Shown here piece by piece: positions 1 to 64,000 of a stretch of 64,000 bases of DNA (positions within the stretch are counted from its first letter, which is position 1; each line of letters starts with the position of its first letter). The DNA comes from Octopus bimaculoides (lineage: Eukaryota). Position numbers and translations under genes: made by a program. The notes under the pieces are model-generated. The model worked only from the letters and a program-made list of their open reading frames with translations, was not told the origin of the DNA and made no database searches. The DNA lies in contig NC_068998.1 in assembly GCF_001194135.2 (NCBI RefSeq), positions 24,533,591 through 24,597,590 on the forward strand, given 5' to 3'.

Positions 1-1520
1 TATGTTAACCTGGTTATGTGTTTCTTAAAAGAAAACCTATATGGGGAAGCAGAGAAAACCTTTGACCAAAATTTCAAGAAATATGTTGCTGCAAAGTGGA
101 AATGCTTCCTTGATGACTGTTTCTCTTTTTGGGAGAATTCAAATGATCTACAAATGAAAGAGAAGTGGCTCTTTGTCTATCTCTCACAACATCTATTAGA
201 GGAGGAAGAAGGGGAGGAATCAAAGTATACATCACTATGTATTTTAGAAGAATGAGAAGAGAAAAAGTCGTTGTTGAAAAAGAAGTATAGTGTGTGTGTG
301 AAAGGATAGATAAATAGATAGATAGGTAGGTAGGTAGGTAGTGTTGTCACCATAGTAACTAAGAAGGTTTGATTAGAAACGCAGGTATTTTAAGTGTGAG
401 TATGTCAACGCAACCCAACACAGCTTCAAAGAAGAAACTTTCACTGTATAACAATTTTGTGTCTGTATGTCTTTCAATATAGAGACAATGCAACACATAC
501 TTTGAAAAAAGTCTTTCACTATAACGACAGGGTATTGTTGTGAGAGAAATTCAGTGAGAGGGAGAGTGTGTATGCATGAAAGATAGATAGATTGATAGAT
601 AGATAGATAGATTGTTGTTACCATAGTAATTTACAAACCTCTCACTATATCACAGGCTACCATTTAAAGAAGATGCAAGCATGATTAACAAGTATTTTTA
701 CTGACAGTCTAGCGACAGATAAAGACCTAGTATTCAAAAATATTTGAAACACTCTTCACCTTTCATGTTCATGATGGAATCTAATCATAATGACTCACCA
801 TTCTAGACATTCACATAAAAATACTCCACACCAGATTCACAATGCATATATTTCGAAAAAAAAAACAGACGTGCATTAATACTTGAATTTCTACTCATGC
901 CATCCTTCACACATCAAAGGAACATTCCATTCGTTATGGCAAAACTTATCCGTGCAATAGTAGTTGATCTGAAAATACATCAAATCCATCTCAACAAACT
1001 CAAGGACTTCATAGGAAGGAGAAATATCTCCTAAAATTAATAAATGATGGAATTAGAAAGGCAATGAATTAGAGAGGCACCCTACAGATGAGGACACCAA
1101 AGAAAAAACATTGAAGAAAATGCAATTCCATTTATCAATACACACAATCCAGGAGCAACCAACATTTTCCATACAATAAAAACAAACCTACCAATCTCCT
1201 ACAAAGTCCCAAATGAAAAGTCTGTTTGATGAAAGCCTCTCATTAAACAGTAAACATCAACCAAAAAATCTTAAAAGACATCTCACAAGATAAAAATCCA
1301 CATCTGAGAATAATTCAGAATTCTCCTTGAAGGACTGTGGTGATAACAGGCGTGGAACATGTAACAACAACAATAACTTTAAATGTTTGGACAGTGATTC
1401 CCATATGAAATTTAGAAGTGGATTCTCCTTAAAAATAAATGCAATTATGAACTCTCTCATATACTGCATAACCTGCCCTAATTGCAAGGAAAATTATTTT
1501 AACCAAACCAACAATTCCAC
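1..1520 (+). mobile_element. Decayed Penelope-like retroelement (RT C-terminal half plus GIY-YIG endonuclease), interrupted by simple repeats
   Basis: ORF 16-255 has KWKCFLDDCF (RT catalytic YxDD-type motif). 760-930 gives frameshifted FLDI..KKTDVH.YLNFYSCHPSHIK. ORF 1327-1668 has CGDNRRGTC...LIYCITCPNCKENYF, the Cys/GIY-YIG region typical of PLEs. Many stops and frameshifts. Confidence 0.8.
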
Positions 1521-2110
1521 TTGTCTTTTTTCTTTCTCTCTTTCTCTTTTTCCTTTTCCTTTCATTCCTTTTCTATTTCTTTCTAGTCTTTCTTCCTGTC
1601 TTTCTTTCTTGCTCTCTTTCTTTTTTTTTTTACCTTTCTACTCCTCTTCTTTTACTTTCTTCCTCTGACCAAGACCTCAGAAATTCACTACACCCATGTA
1701 CCTTAACATACATATGCATACACAGAGAGAAAAAGAGATAGATGCCTTCAGAATAACAAAATTGACATCTCAAAACATAATTAACTTCAAACACCTGTGA
1801 AAAATGACCATAAAAATATAATAGAAGCCATCTCTGAAAAAAGAAGCAGGACCCACTCGCTCTCTCCCTCTCTGTCTCCTTTCTCTCTTTCTCCTTTCTC
1901 TCCCCCTCTTTTTGTATATATGTATATATATATATATATATATATCTCTTTCTTTCTTTTTCTTCCCCTCTTTTCTTGTTTCTACTTTCCAGTTTTTCTT
2001 TCTATCTTTCTTTCCTCCTTTCCTCTTGTTCTTTCTCTCTCTAGCTGAACTTCCAGGGGTCTACCACACATACATGCTTGTACACATACATATGTGCACA
2101 CATATGTATA

Positions 2111-2641
2111 NNNNNNNNNNNNNNNNNNNNNNNNNNNNNNNNNNNNNNNNNNNNNNNNNNNNNNNNNNNNNNNNNNNNNNNNNNNNNNNNNNNNNNNNNN
2201 NNNNNNNNNNNNNNNNNNNNNNNNNNNNNNNNNNNNNNNNNNNNNNNNNNNNNNNNNNNNNNNNNNNNNNNNNNNNNNNNNNNNNNNNNNNNNNNNNNNN
2301 NNNNNNNNNNNNNNNNNNNNNNNNNNNNNNNNNNNNNNNNNNNNNNNNNNNNNNNNNNNNNNNNNNNNNNNNNNNNNNNNNNNNNNNNNNNNNNNNNNNN
2401 NNNNNNNNNNNNNNNNNNNNNNNNNNNNNNNNNNNNNNNNNNNNNNNNNNNNNNNNNNNNNNNNNNNNNNNNNNNNNNNNNNNNNNNNNNNNNNNNNNNN
2501 NNNNNNNNNNNNNNNNNNNNNNNNNNNNNNNNNNNNNNNNNNNNNNNNNNNNNNNNNNNNNNNNNNNNNNNNNNNNNNNNNNNNNNNNNNNNNNNNNNNN
2601 NNNNNNNNNNNNNNNNNNNNNNNNNNNNNNNNNNNNNNNNN
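2111..2641. other. Assembly gap (N run)
   Basis: Run of N flanked by (TA/CA)n. Other large gaps: 17226-17325, 27179-28132, 35873-36246, 51967-52735. Confidence 0.99.
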
Positions 2642-2752
2642 ATATATACATATGTATATACATGTGTACATAAATACTTATATATATTTCTATATAAATG
2701 CATATGCGAATAGACACGTGCATATACACACACATACACACACACAAACACA

Positions 2753-2794
<42 letters not shown>

Positions 2795-3025
2795 TGATGC
2801 ATCATCAGCTATTTGAGAACAAAATCTGAATTTGAGGGAAACAAAAATATTCATTCAAATAGCAAATGTATTTTTATAGAATTTGGTACACATATTCTTA
2901 CACATGCATAGCAAAAGGCTATCTAATAAAACTGCTATCAGCCTAGAATTTTACTCAAGATGGCTTATGATATGACTAAATGCATTGCTCAGGTAAACTT
3001 TATTTCATGGCTTAGTTTAACTGAG

Positions 3026-3822
3026 TGTCAATATATTGGCATGATGTTAGGGCATATGATGTCCCATAATAAAACCAACTCCAAAATCGTTTAAATATTT
3101 ATTTTTACAGAAATATATTAATATCTACATAATCACACAGGTCTTGCTATGGGTGAACTGTGGATTTTGTTGTGTTGTTGGCACTCCGTCATTTACGACG
3201 TTGAGGGTTCCAGTTGACCCGATCAACGGAACAGCCTGCTCGTGAAATTAACGTGCAAGTGGCTGAGCACTCCACAGACACGTGTACACTTAACGTAGTT
3301 CTCGAGAATATTCAGCATGACACAGTGTGACAAGGCTGACAGGAAGTAAGAGTGAGAGAAAGTTGTGGTGAAAGAGTACAGCAGGGTTCGCCACCATCCC
3401 CTGCCAGAGCCTCGTGGAGCTTTAGATGTTTTCGCTCAATAAACACTCACAACGCCCGGTCTGGGAATCGAAACCACGATCCTATGACCGCGAGTTCACT
3501 GCCCTAACCACTGGGCCATTGCGCCTCCACGTGAACTGTGGTATGCTAGAGGCCAACGTAGTTCATGCTTTTATTAATAGCAGGAAAGAATGGCTTCGTG
3601 TGAGAGGTAAGAAAATACTCTGTTCTTCATAGTCAATGATTCCTGCAGCCTGGGATTGAGCCACAATTAAAGAAACTTGTCAGCTTAAATGGCTTTACTA
3701 CCTGTGTCCACCTGTGTGTGGATTGCTTTGCTTCTCTTTGGCTCTGTTTCTCTGCCTCTCTACTGAGCTTGACCAGGTTGTTGCTTATCTGACTCCATTT
3801 TTATGTGGGAACCTCAAGAACA
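3026..3822 (+). repeat. LTR-like repeat copy 1 (TG...CA), interrupted by a SINE
   Basis: Starts TGTCAATATATTGG and ends AGAACA. A diverged direct copy begins at 5985. Confidence 0.5.
3164..3530 (-). mobile_element. tRNA-derived SINE family B, full length with 11-bp TSD
   Basis: Reverse complement begins GTGGAGGCGCAATGGCCCAGTGGTTAGGGCAG (A/B boxes) and ends in a CAA tail. TSD GTGAACTGTGG at 3153-3163 and 3531-3541. Confidence 0.9.
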
Positions 3823-3867
3823 TGATAGAACTTTCTGTAATATGAGGTGATACTTCTGCAAACTAAG

Positions 3868-4345
3868 GTGGCAAGCTGGTAGAGGTTTTAGCATGCTGGA
3901 CAAGATGCTCAGCAACATTTTGTCTTTCTTTCCTTTCTGAGTTCCAGTTCCACCAAGGTTGACTTCACCTTTTATCCTTTCAGGCTTGATGAAATAAGTA
4001 CCAGTTGGCAGAATAGCAGGTGGTGAGCTGGCAGGAAAGTTAGCACGCCGAGCGAAATGCTTAGCAGTATTTCGTCTGCCGTTACATTCTGAGTTCAGAT
4101 TCCGCCGAGGTCGACTTTGCCTTTCATCCTTTTGGGGTCGATAAATTAAGTACCAGTTACGCAATGGGGTCGATGTAATCGACTTAATCCCTTTGTCTGT
4201 CCTTGTTTGTCCCCTCTATGTGTAGCTCCTTATGGGCAATAAAAAAAAAGAAGAAATAAGTACCAGTTGAGCACTGTGGTTGATGTAATTGACTATCCCC
4301 GTCTCCAAGGATTTCAGGCTTTGTGCCTATTGCAGAAAGGATATT
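3868..4345 (+). mobile_element. SINE family C, nested or tandem copies
   Basis: GGTGAGCTGGCAG..GTTAGCACGCCG..GAGTTCAGATTCCGCCGAGGTCGACTTTGCCTTTCATCC..AAGTACCAGTT motif, recurring many times in the window. Confidence 0.85.
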
Positions 4346-5146
4346 CCTGCAAGCTTATTGGTTGATATTCAGAGCACATCATCTGATCTAAGTGTGGTCT
4401 GATACTACTTACTAAAGCTGTAAAGCTTTGATTCTAGGCTCTGTTGCATTGTTCTCTCTTTTGTGAGTTTGGGAGTAAAAGCAAATATTAATAACCTAAT
4501 TGTCGCAAAAACCAGTTAACAATATGACCACATAGCAAATAATTGACAAGCAACTTAGAAAAAGAATGCAAATGAAAATGTAAATTATTGACAGTGAAAG
4601 AAGTAAAATATTGTTCATATCTAAAGTCCCTGTGTGCAAAAGTGTGTTGATAAACAAAACATATGTAATAAAAGAGAAAAGAAAAACTTTCTGTATGCAT
4701 TACTTAAAGAATAGTGTGGTGTATGTATTTCGTTTGTGTTGAGGGAAACTAAGACACCAAATGTACCAAGCCATTGAAACTTATGTTTATAATTGACATG
4801 ACAAAAGCGAGATCCTATAGAAGAAAGTAGCTGGTTAGAAACAAGGCACAGAAAAACATTGTTAGTATATCTTCTGTGTGAGAGTGCTAAGAAAACATGG
4901 GAAATGTGTAATTAGATGTACATGCATGTTATTACATTAACAAGAAAAATGCAACAAAATAGTGATGTAGATGCATAGATGGTGTATGAATTGACCAGAA
5001 GTATAGAACACCATTACAATATACAAGTATGCAACTATCTGCAAATGAGTTCTGCAGAAAATATGCTTTAACTTGAATGTGTCTGTTGCAAGGATATAAC
5101 TACACTTGTAAATCGCTGGCTGGAACAAATTTTTTGCTTTTGATCA

Positions 5147-5307
5147 GGCGTAGGAGTGGCTGTGTGGTAAGTAGCTTGCTTACAAACCACATGGTTCCGG
5201 GTTCAGTCCCACTACGCGGCACCTTGGGCAAGTGTCTTGTACTATAGCCTCGGGCCAACCAAAACCTTGTGAGTGGATTTGGTAGACGGAAACTGAAAGA
5301 AGCTCAC

Positions 5308-5364
<57 letters not shown>

Positions 5365-5578
5365 GTGTGTATATGTTTGTGTGTCTGTGTTTGTCCCCCC
5401 AACATCATTTGACACCCGATGCTGGTGTGTTTACATTCCCGTAACTTAGCGATTCAGCAAAAGAGACCAATAGAATAAGTACTAGGCTTACAAAGAATAA
5501 GTCTTAGGATCGATTTGCTCGACTAAAGGTGATACTCCAGCATGGTCACAGTCAAATGACTAAAACAAGTAAAAGAAT
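5147..5578 (+). mobile_element. SINE family A (tRNA-like head, internal (TA)n, GTAAAAGA tail)
   Basis: GGCGTAGGAGTGGCTGTGTGGTAAGTAGCTTGC...GGTTCAGTCCCACT...GACTAAAACAAGTAAAAGA. At least 13 copies in the window. Confidence 0.9.
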
Positions 5579-5984
5579 AACAAAATGGAATGCATTATAA
5601 AAAACATACTAAAAGGGAGTTCTTGAAAGGCTCTTTTGCAAAGTTTATGTGTGAAACAATTGTTGATGTCCGCATTGAGTTGATAAAATCAGTGGTTGCC
5701 AATATGATTTGCACTGACTAGTATTTTTAATATCATAGTCTCCAGTGTAAATGCTTGTTCTGTTGTCAGCAAAGTGAAAGCTGTGTAGTTATGTGTCTGT
5801 GTCATCAAAGTAGAACATTCCTCTGTCTTTGAAAGTCGTCACTGTTTATAGCTTGTTTGAATGTTGGGTTATCATTGTTTGGTGAGGATAGATGAAACAT
5901 CCAGGTTACCCAAGTTGCCATTGTAGAGTTGGTTTGTAAAAGCTGAATTTTGTGGGTCACCAATGAAGAGAGATGTTGAATGGG

Positions 5985-6357
5985 TGTCAATATATTGGTA
6001 TGATGTTAGGTTGTGAGATGTCCCATAATAAAACCAACTCTAAGGTTGTTTAAATAACATTTTTTCTTACAGGAATATATCAGTACTTAGATAATTACAT
6101 TGTGGCTTGCCATGGGTGTATTGTGGTATCCTCAGTGCAAATGTAGTTCTTAGTTACATTAATAGAAGAAAAGAATGGTTTTATGTGAAAGGCAGGAAAA
6201 ATATTCTGCTCTTGATAGCTGATAATTCCTTTAACCTGGGGTTGAGCTGTCACCAAGGAAATTTGTCTACTTAAAAGGCTTGTTTGTCTGTCCACTTGTG
6301 TTTCTCTAACTCTTTGCTTCTCTGTATCTCTGCTATGCTTGTCTGTGTTGCTGCTTA
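5985..6357 (+). repeat. LTR-like repeat copy 2 (3'-truncated)
   Basis: Aligns by eye to 3026-3160 plus 3540-3790. Confidence 0.5.
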
Positions 6358-6469
6358 TATAATCTCTTTTTATGTATATATATATATAATCTCTTTTTAT
6401 TATCTCATTTTAAGTCAGTACTAGAAGAAAACTACCATCTTTGGCTTCAAGATGAAAGGCATTCTTCCA

Positions 6470-6850
6470 TTAGGATAATGCTCAGTCACATACGACGAGG
6501 ATGACATTCTAGGGGCTGGAGCAGTTTGAAAGGTAAATGATGCCCCACCCACCATACTTTCCGGACATTGCCCCATCTGATACTCATTTATTCTACAGTC
6601 TTCAAAATCATTTGGATGGAAAAATCATGAATTCTACAGACGAAGTCAGAACAGTACTGTTGGAGTATTTTTCCTCACGGACAAGTGAATTTTGGAAGAG
6701 GGGCCTTGCAAGTCTACCAGATGGATGGAAGAGCATTGAAGAAAATGAAGGAGAGTATATTTTAGATTAAAAAGAACTTTGTTTATCTTGCTTTTGAAAA
6801 ATACAAGAAGTATAAAAAAACTGTGTTAATTATGGGATGTCGCAATATCG
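6470..6850 (+). mobile_element. Mariner transposase 3' fragment with terminal repeat
   Basis: ORF 6537-6770 HPPYFPDIAPSDTHLFYSLQNHL...FWKRGLASLPDGWKSIEENEGEYILD matches the mariner YSPDLAPSD C-terminus. TIR-like AATTATGGGATG..CAATA follows. Confidence 0.9.
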
Positions 6851-7974
6851 TTACACCGAATTTCTCTTCCTTTGCTTATTCTTTAATCCTTTAGTATTCA
6901 GATTATCTTGTTTAATATAATACTTATTAATTCATATTGTTTTGGATTAATCAAGCATTATCTTGTTGCTTTGAAATTTTGATGTTGTGACTGTTGATTT
7001 TTAGAATGACATTATAGGAAAGGTGGGAGAGGCCAGATTTGGCCAGTTTGAGCATAAAATATGTGGAATAATTTGGCTGAATATGGCCAGTTTAAACACT
7101 AAGTGGTTAAGGTGATTTTTATGCATATACTTACAAAATATTTGGTATTTCCTGGAAGAAATTTATCTACAGGGGGCCATTTTTTTAAAGAACATCATAT
7201 TAATTCTGCATAAATTTACTTTGTTTGAAATGCAGTGCTTTGTAACTGAGATACACAGATAATTTATTTGCATTTCAAATAACCTACAGTTGAATGACTG
7301 TCTTGGTTGCAGTGATTGAATCTGAAGGCAGCATTGCTAGTGTTGTCTTGCTGCTGTTTCTCCATCAATTTTGCTTTTCTTCATCAGCAATCATTAACCC
7401 CTTTTTCATCTTGTTGAACTATTGTCTAGTTTCAGTTCCAGTGGAAGTGATTACTAGCAATGTCCCCCCTCCTTTCAATGTTCGCATAAGGAGATTTCAT
7501 TCTTCTCTTTCTGGCACGAAAACACAAGATTTCATTCTTGCTGAAGCGAAAATGAAATCTTGTGTTTGTCTGCCAGAAACCAGTTCTCAATATAGCATGT
7601 CTTTCAGAATCCAACCATCTGACAAGTAGTGTATGTGGCCCAGCCATTGTATGTGTCATTGCAGTAGGATGAAAAGACTGAGTGAATCTGTGCACAAGCC
7701 AGGGCCTCATTGTTAGTGACTCAGATTGTTCAGGGTACGTCTCAGGCTATGCAATGGATGGTGCTGAAATGTTGATTTTGTCTATAGTGTACATGCTTTA
7801 GGCCTTGCTGATTTAACCCTTTGCCTGTCCACATCATTTTCATAAAATTGCCCAGATGTCTGTGCTTGTTTTCAGACTTTTAGTAGGCCCTTGTTTCTAA
7901 CGTTCTGTGTAGTATAAAGCTTTCCTGCCAGAAGTTCCAAGTTACACAGATGTGTGAAAAGAATTAGAAATGTG

Positions 7975-8210
7975 TTATTTCTTTACTACCCACAAGAGGC
8001 TACACACAGAGGGGAGAAACAAGGGCAGATCAATGAATTAAGTTGATAATATCGACCCCAGTGTGTAACTGGTACTTATTTAATCGATTCCGAAAGGATG
8101 AAAGGCAAAGTCGACCTTGGCGGGATTTGAACACAGAACGTAGCGGCAGACGATATACTGCTAAGCATTTCAGCCGGCATGCTAACATTTCTGCCAGCTT
8201 GCTGCCTTAT
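7975..8210 (-). mobile_element. SINE family C
   Basis: Reverse complement of the family C motif. Confidence 0.85.
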
Positions 8211-8234
8211 TAGAAATGTGTGTAATATATGATG

Positions 8235-8560
8235 TATGGTTCAGTAGTAAGAGCATTCGGCTCACAATCATGAGGTAGTGAATTCGAATCCCAGATAGGG
8301 TTTTGTGTTGCGTTCTTAAGCAAGATATGATTTTACATTGCTCCAGTTCACTCAGCTGTAGAAATGAGCAATGATGTCATGGTGACAAGCTGTATCGGCC
8401 TTTGCTTTTACCTTGGATAACATCAGTGGCATAGAGAGGGGAGGCTGGTATGCATGAGTGACTACTTGTCTTCCATAAAAACAACCATGCCTGGACTTGT
8501 GCCTCGGAGAGGAACTTTGTAGGAGTAATCCTATGGTCATTCATGACCAAAGGAGGTTTT
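8235..8560 (+). mobile_element. Diverged tRNA-derived SINE (family B-related). A related copy lies at 19360-19600.
   Basis: GGTTCAGTAGTAAGAGCATTCGGCTCACAATCATGAGGTAGTGAATTCGAATCCCAG tRNA-like head. Shared 3' part ...GGTCATTCATGAC..AAGG.GGT.TTTA. Confidence 0.7.
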
Positions 8561-8839
8561 TACCATTTATCTTTTTATCGACACCAGGAAAATACATGGT
8601 GTTCATCACATATGATACACAGGATAGGCAAAGCAACGTACTGAGGATGCAGGCTCTTAATACAATAGCCATTTTGTAAAATATTAGCTTACATCTCTCC
8701 TACACTTTCATTGTCAGCCTAGCTAGTATGAAACTGCTTGTCTAATATATCTATTGATCTCAGACATCAGAAAGGCATAGAAACCATGGAAAATCTATCA
8801 AGACATCTGTATTGTAATGTATTACTTATAATAATCATC

Positions 8840-9045
8840 ATCATCATCATAATCTTTTAACGTCTGCTTTCCATGCTAGCATGGGTTGGACGATTTGACT
8901 GAGGACTGGTGAACCGGATGGCTACACCAGGCTCCAATCTGATTTGGCAGAGTTTCTACAGCTGGACGCCCTTCCTAACGCCAACCACTCCAAGAGTGTA
9001 GTGGGTGCTTTTACATGCCACCGGCACGAAGGCCAGTCACGTGGT
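8840..9045 (-). mobile_element. 3' UTR/tail of a young RTE-type element
   Basis: Reverse complement of 22880-23090, with (GAT)n tail. Confidence 0.85.
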
Positions 9046-9539
9046 AATAATTGTATATACATCTATATGGTGTGACATTTTTATCCATTTTAAAAAAGAA
9101 GCAGAATTTAATAGCATGTTGCCCTTTTCATATATGTTGGATTTACAACTGGTTACTCAGCAGTAAATTCCTTAGTATTAGTATAGGTAGCCTTTGATAA
9201 TCTCATGCATTTACATCTTTCCCTTCTCTAAATTACAAAGAAAAGCTGTTTATTTATCTCTATCTGACTATCTATCTCACCTTTTTTCTTTATATGTGCA
9301 TGTGTGTATATATACCTGCATGTATACATTAGTGTACTTTACTAAAGAAGACCACAAGTCAGATGGTAATGAAAACTGCATTATGGATCAAGTTTAGTGT
9401 CCAAGGAGAAGAACAGTTCCTCAGATTGATTTCCATATGCCAAGTTTTACGCATAAGGCTTGGGATGATCAGAGACTGTAGTGGGCAATGATTGCTAATC
9501 TGCTGTGCTGCTGGATCACAACAAACCAAAATCTGTAGC

Positions 9540-9989
9540 TTTTATCTTTTATCTGTTTCAGTCATTAGACCATGGCCATGCTGGGGCACTGCCTTGAAGA
9601 ACTTTTGGTTGAATGAATTGACCACAGTACTTATTTTTTGTGTTTTAAACCAACCTGGTACTTTTTCTATTATTCTATTTTTTTCTAAACTGCTGAGTTA
9701 CAGGGATGTAAACAAACAAATTCTGGTTGTCAAGAGGTGCTGGGGGACAAATGCAGAAACAAAGAGAGACAGATGCATACACACACACACACATACATGT
9801 ATGTGTGTGTGTGTGTGTGTGTGTTTGTGTGTGATGGACTTCTTTCAGTATCCATCTACCAAATCCACTCAGAAGGCTTTGGTCAGCCTGAGGCTATAGC
9901 AAAAGACACTTGTCGAAGGTGTCACACAGTGAGACTGAACCCGGAACAATGTGGTTAGAGAGCGAGCATTTCACCACACAGCCACACCT
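9540..9989 (-). mobile_element. SINE family A
   Basis: Reverse complement of the family A motif. Confidence 0.85.
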
Positions 9990-11622
9990 GGTTACACTTA
10001 AAAAAATAAACATAGATAACCTTATTTAGAGGCTACCACACCATTTTATGAAGAGCAATGAATACGTCTACAGTAAATCGTAAGCTCATACTCTAATAAT
10101 ACAGTATTTCTGTATTGGTTTAGTTAGTAAGAATGCTTTGTGTCTATGGCTTTCATAGCTTCTCCTTTTCCATAGACAGTTGAGACTGCCGACGTTAACT
10201 CTTTAAGCATGACATTCTAATATTGTAACAACACAGTACAGCCCGATCAAGCTGACTGTAGCAATATATTATAATACTCTCATACTAGCAATACTTTCAA
10301 AAGATAAATTACTTTCATATTGATTTTGCCAGAATATTTTATTATTGATTGATTACTTGCTTCTTTTTTTTTCTTTTTTTTTTCTTTTTTTCCACATAGA
10401 AATGAAAAGTTTAAGTCATCATAGATAATTTAATCTGCAATGTGATGTGGAATAAGATAAAAGATGTCTTTCCAATAAGATTTGCTAAACAAGATATGAT
10501 CGATAATCATAGGATATAATTAAAGGTATTGAATTTCACAAACAGAGGAGTAAAGTATCAGCAAAAAGTTCATAGGATTAATTGTAGAAATGAATAGAGA
10601 AGTGAATTCAATAGTTCATGTGAGTACCAAAGAGTTAATATAAGTATGAATATGTACTACCTGTTGAAGGATATATAGAAATCAAGACACAAATCATAAG
10701 TTAATGACAGAGGCTCTACACAAATCGATCTGATAAAAATAGCAGTCAATCACTCACTAAACTATAGCCTGCTGTCATTAAAACTGATATGATGAACAAT
10801 ATAACCTTGTCTGTGTTAATTTCAAAAATAACAGATGGTAATTATAACCTGAGTGATTTTGATCCTAGATCAACAGTTCAATCAGAGTTGATTTGGAGTT
10901 AAACAGCAATAAATAACAATATAGGATATTGCAGTACATAGTAATTAATTAATTATATACATATGAGAAAATATTTCTAGCTTTTCTCTAAAACTGTATG
11001 GGGTTATAACCCCTGGTGCTTCAGGAATATTACATAACGCACTATAATGTATATGAATTAATTCCTAATAGAATTAATTAATGTATAAATAATCAATACG
11101 ATTAGTTTTAATTAATATATAAAATTAATTAATTTATATGTTCTATGTTGTGTTATATAATTTTCCTAAAATATGAAGCTTATTAAAACTAACTTTATTG
11201 GAATAATATTCCTTTGGTTAACTTCTCCATGCATTGTAGTAACGGTTGTAGTTAGAGATGTTTAAGTTGTAGTTAAATGTCACTGAGTTGACTATGATCA
11301 AAAGCAAACTAGCCATGACAGTCCCAACTTATTTTCAGGTATAGTCGACTTTGGACAACACTGTGTAGTGGTTGGTTTTATGTAAGACAGTAGGATATAG
11401 TTTTGGATACTATTTTCAGCAAATTAGATGCCACAGACTGCTCCATCAAAGGCTCACCTCATTTTTGAAGTTATAAACTCCAAAACTATATCAGAGTCAG
11501 ACTTGAAATACTTTCTTGAATTCTGATAACATAAAAATTATATTCCTTGCGCAAAAGGAATATGATCAATACTTTTTTTTTATCTCCAAAAAGTGAAAAT
11601 ATAATCAAAAATATCTTCTTTC

Positions 11623-11822
11623 ATCTTTTATCTTTTACCTGTTTCAGTTACTGGACTGTAGCCATGCTGGAGCATCGTCTTAAGGGTTCCTACCAAATAA
11701 ATCAACCCCAGTACTTATTTTTGAGAAGTATGATTCTAATTTTATCAGACTCTTTTGCTGAACTGCTAAGTTACAAGGACATAAACAAACCAACACTGGT
11801 TATCAAGTGTTGGTGGGGAAAA
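11623..11822 (-). mobile_element. SINE family A, 3' half
   Basis: Reverse complement of the family A tail. Confidence 0.8.
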
Positions 11823-11923
11823 CCACAGACTATTTTCTCTTTTTTCACATATCTCTAACAGAGTCTACTCTGTTACAAGCTTTCAGACTATTCTGATCTG
11901 TGGATGAATAACTTAATACTTTG

Positions 11924-11957
11924 ATGTGGTGCTTTCTACTGCACTTTTGCTTGTATA
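11924..11957 (+). CDS. Putative first coding exon of a small secreted protein (MWCFLLHFCLY)
   Basis: Pyrimidine tract plus AG acceptor at 11860-61 and perfect GTAAGT donor at 11958. ATG follows an in-frame TAA. The phase 1 end joins exon 13544. Confidence 0.5.
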
Positions 11958-12157
11958 GTAAGTACAAGTGCTTGTGAAAAGGTTCAGGTGGGATTGCTTG
12001 ACTTCTAGATAGTAAAGGAACCTGATTCTATAATTCAGGCTTTGAAAAACTACCCCATTTCCTGTCAGGCTCACTTCAGTGTCTATTTATGAAGATCAAA
12101 ATAGTTGTATGCTGCAACATGTGATTAGTTGTTACTCTTTTATCTTTCTTCACTTAT

Positions 12158-12571
12158 TCTCTTTTACTCTCTTTTACTTGTTTCAGTCATTTTGACTGTG
12201 GCCATGCTGGAGCACCGCCTTTAGTCGAGCAAATCGACCCGAGGACTTAATTTTTGGAAGCCTAGTACTTATTCTATCGGTCTCTTTTGCCGAACCGCTA
12301 AGTTACGAGGATGTAAACACACCAACATCAGTTGTCAAGCGATGTTGGGGGGGACAAACACAGACACGCAAACATATACACACACATATATATATATATA
12401 CATATATACGACAGGCTTCTTTCAGTTTCCGTCTACCAAATCCATTCACAAGGCTTTGGTCGGCCCAAGACTATAGTAGAAGACACTTGCCCAAGGTGCC
12501 ACGCAGTGGGACTGAACCCGGAACCATGTGGTTGGTAAGCAAGCTACTTACTACACAGCCACTCCTACGCC
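12158..12571 (-). mobile_element. SINE family A, near full length
   Basis: Reverse complement of the complete family A motif. Confidence 0.9.
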
Positions 12572-12717
12572 TATTGTGAACATTTTGCGAACTTAATGGG
12601 TATCCCATTCTTTACTTATGAGTAAGCCATAATAACATACTGTATAAGCCAATTCAGTTTACTCATTGGAATCAACTGAGTCTTCAATCACCATTATCAG
12701 TAGATGTTCAAATTTGA

Positions 12718-12860
12718 TAATGGTTTCAAACTTTGGCACTAGGCCAAAATTTGATGTTAGGAGAGAGGGTAAGCGAATTACATCAACTCTAGTATTCACC
12801 TGGTACTTATTTTATTGACCCCAAAAGAATGAAAGACAAAGTTGACCTTGGTGGTATATT
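12718..12860 (-). mobile_element. SINE family C fragment
   Basis: Reverse complement of the family C 3' part. Confidence 0.7.
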
Positions 12861-13543
12861 CAAATTTAATAATGTAATGTAAAGTGTTAGTTTACATTGC
12901 TGCCACTTCTTGCTGTGGTGAAATTCACTATTCCATAGTAGTGAAAATGTACCAATAAGAGCCAAATGCAGCATAATATATTAACTTCTGAACCTTCAGG
13001 TAGTAATCTGGAATTCTATTCACACACAAGAACATATTAACCCTTTAGTATTCAGATTAATCTATGAAATGTGAAACTTATTTATTCACAATTACTCATG
13101 CATTATCATATAGATTCAGGATTTCAATGATGTGATTGTTTATTTTCAGAATGACATTGTAGAATAGGTGTAAGAGGCCAGATCTGGCTGGATTGAACAT
13201 AAAACCAGTATAACATTTGGGCTGGATATGTCTGGTCTAATTGCTAAAGAGTAAAATATGATATGCATACACTGAAACTTTTGGAACAACTTTTTCCGTA
13301 AACATTTACATAATTCCAATTATTTCTCCTGGTACATTCTGTCAAAGAGAGGATTAGTCTTTCATATAGATTTTTTAAGGCAGTTTTGCATGTGATATTT
13401 TTTATGCTACTATATTCCCCAGGGCTGAATTATTATGCAAATTTCTTTACTGGAGATGTCTTAGTGTTTCATGTTACTTTTCTTGATATTAATTAAACAG
13501 TAAGATTAAATAAAGGTTATTTCTCGTCTCTTTCTTATTTTAG

Positions 13544-13578
13544 TTCTGCTGACTGACAATCAAACATTTTGCCAAGAG
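13544..13578 (+). CDS. Putative exon (I)LLTDNQTFCQE
   Basis: Strong acceptor TTTCTCGTCTCTTTCTTATTTTAG and donor GAG|GTAAAT. 35 nt, phase 1 to 0. Confidence 0.6.
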
Positions 13579-14479
13579 GTAAATGGAATAAATGCTAGTG
13601 ACTAAGTTTAAAGTCATGACCTTGTTGAGGACAACCTACCACTCTACCCACATACCTAGTAACACTGCAGGAATATAATTGTTACATGTCTTGGTTATTT
13701 CAGAATCTTTAGGCATGTAGTTGAGTTACAGTTCAACTGTGAAATTAATTTTCTTAGCTTTTATTTTTAATTTTGTTCTTAAACATACAAGCAATGAAAT
13801 AATTAAAAATAATTGGAGAATTAAAAAAAAGCAATGTAGCAATCAATGTTTAAAAAAATATATATATTACACTGTAATATAAAGTCTTCTTCCAAATGAT
13901 ATATTTAGCAATCTTATTCAGGTTTTGTCAGGTTTGAAGGATTATTTCTATTAATTTCACTTTCTCATTTATTGAATAAATCTCTATCTTGTTGCCTAGC
14001 ATAGTGGCAGAGATAATATAAAATAATTTTTAGCCTATGTAATTGAGAACAACCATCCATACTTGATTAATTTCATAAATTATTTATTTGCCAATCCATT
14101 ATTTGCATTATTTCCTTTAGCATAATTTTTTTTTAATGCAACCTTTTGTCCCTAGAATTATTCCTAACCTTCATCTGAGCATAGAAACTGGTATTGATCA
14201 AACATGTTCGTGTTGTCTATTCTTCACTGATGAGGTCTAATGAAAATGAATCAGGTCTATTGTTGTCACCATTCCCACTAATAAACCTAAGGGTTTCCTT
14301 TAAGTATGAGAGTTGTGTTTTTAATTTGTTCCTATTCCATGGAAATTATCTACCTTCCTATTTGTGATCCACTAACAAATACAGCTGTTTTTTCTCTCTT
14401 TATTTTCTCCAGCTAATCTTTTATCTTTTACCTATTTCAGTTATTAGACTGCAGCCATGCTGGAGCACCACCTCGAATT

Positions 14480-14700
14480 TGTACATTCAATGCTTCCTCA
14501 CTGACATGCCGGTGAGCTGGTATGACATGGGCATACAAAAACTGCTTCAGTGCCTACAAATATGCATTGACCAAAATGGCAATTATGTAGAAAAATAGAT
14601 AAATGCTCAAACTTTAAAATGATGTAAACATCATTGACAATAAACGTTTCTGGGACTTCTAAATATTTTTGGAGACCTTACTTTTGGGATTACCCTCATA
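14480..14700 (+). mobile_element. Mariner transposase C-terminus with TIR
   Basis: YDMGIQKLLQCLQICIDQNGNYVEK* followed by ACTTTTGGGATTACCCTCATA. Confidence 0.75.
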
Positions 14701-15069
14701 TATATATATATTTAAAGCTGCAAAATTATCACAGAACTGGGATAATTTCATGCATATGTATGTATGTAAGAGTACATATATGTTCATGTACATGTATGTA
14801 TGTAAGAATGGTGTGTATGAGTATGTGTGAATGGGTACAAGTGCATGTGAGTGTTTGTGTGTTTAAGCTTAAAATTATGAGAGCTTGTGTGTTCATATAG
14901 GAGTGTGTTTGAATGTATGTGTATAAGTAAGCTGGTGTGTGTGCTGTGTAGTGTGATGTGTGTTCTGTGTATTTATGTGTGCGGATGTGTGTATATGTGT
15001 GAGAGCGCAAGAGACTGTATATAGTATATGTGTATGATGCTGTGTATAATGCGTGTGTGTGATGCTATC

Positions 15070-15116
<47 letters not shown>

Positions 15117-15928
15117 CGTGTGCAAACACTTGTATTTAGGAATAAATGTATTCTTGTCTGAGTGGTGGGTGCACATGTGCATGTGTGTGTTTGTGTATGA
15201 AGTGTGTGTTTGCTCCTTAAGTGTATGTGTGACCCTTTTAGTGTGCATATGTATTGTGCATGTTCATGTGTGCAAGTTGTATATGTGTTGTATGTTTGTG
15301 TGTATGTTATCTACACATTTATAAATGCGTATATATATGTATAAATTTCCACATATATAAATGTATATATGTTACATCTATACTTATGTGAATACGTATT
15401 TATAGATGAATGTAGATTGATTAACCTGTATACTTAAGTTTCATGTATGTGCCTCTGTATATTTATGAATATGTTTATCACACTTAGTTTTCTTGTAACC
15501 TTTTGCATAATGGGTCTTCAATTTGTTGCTATTCTGTTTCTCTGTTTACTACAATTCACTTTAAATGCCTTATGGCTTTATTGCCTGCTGGAAAAGTATA
15601 TTCTTATGCAATCTGATAAGTGAGTGTTTTGGTTGAATTCTTGGTGTGATACCTGAACTTTATATTTTAATTTTTATTTCTTTAGCATTTTTTTTAAAAT
15701 TCTCTATCTTTCATACTACATAAGAGGAAATTAGAATTCTTGTTAATATATTTTAATATATTTCCTGATGAAGTGGGTCTGATACAATTGTGTTGTCATG
15801 TAAGAATTATTGAAACATACGTAGGGATGAAATATAATTCCAGCTTTGGAAAAACTCAAGGTAAACTGTCATTTTTTAATACAATAAATATAAATATTTG
15901 TTTGTATATAAGTGTATGCATAATGTTT

Positions 15929-15993
<65 letters not shown>

Positions 15994-16809
15994 TGATCTA
16001 TCGTTTCATGTATATATGCGTGTGTTTTTATAGTTATATATATGTGCATATATATCATGTATAAGTATATGATATATACATATATATATATATGAGGTGT
16101 ATACACACATACATACACACACACCTATATACATATTTGTACACACACATACATATATATATATATATTTCAATCAAACCGTTTCTTTCAGGAATTTGCT
16201 CATTTCAGCTAAGTTCTTACAACAATATTCCCAACATTATTTTTCCATGGCCCCTGTTGTAGCCAGTTGTTGTTCATCCTTCTTTGTATAGGATGCAATT
16301 ATTGATAGGCTGCAATTATTGATGAGATTATTAAGCAGGCTCCAGTCTAGCTAATCTTTGAAGAAATAATTAATCAAGGTAAGCGTTTGCAATCTTGTTC
16401 TAACTTTGTGAAGTGGAAGGAATGGTGTGATGGCTGGATACTGATAGTCAGAGTTCCTCTGAGTAGGATATGTTAGAAATCCTAGAGATTTGAAGAGAAC
16501 ACTAAAAAAATGTCCAAGATAATGTGGAGATGACATAAAGTATTCAGGCACAGATGGAAGAGAAAGATACAGTCAAGAGAAGAATGGAAGTTGATAGTGA
16601 CCACTGGCATACAAGATATCTCAAAGTCTGATTGATACGACAAATAAAGTAAAGATATACACGCACATACACATACCTACATATGCTCACACATACACAA
16701 ATTTGCATATATATATATGTGAATGTAAATATAAACACATATATATATATGTACGTATGCATGTATATATATGTGTGTATGTATATATATGTATGTGTGC
16801 ATATATGTG

Positions 16810-16853
<44 letters not shown>

Positions 16854-17325
16854 TAATATTAGGGACAAAATCCAAAATTACAGGTAAAAACTCAATTAAA
16901 GTCAATTTATAAAAAATCAAAATTAAATTGAGCTCTATAGATAAAATATATATAAAATATATAGTTTTAGGGAAAATAACCAAGTATCAAGAACTCATCG
17001 ATGAAAATCACATATAGAAAAATCACATATAAAAATTAACAAGTAAATATGATATTTACTTTGCTTTATATTATACTCATTTATTGTGCTTTTAATTGTT
17101 AATTTTTCTATATGTGATAGTGGATCTTCATCGATGAGTTCTCGATACTTGGTTATTTTCCCTAAAATTATATATTGTATATACATATATAGGCGTAGGA
17201 GTGGCTGTGTGGTAAGTAGCTTGCTNNNNNNNNNNNNNNNNNNNNNNNNNNNNNNNNNNNNNNNNNNNNNNNNNNNNNNNNNNNNNNNNNNNNNNNNNNN
17301 NNNNNNNNNNNNNNNNNNNNNNNNN

Positions 17326-17356
<31 letters not shown>

Positions 17357-17389
17357 ATGCATCGGGCATAACTATTTGCAAATATCCTA

Positions 17390-18270
17390 ACAGAGTTGTG
17401 AAAACTCTGTTGCTTGAGGGTCTACAATCAGTGAATTATCTTCTTTGAATAGTGGTCCTATCTTTTGCAAATCGATAGAAGGCTTTAGGGTTTGTCTTTA
17501 CATTTTTACAGCTCTGATTTCTTTCTCTTTGATATCCTTTTCATGGGAATGTTCAAGTTCACTTTCAATATCAAGTTGTATTGTTTTGAGATAGGATTCT
17601 TTGCGATCTTTTAGTAGCTCAATTTTGATGGTTTGAGGTTTCTTCTCGTCATTTCATTTTGTTTTATGACTACTTTCTGAATACCCTGCCAATCAGCTTT
17701 ATGAAAGTTCATGGAAAGGAATTGGGTGCTTCTAATACCATACATATCTGCAGTTGTCTATAGATTATACATTGCTAGTTCTATTAAGAGAAAATAGTTG
17801 GTGTCACCTTAATATCATGGATGAGTGCTATGTTATTTGTGAAGCAGTGTCTAGAGAACTTTTACTCCTCATTAGGTGGAGCACTATTTACTCCATAAAG
17901 AGCATGTTTGTGAGGTAGAGAGAGATTTTGCTTACCACTGTTCATATAGTGACATACCTACATGCCTAAGAGGAGTCAGCCCTCAGGCCATTCAATATTA
18001 AGGAAGTTGAAGTGTCCTAGAAGAAACATGTGAATGCAGTCATTTAGGTTGGTTAATACTTTTTCCAGCTTCTTGAGGTTTTTTTCATATGTGAACCTAT
18101 ACTTTTTTCCTCATCTGGTGGGTGATATATAGAACATACTACCATCTTGATTTGATTGATGTGTACTATAAGAGTGTCACAAATTGAGTTTGAGCGCAAA
18201 AGTAAGGCTACAGGTGGGAAATCTTCCTGGATATACATTGTAACCCACCATGATATCTTTTTCTTCTGTC
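17390..18270 (-). mobile_element. Decayed CR1/Jockey-like LINE, APE endonuclease region
   Basis: Minus frames: GYNVY...VALLLRSNSICDTLIVHINQIKMVVCSIYHPPD and MNFHKADWQGIQ. Confidence 0.7.
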
Positions 18271-18747
18271 AGTTCGAAATACAACTTGTATATACATATA
18301 TACACATGCATATACTTGCAGATGCACATACATACATACAAACACACAGATTCACACACACATATACCTGTATTTGCATGCTGTGTGTGTGAGAGAGTGT
18401 ATGTATGTTTGCTTGCGTGTGTGTGGGGGGGGTGAGAGAGAGAAAGAGAGAGAATATAATATAGTTGTGCTTGGGAGTTAATGACATTCATTGTTGCTTG
18501 AAATGCATTTACTGTTAATCAACACTCTGATTGATTCAAGTTGTTATTCAGGAAAAATATCGATATCCTTTTGATGGACAAATTGTATAGTGAGTCTTTC
18601 ATGTTGTTCATTGTATATTCTGCTCCATTAATCCTCTACTGTTACCTTTATAAATGTTTGAAGTGTGTCTTCAGACTGAATTTTGCTATTCCTGTTTCGT
18701 TAGCTGAATAGCTCTCCTCTATATACAACTCATGTTCACATTTGCAG

Positions 18748-18826
18748 GAAAAACAATTCAGTGATGATATGGATTCTATCAACTCCATCCTTGGTGAAAA
18801 TAAAGCTCTTTTGAATCTGAAACCTT
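18748..18826 (+). CDS. Putative exon EKQFSDDMDSINSILGENKALLNLKP
   Basis: TTTGCAG acceptor and CTT|GTGAGT donor. 79 nt open, phase 0 to 1. Confidence 0.65.
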
Positions 18827-19947
18827 GTGAGTAAAGTGTAAATTTTTTTTTATATATTATACAGGGGGCAATGAATTTGCAATGGTAACTGAGAATATAC
18901 CACTATAAACTTCTTTATGTGTATTCACTATAGAACTACATCAGCAGCTGTTTAATGATTTTTGTTGAACTGCAATGATACTGTTCTTCAAAGTTACATA
19001 ACATTCATTTATTATAATTTCACTGACAGGCAGTGAGTCTGCAGGATTGTTGAATCTTTGAACAAAATTTCTGCTTAAATTATGCAAATTATCTAGGCCA
19101 TAAATGTATTATTATTATTTTTTTTTTGTATAAGACTAAGTCCCTTGGCTACTGCATATAAGGTTGGTCAATTATCATGCTGATGGCTACTGCTGAGTAA
19201 GACACACATGGTAACGACTGTCCTCTTATCACCAAGTTTTGATTCTTGAGATTATTTCCCCTTCTCAGGCAGAGTTGGTCTTTACTACCATTGGGTAATT
19301 ATGACATCTAATATAGGTAGAGATAATAAATAAATAAATAAAAAATCATGTTGTAAGTTATTTGCACTGGGCTCACAATCATAATGTAGTGAGATCAATT
19401 CTCAGACCAGGCTGTGTGTTATGTTCTTGAGCAAGACACTTTATTTCGTGTTACTCCAGGTCACTGAACTGCAGAAATGAGCATGAGTGACTGCTGGTCT
19501 TTCACAAACAATCTTGCTTGGACTTGTGCATCGGAGGGGAACTGTCTAGGTGCAATCCCATGGTCATTCATGACTGAAGGGGGTCTTTATCCTAAGCTAT
19601 TTGATATACCTGTATTTCTCTATGTACACACATATATACAATATATTAAGATTTCACTTATGCATAAGGATTCTAATAACCTAGTGTTAGGATGCAATAA
19701 ACATATGCTTCAGAATAAAGTGTTAGTATAGTACTGAGAGTATTATGAAATTAAATATATAACCAGGCAATAAGAATTTCGAAATATACTTCATTAGCTT
19801 ACAGTTGTTTCAGCAGTGCACTCAGAGTTGAGAGCTTGTGCATTGCATCCCCTCATGCATTCCTATAATGAAGTTGATTATGTAATTTTAGTTCCCTTGT
19901 CATTGATCTAATTTCCTATTACTGTCAGTACTTGCTTCATGCCTTGT

Positions 19948-19978
<31 letters not shown>

Positions 19979-20122
19979 CTTATATCTATATACACTGGCC
20001 TGGGAGTGAAGTTTGCTTTGCGGGTGCAAACTCAGATCCAAATTTTTTTTACAAACAAGGCCAATCTTTTTCAGTTTTAACATCAAAACAAACACAGGCC
20101 TAATAATATTATTTTATTATTA

Positions 20123-20870
20123 TACTAGCAGCTAAGCCCGGTTCCACCCGGTCAGTTTGGCTGATGTGGTTGTAAAACCTGCTCTGTGTAAGCATTTAAC
20201 TTGTTTGGGCATGCTTACGTTAAAAAACAATTTTAGAATGATATATTTCTGTCAAAATGCTAAAAATAACTGACCAACAAAAAAAAAAAAAAAAAATTCA
20301 ACCAAATGAAAAGATAAACCCAAATACTAAGCGAACAAAGATGAACCATTCCACTTCCATTGTGCGTGCATGCTCACACACACATATACCCCCCTTTACA
20401 TACACACACATATATTCACACATAGTTGAAATGCTGTTGATTTATTTTTTCAGCGTACAATTTTCATCATCCCACTACCAAGTATGACATCACCCCTTCC
20501 TTTCTCATTCATAAACTCAAGAGTATTGTTTTAATAGATTATCTTGGTAACCATGGAAGCTATGAAGAAAATACAAAGCCCAGCATCACCACCAGATCAT
20601 TCTATACATCTGTGTAATGTTTCGCACAATTCCATCCAGCTGTTCGACCATGAATCCCAAGACAAGAAAGAATTGCTCATGTCAAATTTATATGTATAGA
20701 TATGAAAAAGTAAAGTTTCAAATAATTCCAAAAATTTCTCTATTCTCACTCGTTTTGGCGATGAAGTTTTCCGAGAGGACATCCAAAGAGTTTTCATTGC
20801 ACAAGATTTTATGTACATGCATTACAACAGAGTGTGTCATTGTGGTATGGAGTCAGGTCTTCAAACAGTG
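20123..20870 (+). mobile_element. Helitron-like fragment
   Basis: TACTAGCAGCTAAGCCCGGTTCCACCCGG terminus resembles Helitron-type ends. 20590-20860 translates to DHSIHLCNVSHNSIQLF..., reminiscent of a decayed Rep/helicase. Confidence 0.4.
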
Positions 20871-21204
20871 AAGTGTACTGAACATATTCTCGCTTGATGC
20901 AACAGACACAGGCTTGCAACATGAAGATGGCTCCTGATTATGGAATTTAATTGGTCATCAATAATTGTTCTAGTGTTAAAGAGTGACTTCCATTGCTGAT
21001 CTTGTTGTTGCTATTGTGTAATTGTGGTAAGGGTGATAGCAGTAGAACATGATGACAATGATGACGATGGGTCAATTGTGGTATTCTGAGGAAATGAGGA
21101 AGTGGATAGCTGAACTGTGAAGGGCTGTTGATTTTAGAGTTTAATAGTTCATTAATTGTTCATTAATTGAAGAGTGGCCATGGTTGTTACTGTTGTTATA
21201 TATA

Positions 21205-22427
21205 CACAGACATGAGAGAAGTAAATAGACACCCTTATAATCGTTAAAATTTATTTAAATCTGAAATTATACATTCAAATTATTTATTAATTATTATAAT
21301 GTGAATATCTAATACTTCGTAGACATGCCGTTTGCATTTTTCAATGTAAGGACCCTATTAGGCATGCTCCTGATCAGGTGACAAATATTCTCTTGAGGAA
21401 TTTCTTGCCAAATTTCATGCAGTAATCTCAAAAGATCAGACTTTGAAGATGCTTTCTTGTTCTTTTTATGAAGTGTCCTGTCCATTATGCCCCAGAGGCA
21501 TTCAATAGGGTTCATATCTTGTGACTGACTATGGAAGCTTTTTAATGTCATTCTCTTCCAACCAATCTTGAATCATTTTAGCTGTGTGACAAGGAGCCCC
21601 ATTTTCCATAAATAGTCTTCTTTAATCCTTTCACCACTAGAGAAGATTGGAAGGAGTCCTTTCTGCAATATGTACACATGATTATCTGAGTTTATGTTTC
21701 CTTTACACTCCACCAGCTCTGATCAACCAACCATTGCTCCAAATTGCTCTCCAGACCATCACAAAATAGCTGCCATGTTTCATTGTGGGCTGCAATCTTT
21801 TCACATCAAATTCTGATCACAGAGTCTTCAGGTCCACATTCAAACATTGTCAGAAAATACAACAAATCTGGACTTATCAAAGAATATGACAGTGTCCCAA
21901 AATGCTAGTGGTCTCTCCACCATCTCACTGGCCCAATCTTTTCTCCTCTTGATATTGACTGGCTGAAGAAGTGGCTTCCTTCTTGCTGATCTGCCATAGT
22001 AGCCAAGTTTGTGCAGATACCTGACAGTTGTTTTGGGACTGACATCAACTTGTTCTGCTATGTTAGAGGCCTTGCAATGAGGATTATCTTCTTTACAGAG
22101 CGATGAGTCCAGTCAGAGGGTTCTGGTCGACGTGGGTGAGGTGATGTGAACTCCCTCCCCTCTCTGGTGAATTGCACAATCACTTTATTAACTGTAGAAA
22201 GCGGGATCCCAAGGTTTTCTGTGATTTTACTCAGTGTCCACCTTCAATTTGACCCACATTACAGCTCGTTTGAAATTCGGACAGTTCCAAGGCTTCTTTT
22301 GCATGTGATATGATTAAACAGTCACATATACAAACTGAAACATAAAAATGTCAATTAATAAGAAATATAAACCTTTTCAAGTTAACATAAACCTAAAACA
22401 GCTCAATTTACTTTTGTCATGTTTGTG
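21205..22427 (-). mobile_element. Near full-length decayed Tc1 transposon (~1.2 kb)
   Basis: Imperfect TIRs (CACAGACATGAGAGAAGTAAAT versus the reverse complement of ATTTACTTTTGTCATGTTTGTG) in TA context. N-terminal [15 protein letters not shown] and C-terminal SQDMNPIECLWGIMDR...LIRSMPNRV...NGMSTKY*. Confidence 0.9.
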
Positions 22428-22459
<32 letters not shown>

Positions 22460-22463
<4 letters not shown>

Positions 22464-23092
22464 GAAAAGCTGAACATTAGAAGCATCAGTTGTGGCGTGC
22501 AAGAGAGACGATTGCGCTGGTATGGACATGTGGTGAGAATGGAGGAGGATAGCTGCGTGAAAAAGTGCCACACCCTAACAGTTGAGGGAACCCGTGGAAG
22601 AGGTAGGCCCAGGAAGACCTGGGCTGAGGTGGTGAGGCAAGACCTTCGTACATTGGGCCTCACCGAGGCGATGACTACGGACCGAGACCTTTGGAAATGG
22701 GCTGTGCGTGAGAAGACCCGGCAAGCCAAGTAAGNNNNNNNNNNNNNNNNNNNNNNNNNNNCACCATTTTGAGCGTGGCCGTTGCCAGTACCGCCTGACT
22801 GGCTCCTGTAGGATTTTCGAGCGAGATCGTTGCCAGTGCCCCTGGACTGGCTTGTGCGGGTGGCACATAAAAGACACCATTTCGAGCGTGGCCGTTTTCG
22901 TGCGGGTGACACGTAAAAGCACCCACTACACTCTCTGAGTGGTTGGCGTTAGGAAGGGCATCCAGCTGTAGAAACTCTGCCAAATCAGACTGGAGCCTGG
23001 TGTTGCCATCCGGTTTCACCAGTCCTCAGTCAAATCGTCCAACCCATGCTAGCATGGAAAGCGGACGTTAAACGATGATGATGATGATGATG
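22460..23092 (+). mobile_element. Young RTE LINE 3' end (ORF2 C-terminus, 3' UTR and (GAT)n tail)
   Basis: RRLRWYGHVVRMEEDSCVKKCHTLTVEGTRGRGRPRKTWAEVVRQDL...DRDLWKWAV, intact. Confidence 0.9.
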
Positions 23093-23437
23093 ATACACAC
23101 ACCTATATGTATACATACAAATAATTTTAATGTTGAGGTTGCTTTTGTTCAGTGACATATCTTTCTAGGGATTTTGGTGGGGTTTCTTTATTTAATTTTA
23201 TTCTTGTTATTTTGTGAAGAAACCTAACTTAAAGCAACTTTTTACTGATCAATTTTTAAACTCTATGTTCTAAGACTGGGAAAAGTAAGTAGGGGTGCAA
23301 TATTGAATTTTGTAACCTCCCACAAAATTTTAGGGGAGTGTAAGTGCACCCACTACACCCCCTGTTCCCGGGCCCTCATATGCACACACATGTGAACACA
23401 TGCAAATATAGATATGAAACTTACATATACAAATATA

Positions 23438-23643
23438 CAAGGTGGGCCAAAAGTCAGACACAAAATAAGTTTAATACTGTCCAGAATGTTTCAAAGACAC
23501 ACGTTAATTTTTCTAAAATCGCATAGAGTAAATAAAAGCAATGATACATACACACATACTTATACATGAAAAACAAAAGAAATAATAATAACAATAAAAA
23601 TAAAATGTCAAATGTTTTGGTGCGTAACTTTTGGCCTGCCCTG
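23438..23643. mobile_element. Tc1/mariner-type MITE
   Basis: TIRs CAAGGTGGGCCAAAAGT / ACTTTTGGCCTGCCCTG flanked by TA. Confidence 0.75.
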
Positions 23644-24348
23644 TATACACAGATAACAATAGTTGTATTGAGCACTTTTGTGTCTATCTACTTCAGAATT
23701 CATTTTCTTAATGCATTTTGACGAAATAATTATTTTCACACCTCCAAATATTGATTTTTCCCCTAACTTACCATTGTAATCTTCTGGGATATATACCCCT
23801 GATTATAGATAGGTTGTTCAGTAAATTTAAATATCTTGGTGCTTGACTGTTGCTAGTAGACTTCATTTGAATAAACTCCTGATTATGTTATTCATTTATG
23901 ACCTACAACACATCTGGTTGGGCTGCTTGCAGGGCCAGTTTGGTTACAGAAGCACTGTTCAGTGTCCTAGGGGTATTACAATTTATATTGATTTATCTAT
24001 GCTCTGAAATATTTCTTTTTACTCTTGTATATAACAAAATTGTTTGTTTCATTGAGATGTACTGAGCTACTTTCGAAATGATTTTCTCATTATGCTTTGA
24101 TGAACACATACAAAGAAAGTAAGGAAGAGAATGAATGAATGAATGANNNNNNNNNNAAGGAAGGAAGGAAGGATAGATGGATGGATGGATGGGTAGATGG
24201 ATGGATGAATTTGATTATGCAGTGTCATGGCAATACCAATAGTCAGATTTTAGGACTTAGTATACTTATATTCCATATTATTAAGTGAGGAAGATGTGAT
24301 TTGTCTGAAACTCTCCACTCTAGGCACTTATATGAAGAAGCGGATATC

Positions 24349-25026
24349 TCTGAATTGACGGGCACCACTTTTCATTTATGTTTATATATAGTGTTTTTGG
24401 TACCGAAACACTTTCAAACTGCGTATACTTGTGTTATAGAAAAGATAAAAATTTTTGTATTTGAAGTTATTTCATGTAAAAAATTGTCGTATTTCGGTAA
24501 TTTCAACCAATAACTGACGTCTATTGAGGTGAAAACAATTACTGCTGTGAATTGTGAACACCACACGTTGTGCAGTGTAATGGGATCTTTTCTCTTAAAT
24601 AAAATTAGTGCCGTTGTTTGTCAACAACAACTATCAGCGGTACTGTTATTCATAACATTGTTCATGCGTTTGTACTGGATTTAGCTTTAGGGTTTTAGGG
24701 TTAGGGTTCGGGTTTTAGAGTTAGGGTGAGGGTTATGATAATCTTTGCCATAACCTAACTCATAACCCTAACCCTAGAGAATAACGATCTTGACACCGGA
24801 AAAAATTATTGTTTACAAAAACAGCAGTAACTGTATTCAGCTGAATAGACGTCAGAGATTGATTGAAATTACAGAAATACGACAATTTTAACATGAAATA
24901 ACTTGCAATGTATAAATATTTGTTAAGAAGGGTAAGAGAAAAAGATGTTTTATATGACACATTCTACCAGTATTCCAAGTTTGAAAGTGTTTCGATAAAA
25001 GAACAAGTGGTGCCCGTCAATTCAGA
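24349..25026. mobile_element. Non-autonomous element with long imperfect TIRs and internal TTAGGG-like repeats
   Basis: TCTGAATTGACGGGCACCACTT ... AAGTGGTGCCCGTCAATTCAGA. About 200 bp of arms align. TTAGGG variants at 24685-24735. Confidence 0.75.
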
Positions 25027-25098
25027 AGAGTGTATTATTAATTCATATGTAAATGGAAAAAGAACAGGAGCTATAGTGATACTTTTATTGGCTTACAG

Positions 25099-25166
25099 CT
25101 GTTTCTGTCATAAGAAACTATGCATCCAGATTTGAGCAGATGTATGACAGCTTATACTTTACTGAG
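25099..25166 (+). CDS. Putative exon (S)VSVIRNYASRFEQMYDSLYFY*, terminal or spliced at 25141/25142
   Basis: CTTTTATTGGCTTACAG acceptor. Phase 1 start fits exon 18748. The alternative donor AT|GTATGA cannot be excluded. Confidence 0.5.
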
Positions 25167-25346
25167 AGCAATTCCAGTTTATAAAGCTTATCAATAAGTG
25201 TCATTGATGGAAGATAATGTCTTTATGAGCAGGTCGATTCTCTAGGTTTTATTCCTGTATTCAGATTCTGCCTGATAATTTATGTTATGCATACAAAAGA
25301 AATCAATATTGATAAAAAAAAACATTGCATTGTAAATTGCGTATGT

Positions 25347-25506
25347 GTGCGGGAGTGGGTGTGTGGTAAGAAGCTTGCTTCCAAACCACATGTTTGTAGG
25401 TTCAGTCCGATTGTGTAGCTTCATGGGCAAGTATCTTCTACTGTTGCCTCAGGCCGACCAAAGCTTTGTGAGTGGATTTGGTAGACGGAAACTGAAAGAA
25501 GCCTGT

Positions 25507-25556
<50 letters not shown>

Positions 25557-25755
25557 AGTATTTGTGTGTTTGTGTTTGTCCCCCCACCATCGCTTAATGT
25601 TGGCGTGTTTACATCCCTGTAACTAAGTGGTTCGTCAAAAGAGACCAATACAATAAGTACTAGGCTTACAAAGGACAAGTCCTGGGATCAATTTGTTTGA
25701 CTAAAAGGAAGTGCTCTGGTATGGCTGCAGTCAAATGACTGAAACATGTAAAAGA
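25347..25755 (+). mobile_element. SINE family A
   Basis: Complete family A motif. Confidence 0.85.
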
Positions 25756-26062
25756 ATATACAAGTGTACACATATGTATAAATATATATGCGCAGTTCAT
25801 ACATATATATACAATAAAAGTAGAAATTTATATTAATCAATTAAAACCAGTGGTCTAGCATATTTTTAAAATCCGAAGATTTAAATTATATTACATACAA
25901 AATAGAAGGAATGACCAGCAAAAGTGGACTCCTATATGCTAAAAATAGATGCCGAATCATCTAACCAACGAAGAATATGTTCTCAGTAAAAATTTCAGCG
26001 AGACAACAGACTGTAAAAGGGCAAGACAAAGGAAAAAATACTAAATAAAAGAAACGATTAAC

Positions 26063-26127
26063 CTACGTACCATGGTTTCACCTGTTAATACTTGCACAAG
26101 CAAATATCTGCAGGATCATCAGCGTAG
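26063..26127 (-). ncRNA. Type I hammerhead ribozyme motif, copy on -
   Basis: Reverse complement reads CTACG-CTGATGA-TCCTG...CAGGT-GAAA-CCATG-GTA-CGTAG, identical to the copy at 26450. Confidence 0.8.
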
Positions 26128-26449
26128 TCTCTCGATTTATAAAATATGATTTCCAGAACTAGACACAGAACGGTCACCCGAAAGGGAACACGTGTAGAGT
26201 TCTACAAATTATATTCAGTGTATCCTTTCAAATGTCTTCAATCTGGTGTGCTGAGTCCGGAAATAACTCTGCAGTTAATAAATTTCTGCAGCTAATTTAC
26301 CGGTTTGAGAACATCATTATTTAAAATTGAATAATAAGGGTAGAAATTGATATTAATGAATTAAAACCAGTGGTTTAGCATATTTTAAAAAATCCGAAGA
26401 TTAAAATTATATAAAATTATATCAAAATTATATTTTATAAACCGACAGA

Positions 26450-26514
26450 CTACGCTGATGATCCTGCAGATATTTGCTTGTGCAAGTATTAACAGGTGAA
26501 ACCATGGTACGTAG
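26450..26514 (+). ncRNA. Type I hammerhead ribozyme motif, + copy 1
   Basis: Stem I CTACG/CGTAG, core CUGAUGA and GAAA, stem II CCTG/CAGG capped by ATATTTGC/GCAAGTAT, palindromic stem III ACCATGGT, GUA triplet (cleavage predicted after 26509). Confidence 0.8.
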
Positions 26515-26969
26515 GTTAATCGTTTTTTTATTTAGTATTTTTTCCTTTGTCTTGCCCTTTTACAGTCTGTTGTCTCGGTGAAATTTTTACTGAGAAAATA
26601 TTCATCGTTGATTAGATGATTCGGCATCTATTTCTAGCATATAGGAGTCCACTTTTGCTTGTCATTCCTCTTATTTTGTATGTAATATAGTTTTAATCTT
26701 CGGATTTTTTAAAATATGCTAGACCACTGGTTTTGATAGATTAATATCAATTTCTGCCCTTATTATTAAATTTTAAATAATGATGTTCTCAAACCGGTAA
26801 ATTAGCTGCAAAATTTTATTAACTGCAGAGTTATTTTCGAATTCAGCTCACCAGATTGAAGACATTTGAAAGGATACACTGAATGTAACTTGTAGAACTC
26901 TACACGTGTTCCCTTTCGGGTGAACGTTCTGTGTCTAGTTCTGAAAATCATATTTTATAAATCGACAGA

Positions 26970-27034
26970 CTACGCTGATGATCCTGCAGATATTTGCTTG
27001 TGCAGGTATTAACAAGTGAAACCATGGTACGTAG
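26970..27034 (+). ncRNA. Type I hammerhead ribozyme motif, + copy 2
   Basis: Same as 26450 with two stem II substitutions. Predicted cleavage after 27029, 520 nt from copy 1. Confidence 0.75.
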
Positions 27035-27125
27035 GTTAATCGTTTTTTTATTTAGAATTTTTTCATTTGTCTTGCCCTTTTACAGTGTGTTGTCTCGCTG
27101 AAATTTTTACTGAGAACATATATAT

Positions 27126-27178
<53 letters not shown>

Positions 27179-28151
27179 NNNNNNNNNNNNNNNNNNNNNN
27201 NNNNNNNNNNNNNNNNNNNNNNNNNNNNNNNNNNNNNNNNNNNNNNNNNNNNNNNNNNNNNNNNNNNNNNNNNNNNNNNNNNNNNNNNNNNNNNNNNNNN
27301 NNNNNNNNNNNNNNNNNNNNNNNNNNNNNNNNNNNNNNNNNNNNNNNNNNNNNNNNNNNNNNNNNNNNNNNNNNNNNNNNNNNNNNNNNNNNNNNNNNNN
27401 NNNNNNNNNNNNNNNNNNNNNNNNNNNNNNNNNNNNNNNNNNNNNNNNNNNNNNNNNNNNNNNNNNNNNNNNNNNNNNNNNNNNNNNNNNNNNNNNNNNN
27501 NNNNNNNNNNNNNNNNNNNNNNNNNNNNNNNNNNNNNNNNNNNNNNNNNNNNNNNNNNNNNNNNNNNNNNNNNNNNNNNNNNNNNNNNNNNNNNNNNNNN
27601 NNNNNNNNNNNNNNNNNNNNNNNNNNNNNNNNNNNNNNNNNNNNNNNNNNNNNNNNNNNNNNNNNNNNNNNNNNNNNNNNNNNNNNNNNNNNNNNNNNNN
27701 NNNNNNNNNNNNNNNNNNNNNNNNNNNNNNNNNNNNNNNNNNNNNNNNNNNNNNNNNNNNNNNNNNNNNNNNNNNNNNNNNNNNNNNNNNNNNNNNNNNN
27801 NNNNNNNNNNNNNNNNNNNNNNNNNNNNNNNNNNNNNNNNNNNNNNNNNNNNNNNNNNNNNNNNNNNNNNNNNNNNNNNNNNNNNNNNNNNNNNNNNNNN
27901 NNNNNNNNNNNNNNNNNNNNNNNNNNNNNNNNNNNNNNNNNNNNNNNNNNNNNNNNNNNNNNNNNNNNNNNNNNNNNNNNNNNNNNNNNNNNNNNNNNNN
28001 NNNNNNNNNNNNNNNNNNNNNNNNNNNNNNNNNNNNNNNNNNNNNNNNNNNNNNNNNNNNNNNNNNNNNNNNNNNNNNNNNNNNNNNNNNNNNNNNNNNN
28101 NNNNNNNNNNNNNNNNNNNNNNNNNNNNNNNNTATATATATATACATACAT

Positions 28152-28194
<43 letters not shown>

Positions 28195-28877
28195 CGTACA
28201 CACACATATATATATATATATATACAGAGAGAGAGAGATAGAGAGCGATACGTACATAAATGCACGCAAATACACGCACGCACACACACACACACACACT
28301 CACATTGAATATGAGCGACAGAAACATATATTTATATCAATGGAACGACTGTGACGAGGCTTATCATTTGTTCATAAGAAGCCATTTCAAGCTATAATAT
28401 TCAAACTAAAGTAAAGTTTGCAACCTGAAGTCAAATTTCTTTCTCATGTAATTTAAGAAATTTTAGCAACAAAACAAATAACTTTCCAGTTAACAATTTA
28501 TTGGGCTTCTTTAAAAGAACGACATAGAGCTCTATACGAATTCATTTAATTTGCTTTTATGAAGTTTTTGTTTGATGAAGTAGTTGTTGATTTTGCTGAT
28601 GCTAAAGTTAGCATTCGAAAGTGAATTTTATGTTTCTGTACAATTACTGAGACTTTAATTAGTTAACTTGAGAGTCCGCACAATATGGACCAATTGATCA
28701 CAGCGTGGCTGGTTATTCTAGAAAGGCCACAGTTTGCTGAGTAAAATAAATAATAATATATATGCTGTAGATATGTTTATATCATACATTTTAAACCAAA
28801 ATTTAAACAGTGATGCTCATACAGTTTTACAAAATCTTATTTTTATTTTCTTGATATAGTTTAAACCGAGAGCTTAC

Positions 28878-28891
28878 CTCGTTGAAGGAAT
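28878..28891 (-). CDS. Possible 14-nt microexon (IPST-)
   Basis: On -: TCTTTCATTCTAG acceptor and GAG|GTAAGC donor. Phase 0 start fits exon 32235. Confidence 0.3.
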
Positions 28892-29376
28892 CTAGAATGA
28901 AAGACGTTCATTATAGTTTCTAAACATGTAACCAAAATCAGTTTAGTATTTTGAAGGATGAGCAATTATCGCCCATATCGTCTTTAAATCTTATGTTAGA
29001 GAAGGTTGGTTGAATTGATATCGTTAATTAATAACTACGAGTAATATACTATCATCAATACTGTCAAGTCATTATCTTAATTGAATACAAACTACTGTAT
29101 AGTTTTCGAAGTAAAAATCACTATACGTATCTCTTACATTAAGTGTCATTGATCAGAGATAAACGTTTTGTAAGCCAGATCGATGATCTGTTTTGTTCAC
29201 CTATCGAGTCACTGTCTTGTAATTTACATTTAGCATGCGGAAGAAATCAATATTCTAATACACAGATTTCGTTGATAATTCTAAGTACATTTGTGATCAC
29301 ACACATATATACTTGTGTGTGAGTATATTTGTGTGTATGTATATAAGTGCATGTGTACATATTGGATTGTTTTATT

Positions 29377-29574
29377 ACTCTTTTACTTGTTTCAGTCATT
29401 TGACTGTGGCCATGCTGGGGCACCGCCTTGAAGGGATTTAGTTGAGGAAATCGACTCCAAGATTTTTTTTAACCCTTGTACTAATTCTATCGGTATCTTT
29501 TACTGAACAGCTAAGTTACTGGGACGTAAACAAACGAAGACCGGTTGTCAACCGACGGTGGGAGGACAAACGCA

Positions 29575-29646
<72 letters not shown>

Positions 29647-29740
29647 TTTCTTTCAGTTTCCACCTAGCAAATCACCTTACAAGGTTTTGGCCGGCATGAG
29701 GCTATAGTTGAAGACATTTGCTGTGTTCCGAACCCGGAAC
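29377..29740 (-). mobile_element. SINE family A (head truncated at a hairpin junction)
   Basis: Reverse complement of the family A motif. Confidence 0.8.
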
Positions 29741-29744
29741 ACAG

Positions 29745-30560
29745 CTTTGTCATACATGAAAATCAACACACTGATAGCAGACCTAGGATAATGAACAACG
29801 TGTCCCTTCTATGCGAACCCTATAAAACAAAGAAACATTTACAGAACTTCATGCACCGCATGCAGTTCTCAAGATATGGCCAGAAAGATAGGGTTCAGGT
29901 ATACAGGGGGGCTAGAAAGAAATTAGATAACATTGTATGTAATGAAACCAGTGGTACCTACCCTACGTACAGAAGTAAAGACTGGAATAGGATACAGAGA
30001 GTTTGTGACAAAGCAAACAAGGTGACAAGACCGACACATATCAAACAGCGATGTTTGTAGCGGTCACAGCTCATAGAGAACTATCCCGAAGATTTAGGAA
30101 AGATCTGAAGGAGGGCAAACTCAACATTAAGACCGTTGAAAAACCAGGGAGCTCCGTCAAACCACAACTGTGTAGGACGTACCACTTTGAGAAAACTATC
30201 TGCACCAATGATGACTGCATGGTATGTAAGATTAACTCTGGCATTAACTGTAGAACTAGTAATGTAGTCAACAGCATAAGGTGCATAGAAGGTACTGGTA
30301 AAGACAGGAACATGGTATACATGGGTGAGATATCTAGAAGCCTTGTGGAGAGACTTAATAGACATTTAGATAATATGACGACAAAAACAGTCCACCATAC
30401 TCTACCAACATGCCAAAGACCAATATGGAGGCACACCGGGTCAACTTGACATCCGCATTTTATCCAAGCACCCGAAGGACCCAACACTCAGACAAGAACA
30501 AGAGTACGTTCTTATAAATGAAATATCCCTACAACTAAATAGGAAATATGCGTAGAATGT
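29745..30560 (+). mobile_element. Penelope-like element 3' part (RT thumb plus GIY-YIG endonuclease), frameshifted
   Basis: RMQFSRYGQKDRVQVY..., then CTNDDCMVC..NCRTSNVV.SIRC..VYMGEISRSLVERLNRH, ending DPTLRQEQEYVLINEISLQLN. Confidence 0.85.
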
Positions 30561-30626
30561 AGTCATACCTCAATACCCACAGTTTATACATACACATGTA
30601 GAGTTGTTGTAGGCTGTTATGTAGAC

Positions 30627-30670
<44 letters not shown>

Positions 30671-32234
30671 GTAAACAGATAGATAAATAGGTAAGTGCAT
30701 AGGTAATGGGGATAGAAAAGCACACACACACACACACGCATACATACACAAATGGAGATTGAAATACGTGACCATATACATATAGAACACTGGTATATGC
30801 ACACACAAAGAGAGAGAAACACACAAATATACACATAAATACACATACATACATACATATGTATATACACATGCACACTGAGGTACACACGTGCGCACTA
30901 ATAAACAAACAAAAAAGAACGCAGCCCTGACAACGGACAGTCAACAAGTATTGAAGAGGTTGCAAGACGCAACGAAAATTTTAGAAAAAATAAATAAGTN
31001 NNNNNNNNNCAACGGACAGTCAACAAGTATTGAAGAGGTTGCAAGACGCAACGAAAATTTTAGAAAAAATAAATAAGTAAATGAGTGGAAATCGAACCGG
31101 TGTGTGTGTTAAGTAATCAGGCACTAAAAGAGAATGACTCTCCCTAGACAATAAAATATGCTTCAACACACGAATTCACATTAACAATCCTACAAACCAA
31201 ATACAAAATCGAAATATATTTATACATACATGCGTACACACACACATATAGAAAGATAGGAAGTGACGTCATCATCAACCGCCTGCAGCTGTTGTTCGGA
31301 GTCACTTTCAGTGCCTTCAGTGTTACAGAATGTCCATTTCTCGTATCGGTCTCGTCAGCCACGTCCGCTCTTATGATAAACAATGTGCTGGAGGGGCGGA
31401 ATGTCTTGGATCAACAATGTCATCCCCGTTGATATTATAAGCATATATAAAGCAGATACAAATAACAAGAAACCCCCCACCCACCCCAAAACCTGACTCG
31501 TACATTTTTGACGAGATCTATTAGGATAAAAGCCGGGCCGGCCCTGGATAAAAAGCAAAGTTTACCTTCATTGGGTTTGAAATCAGAATGTAAGTGTAAT
31601 GCGTTGCATCGGATGCCTTAACGAATCTGCCAATTAATCGCCATAATCTTGAATGAGATTAAATTGATATGTCTTCTAAGTAGGCGAGCAGCTAGTAGGA
31701 GAAACATCGCTGTATCGTTCAATTAACTCAGGTATTTATGAATGTATGAATTTCCATACATGTGAAATAGTATTGTCAGTGATAGCCAGACATTTCATGA
31801 ATTAATGATTTTGCAGTGGTCTGTCACTTACTATAAGCTTATGTAACTTGTTGCCGTCAATTTCTCCGTCATTATGCCATTATTAAGTCAGTCAACGTTT
31901 TATATCTCTTCCTATCTCTCTTTCTATGTTTCTTTACATCTCTGTTTCTCTATTTCATTCATTCCTCCATCAGTCTGTCTACATTTTTCTGTCTATTCCG
32001 TTCCTTTTCTTATTCAAATACAGCTCGAGGTAACGTCGTTGCTCGCCGGCAAGAAATAATCGTCAAATCTCTTTTAAAGCACTTTGAAAAATTCATTACA
32101 AGTTGAACATTTAACGAGAAAAAAGATAGAATAGTTATGGCTGTTATACTTTTGATCTTGTATCTGTTCGTTCACAATTTACTTAATCTTTGCAACCAAG
32201 AGGTCATGTCTTCACACGATTGCTGTTGTCTTAC

Positions 32235-32267
32235 CATAGGAACCTCTTTGGATCTCCCTTCTTTCAC
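32235..32267 (-). CDS. Putative exon VKEGRSKEVPM
   Basis: On -: CATCTTCCGTCTTTGGAG acceptor and ATG|GTAAGA donor. 33 nt, phase 0 to 0. Confidence 0.5.
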
Positions 32268-32506
32268 CTCCAAAGACGGAAGATGATGTAATAATTTTAT
32301 TTTAGCACGTGGCCAACAGTTTTAAAGCGCAAAGGTTAGTCGATGCCACCAACTCCTGCTGGTGATTTGAAATCAGAAAGAAAATAACCGGAATAAATAC
32401 CTGTAAGCATTTTGTCTTAGACTAGTCATTCTGTTAATCTAGCCTTTCCTCGGAGTAATTACGACAATAAATACAAGAAAAACTGCGTTAGATTCTGTTA
32501 ATACAT

Positions 32507-32652
32507 TGCCAAAACTCATTTCAAAAAACATAGGCAAAACTTCGAATTTGAGTGGAGAGGAACAGTCGATTATTATATGATATATAATAATCGACTGTTC
32601 CTCTCCGCTCAAATTCGAAGTATTGTCTATGTATTTGAAATGAGTTTTGGCA
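32507..32652. repeat. Near-perfect palindrome (~72-bp arms)
   Basis: TGCCAAAACTCATTTCAAA...GTCGATTATTATAT / ATATAATAATCGAC...TTTGAAATGAGTTTTGGCA, with about 5 differences. Confidence 0.9.
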
Positions 32653-34512
32653 GGGTTGATCAAGTACTTGAAGTTGATATATGATCATAGCCGTTCTACC
32701 CTTTATTATCCTTTTTATGAGGTGCTTTTATTTTTATATCGGAAAATATCCATCATGTCATTCATTAGATTTGTGTGTGATTTGGCTACTATATTTTTAA
32801 CAGACTGAACAACCATGTAGTGGAAGTTGCATTGTTGTGTCGTTCAGTTAACCATGTTATTTACCATTGCATAAAATCCTAAACATCTTAAATAGAACTG
32901 ACACTGAAAGCTGAACCTACAATGAATCACTGATGATTTTACAGTTATGTCCGTTGATAGAATGTTAAGTTCCTTGTTGCCATAGTTTATGATTGCTACT
33001 TCAAAATTTCATTTATCTCTGTCTTCGCCTTTCTTCGTCAGTCATTCTCTATTTACATCTCTATTTTATTTACTTCTTTCTCTTCACGTTTTAGATTTTT
33101 GTGTCTTCTTATTTCTTCCTTTTCGTTTATATCTAGACTAAGTGGAAGGGGTCATGTAACTTGTTAGAAATTATCAACCTAAACTCTTAGATCACAACTT
33201 GCAGTCTTAAAGCAGAAAGTTCAAACCGAACAATATAATCATAATTTGCACTTTTTTGAGAACAAAAGATAGAATGGGGATAGTTGGAATTCTTTGATCC
33301 TAGGTTAGTCCAATGAAGTCTGTACTGGACTTAAGAACAACAACAAATACACATTTGCAAGCCACGCTCTCTCGCATTCTATGATCATTTATTGAATAAA
33401 ATCATTTACTGTTGGTGTCAAGAAGAATTGTATTTTTCTATTATTATTTTCAAAGTAGAAAACAAAAAAAGACAGTACACTTGGGGGCGACTATATAGTC
33501 AAATATTGGGATCCTAATATTTGACCAGTTCTTATTTTATCGAAATTAGTAGGACCACCGGTGAAGCTTACATCTAGCATATGTGAAACACAGAATATAA
33601 ACGGCTGTATCTAAATACGGAAAGTAATTTTTTCTGGTACATTGACAATTCATACGATTCATCACCTTTCAATATTACTTCTAATAATCATTTTCTTATT
33701 TACCACAAAATGAACGGATAATGGAATATTACAATGAAAATTGACGATAACTCTAAGATATTATGGACAAATGATTTCATAAAAACAGTCTTGGGAAGTA
33801 ACATTATACAACAGACCAGAATGGTAATTCTCAGTTGAGGAATAGATACTTATCCGAATTACCCTAGCTATTAATGATAATCTCCCTTCATCTAAAGACA
33901 AGCGTAGAGAAAATTCATTTGATAGTGTAACCCTTACTACATCATCAAGCTTTCAAGGAATTCATAGCATATCCTTCTCTATCCTCACTTTCAGATTGGT
34001 TTGATAATAGCCTTGTGCTGAAGTTAATGATAGTCGTTGTTTGTTTTTAAATGATATCCAATATATAAACGCTCGTGTCACAGCCTCTAGAGAGAGGAGA
34101 AATCTTTAAATTCCTCTACAAATGAAACATGAAATAATCTTTACAAGGAACTCAGATGAAGGTTGGATTCTTAAGCTTGACAACAGCTCTTCGACAGAAT
34201 TTCACAAACCAATAATTCTCGGACATTATAGGGTGGAACGAGTTCTCGCCCTCATACATCTCGGTCAGGCATAACTGACAGCAATATGGTGCTGCAGTGT
34301 TTTTACAACCTATCTTAAACTGGTAGTACATACCAGTAACACTGTCAATCCGTGGAATTTTGGAAGATATAAAAATACGTAGTTGTCAGGCTGAAAGTGA
34401 TCCAGAATTAAACTGACTTCCGTCGATGCCCAGGGTTTTTTCTAGTACTTCGTGACACTTATCTATCATTAACTCACTTCAGAATTTCAGAACATACCAT
34501 TAATCGCTTTAC

Positions 34513-34558
34513 CTGTCTGGCAAAGAAATGCAAGCCCTTGACAATGTACTTCACTGCA
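34513..34558 (-). CDS. Putative exon (S)AVKYIVKGLHFFARQ; with the alternative acceptor at 34553 it reads (V)KYIVKGLHFFARQ
   Basis: On -: ACATCTTCAG acceptor and CAG|GTAAAG donor. Both acceptors give the same downstream frame. Confidence 0.5.
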
Positions 34559-34859
34559 CTGAAGATGTCACATATTCAACATGTGTTTTGTTTAAACGCT
34601 GTTTAGGTGGAGCATTTCGTCCAGATACATTCTCTTAAAAGCGTCCAGAGTTAAAAAAACAAAAAAAAAACACTGTATATCCCAACAACAGGCGAAACGA
34701 ATCTTCCCGTAAGTGAACTTGAACGGGTCATCAGTAAACTGCATACTGAAGTTACCCGTGAAACAAATTCGAATCACTGGTCTGAGGTATATATAGATAG
34801 CGTAAAATCACCGCACCTGTAAAATAAAATTAAATTTTGAACAAAAAGCAGCTCTATAA

Positions 34860-35030
34860 TAATGGTTTCAAATTTTGGCACAAGGCCAGCAATTTCGGGG
34901 GAATATGTAAGCCGTGTTCAACTGGTACTTATTCTATTGGATGAATGGTAAATTTGACCTTGACATATTTGAACTCAGAACATGAAGACGGACGAAATGC
35001 ATCAAACCATTCTGCCAGCTCACCACCTTA
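34860..35030 (-). mobile_element. SINE family C, diverged
   Basis: Reverse complement of the family C motif. Confidence 0.7.
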
Positions 35031-35044
35031 AGCAGCTCTTTAAT

Positions 35045-35097
35045 AGTACGGTGCCGATGAGCCGAAATATCTGCGAAATATCGGCATCCACCATACT
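35045..35097 (+). ncRNA. Degenerate type I hammerhead ribozyme motif
   Basis: Stem I AGTACGGTG/CACCATACT, core CCGAUGA (U4C), stem II GCCGA-AATA-TCTGC, GAAA, AUC triplet. Confidence 0.6.
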
Positions 35098-35450
35098 CTT
35101 TCATCTACGGGTTATTCGTTTCGCTAGGTGATATGTTAAACAATGTTTTTTAGCACTCAATGTCCTAAAAATACTTACTTTGGTCGAAATATCACAGCTG
35201 AAAATCGTTTAAAGAAAATGGATTCATTAAGCCTGTGACGTTAATAATGCTTATATTATTAGAGCTGTTTCTTAGTTATAATTTAATTTTGCTTTACTTG
35301 AGCCGCGCTGATGCACATCAAGAGATAGGCTTTACGCTACTGTATATATCTCAGACAAGCGATTCAAATTCATTTCGAGGATGACTCCAGTATACAGTGC
35401 CGATAATATGAAATAACAACAAAATATTGATATCTACCATTCTCGTTCAC

Positions 35451-35526
35451 CTATGGTGCGAGAGGCTTTGCTTGATTTGTTTCGCTCGACGTCTGAAAGA
35501 AACCTTCTCTGGGCGAAATGCCGCAG
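35451..35526 (-). CDS. Putative exon: LRHFAQRRFLSDVERNKSSKASRTI or AAFRPEKVSFRRRAKQIKQSLSHH (frame unresolved)
   Basis: On -: strong acceptor TTTTCTTTAACCTCTTTTCAG and donor AG|GTGAAC. 76 nt, GC-richer than the flanks. Either frame joins exon 34513 via one of its two acceptors. Confidence 0.55.
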
Positions 35527-35605
35527 CTGAAAAGAGGTTAAAGAAAACACATACACGATGTATATGACATCAATAATGTTTACATTGGAGCTGCTTCTTC
35601 CTGAA

Positions 35606-35641
<36 letters not shown>

Positions 35642-35760
35642 GGCATTACTACAGAATAATAATGCCACACACTGAACTTCTCAAAATAAACACAAGTTTA
35701 GTACAGAATGCAAGGAAACACAACCAACAGAAGAAAATCACCTTTCTTTTAAATAACTCA

Positions 35761-35822
35761 ACTATGTATCGACCGATTTCGCGATTACTAGAATGAATCT
35801 AGACTCCGCACGTCAGCATAGT
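35761..35822 (-). ncRNA. Degenerate type I hammerhead ribozyme motif
   Basis: Reverse complement: ACTATG-CUGACGU-GCG..CTAGA/TCTAG..CGC-GAAA-TC-GGTC-G-ATA-CATAGT. All three stems pair, with A9U in the core. Confidence 0.6.
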
Positions 35823-36246
35823 ATTGTTTATGAAAAACATATACAAATAAACAGAATTCTCACCTTACCAAANNNNNNNNNNNNNNNNNNNNNNNNNNNN
35901 NNNNNNNNNNNNNNNNNNNNNNNNNNNNNNNNNNNNNNNNNNNNNNNNNNNNNNNNNNNNNNNNNNNNNNNNNNNNNNNNNNNNNNNNNNNNNNNNNNNN
36001 NNNNNNNNNNNNNNNNNNNNNNNNNNNNNNNNNNNNNNNNNNNNNNNNNNNNNNNNNNNNNNNNNNNNNNNNNNNNNNNNNNNNNNNNNNNNNNNNNNNN
36101 NNNNNNNNNNNNNNNNNNNNNNNNNNNNNNNNNNNNNNNNNNNNNNNNNNNNNNNNNNNNNNNNNNNNNNNNNNNNNNNNNNNNNNNNNNNNNNNNNNNN
36201 NNNNNNNNNNNNNNNNNNNNNNNNNNNNNNNNNNNNNNNNNNNNNN

Positions 36247-36287
<41 letters not shown>

Positions 36288-36367
36288 GTGCGCGCGCGTG
36301 TACATATATATAATTGAAAAAAAATTGAAGTCAACAAGAAGGAGTTCGGTTAAACATTTATCTTTTA

Positions 36368-36805
36368 ATCACTACAATTGTTTCCACGCAACGTAATTCT
36401 CGAGGCGGGCTGGTACTTGATTATGCAACTGTTTCCCTGCATTATGAGATCTAGTTGTGTTTCCTCAGGCGATATGTAAATATTGTCTCCGTAGGTTTCC
36501 ATTCTCTGCTTCAAAAACATCCTCTCTGTCTGTCGTAGCCTGAATTTAGTGGTAGTCACTGAGTTTATCAATTTGCCAACGGTCCTTCAGCAGCAATACA
36601 CTGTGATAAACTCAGTGACTTCTACTAAATTCAGGCCTCGACAAACATAGAAGATGTTCTTGAAACTGAGAATGTGAACTTATGGAGAAATATTTTCATA
36701 TCACTTGAGGAAACATAACTACATCTCATAATGCAGGGAAACAGCTGCATAAGCAAGTATATGCACGCCTAGAGAATTACGTTGCGTGGAAACAATTCTA
36801 GTGAT
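36368..36805. repeat. Long imperfect inverted repeat (~200-bp arms, 33-nt spacer)
   Basis: 36368-36570 aligns to the reverse complement of 36604-36805. Confidence 0.85.
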
Positions 36806-36997
36806 GAAAAAATAAATGCCCAACCGTACTCATTCTTGTTGATTCCAATTTCTTTCAATTATCTAGTCACCACACGACAGATGCCCAACGGCAAACCTGG
36901 AAGTACGTAATATACTACTACTGGACAACACACGGTGAAATTTGAAGGTGGACGAGCTTTATACTGTACTCTACTACGTTCTTAACATAATATACCA

Positions 36998-37028
<31 letters not shown>

Positions 37029-37084
37029 GCGAGTAANNNNNNNNNNATATATATATATATATATGTATGTATATATATATATCT

Positions 37085-37305
37085 ACGTATGTGTGTGTGC
37101 ATGCGTGTGTTTGTCTCCCATCACCGCTCCGCTTGACAACCGGTGTTGGTGTGTTTACGTTCCCGCATCCTAGCAGTTCAGCAAAAGAGGCTGATAGAAT
37201 AAATACTAGGTTTAAAAAATAAGTCATGGGATCGAGTTGTTCAACTAAAACCGCACAAGGTGGTGCTCCAGCATGACCACAGTCAAATGACAAACAAGTA
37301 AAGGC
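37085..37305 (+). mobile_element. SINE family A, 3' half
   Basis: Family A tail motif. Confidence 0.8.
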
Positions 37306-40300
37306 ATATAATATATATATATATATATAAACGACAGTTTGGTAACATCTAGATTAGCTTTAATCAGAGCTGACCTGGTCGTAAATAATATTAGTGTTGC
37401 ATGTTATTACCTTTCTGGTTTCCAAATCATGGTATTGATTCATCTATATTGTTATTGTTGTTGTCATTTAGCCAGCCCCTGATTAATACTAATCAAGTAG
37501 GCATATGATCAAATTAGTTCTTGCCATGCCTATAGTGTTGGTCTTATTTTCAGATGTAGTTTATCTACTACTGTATTAATCAACGTGTCTTTAAATTATT
37601 TTAGCATGATAGCGGTTTGTTGGAATGAGATTTGGTTGCAGTTTCTAGCAGATCTAGCATGAATATTGTAGTGACGCCTAATACCAGTGGCCATTTTGGA
37701 GAGTTCGTCCAAGCATGCGCAGGGACATGTCTTCCAGAAGGCATGCAGGAAGTCCCTCATGCGCATGCGTGGTCATCCTATATCAAGCGTTCCCGCGTTT
37801 TCTCTACCTCTTAGCGCTGCACATTTGAGGATACCAAACGTCTACCACTGGGGCGTTCAATTACTTAGATTTATTCATATATGAAAATATTAAAAGCATT
37901 GTTTTGAATGCTAGACTTGAATGACTGATCTGATTTGCTTTGTTCTGGTAGAATTGGTGATGGGTTATGAAGCTCGTTTGGCAAGGTTTTAAGATACATG
38001 CAGGACATGTATGGACAGGTGCAGCGTTAGGTATAGCAATACCACTGGCTTTGCCGAATGAATGCTTCTCTTCAGGATAATTATTCTTTAATTTATATCA
38101 CAAATATATAAAATCCGAAGTACCTCACATATTGTTGATAGTGAGAGCTAAATATTTTGTGAAAGAATTATTACTTTATATGTCTGTCAAATGCTGTAAT
38201 GTTACGTATCTTGCTAAACTAAAAATATTTTACGTCGTATCAAAATTATGTCATAATCAACTTTTATATTTCTAACTATGCTTCGTTATGTCTATATTTC
38301 TCTATTTACATCTCTATCATTATTCTTAGTCAGCTTTATTTACCCCCGTTTCTATATAATTCACTACTTAATTTTTTATTTATGTTTGACCGTAACAGGA
38401 AAATCTTCTTCAAATCACACCTTATTTTCTTAATTAAAATAGGAAAGACATTGATTAGTGATTTACTAGTTGCATACTAAAAATTAAAAACAAAATAGTG
38501 TAGTTACAGCTTTAGCGTCTTTGATCGAAGTTCTGCTCGATTAACTTTCAGCTGGAGTAATTACCAACAATATACAATGATATACTGATACCCTTCACCG
38601 TTCTGTGAACACAAGTGTTCGGTATTCAATAAGATTACTTATTATTATGCTTATGAAGAATCCTAATTACTTATTATTGTCAAACAAAACGTAAGACCAG
38701 AACACATTTCTTGATCGGAAATAAAAGAGCAATGAAATCGAAGACTGTTATCGAATACGTGATGTTATGAACACGAAAGAATGAAAGACAAAATTGACAT
38801 CGGCTAGATTTGAACACTCAAGGCAAATGGCCGTAACTAAAAGCTCAACATATTCTATCCAAATCTCTGTTAATTCTGCAAATACATTGTCTATAATTAC
38901 TCTAATAATAATTTTATTAGTCAGAACAACAGGGTCGGAAACTGAATGTGTTTTTGTGTAAATTATGTACAAAGTTGAAAATAGATGACAAATGATAGAA
39001 GGTCAAAAAAGATACGTACTTGAGCTTAGAAAAGTCATACAATTTAGATTTAGTTTATATATATTTACTTGTGTAATATATATAAGAGGTTAGAGTAGGT
39101 TATTTTCAAACAGTAGTGGAAAAGCTAACAGTAAAAGGGAATAAGTAAATTTAGACGCAACAAGAAATTATCGAATTTAGAGTACATGATTTGAACTGCA
39201 ATTAATATAGGGAAGAGTGTATTTTGGGTGTTAACATACCTTTATAAGTTCATTAGATAAAAATAAACGAACTTAATGTTGAAGCAGTAAAATTTTTGGT
39301 TATGTCTTAAATACACATGAGACTTTTCTGAATAAATAGAGAAAATTGAATCGAAGTATATTATGAAGATATATATATATCTATAAAATCTATATGCATT
39401 TGGAAATGGAGAAAGTTTTGTTAGTCTAATAATATAAAGGGCAAAAAGAAGAAGAAATAACTAGCTGAAGAGAACTAAAATAGATATTGTGTTAATTGGA
39501 ATAGTTCGATTCGTTGGGGTGTGGTTTTGAAGATATCAGATGTAAGTAACTAATATAAAAAAAAAATTTAATATTAGTTTAAGGATTAAATAAGGTGTAA
39601 CGGCTGGATGATTAGGATGGTTGTGACGAAAGCCAGAATTATAGGATAATGACAAGAACCAAGCAGTGAGTTAATTAGAAGTATTTAAATCGGATTCAGA
39701 TATACAGTCAAAAGATCGATTATTACTAGAATATATAGTCCGTCAAATGGGCTGTCTAATGTATAATGAATAAAAGTAATATGCAAAAGTGGAAGGAAGC
39801 GATATGTGAGACAACAGGAAATAAATTTTGTTATAATAGAACGAAATATACTAAATATTTATGTAACGTATTGCTGATGTAGGAAAAAAGTTAATCAAGA
39901 TTAGAAGGTGGCTAGTTATATTTTGATACTTTGGTTTATGGCAAGTAACTATTTGACCAAAAACAGGTTATGTAAACCTAGGGATAAGAAAATTCTATTG
40001 TTGTGGGGGAAGTAAAGAAATAAAAATATGCATTTCTATAAATAAGACTGGTACAAGAGTGAGGCAATCTATGAAATGATATATTGGAGATAGAAAATTA
40101 TTAAGGAATATTCATAAGACCTCTAAGGGGAGTAATTAGAATTAGATTAATTTACCAGCAAGAATTATGTATGGATATAGGATCTAGTTTGATACTGAAG
40201 ATATGTTTTCAGGATTTTATATATTCATAAAGGAATCCTTTCAACTGATAAAAGACAAACTGGAGAACTACTGATGAGTTTTAACATTTAATTTTAGCAT

Positions 40301-43299
40301 GAAAAATCACAAATATTTGGTTGTCATACATTAGATTAATAAACTATAACTGAAAAGACAGTGGAATAATTGCCTGACATCTATAAGGGAAATTTCTTTC
40401 TAATATTAAAGAAATCTTCCGTTGAGATTGACTTTGCCTTTCGGGGTCGATAAAATAAGTACTAGTCGATGTAATTGACTTACTCCCTCTTTCAATCTTG
40501 TTGGTCTTGTACCAACATTTGAAGCTAATATTAAAGTCACACCTAACTTTATGGAAAGACACCAGAGAGATAACTGAGGTAATTAAATTAACTGCACACC
40601 AAGTTAACACTAAACATCCAGAATTTGGCATAAAAGAATACCTCTCGTTTTTCATGCTACCGATTAATCCCTTACTCTGTGATAGATTATATTTCTACGT
40701 CCGTGAAATTTGTCATTTTTATGTTTCGTAATACTAATGTCGGATTATATAGAGACGATGGTCTACCAGTTTTGAAATCGCAAGAAACATGCATATCTAA
40801 AGATACATAGATTCACTACCACCAAGAAAGACATCATTACTAAAATCAACTTTTTTTTAATGTTAATTTAGATTTGTTAGTTTCTTGAAAGAAACAAACT
40901 GGAATTTTGCAATATATACACAAATATTTTAATGTTATTAAATTTCGATTATCTTAACTCTGTTGATTAGGATTTTGTTACAGAAACTAAACCTTCAAAC
41001 TACATTAGATCATTAATGTCCACAGAATAGATTGCATGAAATAACTTTTTTTTTTCAGAATTTGCATTCATCTAGTTTTCAAAAGCTAAACTCAACCAAT
41101 GATATTAATCTTAATGTTTCAAAATTCTAACTCACCTTAGTTTGTATATCCTAGAATATAAGTGTTTTGTTCGGGATATAGTATATCAATGCAATACAGA
41201 AAATAATTATTCAAAATATACATTTAACTCCTTATCTTTTAATGTGATCTTTCGTAATCATACAGATTTAGAATCAGCATAAGAATTATTGAAAATTTGT
41301 TGTGTCGTCTCATAAGGAAACTGAAAACCTGTATTTAACTTAAAACGTAAAATGGGGCAACACAGATTGCAAATTATATTGCTTTTTATGTATATTTGTG
41401 GGGATAGTCAACCTACACAGCAGAAAATGTGAAAGGATGTTTCTTTTACTAAGAAAATCCTGGAAGCATATCCAAACCATAATGTTAGATCCTACAAACG
41501 TAAGTCATTCTTATTTACAAGTAAGACTTATCTAATTATATTTAAATCTTGCTCCATTCTCTTTCATTTACCGTATCCATATACTTCTCTTATTGCTATC
41601 AACATATATTTATGGCAAGCTCTTTATTTCTCCATCACAACAGAAATAACTAGCCAATCTCCAAGTTCACTTAACTTCCATCTTTCTTGCAACGTTATTC
41701 ATCAAAAGTGCAAAAAAAAAACCAAAAAAAAAAAAAAAAACAGCCGTTCGTTTCGAAAATAGAATTAACCTACTCTCTTCTAAACTTGATTATCTTTTAA
41801 CTGACTTCAGTTAGTTACATAAATAATTAGTATATTTCCTTCTATAATACAATTTATTTTTATTTGTGCCACGTATCTGTTTCTTCCAACTTTAACACAT
41901 TACTTTCGTGTACACTAGTTTAAGCTCCTTCCAATGATATTCAATTTCCCCAAGGAATATATCGGATTTTCGTTTAATACTTATACTTAATTACTTCTAA
42001 CTTACTACTTATTAATATTTTACACACCCTCTTTCTTCACAAGCAAGCTAATCACCCAACCACAATATTTTATATAATTCTTTAATGCTTTCTTTCCATT
42101 TGTTACTTCATTCTTATCTGTAAAACCACACCTCCAACATTTGAACTATTCCAATTAGTACTATATCCAGGTTACTTCGCTTTAGCTAGTTATTTGTTTT
42201 ACTTCTTATTATTCATGTTATCTCGCTAATTAGTCTTCTCCATTTCAGAATGCTATTTTTAAAGGGAAGTCCGGAAATAACGGTCTGAAGCGGAAAATTT
42301 TCAAACAAATCGGTGGCCGTCAAATTCATGTTGGCTTCTGCGCCTGAAGTAATTTTTCATAACGTTTTAAATATAATTAAATTTTTTTTTTAAAGTTTAG
42401 CGCGAAAGGCTTGAGTTAGTTTAGCTTTAGGGTTCGTGATTAGGTTTAGAGAGGGAAGTTAAGGGATGAGATGTTGACGGTCGGAATACTATATTTTGTG
42501 TTGAAATTTATGTTCATAGTTTTAGCAGCTATTTTGAAAACTTTATTATTCAGAATTATTTCAAAATTATAATAAAACATGATTTATATAGTGGTGTAGC
42601 GTGGTTATGATGAATGAATTGTCACTTTACATACATCTTTTATTGCTACGTTATTACAAGGCATTCATACAATACAAGCAGAGTCAATCCTATATGAACA
42701 TCGTGTTTTACAGGTGCCGGAGATCTTCAGCAGAAATTCGATAATTAGACTAATTTTTCCCATCGATGCATATTCATGTGGCCATGTTGATTCTTCATCA
42801 TGTGGCCATGTTGATTCTTCATCCATCTCCGGGTTAAGTACAGAGAAGTAAAAACAGCGATTAGGCGAATGATGCTGAGTTAAGTATGAAGTTATGAAAA
42901 TAGCTATTAGTGAGAAATTCACCCAAGATGGAACTCAACGGGGTCTGAATTCACTCTGCTTCTTTCGCGCTGATAATGCTATATTTAAGGTCTTCATTGA
43001 TAGGAAGTTCTAGTGATTATCAAGTGAACAAAAAAGTTCTCATTGGCTGAAATGGGGTCTGCACGCATGATAAACTCGTAACTCACATGTGGTCGAATAT
43101 GGGGTCGAAATCGACTGTTACCGGGGAAATATGCAGCAGACTCTATGTCAGTCATTATTCAGTTTTATTTCAAGATTTCTTGCCAATAGAAAAAGAGCCG
43201 GTTTCTAACCTAGACAGACCCAAGGCTCCTTCATTGGAATTTCAACAACATCAACAGGGTATGTATGTATGTCTGCAGATTTGTATGCTTTGTTTTATG

Positions 43300-43640
43300 T
43301 ATGTATTCTCATGCATATAGTTGCATATCTAGACATGCTCATATATACTTAAATGATTAATTGGAAAATTTTATAGATTTTTACTGTTTGGATCTCCGAA
43401 TCAAGCTTCCTACTGTCTGGTTTTGATAAGCCTAGTTTCTTGGTAGTGTGTTACATTGTCCCAGTGTCCCAATAATTACAGGTATAAACCTGGACTTATA
43501 ATCTGGATAGAGTAGTGGCAGATTACTCATTAGTTCAGTGTAGGTATTTACTTTTTCGCTGATCTTTGGTTTTATGTTAATATCCGCTGGGTAGCTGATT
43601 TTTACAGCTGTACACAGTTTCTCTTCTCTATCCAAAAGTA
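43300..43640 (-). mobile_element. R4/NeSL-like non-LTR retrotransposon 3' end (restriction-like endonuclease)
   Basis: DREEKLCTAVKISYPAD.NI..KISEK.NTY..L..LYPDYKSRFIPVIIGTLG resembles the PD-(D/E)xK RLE C-terminus. Confidence 0.75.
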
Positions 43641-45081
43641 TTATGTCAGATCTATTATGTTTACATATGTATGTATGTATGTATGTATGGCAGATGTATA
43701 GCTAGGTTTTAAAGTTATTAGGAGCGAGCGCATAAAAATTTTCTACGTTCATTAGTTTCATGTTTCAGTAACTATGTCATTATGTATGAAACTTATAACT
43801 ACTGATATAGGTGTGACGTGTAAAAGACGAAACTCCTTGGGATAGTCCAGTGTCGAGCGTTATGACGTTTGGATTTAGTTTGATTCTTCAGATGTCAGCG
43901 GCCACCAATCAATCACAGGACATTGAACAGAACATAGGAGGTTGATCAGATAAAGTAATGACTCCAAAAAGTACTTCCTAGGTCATGCGATTAAAAAAAA
44001 CAAGAGATTCAATCTTTATCCATCTAGTGAACTAAAGAGTTTTTAAAAAAATGTTGAAAAGGCGCCACTGATGTATGTATGTATTTCTTTTCAAATGTGT
44101 GTGTGTGTAATTCAATTATCTGAATAGAGAAAATTGAGCTATGTATATATTTATATAATTTAATTTTCTCCATTCAGAAAATTGATACGCTTAACTAATT
44201 TAGGACACAAGCACGTTTTGACTGTGATTTTACTATGATATATATATATTTCCTTCGCTTATTTTCATCAAAGAAACCCGTATAGGTCCATATATAGACT
44301 AACAACTTTCCTGTTCAAACCCGTATAGGTCCATATATAGACTAACAACTTTCCTGTTCTCATCTCTGTATTAAATGAAATCCACTTCATGTGTCCTACT
44401 TCACAAGTGTTATAAGGTTATGCCGATCTATCAAATGCTTGCCAGGCTTCATTCAGTTCTCTGCTTTTGCATCTACCAACACAATGACCAAATAAGGCTC
44501 ACCGTTTATCTAGCAAGTGACTCTATTGAACATTTTTCAAACCCAACAGTGCAACAGCCTGTTGCAGAGCTTTCAACTTTTGCATGATAGAAAACCAAGG
44601 CGAATTTATTACTTGTGAAGAAAGACCTACTTTCACAATAAACTTGTTGCAGAACCTGCTGCAAGGCCAAACTACTAAGTCAGTGAGAAAAGCTAAAATT
44701 CAATGACTGAATATTAGAAATATTCCCAACTTATTGTATTATTAACAAGAAGGTCATTCCAAAATCATAAAATTTAAAAGAAACTGATACAATAAAGGAA
44801 GTAAATCCAGAAATTATTCTATTTCTTACTACGTCACTAATGTGATTGCTGTTAATGTTTGCAGCTGTTGTTGTTCCATCCATTTCAACTAACACAACTC
44901 ATGGAAATATCATAAGAGTCACAATACATTTGACCATAAGTTTTTTTTCCGAAATAGATGTGCTATTGTTTAATAGCAAACCTAACGGCAACTATAATAG
45001 TAGATGTCTAATATTTCTCATTTATAAACTACGTTATTTAATCATCTAAGCTTATTATTATTATTATTATTGCTTAGCCGT

Positions 45082-45510
45082 AAAGGTGGTGAACTGGCAG
45101 AAGCGTTAGCATGTCGGGCAAAATGCTTAGCGGTATTTCGTCCATATTTTCGTTCTGGTATCGAATTCCGCCGAGATCGATTTTACTTTTCATCTTGTCG
45201 GAGTCAATCAAATAAATACCAGTTGAACACGGGGGGGGGGTGATGTAATCGACTGACCCCTCCCTCGAAATTACTAGCCTTGTGCCAAAATTTGAAATCA
45301 TTATTATTGTTTAACCCAAAAGAGGGTGCGTCGGACACAATGCTTAGCGGTAACATTTATGGCTCTTTGTGTTCTGAGCTAAAATTCCGCCGAAGTTGAC
45401 TTTGCTTTTCATCCTTTCAGAATCGATAAAGAAAGTACCAGTTAAACACTGAAGTCGATGTAATCGACTTACCCGCCTCTACTAAAATTACTGGTTTTCT
45501 GCCAAAATCT
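45082..45510 (+). mobile_element. Two tandem SINE family C copies. Others lie at 40420-40520, 46175-46325 and 62975-63105.
   Basis: Family C motif, twice. Confidence 0.85.
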
Positions 45511-46654
45511 GTAAGCACCAATTAAAAACACCTGTGATCAACGACGTTCTAATCATGACAGTCAAATACTTTTTTTTTTTTTTTGACAAGATAGCTGTTT
45601 TGTTGTCGAATTGGGGCATTTCACTGATCATAAATCCTTAATGTTTTATTCTCCTTGTTGTTTATAGATCATAATTTGATGTAATGTTATTGACGAAGTT
45701 TATACTGAAAGACGGTTTTACTCAACACATCTTTGATTTCTTTTAGTTGCTGTTTCTAGAAGATTGGGCAATCATGTCGGACATCTTTTTTGAATTATAT
45801 TCAATTAACATTGCTACAAATGAATAAAATATCCAAATTCGAAAATGTTGTTGGCAGTGATAGGCAAATATTTTGTGAAGTAATATTGATATTACAACAA
45901 GCTACTAATTATAATGTTACGCGTTTTCTGGATTGAATTTTGTAACTGTTACGTCATAATAACATTGTTACGCCGCTGACGCAGGCATGGTCATGTTAAT
46001 AAAATTTGCTTAATAATCGTGTGGTCTCCTGTTGGAGTCAATTATGTATCATCTTGGGCAAGTGATCTTACCATACATCATGGATAGAGTCAATTGTTAT
46101 AAGTAAAATTGCGTTGACAGAAACGAGACTGAAGTCCGTCAGATGGCTGTATATATAATATGGAATACTTAATGCTCTGTCCTGAGTTCAAGTGTCACCG
46201 AGGTTGACTTTTCTTTTCAACATTTCGGGGGCGATGAAATAAGTACCAGTTGAACACTAGGGTCACGATGTAATCGAGTTACCTTTCCCCCAAAATTGCT
46301 GACATTGTACCAACATTTGAGACCAATATTAACATACATATTGCTATTTTGTACCAACTTAACTCTATACTTATTGTGCAAAAGGTACACCTTTGGTAAT
46401 TTCGCCCTATCATCGCTTTGGATTATCATCATGCCTGTCACATAACCACCCAACGAGGGTATCTCTGCGATGCTGTTGACTTGTTAGAATTAACAGCTAA
46501 ATCTTCTTTTTACCTTCATTAAAGACTTCTTTTAAAGAACCCAAAATGGTCACGGCTGTAATGCCTTTTACCATAGGTCTGTTCAATCAAAGCTGAATTG
46601 GTTTAAAACAACAACGATATCAGAACATGTTAAAATATTTCTTATGTCTAAAAC

Positions 46655-46974
46655 AGTGGTTATCAACCGAGGTCTAATATAAGATTTGTGGTCCACACAA
46701 GCAAAGTAGTACATTGGGTCCACTGTAGTATTTTATGGGTTCGTGAAAATATTTTGCTTTACATGTATTAATTGTAAGAAGCAGCTAGGTTTCTTCCTCT
46801 GATGTTTTACATGGTTCAGCCTACACAAGGGAATCTGTGATAAACAAAATAGGAACTTCGAAAGAAATCGATTAAAAACTACTTTCTAATCATTGAATGG
46901 CTATGGGTGGGTCCATCAGAATAAAATAGTAATGAAAGGGGTCCATAGAATTAAAAATGGCTGAGAACCACTAG
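46655..46974. mobile_element. hAT-type MITE
   Basis: Termini CAGTGGTTATCAACC ... GGCTGAGAACCACTA. Confidence 0.65.
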
Positions 46975-47378
46975 TTTTAAATACATTCAGTAAAATAAGC
47001 AGACCATCACCGAAAAAGATCCAGTCAAGCCAATCTCATCTTCATTTTACCACATAGTTATTCATGTATTACTCACATAATCCAGAATGTCCCTTCCAAT
47101 AATTGAAATGTATGATTTGAGTGAGTTTTTAGCTGTTACTTCTAGCTACCTGAACTTTCACGAAGTGATTCCATCGCTGAATCGTTCAATTAATTATATT
47201 ACGAAAGTATGAAATCTAGATCCTCATGAATACTATTGACAGTGATAGCTAGATAGCCAAAGATTTTATGAATTAATGTTGATTTTAAAGTAGTCTGTCA
47301 CTTCCTATAATGTTGTGAACTTTGTTGCCATAGTTATATATCTGTTATGTCATAATAAGATCTTATCTCTCTACGTAG

Positions 47379-47413
<35 letters not shown>

Positions 47414-47769
47414 TCTTCGCTTGCTCGCTCTTTCTATTTACATATCTGCCTCTATTATATTTACTCCTTTATCTGTTTACTTATTTACCTTGTTCTTCCC
47501 GTCTTTTTCACTACACCTCTTTCTTTACACATCAAATAAGCCTTCGTCATCACTCAAACATTTTGAAATAGTAGCCATAACACCCTCTAGCCAGATGCTA
47601 TCGTTTTAAAACAGGAAGAACAATACATTAGATTGCATTGAAGCTGCTTTCGCTGTTTCCCATGACTCTCAGTCGCCATCCAATTCCATTATTATGAACT
47701 TGAACTAAGAGATTGAGTCATAATGAATTTTTCATTAGCTGATTGCACAACCATGGACGCCACCCCTAA

Positions 47770-47936
47770 GCAGGGCCAGCTCAAGGTACCGGCAACTCGG
47801 GTAGTCGCTCGGGGCGCCATATGTTAGGGGGCAACAAGGAGGGCGTGACAAAGACAAGGTAAGTTCCACGACCGTCAGCTTGTACACACCGAATTTCAGC
47901 TTGCCCGAGGTACCAGCAACACTAGAGTCAGCCCTG
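47770..47936. mobile_element. hAT-type MITE with 8-bp TSD
   Basis: CAGGGCCAGCTC ... GAGTCAGCCCTG flanked by CCCCTAAG / CCCCTCAG. Confidence 0.7.
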
Positions 47937-48069
47937 CCCCTCAGGATGCGCTGCAGTTACTTTCTTGATAGAGTTTGGTGATACTGACCGTTGATCTTCT
48001 AGGATTCCTCCGCTCAGAATCAATGTAAGAAGCACCATTGACTCATTTGAGCTCTTTTACTACCTCTTC

Positions 48070-48456
48070 GTGGAGGTGCAATGGCCCAGTAGTTAGGGCA
48101 GCGGACTCGCGGTCATAGGATCGCAGTTTCGATTCCCAGAACGGGCGTTGTGAGTGTTTATTGAGCGCAAACACCTAAAGCTCCACTAGGCTCCGGCAGG
48201 GGATGGTGACGACCCTGCTGTGCTCTTTCACCACAGCTTTCTCTCACTCTTACTTCCTGTTTCTGTTGTGCCTGTAATTCAAAGGGTCAGCCTTGTCACA
48301 CTGTGTCACGCTGAATATCCCCGAGAACTACATTAAGGGTACACCTGTCTGTGGGGTGCTCAGCCACTTGCACGTTAATTTCACGAGCAGGCTGTTCCAT
48401 TGATCGGATCAACTGGAACCCTCGACGTCGTTAGCGACGGAGTGCCAACAACAACA
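48070..48456 (+). mobile_element. tRNA-derived SINE family B, full length with 11-bp TSD
   Basis: Same family as 3164-3530. TSD ACTACCTCTTC at 48059-48069 and 48457-48467. Confidence 0.9.
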
Positions 48457-49007
48457 ACTACCTCTTCACAATCCGCCATGCTGCAGTCGCATAGTTACGG
48501 GTTGTCCTTTGGCGAGGCATAGCAACCGTTCAGACACTGTGCCAGGACATTAGATAAGCTAATTGAAGATGTGCCGTTTGAGGAAAATGATGAGATGGTC
48601 GTGGTTAAAGCGGTTTTGATGTTAAGTTTGCTCCACCAATGTTCGGTCCAGTCTAATCATCAGCAACAACGCCCAACGATGGCGTCCAATGTTTTAGTGT
48701 TTAATAATATTTTCAATTATTGCTGTATCTAAGAACAATCCATCCAATTAGTCAATTATTAAACAGACGCACGGATTGGTATTATCATTCGCTTCTGTAT
48801 TCTACCATTATCTGGTGTAGTGTAAGAAACTATTTTTGTCACACTCCGCTGCTCTGTTCACCGATCTCTGTTATATCGACGAAGTTTCCAATTGATAATT
48901 TATTAAAGACACTATTTATTTACGTAGTCATTCATTTATTTTCTGTTGTTGTTGCTATTACCATCATCATCATTATCATCATCCTCATCACCAGTAGCAG
49001 CAGCGGC

Positions 49008-49038
<31 letters not shown>

Positions 49039-49525
49039 GTAGTAGTATCATCATCAAACAATGTACAAATTAAAATGTGTAGACACGATGTGGGAGTAGG
49101 AATGGCGGAAGTATATTTATAAGTTTACTGAGAATAGCCTGCTTTCTCCTAAATAATATTTACATTTACACTCTTCTTCAGGTGACCTCACTCAATCACA
49201 CTCAATCACGCAACTAGGGGCAATAATGAGACAAGCTTTGATAGTATACATTTGTATGTATGTGGTGTGTGTGTGTGTGTGTGTGCATACACACATACAT
49301 GCACACATATACACATATCTACATGGCGATAAATACAAACAAGCAATAAATACAAGCACATATATTCCGTCTGAATGATATAGACATGCCGCACACGTAC
49401 ATACACACATGCACATAGACGTATATGTGTATGCATTCACACACTAATATATATGCGTGTATATATATATATATAGATAGATAGATCGATAGATATGTAG
49501 AGATATTTGTAAATATATCTATATG

Positions 49526-49604
<79 letters not shown>

Positions 49605-50899
49605 GCATATATAGGTACAGGACATTACCAACAGTAAACAACATGAAATACGAAAACAAATGAGTCCTATACGCAAGCAACGAGAGAAAAAAATGGAAAA
49701 TTAGACAAGTAACATAAAGAACGACCCTTCATCAATTATCGGCTCTCTATCTACTCATCATTTCGAGCATTGAACGGCAGTATGAGTCTTCGAAGACAGT
49801 TGCTCCCATAAGTACCAAAATAGAATTTGGGATTTATGGTGGGTCAAAGTTGGGAACAAAAACAGCGGAGACATACAAAGAAACCGAACGAAAACAAACA
49901 TATATATATACACATATATATTGAGTTGGAACAATAGGTCATTCCACCTTTTAAGTAAAATTCAAAAAGTATTTAGATATTTGGACATAATTTTAATAAA
50001 CCAGACATCCTGTTTGGTTGCACAATCATTCGGCATCTTTGAGGCTGCCTCATGCTTCCATCTGCCAACATCTTGGCATCTTTTAGGGTTACCAACTGGT
50101 CTAAGTGGATTTTACTGGTTTGAAAAATTTCAAGTTTTCCCGCTAAAAGAATTTCTCGGGTCGAAATAAATGATAATCCAAAGGTGAGTACGGTGGGTGT
50201 GATAGGACATCCTAACCAACCCGTACCAATTTCTACCGGATCTATGAGAAAATGAGAGGTTTAGTGTTGTACTGAAGGAAGACAACACCATTCAGATTGG
50301 CGGTTTCTGGAGGATTTCCAGCAGTTGCCTCCTTCAATCAAATTGGAAACAATACTTGGATTTTTTCTGTTTGGCCCTTATTTTTCATTTCCCTCAGTTT
50401 TGTTCCAGTTGATTTCAAATTTGGTGTATTGATGTAGTTTCTGTGCTAATTATTCCTTTTCGCCATGAATTAATAAATAAAATGTTAATAGCTTTTAAAG
50501 TTTGCAAATTTTGGATAATTTTAGCTAACCGAAAGTCACAGACTTATTGGTGCCAGTTTCTGTAATAACAAGCCAAAGTATAGCCTGCTTTAGCCAATCG
50601 AAAGCCACAGACAAATTGGTGCTTGTTTCCATAGTAACAAACCAAGGTATATTCTGCTTTCCAACCGTTTATACTTTACCCGGGATGGGGATTCTTGCAA
50701 GAGAAGGGTAGTATCCCCGAAAGGAAACTATGTACACAAAAACATTATATGAACAAAAAGATACTTCGCGGGAATATTTATTAGTGGTGCTCCCGAAAAT
50801 AATGCAAATAATGCACCCTTCCTTCTTCTTAGGACTGTACCGCTTTTCATTTATTCACTGTCAAAGAATTGACTTCAGTCCTGTTTTGTGTTGAGGAAC

Positions 50900-51300
50900 T
50901 AGGGATTAGCCACTGCTCCGCAACCCAGTTCAAATTGGAGGTCCTTGGAAGATTGTTGAGACAGACGTAAATACAACCGAGAAAGGCGCCTGAGCAGTAA
51001 GTTTTCGGAGGAGTGTGTCGCGAGCCCAAACATGCTTTTCTTAATGTCATTTCAGAATCGCGATACACTGGAGGAATACATACGTCAGTCAATTCTTCCA
51101 GGCACACAATTTTCAGTAACTTGTGGAGGGCCTACTCCCACATTTCGGAATTTGATGGTTATAATTTTCGCCATAGAACACTGAGTCACAGCGTTGAGTT
51201 TACTAACTCAAAAAATGGTACCACACTCAATAAGTGGAAAGCACACGGGCCTCTGTCAAACTAACTAATAAACAATGCTGTGACACACACCGTTCCATAG
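50900..51300 (+). mobile_element. Merlin (IS1595/ISXO2-like) transposase remnant
   Basis: GPWKIVE..., VFGGVCRE, RDTLEEYIRQSILPGT, LWRAYSHI...HRTLSHSVEF across frameshifts. Confidence 0.85.
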
Positions 51301-51644
51301 TTGACTCGTATCTCTACGAGTTTATGTGACGTAGTAGATGCGAAAATTGTAATTTGCTTCACAAACTCTTTGAAGGCTTCGCAAACTTTCGCTTTATATT
51401 TTCGTTACAAAATATGCATTGTTTACATGAATTGAACTACAGTTATTTTTTCTTTTGTAATTAATTAAACGATGTTGTTTTTTCGTAATTTAACGTTCAT
51501 TTTGTTTGGTCATTTTTTGCTAAAACAAATTCATTCAGGAATTTTACTCTTTATATTGTTTACCATGCCTCAAAAAAATTTTTAATGGCGGATTTTTCTT
51601 TTTCTATTTTTTACATGTCTGTTCCAACATTTCACATGGCATTT

Positions 51645-51865
51645 TATCTTTTATCTTTATCTTTTATCGGCCATTAGACTGCGGCTATGATGGGGCACCA
51701 CCTTGAAGTTTTAGTTAAATGAATTGACCCAGTACTTACTTTTCAAGCCTAGTACTTATTCTATCGGTCGCTTTTGCTTAACCGCCAAGTTACGGGGACG
51801 TAAACACACTAATACTGGTTGATGGGGGGACAAACACAGACACAATGGCACACACACACGTGCAT

Positions 51866-51903
<38 letters not shown>

Positions 51904-51966
51904 CGGGCCTCTTTCAGTTTCCGTCCACCAGATCTACTTACAAGGCTTTGGTCGGCCCGAGGCTAT
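51645..51966 (-). mobile_element. SINE family A, running into a gap
   Basis: Reverse complement of the family A motif. Confidence 0.8.
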
Positions 51967-52735
51967 NNNNNNNNNNNNNNNNNNNNNNNNNNNNNNNNNN
52001 NNNNNNNNNNNNNNNNNNNNNNNNNNNNNNNNNNNNNNNNNNNNNNNNNNNNNNNNNNNNNNNNNNNNNNNNNNNNNNNNNNNNNNNNNNNNNNNNNNNN
52101 NNNNNNNNNNNNNNNNNNNNNNNNNNNNNNNNNNNNNNNNNNNNNNNNNNNNNNNNNNNNNNNNNNNNNNNNNNNNNNNNNNNNNNNNNNNNNNNNNNNN
52201 NNNNNNNNNNNNNNNNNNNNNNNNNNNNNNNNNNNNNNNNNNNNNNNNNNNNNNNNNNNNNNNNNNNNNNNNNNNNNNNNNNNNNNNNNNNNNNNNNNNN
52301 NNNNNNNNNNNNNNNNNNNNNNNNNNNNNNNNNNNNNNNNNNNNNNNNNNNNNNNNNNNNNNNNNNNNNNNNNNNNNNNNNNNNNNNNNNNNNNNNNNNN
52401 NNNNNNNNNNNNNNNNNNNNNNNNNNNNNNNNNNNNNNNNNNNNNNNNNNNNNNNNNNNNNNNNNNNNNNNNNNNNNNNNNNNNNNNNNNNNNNNNNNNN
52501 NNNNNNNNNNNNNNNNNNNNNNNNNNNNNNNNNNNNNNNNNNNNNNNNNNNNNNNNNNNNNNNNNNNNNNNNNNNNNNNNNNNNNNNNNNNNNNNNNNNN
52601 NNNNNNNNNNNNNNNNNNNNNNNNNNNNNNNNNNNNNNNNNNNNNNNNNNNNNNNNNNNNNNNNNNNNNNNNNNNNNNNNNNNNNNNNNNNNNNNNNNNN
52701 NNNNNNNNNNNNNNNNNNNNNNNNNNNNNNNNNNN

Positions 52736-52767
<32 letters not shown>

Positions 52768-53574
52768 GGGTCAAAATAAATGATGTGTGCACGAGAAACG
52801 AGGGGTATACATATGTATATATGCATAGTATGTGATTACATATATAGTTTGTAATTACATATATGCACAATCACACACACAAACATATATAGTCATTGAT
52901 TAGGAACATTATTTTCTTAGTCATGCTGAGTTTTTCTTTTCTTTTCTTTTTTTTTATGACTGATGAAAGTTTCTAAACAAGAATATATATATCAAGGCAG
53001 TATTAACACTATATTTGCTCCACTGGAGACGCTTGAAAAGCACATCTCTTAGTATATCAATGTATTTCATAGAATTCTTTATTCTGTTTGACATGATTCT
53101 CCATGTTAATAGATATATTAAACAAAAATCATGACTGTATTCCTCCCTTTAAAATAGCAAAACAGCACGATTCATGGCTGATATTAAAATACTCAAGAAA
53201 ATATTTATTTATTTATTTATCTATTTATCTATTCATCTATTTACGTCTGACCAGCTGATCTCAACTCAAATGTTACTGCATACACTGTAATATAACTTTG
53301 TTATTGTGTTTCTGAGTGAATATTGGAATAAATTTCAGATCTTATAAGTGTCTGGATTTTGATTTTAATGAACACTAAAGAATACAGATTAAAAGCTTTA
53401 AATTATCAGATATTGGACGAAGTTGTCATGTGTTAGTGACATTACGGTTTAATCGATTAATCTATGTGCCCCTCCCCCATCTTAACATTTTTGCACAAAC
53501 GTTGACGGGAAAACGTAGATATATACAAGAATCATACACATATACATACACATGCAACCATCCACCAATACCTT

Positions 53575-53616
<42 letters not shown>

Positions 53617-53808
53617 ACACACACACACGCATACACACATGACATCTTCTGCATTCATAAGGTACTCGGTTGTTACCCGTTGTTACATTGCAGCAAAAAA
53701 TATTTGTTAACCATGCACGTACCATCATACACACATACATACGTACATACATACATGCATACATACATACATACATGCATACATACATACATACATGCAT
53801 ACATACAC

Positions 53809-53843
<35 letters not shown>

Positions 53844-54523
53844 TATATATTGAAGTTTACTATTTTTTATTCAAATTTAAATACCAAGTAACAAAGGGGA
53901 AAGAGAGATTACAAAGAAAAAGAAAGAAGAACAAGGTGAGAATGTAAAGCACAGAAGATAAAGGAGGAGGGACCGATGGGTCACATTACCCGGAACAAAT
54001 GGCGTGTTCAGTCGTATCCCGTGGTTACGACCCTGATAGCATTGCCTCAGAGTATAGCCAGCGACACTTGCTATAGTAGTCACTCCACCTCACAGGGTTC
54101 ATTTCTCCAGCGAGCCCTATTAGCCCCATTTTGCGGAGAAAATGGGTAGTACGGTGTTCGAGAACATGATATATACATATAGTCACTTTTTAAAGTCTGT
54201 GCTGAATTGTGTTGACGGACTTGCACTTAAAATCTTCGCGTTTTTAATCAAAACGTGTTAGTTACTAAGATGACAACACTACTTATTTATCTACCTTTAT
54301 CACACTCTCTTTCTCACTGTATTTCTTTTTCAGCAACAACTTTTTCTTCTCTCTTTCTCTCTTTCTGCTCTCTCTCTCTCTTTCTGCTCTCTCTCTCTCT
54401 TTCTGCTCTCTTTCTTTCTGATCTCTCTCCCTCTCCTTCTCTCCCTCTCTTTCTTCTCACTCTCTCCCTCTCCCTCTCTTTCTTCTCTCTCTCTCCCTTT
54501 CCCTCTCCCTCTCTCTCTCTTTC

Positions 54524-54555
<32 letters not shown>

Positions 54556-54861
54556 TCTTGTCTCTCCATAGATGTTACAGAAAAACAGACGGTGATCAGA
54601 TTCTCTTTTATTAGATTAGTCAAAACTGAATTTAAGAGATGATTGCAAAAAGAACTTCTCAGTTACTTGGCTGTTTTACGCAAATACATGAAGAGTATCA
54701 GTGAAAAGCCTAAGATTAAAAAACAAAAGCCACGTATCAACTACATAAAATTCTTCAGATCTTCTGGGGTGAATAATTCAGTAGGCCCATACACACCAAA
54801 TACTTTAGGAATATTAGTTAACATAGACTCCAGTGTATAGAGCTTAATTTATAAGATCATT

Positions 54862-55026
54862 CAACTTTTGTGTGGTGAAGAACCTTGCTTCCCAACCATG
54901 TGATCTTGGGCTTAGCTCAGTCACCTTGGGCAAGTGTCTTCTATTACAGCCCGGGCTAACCACAAACCTGTGAGTGGATTTGGTAGATGGAATGCAAGAG
55001 AAGCCCATCAGGTGTAAACGCGCGCG

Positions 55027-55115
<89 letters not shown>

Positions 55116-55170
55116 AGTTTCAGGGTAGTGCCCCTGAATGACTGCGGTCCAGTAACTGAAACAAGTAAAA
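54862..55170 (+). mobile_element. SINE family A, diverged
   Basis: Family A head and tail with an expanded (CA)n. Confidence 0.75.
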
Positions 55171-56763
55171 TATATCTGTGTTTATACAATTACCTTTATA
55201 CAGTACTCATACGTAGGCCAGTTAGATGATTTTTATGTGTATGAAAAATGTATATATATATACATATATAGTTTCATATTATATAAATCCACTGATGTTA
55301 ATGTGCTGTCAATATATTTATTATATAAATCCACTGATGGTAATGTGCTGTCAATATATTTGTAAGGAACGACCGTGCGAACTCAAAAAAGGAGAAATGG
55401 TGACGAATGGAAAAACAGAGGACTCCTTTTATTTAAACGTGTCACACGGTCGAACACAAAAAATATATATCAATGATGATATACATAATATATGTTATGC
55501 GACGATAACATAGATGACCAGTAATGACAGACCACAACCGTATTAGATGAATAACAGAGATATTTATTGTAGCGTTAAAGATGTATGTGTATGTGAGAGT
55601 GTGAATGCGACATATAAGAACATAATCAAAGACAGGCCGTCATACAAAGAAAAGTGTGTATGTGAGTGATACATGTGTGTGAGTTATTACAGCAGATGGA
55701 AAGAGAGTCAATAACACGTGAGCAATTATACCAGTTCTTTAGTACACTATAGGAAGAGTTCTGTATGTGAAGTTGGGGAGGCTGAGTGTGGCAGCGGATC
55801 ACTAGTTGTGATGTCGTGGCATCGATGCCGGGCCGTGATTGGTCAGTTTGCGTTCTGGCGGGAAAGGTTCGAAGAATTTGCCGCTTCAAATAATAATCAG
55901 TCACGTGATGACAAGGCTGGTGTTTTCCCCTACGTTCGCGTTTGTTTATATTTAAATGAGAATGAATGGCGATAGCAGTTTTGTATCTAGTGACGATAGG
56001 TAGTTTCACTACACTATTATATAAATGCACTGATGTTAATGTGCTGTCAATATATTTGGGTATATAATTTCTTGTTAAAATCAAAATGTTTACGAGCACA
56101 TAATGGAAGCTATAAAACGGAAAAATGTACATATTATTAAATTAGTAGAAAATAACTCAGTAAATAATACGTTGCTCAGTTTAAAGATAGTCGCAACTCA
56201 GGATAACTAGTTGTTCTCTATAGAAGCTGAACAAAATGTTAATGACTAATTAACAACTAGAGAAAGGTGAAAATATAAAAGATTACACAAAGCTGCCTCA
56301 GTCAGCAAAAGCAACCTATGACCGATGTGTTCTGTTAATTAACACTGAAAGTTGCTCACTATTTGTTAGTTGGTAATTGTATAAAATAACGGCTAAAAAT
56401 AGCTTGTACATAGCTAGTTCCTTATTGGCTAACATACATAACAACGAATGTACTAAAATATTGTCTGAGTAAAGTCTCTGTTTCTCTTTTTCCTATTCTC
56501 CCCCCCCCCCCTTTTTGTCTTCATACATATATAGATAAATATGCGTGTGCGTGTCTGAAGGTGTGATAGGAAAATCAGTAGATCATCAGATAAATGACAT
56601 TATGGTATTTGTTTATGTCCTGTTACACACATAATTCACCTACACGTTAATTTTATCCCTCTGAGATTGGTTCTATCGGGCAGCAGTGTCAAACAAGTCA
56701 TATTACACTTGTCAGCTATTGCACAAGTAACCAGCTGAATCTGTATCATTCAAAAGCCTATAG

Positions 56764-56814
<51 letters not shown>

Positions 56815-57150
56815 CAGCTAAAACAATTGTTGGTACATATTTAGTAAGATTACGCCGATAGAGACTGCGATGTCAGAGATATTTAGTAGAGTCTTTGTCA
56901 TTATTTCAAGCAAACATTTTGTAATAACACAGAGTAAAGAAACTCAACCCCATAAACACTTGCCCTCTATTTAATACCTATTTTTTGTTCTAATTCAATC
57001 CATCATGTCTAATATTGACACTCTCTTCATGCTGGTATTGTCTAGTCCACAGTCAACCCAGTCAGAAAAGAACTCAATTAACTGACAATCTAGTTGTGAT
57101 GCTTTTTATTCAAATACATAGCAATATATGGCTGCTTTATTACCAATAGT

Positions 57151-57197
<47 letters not shown>

Positions 57198-57253
57198 TTT
57201 ATATTATTATATGATCAAACGCCACGCATCCTTTTCCAAGTAAGTTTTATCTT

Positions 57254-57298
<45 letters not shown>

Positions 57299-57329
57299 NN
57301 NNNNNNNNTTTCCAAGTAAGTTTTATCTT

Positions 57330-57378
<49 letters not shown>

Positions 57379-57639
57379 ATATATATATATATATATATAT
57401 AAACACACACACATACATAAATACATACATACATACACACACACACATATACGCATATATGCACACATATATACGCATATACTTACACATAAGTACACAC
57501 ATATACACACACAAACACATATATACACACACAGACAAACAAAAGTGCGCGCGCGCGTATAGCTGTTATATTTTTTGACAAAGAAAAGCAATGCATGAAA
57601 AGAATTTCTGGAAATTGCTTTTCTTTTGAAAAGAAGGAA

Positions 57640-58480
57640 CATTACTGTTGTCTTTTAAGTCTAAAATTGCTGATGGAGTAAAAATGAATGCTGTTGAGTT
57701 CAGATACGAAGTAACTGCTTTTGGAGCAAAATAACAGGTGGAGAGAATATTTGGGAAGTTGTATGCTGGAGGAGGAGGCACGGTACGCATTATCTTTTGG
57801 GTTGATGACCATCACTGTTGATAGAACTGTACATTTCTGGAAGTGCATGCCTTCTAGAACTTTATTTCTGGAGAAGAAAAATCAACACCAAGATTTAAAG
57901 CTTCCGCATTGTCTCATGCTTCTTCTAGGAGGAAATCCTGCTGGTAACATGAAATTAAACCCTTACATATGTATTACTCTAAAAATGGAAAAGTTTTGAA
58001 AAGGTTACTCAAAGTTTAATCTTCCTCTTATTTGGCATTGAAATAAGAAGGCAGATGTGTCTAAGAACTTTTCAAATAATAGCTTACAAGCAAGTTTTTG
58101 TCCTGTTGTAGAACAGTAGAGAGTGAAACATTTCCGACAAAGTATTGCTCTCTTTAGACAATGCATCAAATCACTCCACTGAAACTAAATGAGCTTTCTG
58201 ATAGTGTGAGAGTAGAATATATCCTGGAGAAATCAAATTCTTTGCTTCAGTCTATGGATTAAGGCATTTGACAAGGAAAGTAAACCTGCACTCAGAAATT
58301 TCTGGATGAAATTCAACATAAAAGATGGTGTGGATAACAGCTGAGTCATAAAAATCAAGTGAAGTCCTCAATTTTGAATGGTGCTTAGGAAAATATATGG
58401 TCAAAATGTATCAATGATTTTACAAATTTTCTTGAAGCAGAAAGTCTACATCAAATTCAAAGAGATATTGTACAAAATAT
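57640..58480 (+). mobile_element. Tigger/pogo transposase remnant (DDE_1 region)
   Basis: FWKCMPSRTFISGEEKSTPRFKA..LLLGGNPAG.MKL..; KVLLSLDNAS.H; LLQSMD*GI. Confidence 0.85.
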
Positions 58481-58789
58481 GAAGAAAAATATGTTCAGGA
58501 TAAAATAAGAATCCTAACAGGGTACATTTTTATCATGAAAGAAGTTGACTACTGACTGACGGGATGGAATGAGTGTTACTGCTAGGACAAGGAATACTAT
58601 ATTCTGTCTTATAGTCCATCATCAACATTTGCTTGAGAGGTGATGAAGAACTTGACCAAAATTGTTTGATCTTTATGGTGCATCATCTCTTTGTGTAGCT
58701 TACAGGAAGAAAAAAAATTAGAGTATACATATCTTGCAATTTTTATGATACGGTCATTATTGTTGTTATCATCAGCAATGGTCTGGTAT

Positions 58790-59250
58790 GCAACTCACTT
58801 CAGAAACTATTTTCTCCAGTTGTTCAGATAATTGGAAATAGCCTCTTTATCAGCGTTGGCAGCTTTGCCAGTCGTTTTATTTTTCATACTGTGCTGACTC
58901 AAGTACACTGAAACTTTTCAAACCACTGCATCATACAAATTTTTAGATCTTCTGAATTACTCTGGTACTTATAGACATATTATGATGAGTCAAATTTTTT
59001 GATCCACACACCAAAGAACCATTCCATTTTATGCATTGCATTAAATCTATCAAGAATAAATAAATAAATAAAAAGGTCTAACGAGTGAATGAAGTAGTTA
59101 CATGAGCACTTCATTTTCTGCCTATTTTCACATATTGCTCCCACTGATGATGTTACAAGCTTTAATGTTTAGGTAATGTGTCTGATATTTTCCTCCCGTT
59201 TGAAGATTTTTTGAGACATCATGTTTACTATTGAGTGTAATCCTTTTATG
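58790..59250 (-). mobile_element. Tigger/pogo N-terminal remnant (HTH / CENP-B-like)
   Basis: KREENIRHI..LKLVTSSVGAICENRQKMK and QWFEKF...GKAANADKEA. Confidence 0.7.
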
Positions 59251-60134
59251 GTTATTTTTCAAACTACTGCCTTCAGTTCCACTTAATGGGCTCCTTCCAG
59301 CCATCTTGAAATTTAGGTAAATCCAACTGTGGTTGCAGTCAACAGTTTAATTATCCACAACAAATATGTAATAAAGAATGAAGTGCCAGGACATGATGGT
59401 TTTGTGAAGAGTAAAGACATTGTCTTATGCCTATGGATATAAGAATGGAAATGAGAATATGAGAAGGTGAAGGAGCAAGCTGAGGAGGTGAAAGGAAGAA
59501 GTATATGATTACAGTTAGTTGAAGGGTTACCAAGTTCATGAAAACTTCACCCCTAACGATTATGTCTTCAGCCATCAAAAGTTTGTGAATAGGTAGTGGT
59601 GTTAGTTGTATTGGTTTTGGTGTTGGTGGTGTAAATGGTGGTGATAGTGGTGATAGTAGCGATAGTAGTTGTGGAGTGTATTGGTGTCGATGTTCACATT
59701 GTTCTTGGTAATTGTATTGTTGCTGCTGTTAAGTCTCAAGTCAGTCTGTATTGATCTAAGATCAAAGAGATTTCGATTCAACCTTTAAAATACACTAGGG
59801 TATCGCATTATCTCGTGTCATTGCCTTTTATTTTAGATGGAGTTACTTATCTTGTTGTAGTTGTTGTTGGTCATTAAAGAGTTGGTTGGTTAGTTGGTAA
59901 TGCTAGTGGTGGTATTGGCTTTGGTGTTGATAGATAGTGATAGGGGGTTAGCATTTACACCTACATATAAACACACAAACACACACACAATATATATAGA
60001 GAGAAAGAAATAGAGAGTATGAGGGGAAGAGAGGAAGAGATAGATAGATACTGATTGAACTTGAGAAAATATACAATAACACTGACATACACTATAAGTA
60101 TATGTATGTATGTTTGTATATCTATCTATACGTA

Positions 60135-60182
<48 letters not shown>

Positions 60183-60200
60183 NNNNNNNNNNNNNNNNNN

Positions 60201-60245
<45 letters not shown>

Positions 60246-60687
60246 TTGTGTGTGTGTGTGTGTGTACATGTATGTATATGTGTATATATATGTATGTATA
60301 TATGTATATATAAATAGTCATTATAGTTTTTCAAATTGTTAACTATACTTTGATCTTAGTTAAAACACTGAGAAGAGTGCTTTTGACTTAGAAGAAAATG
60401 TATATTTTAAACTTAAATTTATCTGAGTTTCCACAAGGACGAAATTACAGATTTTACCAGGAAATTACCAGCGATTCTTTACAATATATGTAAGTGTGAA
60501 ATTCTGTAACCTAAACAGGCATTAACATGGGAAATGCACCCAGTTGAATTACTGTTATTTAAGTGTAGTGTTTATCAAAAAAAAAAAAAAAACAACTTCA
60601 AAATGATACTCAAATGCTGTCTTGAAACCAATATACATGTCAAAAAAGCATACAAATTGTTATATACTAACTATTGCTGTATAGATG

Positions 60688-61000
60688 CAGGCATGTCTGT
60701 GTGGTTCCAGGTTTAATTCCACTGCATGGCACCTTGGGCAGGTGTCTTCTACTAGAGACTGAAGTTGATCAAGTCCTAGTGAGTGGATTTGGTTGACAGA
60801 AACTGGACAAAGCTTGTTGTGTGTGTGTCTTTGTGTTTGTCCTCCTCCAACATTTGACAACTAGTTTTGGCGTGTTTACATTCTCATAACTTAGGGGTTC
60901 AGCAAAAGAGACATGATAGAATAAGTACCAGGCTTTAAAAGTAAGCACAGGGGTCAATTCGTCTGACTGCAGTCTAATGACTGAAACAGATAAAAGATAA
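60688..61000 (+). mobile_element. SINE family A
   Basis: Family A motif. Confidence 0.8.
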
Positions 61001-61062
61001 GCGATATTTACCACGTTTCCTCATCTACCCAAACATATTGAAGTGATACTCAAAGAAGTATT

Positions 61063-61200
61063 ACTCTTTACTCTTTTACTAGTTTCTGTCATTTGACTGC
61101 AGCTATGCTAGAGCACTGCCTTTGCTTAAACAAAAAAATCGGTTGTCAAGCGATGGTGGGGGGACATGCACAGAAACACAGACATATACATATACATATA

Positions 61201-61255
<55 letters not shown>

Positions 61256-61385
61256 GATGGGCTTCTTTCAGTTTCTGTCTACAAAATACACTCACAAGGT
61301 GTTGGTTGGCCTAAGGTGCCACACAGTGGGACTGAACCCAGAACCGTGTGGTTGGGAAGCAAGCTACTTATCACACAGCCACACT
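61063..61385 (-). mobile_element. SINE family A
   Basis: Reverse complement of the family A motif. Confidence 0.8.
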
Positions 61386-61459
61386 TGTGTCTATGTTGTC
61401 TGTTTATTGATAAAGAAGAAAATCTTCAGCATTAAGACATATGAGAGTCTGCCAGTTAC

Positions 61460-61568
61460 CTGAGGTATTCTCCTTGCATGTACCGCATCCGTTACAAGCG
61501 AAATGAAGTAGGCTCTATGCAGTTTCTCAAGCAGCAAGATAGCAATGAAGTCTTCCTCAAAACACAAC
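61460..61568 (-). CDS. Putative exon (R)LCFEEDFIAILLLEKLHRAYFISLVTDAVHARRIPQ
   Basis: On -: pyrimidine tract plus AACAG acceptor and CAG|GTAACT donor. 109 nt, only one open frame, phase 2 to 0. Confidence 0.5.
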
Positions 61569-61950
61569 CTGTTGTTTTCAAAAAGAAATATGAAAAGAAA
61601 TGTTGAGCTGTGATTCCTTGAAAAATTATTCCTGTCTGGTTGGACACCACTAACGAGTCTTGCTTGTAGCTAAACATTCACAGTTATGTGCATTACTCAT
61701 CTTTACTTCATACAATACTTTAACCTTTTAGCCTTTAAACAGCCCAAATCTGGCTAAAATATTCTACCTATTTTATGTTTAAACCAGCCAGACTGAGCTT
61801 CTTACACCTACCATACAATGTCATTCTAAAAACTTACTACCACATCATTAAGATCTCAAAAGTATAAGATAATACCTGATTAATTCAAAGCAATGTGAAT
61901 AAATAACATTTATAACACAATTTAATCTGAATGCCAAAGGGTTAAAATTT

Positions 61951-62340
61951 CAGCGGAGTGGCTGTGTGGTAAGTAGCTTGCTTTCCAACCACATGGTTCT
62001 GGGTTCAGTCCCACTGCGTGACACCTTGGGTAAGTGTCTTCTACTATAGCCTTGGGCCAATCAAATCCTTGTGAGTGGATTTGGTAGTCGGAAACTGAAA
62101 GAATCCCATTGTATATATGTATGTGTGTGTATATGGTTGTGTGTCTGTGTTTGTCCCCAAACTTCACTTGACAACCGATGCTGGTGTGTTTATGTCCCCG
62201 TACCTTAACGGTTTGGCAGAAGAGACCAACAGAATAAGTACTAGGCTTACAAAGAATAAATCCTGGGGTCGATTTGCTCGACCAAAGGTGGTGCTCCAGC
62301 ATGGCTGCTGTCAAATGACTGAAACAAGTAAAAGAGTAAC
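61951..62340 (+). mobile_element. SINE family A, full length
   Basis: Complete family A motif. Confidence 0.9.
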
Positions 62341-63734
62341 TGAGCACAGCAAACTCTGCATATTTCTAGATTAGTTTTTACTGCATCACTAGTTTCTGCA
62401 GATTATATTGTTTTACTAAATAGGTACATTACTTCAACTGCTGACATTCAACTGTCTGATTCTATTACTTAAGGAACGCTTTCTGCAGCTAATCACAAAT
62501 ATTTCTCTGGCAAACAGCAAAGAAAGTTTTGTATGAATGAGCTGATATATTAGACTGTAATATTTGTGCTAGAAAGGATATGGACTTGGCTGTCATCACC
62601 CCACCCACATCCTCATCAATGGCACCCTTATGAACATCGTTTTTGCCATTCCTATGTCCATCTCCATCATCAACATAAGCATCATCCTCATCATTATAAT
62701 TTCCTTCTGCTCCTTCTCATCATCAACATCATAACTTCTGTCAGTTCTTATTTGGATTTACTGTGTCCATGGAGCTGTGGAAGAATATCCTCTAGCTTCC
62801 ACGAATTTTGGCAATGTTTCTTCCATCAACCACTTTATAGAGTGTACTGGATACATTTCATAGTGGCAACTGGACTACAGAGAATGCTTTGTTCTTGAGA
62901 ATGTTAAAAGAGCCTATCACAGCAGACAAAATGGTTAATGGCATTTCTTCTGACCTTACATCCTGAATAAAAAAATTCTGCTGAGGTCAACCGTGTTTTT
63001 CATCCTTTTGGGGTCAATAAAATAAGTACCAATTGAGTACTGGGGTCAATGTAATCGACTTCCTCCTCCCCTAAACTTGCTGGTCTTGTGCCAAAATTTG
63101 AAGTCAATGTTAAAAAAATGCTCCTGCATAGTAAATTTTATGCAGTTCTTTGTCAACCACTTTACCTTATCTGGTGCATTTTAATGAGATTCCAACATTA
63201 GGAAGATTGCTTTGTCTCCTACAAGACAAAGCAGTTTATTTCATTAAGCATTGTCTGTGATCCATCAGATAAAAGTGACAGAGGAGGTGGATAGAAGAGG
63301 GAGAGGAAGATGATAAAAAACAGTGTATGAATGTGATGTGAAAATAGCAGAAAAGAAGCAAAAACATGACTGAGGAATGAATAATAGAAGAGAGACAGTG
63401 AGAGCTAAATGGTGGTTGTTATTAAAGAAATTCATCTAAAAACAAAAAGCAAGAGTGTCTGATGGCATAGTATATCTGAGTGCATAATTTTATGTAAATC
63501 TGCATATTTCTGGGTGTGGCTTCTCACCCACAAACATTATTTATTTATATATGGTTCTGAATGTAAACAATTCTTTGTATTTGAATGCTTTCCATAATTA
63601 ACATACATTTCATTTCATTAGCTCTGAGGAAGTTATAGGATGTTACATAAGTACAGAGATCTGTGTGCATTGCTAATGAAGATTATTATGAGAGTCCTGT
63701 TCTAAAATCCTTCATTCATATATATATATATATC

Positions 63735-63951
63735 TTTAATTTATTTCAGTCATTTGATCATGGCCATCCTGGGGCACCACCTTAATGAAGCTTTAGCCAA
63801 ATAAATTGACCCCAGTACTTTTTTTTTAATTTAAGTCTGGCACTTATTTCATCAGTCTCTATTGCCAAACCTTTAAGTAACGGGGATATAGATATACCAG
63901 CATGGTTGTCAAAAGGTGATGGGTGACAAGCACAAATACAAAGACACATAT

Positions 63952-64000
<49 letters not shown>
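63735..64000 (-). mobile_element. SINE family A, 3' half, running off the window
   Basis: Reverse complement of the family A tail. Confidence 0.75.

What the first reader, a model, noticed from the sequence alone, without database searches (positions are those of the whole stretch)
25812..27120. Retrozyme-like system: 520-bp non-coding tandem unit with a hammerhead ribozyme, three copies on both strands
Seen: a ~520-bp unit with no ORF carries CTACG-CUGAUGA-[stem II]-GAAA-CCAUG-GUA-CGTAG at 26450-26514 (+), 26970-27034 (+) and 26063-26127 (-). The two + cleavage sites (after 26509 and 27029) are exactly 520 nt apart. Stem III is tiny and palindromic (ACCAUGGU). Established: minimal type I hammerheads with palindromic stem III occur in tandem in Penelope-like pLTRs and animal non-LTR retrozymes. 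They cleave efficiently as dimers and can release unit-length RNAs that circularise. Inference: this is a cephalopod retrozyme or non-autonomous PLE family able to yield a 520-nt linear or circular RNA, mobilised in trans by Penelope RT (PLE remnants at 1-1520 and 29745-30560). All three copies have an atypical U10.1-U11.1 pair. I cannot tell from the sequence whether the family is already catalogued.
Basis: partly seen in the sequence, partly recalled or inferred. Interest (0 to 1): 0.92.

Follow-up and report, generated by a model that had tools for sequence, protein, structure and literature searches.

The report
Hammerhead-ribozyme mini-retroelement in octopus DNA
A 520-bp non-coding repeat carrying a minimal hammerhead self-cleaving RNA motif sits as two head-to-head partial arrays in a (TA)n microsatellite of an octopus genome; it looks like an old insertion of a known type of parasitic element (Penelope-dependent "retrozyme"), so it is a real but fairly ordinary find.

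Summary
A complete type I hammerhead motif (CUACG-CUGAUGA-helix II-GAAA-CCAUGG-UA|CGUAG) is at 26450-26514(+), 26970-27034(+) and 26063-26127(-). The two + cleavage sites are exactly 520 nt apart, and the unit has no ORF over 49 aa.

The layout is not a simple three-copy tandem. Two arrays, each longer than one unit, meet head to head: minus 25813-26423 (1.16 units) and plus 26424-27125 (1.34 units). (TA)n microsatellite flanks both outer ends. Published work describes this partial-tandem plus inverted-copy layout, and a microsatellite target bias, for Penelope-like elements (PLEs).

A predicted dimer folds as a double hammerhead with an 8-bp intermolecular helix III. The U•U mismatch at the base of helix II has a precedent in axolotl retrozymes.

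The window is Octopus: its SINE family and its best PLE match are both in O. bimaculoides. A decayed PLE endonuclease fragment lies 2.6 kb away but shares no sequence with the unit.

Not shown:
- any other copy of the unit
- expression, cleavage or circularisation
- sequence kinship to an autonomous PLE

Copies differ by 5-6%, and the third ribozyme has a helix II-breaking change, so this locus is probably old and inactive.

Verdict: a new member of a known kind (non-LTR retrozyme / non-autonomous PLE derivative). Interest is moderate to low.

The parts
25813..26423 (-). Minus-orientation array, about 1.16 units of the 520-bp repeat. Its own 5' end is at the centre (about 26417-26423, unit position about 250). 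Its 3' end is at 25813 (unit position 340) and abuts TA-rich flank.
   Evidence: 93.5-94.5% identical to the plus array as reverse complement
26063..26127 (-). Hammerhead copy A, identical to copy B. It is the only ribozyme in the minus array.
26402..26433 (.). Head-to-head junction of the two arrays. It contains a 10-bp mini-tandem, TAAAATTATA x3.1.
26424..27125 (+). Plus-orientation array, about 1.34 units. Its 3' end (...CTGAGAACATAT) merges into (TA)n by microhomology.
26450..26514 (+). Hammerhead copy B. Helix I: 26450-54 paired with 26510-14. Core CUGAUGA: 26455-61. Helix II: 26462-97 (a U•U mismatch, then 4 bp, a 2x2 internal loop, 9 bp and a UUGU loop). GAAA: 26498-501. Palindrome ACCAUGGU: 26501-08. 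A17 is at 26509.
26970..27034 (+). Hammerhead copy C. The core is intact. 27005 A>G keeps pairing as U-G. 27015 G>A breaks a basal helix II pair.
26510..27029 (+). Predicted unit-length 520-nt RNA between the two plus-strand cleavage sites. It is 33% G+C. Circular MFE is -113.7 kcal/mol, z = -2.7 against shuffles.
25795..25812 (.). Left flank, TA-rich (..CATACATATATATAC). It may be a target-site duplication with the right flank (ACATATATATA), but the sequence is low-complexity.
   Evidence: read directly
27126..27178 (.). Right flank: (TA)n-(AC)16-(AT)n microsatellite, followed by an assembly gap at 27179-28132.
29745..30560 (+). Context only, not part of the element. A 5'-truncated, frameshifted PLE fragment covering the linker, a CX4CX2C motif and the GIY-YIG endonuclease. 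It has no similarity to the 520-bp unit.

Best explanation
This is one old insertion of a short, non-coding retroelement that carries a hammerhead ribozyme. Such elements are called non-LTR retrozymes, or non-autonomous derivatives of Penelope-like elements (PLEs). The host is an Octopus genome.

Proposed life cycle (inferred from the family, not shown here):
1. Tandem copies are transcribed.
2. Two hammerheads pair through their palindromic ACCAUGGU segments to form a double hammerhead.
3. Each cuts after GUA, releasing a 520-nt RNA.
4. A host ligase can circularise that RNA.
5. A PLE reverse transcriptase/GIY-YIG endonuclease supplied in trans nicks a (TA)n target and copies the RNA.

Features of this locus that bear on the template:
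- Both arms are longer than one unit.
- Both arms read continuously across the cleavage site.
- The arms have different 3' ends, and each end lies in TA-rich sequence next to the (TA)n flank.
- The arms meet 5' end to 5' end.

I infer that both sides of the target break primed cDNA synthesis on a circular or multimeric, uncleaved template, and that the two cDNAs were then joined in the middle.

The locus has since decayed. Copies differ by 5-6% and one ribozyme is damaged, so it is probably no longer a source of active RNA.
For: Shown:
- All three copies have a complete hammerhead core and helices.
- Chance gives 0.007 such motifs per shuffled window, and none in 2000 shuffles had an 8-nt palindrome.
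- The cofold MFE of two copies (-52.0 kcal/mol, against 2 x -21.0) is exactly the double hammerhead, with an 8-bp intermolecular helix III and trans helix I.
- The 520-bp unit is non-coding and AT-rich, at 33% G+C.
- There are two head-to-head arrays of 1.16 and 1.34 units.
- (TA)n lies at both outer ends.
- Private substitutions in the region present three times are star-like (4, 5 and 3 per copy). This fits copies that were identical at insertion.
- A PLE endonuclease fragment lies in the same window. Its homologues are RT+CxxC+GIY-YIG proteins with the PLE 'DKG' motif.
- An independent O. bimaculoides locus (L002) has a head-to-head pair of min-HHR arms beside a PLE EN gene, flanked by (ATT)n.

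From the literature:
- PLE insertions are partial tandems, often with an adjacent inverted 5'-truncated copy, and show a microsatellite bias; (TA)n is the bias reported for the Naiad clade (Craig et al. 2021).
- min-HHR pairs on opposite strands 100-700 bp apart have been seen (PMC4209133).
- Retrozyme units range from 51 to 972 bp and are related to PLE pLTRs (Li et al. 2026 preprint).
- Axolotl retrozyme hammerheads have a U•U mismatch at the base of helix II and a 2-bp helix III, and they cleave as dimers (PMC7229834).
Against: - No second locus of the unit was found in 64 kb plus 21 kb of octopus DNA, and none in the metagenome or viral collections. The octopus genome itself could not be searched.
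- The unit has no sequence similarity to either PLE remnant in the window.
- Its hammerhead differs from the PLE min-HHRs seen in L002. It has U•U instead of G10.1-C11.1, an 8-nt rather than a 4-nt palindrome, and a 36-nt rather than a 20-nt helix II.
- G10.1-C11.1 is described as highly conserved in PLE min-HHRs (PMC4209133).
- The hammerhead is not significantly more conserved than the rest of the unit: 2 changes in 195 nt against about 3% elsewhere, Poisson P about 0.07.
- TRF with the parameters of the Li et al. pipeline does not call the array, because 1.34 copies is too few.
- The assembly is gap-rich, and a gap begins 54 bp after the plus array.
- No cleavage, expression or circle data exist.
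Confidence: 0.6

Rival explanations
1. This is the remnant of an ordinary PLE insertion: pLTR/UTR material of an autonomous element, or an internally deleted PLE. On this view it is not a separate retrozyme family. The 520-bp unit would be what is left of one Penelope-like element's terminal region, duplicated by the usual PLE partial-tandem/inverted insertion.
For: - The hammerhead is of the minimal PLE type, not the 'canonical' loop-loop type that defined retrozymes in 2020.
- The insertion anatomy is that of PLEs.
- PLE fragments are nearby.
- Most genomic min-HHRs are thought to belong to truncated PLEs (PMC4209133).
Against: - The repeat closes on itself at 520 bp in both arms with no coding sequence. 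The template was therefore already a short non-coding unit, which makes it a non-autonomous element by definition.
- It has no similarity to the PLE fragments in the window or in L002.
- The difference from the best explanation is largely one of naming.
Confidence: 0.15
2. This is a local DNA-level duplication or inversion (a minisatellite or palindrome made by replication slippage or template switching in a microsatellite-rich region). The sequence would merely contain a hammerhead-like motif, either a fossil or a chance match, with no RNA-mediated mobility and no ribozyme function.
For: - Only one locus is known.
- The region is full of microsatellites and SINEs.
- A generic min-HHR descriptor should hit a 2.7-Gb genome by chance about 300 times, extrapolating.
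- Conservation of the motif is not significant.
- Rfam finds nothing.
- U•U replaces the conserved G10.1-C11.1 pair.
Against: - No shuffle gave an 8-nt palindromic helix III.
- The motif has a 5-bp helix I, a 13-bp helix II and a clean double-hammerhead dimer MFE.
- The head-to-head layout of arrays longer than one unit, between (TA)n flanks, is the specific PLE signature.
- The Rfam negative is uninformative.
Confidence: 0.17
3. The arrangement is an assembly artefact. Reads from dispersed copies of a repeat family would have been mis-joined in a short-read scaffold into an apparent inverted/tandem array.
For: - The window has 11 N-gaps, one of them starting 54 bp from the array.
- Craig et al. 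note that PLE structures often break short-read assemblies.
Against: - The copies differ by 5-6% with star-like private changes, which fits real paralogous copies rather than duplicated reads.
- Both unit closures and the junction are continuous sequence without Ns.
- Even if the arrangement were mis-joined, the hammerhead-bearing repeat itself would still be real.
Confidence: 0.08

Closest known systems
Metazoan non-LTR retrozymes (Cervera & de la Peña 2020, PMC7229834; Li, Clavereau & Pollet 2026 preprint, 10.64898/2026.07.22.740005)
   Same: - The repeat is short, AT-rich and non-coding, with one type I hammerhead per unit and hammerheads in series.
- Helix III is weak and palindromic, which implies cleavage as a dimer.
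- It has a U•U mismatch at the base of helix II, like axolotl HHR_Amex2.
- The unit length of 520 bp lies inside the reported 51-972 bp range.
- It co-occurs with PLEs.
   Different: - The hammerhead is the minimal PLE type, with no evident loop 1-loop 2 contacts, not the 'canonical' type of the 2020 definition.
- The plus array has only 1.34 units, too few for the TRF step of the 2026 pipeline.
- There is an inverted partner array.
- No family, circRNA or expression has been shown.
- I found no report of cephalopod retrozymes in the held library.
min-HHRs in the pLTRs of Penelope-like elements (Cervera & de la Peña 2014, PMC4209133)
   Same: - It is type I, with a short helix I (5 bp), an enlarged helix II, a palindromic 15.2-16.2/loop 3 and an extra or unpaired nucleotide after A9.
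- Pairs occur on opposite strands a few hundred bp apart.
- The insertions are tandem and inverted.
   Different: - It has U•U instead of the highly conserved G10.1-C11.1.
- Helix II is much longer (36 nt, with an internal loop).
- The palindrome is 8 nt long.
- No RT-EN ORF lies between the repeats.
- There is no similarity to the octopus PLE min-HHR arms in L002.
[quoted passage not shown] 2021)
   Same: It is a short non-coding unit that forms head-to-tail multi-copy insertions, presumably using a PLE RT-EN in trans, with microsatellite targets.
   Different: Those elements share their 3' ends with an autonomous partner and lack hammerheads. Here no partner has been identified, and a hammerhead is present.
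Newt satellite 2 and Schistosoma Sm-alpha hammerhead repeats
   Same: They are genomic tandem or SINE-like repeats that encode type I hammerheads. The newt ones act as double hammerheads.
   Different: Those carry canonical hammerheads with tertiary loop contacts and occur as very large families. The copy number of this unit is unknown.

Membership tests
Hammerhead ribozyme, type I | Conserved core: C3U4G5A6N7G8A9, G12A13A14, the A15.1-U16.1 pair, and H17 not G | tested here: met
   CUGAUGA, GAAA and GUA|C are present in all three copies.
Hammerhead ribozyme, type I | Three helices around the core, with helix I open | tested here: met
   Helix I has 5 bp. Helix II has 4+9 bp. Helix III has 2 bp plus a CAUG loop, or 8 bp between molecules.
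Hammerhead ribozyme, type I | G10.1-C11.1 pair at the base of helix II | tested here: not met
   All copies have U•U here. Axolotl HHR_Amex2 is a cleaving precedent (PMC7229834).
Hammerhead ribozyme, type I | Match to the Rfam hammerhead covariance models | tested here: not met
   There was no hit at the gathering threshold or at E<=10. The models also miss textbook PLE min-HHRs in L002, so this test is uninformative for this subclass.
Hammerhead ribozyme, type I | Covariation that supports the helices | tested here: inconclusive
   Only three copies exist. One change keeps pairing (U-A to U-G) and one breaks a pair.
Hammerhead ribozyme, type I | Mg2+-dependent self-cleavage at H17 | not testable with these tools
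   This needs in vitro transcription of monomer and dimer.
Non-LTR retrozyme | A short non-coding unit in head-to-tail tandem, with at least two consecutive hammerheads | tested here: met
   Two plus-strand hammerheads lie 520 nt apart and there is no ORF over 49 aa. The case is marginal: at 1.34 units, TRF does not call the array.
Non-LTR retrozyme | Low G+C, and no LTR, PBS or PPT | tested here: met
   G+C is 33%. There are no terminal repeats other than the unit itself. PBS and PPT were not specifically searched for.
Non-LTR retrozyme | Canonical type I hammerhead with loop 1-loop 2 tertiary contacts (the 2020 definition) | tested here: not met
   The motif is the minimal PLE type. Helix I is open with no defined loop 1. 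The 2026 pipeline accepts minimal models.
Non-LTR retrozyme | A multi-copy dispersed family in the genome | not testable with these tools
   There is no other copy in the window or in L002. The octopus genome could not be searched by DNA.
Non-LTR retrozyme | Expressed as linear and circular unit-length RNA | not testable with these tools
   This needs RNA-seq, a northern blot or RNase R treatment.
PLE-mobilised / PLE-derived element | Insertion anatomy: a partial tandem plus an adjacent inverted 5'-truncated copy | tested here: met
   Arrays of 1.16 and 1.34 units lie head to head. This matches Craig et al. 2021.
PLE-mobilised / PLE-derived element | Microsatellite target | tested here: met
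   (TA)n lies at both outer ends. The published (TA)n and (CA)n biases are for the Naiad and Chlamys clades, and a bias was hypothesised for Neptune.
PLE-mobilised / PLE-derived element | Sequence similarity to the pLTR or 3' end of an autonomous PLE | tested here: not met
   There is no similarity to the PLE fragments in the window or in L002. Only three PLE fragments were available, so the test is weak.
PLE-mobilised / PLE-derived element | A common 3' end for all copies (target-primed reverse transcription from a linear RNA) | tested here: not met
   The arms end at unit positions 340 and about 181. This is compatible with a circular or multimeric template, or with later deletion.

The most novel reading that the evidence does not exclude
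The unit belongs to a still-active octopus retrozyme family with a variant hammerhead (a U•U mismatch at the base of helix II, a 36-nt helix II and an 8-nt palindromic helix III) that produces 520-nt circular RNAs. The two-armed insertion, with arms longer than one unit and different TA-rich 3' ends, would then be a genomic footprint of twin-primed, rolling-circle reverse transcription of a circular RNA by a PLE enzyme. That mechanism has been proposed but never documented. A read-through transcript of the locus would also fold into a near-perfect hairpin of about 600 bp, which could be a substrate for the extensive cephalopod RNA editing or for small-RNA pathways.
Probability: 0.15. Interest if true: 0.55.

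Novelty: new member of a known kind. Interest (0 to 1): 0.33.

Why it matters
Hammerhead-bearing repeats are abundant in animal genomes, and retrozymes are now thought to be non-autonomous PLE derivatives. Another example therefore changes little by itself.

Its modest value has two parts:
- I found no report of retrozymes in cephalopods in the papers available here. Cephalopod genomes are repeat-rich and have unusual RNA biology.
- This locus has a clean anatomy: two arms longer than one unit, intact across the cleavage site, with different TA-rich 3' ends inside a (TA)n target. If the same pattern recurs at many loci, it would be direct genomic evidence for reverse transcription from circular or multimeric RNA templates by PLE machinery, which is still a hypothesis.

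Tried and rejected
- **Rfam.** I ran it at the gathering threshold and at E<=10 on 1.5 kb and on 93 nt. No hammerhead hit appeared, only spurious miRNA-like hits on microsatellite. The calibration on L002 shows that Rfam is blind to PLE min-HHRs.
- **Other copies of the unit.** I looked in the window by BLAST, in metagenome contigs with two patterns and in viral contigs. I also searched the protein database with the unit's 49-aa spurious ORF as a proxy for DNA. Nothing was found.
- **Identifying the organism or a PLE relative from window ORFs.** The word-indexed protein search with the PLE EN ORF found no homologue. The search with the LINE RT tail returned only unnamed ENA hits. Exact-protein contig look-ups of the two window ORFs found nothing on record, and the look-up of P0001, the best hit, returned only an unnamed 1.6-kb ENA contig. 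The exhaustive representative search succeeded.
- **Other hammerhead-like strings.** Those at 15765-15816(+), 7356-7387(-) and 31505-31587(+) are rejected, because helix II or helix I pairing is absent or minimal.
- **The idea that the plus array is the 5' pLTR of a full PLE ending in the EN fragment at 30051-30449.** The spacing would fit, but 28133-29745 encodes no RT.
- **The PLE remnant at 1-1520.** There is no Pfam hit and no significant BLASTP match to a Neptune-like PLE. It rests only on motifs I read by eye (FLDDCF; LIYCITCPNC..Y..QT).
- **Literature searches.** Searching the SINE sequence gave no hits. Lünse et al. 2017 (PMC5785218) is not held.
- **TRF.** The tool's period limit is 500. 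My own run with a limit of 1000 still did not call the 1.34-copy array.
Full report
**1. Observation**

The sequence at 25400-27600 contains the 65-nt string CTACG-CTGATGA-TCCTGCAGATATTTGCTTGTGCAAGTATTAACAGGT-GAAA-CCATGG-TA-CGTAG. It occurs at 26450-26514 (+) and, identically, at 26063-26127 (-). At 26970-27034 (+) it occurs with two substitutions.

Read as a type I hammerhead, copy B has these parts:
- Helix I: 26450-54 paired with 26510-14 (5 bp).
- Core CUGAUGA: 26455-61.
- Helix II: 26462-97. This is a U•U mismatch, then CCUG/CAGG, a 2x2 internal loop, then 9 bp capped by UUGU.
- G12-A15.1 (GAAA): 26498-501.
- Palindrome ACCAUGGU: 26501-08.
- A17: 26509.

The two plus-strand cleavage sites (after 26509 and after 27029) are exactly 520 nt apart. 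No ORF longer than 49 aa lies in the unit.

A generic min-HHR descriptor had these requirements:
- helix I of at least 4 bp
- the CUGANGA core
- helix II of at least 4 bp, with a bulge or mismatch allowed at its base
- GAAA
- a palindromic helix III
- H17 not G

It finds copies A and B in the window. It gave 14 hits in 2000 dinucleotide-preserving shuffles, none with an 8-nt palindrome. The motif is therefore well beyond chance for one window. A multi-gigabase genome would still hold a few hundred generic chance hits, so context matters.

**2. Architecture**

The array is not three tandem copies. Repeat finding, BLAST and alignment show two partial arrays in head-to-head orientation:
- A minus-orientation array at 25813-26423. 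It runs from unit position about 250 through 519/0 to 340, which is 1.16 units.
- A plus-orientation array at 26424-27125. It runs from position 0 through 519/0 to about 181, which is 1.34 units.

Their 5' ends abut at about 26420, where there is a small 10-bp tandem.

The outer (3') ends lie at different unit positions. Both fall in TA-rich unit sequence that merges into TA-rich flank:
- Left flank: ...CATACATATATATAC.
- Right flank: ...ACATAT-ATATATTT(AC)16(AT)n, followed by an assembly gap at 27179-28132.

ACATATATATA may be a target-site duplication, but the sequence is too simple to judge.

All three hammerheads are intact across the scissile bond, and both arms read through a full unit closure.

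Pairwise identity between copies is 93.5-95%. In the 178-nt stretch present three times, private changes number 4, 5 and 3 per copy. That is a star pattern, as expected if the copies were identical at insertion.

The hammerhead has 2 changes in 195 nt-copies, against about 3% elsewhere (Poisson P about 0.07). This is a trend, not evidence of selection.

Copy C's two changes lie in helix II. One keeps pairing (U-A to U-G). The other breaks C10.3-G11.3 and shifts the predicted fold.

**3. Folding**

A single hammerhead folds with helices I and II (-22.7 kcal/mol). It can form only a 2-bp helix III with a CAUG loop.

Two copies cofold to -52.0 kcal/mol, against 2 x -21.0. The MFE is exactly the double hammerhead: an 8-bp intermolecular ACCAUGGU helix, both helices II, and helix I formed in trans.

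The 520-nt unit RNA is moderately structured. The linear z-score is -2.7. The circular MFE is -113.7 kcal/mol with z = -2.7 and 63% of bases paired. The plus polarity is more stable than the minus.

**4. Rfam**

No hammerhead family matches at the gathering threshold, or at E<=10 on 1.5 kb or 93 nt.

As a calibration, two textbook PLE-type min-HHRs that I found in an O. bimaculoides locus are also invisible to Rfam. The negative result is therefore uninformative for this subclass.

**5. Host and neighbours**

The ORF at 30051-30449 has a weak GIY-YIG Pfam hit and 322 homologues in the representative library.

The long homologues (P0098, P0157, P0060) carry these features:
- the PLE 'DKG' motif
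- RT motifs, including YVDD
- a CX2-5CxxC linker
- a C-terminal GIY-YIG domain

The ORF aligns to residues 796-917 of P0098. It has its own CX4CX2C motif (CTNDDCMVC). Craig et al. assign that motif to the Neptune, Nematis and Naiad clades. So 29745-30560 is a decayed, 5'-truncated PLE fragment.

Its best hit, P0008, is XP_052825841.1 of Octopus bimaculoides. The locus that encodes P0008 (L002, CM046608.1:15290366-15311199) also contains the window's SINE. That SINE is about 430 bp long and has a tRNA-like head. It matches at up to 90.6% identity, which is the same range as between copies within the window. The window is therefore from Octopus, either O. bimaculoides or a close relative.

The 520-bp unit has no similarity to the rest of the window, to either PLE remnant, or to L002. 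The remnant proposed at 1-1520 could not be confirmed with tools.

**6. An in-genome comparator**

L002 holds a head-to-head pair of 102-nt arms (9107-9208 and 9822-9923, 86% complementary). Each arm carries a canonical PLE min-HHR:
- Sequence of the minus-strand copy: CUGAUGA-A-GGCU...GGCC-GAAA-CGU-U. The plus-strand copy reads UUGAUGA-A-GGCC...GCC-GAAA-CGU-U.
- Positions: 9163-9204 (-) and 9826-9867 (+).
- Both have the extra nucleotide after A9, the G10.1-C11.1 pair and the ACGU palindrome. The minus copy has the canonical C3; the plus copy has U3.

The arms have (ATT)n at their inner edges and sit directly upstream of the PLE EN gene.

Octopus PLE insertions therefore do show the inverted, microsatellite-associated anatomy. 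The hammerhead of the 520-bp unit is a different variant. It has U•U, an 8-nt palindrome, a 36-nt helix II and a 5-bp helix I.

**7. Comparison with the literature**

[quoted passage not shown] They note pairs on opposite strands 100-700 bp apart. They also report low activity in vitro, even as dimers.
- Cervera & de la Peña 2020 (PMC7229834) define non-LTR retrozymes as AT-rich tandem repeats of roughly 170-400 nt that are expressed as circular RNAs. They describe axolotl HHR_Amex2, which has a U•U mismatch at the base of helix II and a 2-bp helix III with a tetraloop, and which cleaves better as a dimer.
- Li et al. 2026 (preprint) extend unit sizes to 51-972 bp, accept minimal HHR models, and show that retrozymes are related to PLE pLTRs.
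- Craig et al. 2021 describe PLE insertions as partial tandems, often with an adjacent inverted 5'-truncated copy. [quoted passage not shown]

None of the papers I could search mentions retrozymes or hammerheads in cephalopods. That is absence of evidence within this library only.

**8. Interpretation**

The best reading (confidence about 0.6) is a single, old insertion of a non-autonomous, hammerhead-bearing element of the retrozyme/PLE-derivative kind.

These points are shown:
- the motif
- the dimer-competent fold
- the non-coding 520-bp unit
- the head-to-head arrays longer than one unit
- the TA-microsatellite flanks
- the octopus host
- PLE fragments nearby

These points are inferred:
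- transcription, dimer cleavage after GUA, and circularisation
- reverse transcription by a PLE enzyme in trans
- from the differing TA-rich 3' ends, the arms longer than one unit and the intact cleavage sites, that both sides of the break primed on a circular or uncleaved multimeric template

Four findings weigh against the locus being an active system:
- Copies diverge by 5-6%.
- Copy C is damaged.
- No second locus was found.
- No autonomous partner was identified.

The rival readings are a plain PLE terminal remnant (largely a naming difference), a DNA-level duplication with a fossil or chance motif, and a mis-assembly. They are listed with their tests.

**9. Verdict**

The element is a new member of a known kind. 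Interest is about 0.33.

It would rise if a genome-wide search showed an abundant family with conserved or covarying hammerheads and recurrent two-armed insertions, or if RNA data showed 520-nt circles.

Noticed in passing
window 5153-5583, 9539-9990, 11619-11830, 12160-12569(-), 25352-25755, 29370-29721(-), 37047-37331, 51642-51966, 60702-60968, 61955-62339, 63727-64000: A SINE-like family of about 430 bp occurs at least 11 times in the window. It has a tRNA-like head (GGAGTGGCTGTGTGGTAAG...GGTTCAGTCCCAC), an internal (TA)n/(TG)n microsatellite and a conserved tail (...CAGTCAAATGACTGAAACAAGTAAAAGA). One copy ends about 55 bp left of the hammerhead array. The same family is in O. bimaculoides L002 at up to 90.6% identity. 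ARAGORN calls no tRNA in the window.
   Followed up: partly
L002 9107-9208(-) and 9822-9923(+), O. bimaculoides CM046608.1: A head-to-head pair of 102-nt arms, each with a min-HHR of the PLE type (extra A after A9, G10.1-C11.1, ACGU palindrome); the minus copy has the canonical CUGAUGA core and the plus copy reads UUGAUGA. They are separated by 613 nt, with (ATT)n at both inner edges, immediately upstream of a PLE endonuclease gene (10001-10834, XP_052825841.1). Rfam does not detect them.
   Followed up: partly
window 29745-30560 (+): A frameshifted, 5'-truncated PLE fragment covering the linker, CX4CX2C and GIY-YIG. It is 67% identical in DNA to the L002 copy. No hammerhead or pLTR-like repeat follows it, only microsatellite.
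   Followed up: yes
window 1-1520 (+): A stop-riddled reading frame with RT-tail-like (KCFLDDCFSFW) and GIY-YIG-like (LIYCITCPNCKENY..QT) strings, interrupted by low-complexity sequence. It is probably a second, older PLE of another clade. There is no Pfam hit and no BLASTP match to a Neptune-like PLE.
   Followed up: partly
window 22419-22733 (+): An ORF ending in the ...RLRWYGHVVRM...GRGRPRKTW...DRDLW motif typical of non-LTR (LINE) reverse-transcriptase C-termini. It is cut by an N-gap. Its best database relatives are unnamed ENA metagenome proteins (81% identity).
   Followed up: partly
window 26402-26433: A 10-bp mini-tandem (TAAAATTATA x3.1) lies exactly at the head-to-head junction of the two arrays. 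It may be a by-product of joining the two cDNA ends, or later slippage.
   Followed up: no
window 3169-3531 vs 48069-48458(-); 8834-9030 vs 22897-23094(-); 4018-4247, 8039-8209, 45084-45517, 46178-46332, 62929-63114: Further unclassified interspersed repeat families at 75-94% identity. The window appears to be almost entirely repeats and microsatellites, with no recognisable host exon.
   Followed up: no
window 25813-27125 as a whole: A read-through transcript of either strand would fold into a hairpin of about 600 bp at about 94% complementarity. That would sequester hammerhead B against antisense copy A and would be a plausible dsRNA substrate for ADAR editing or small-RNA pathways.
   Followed up: no
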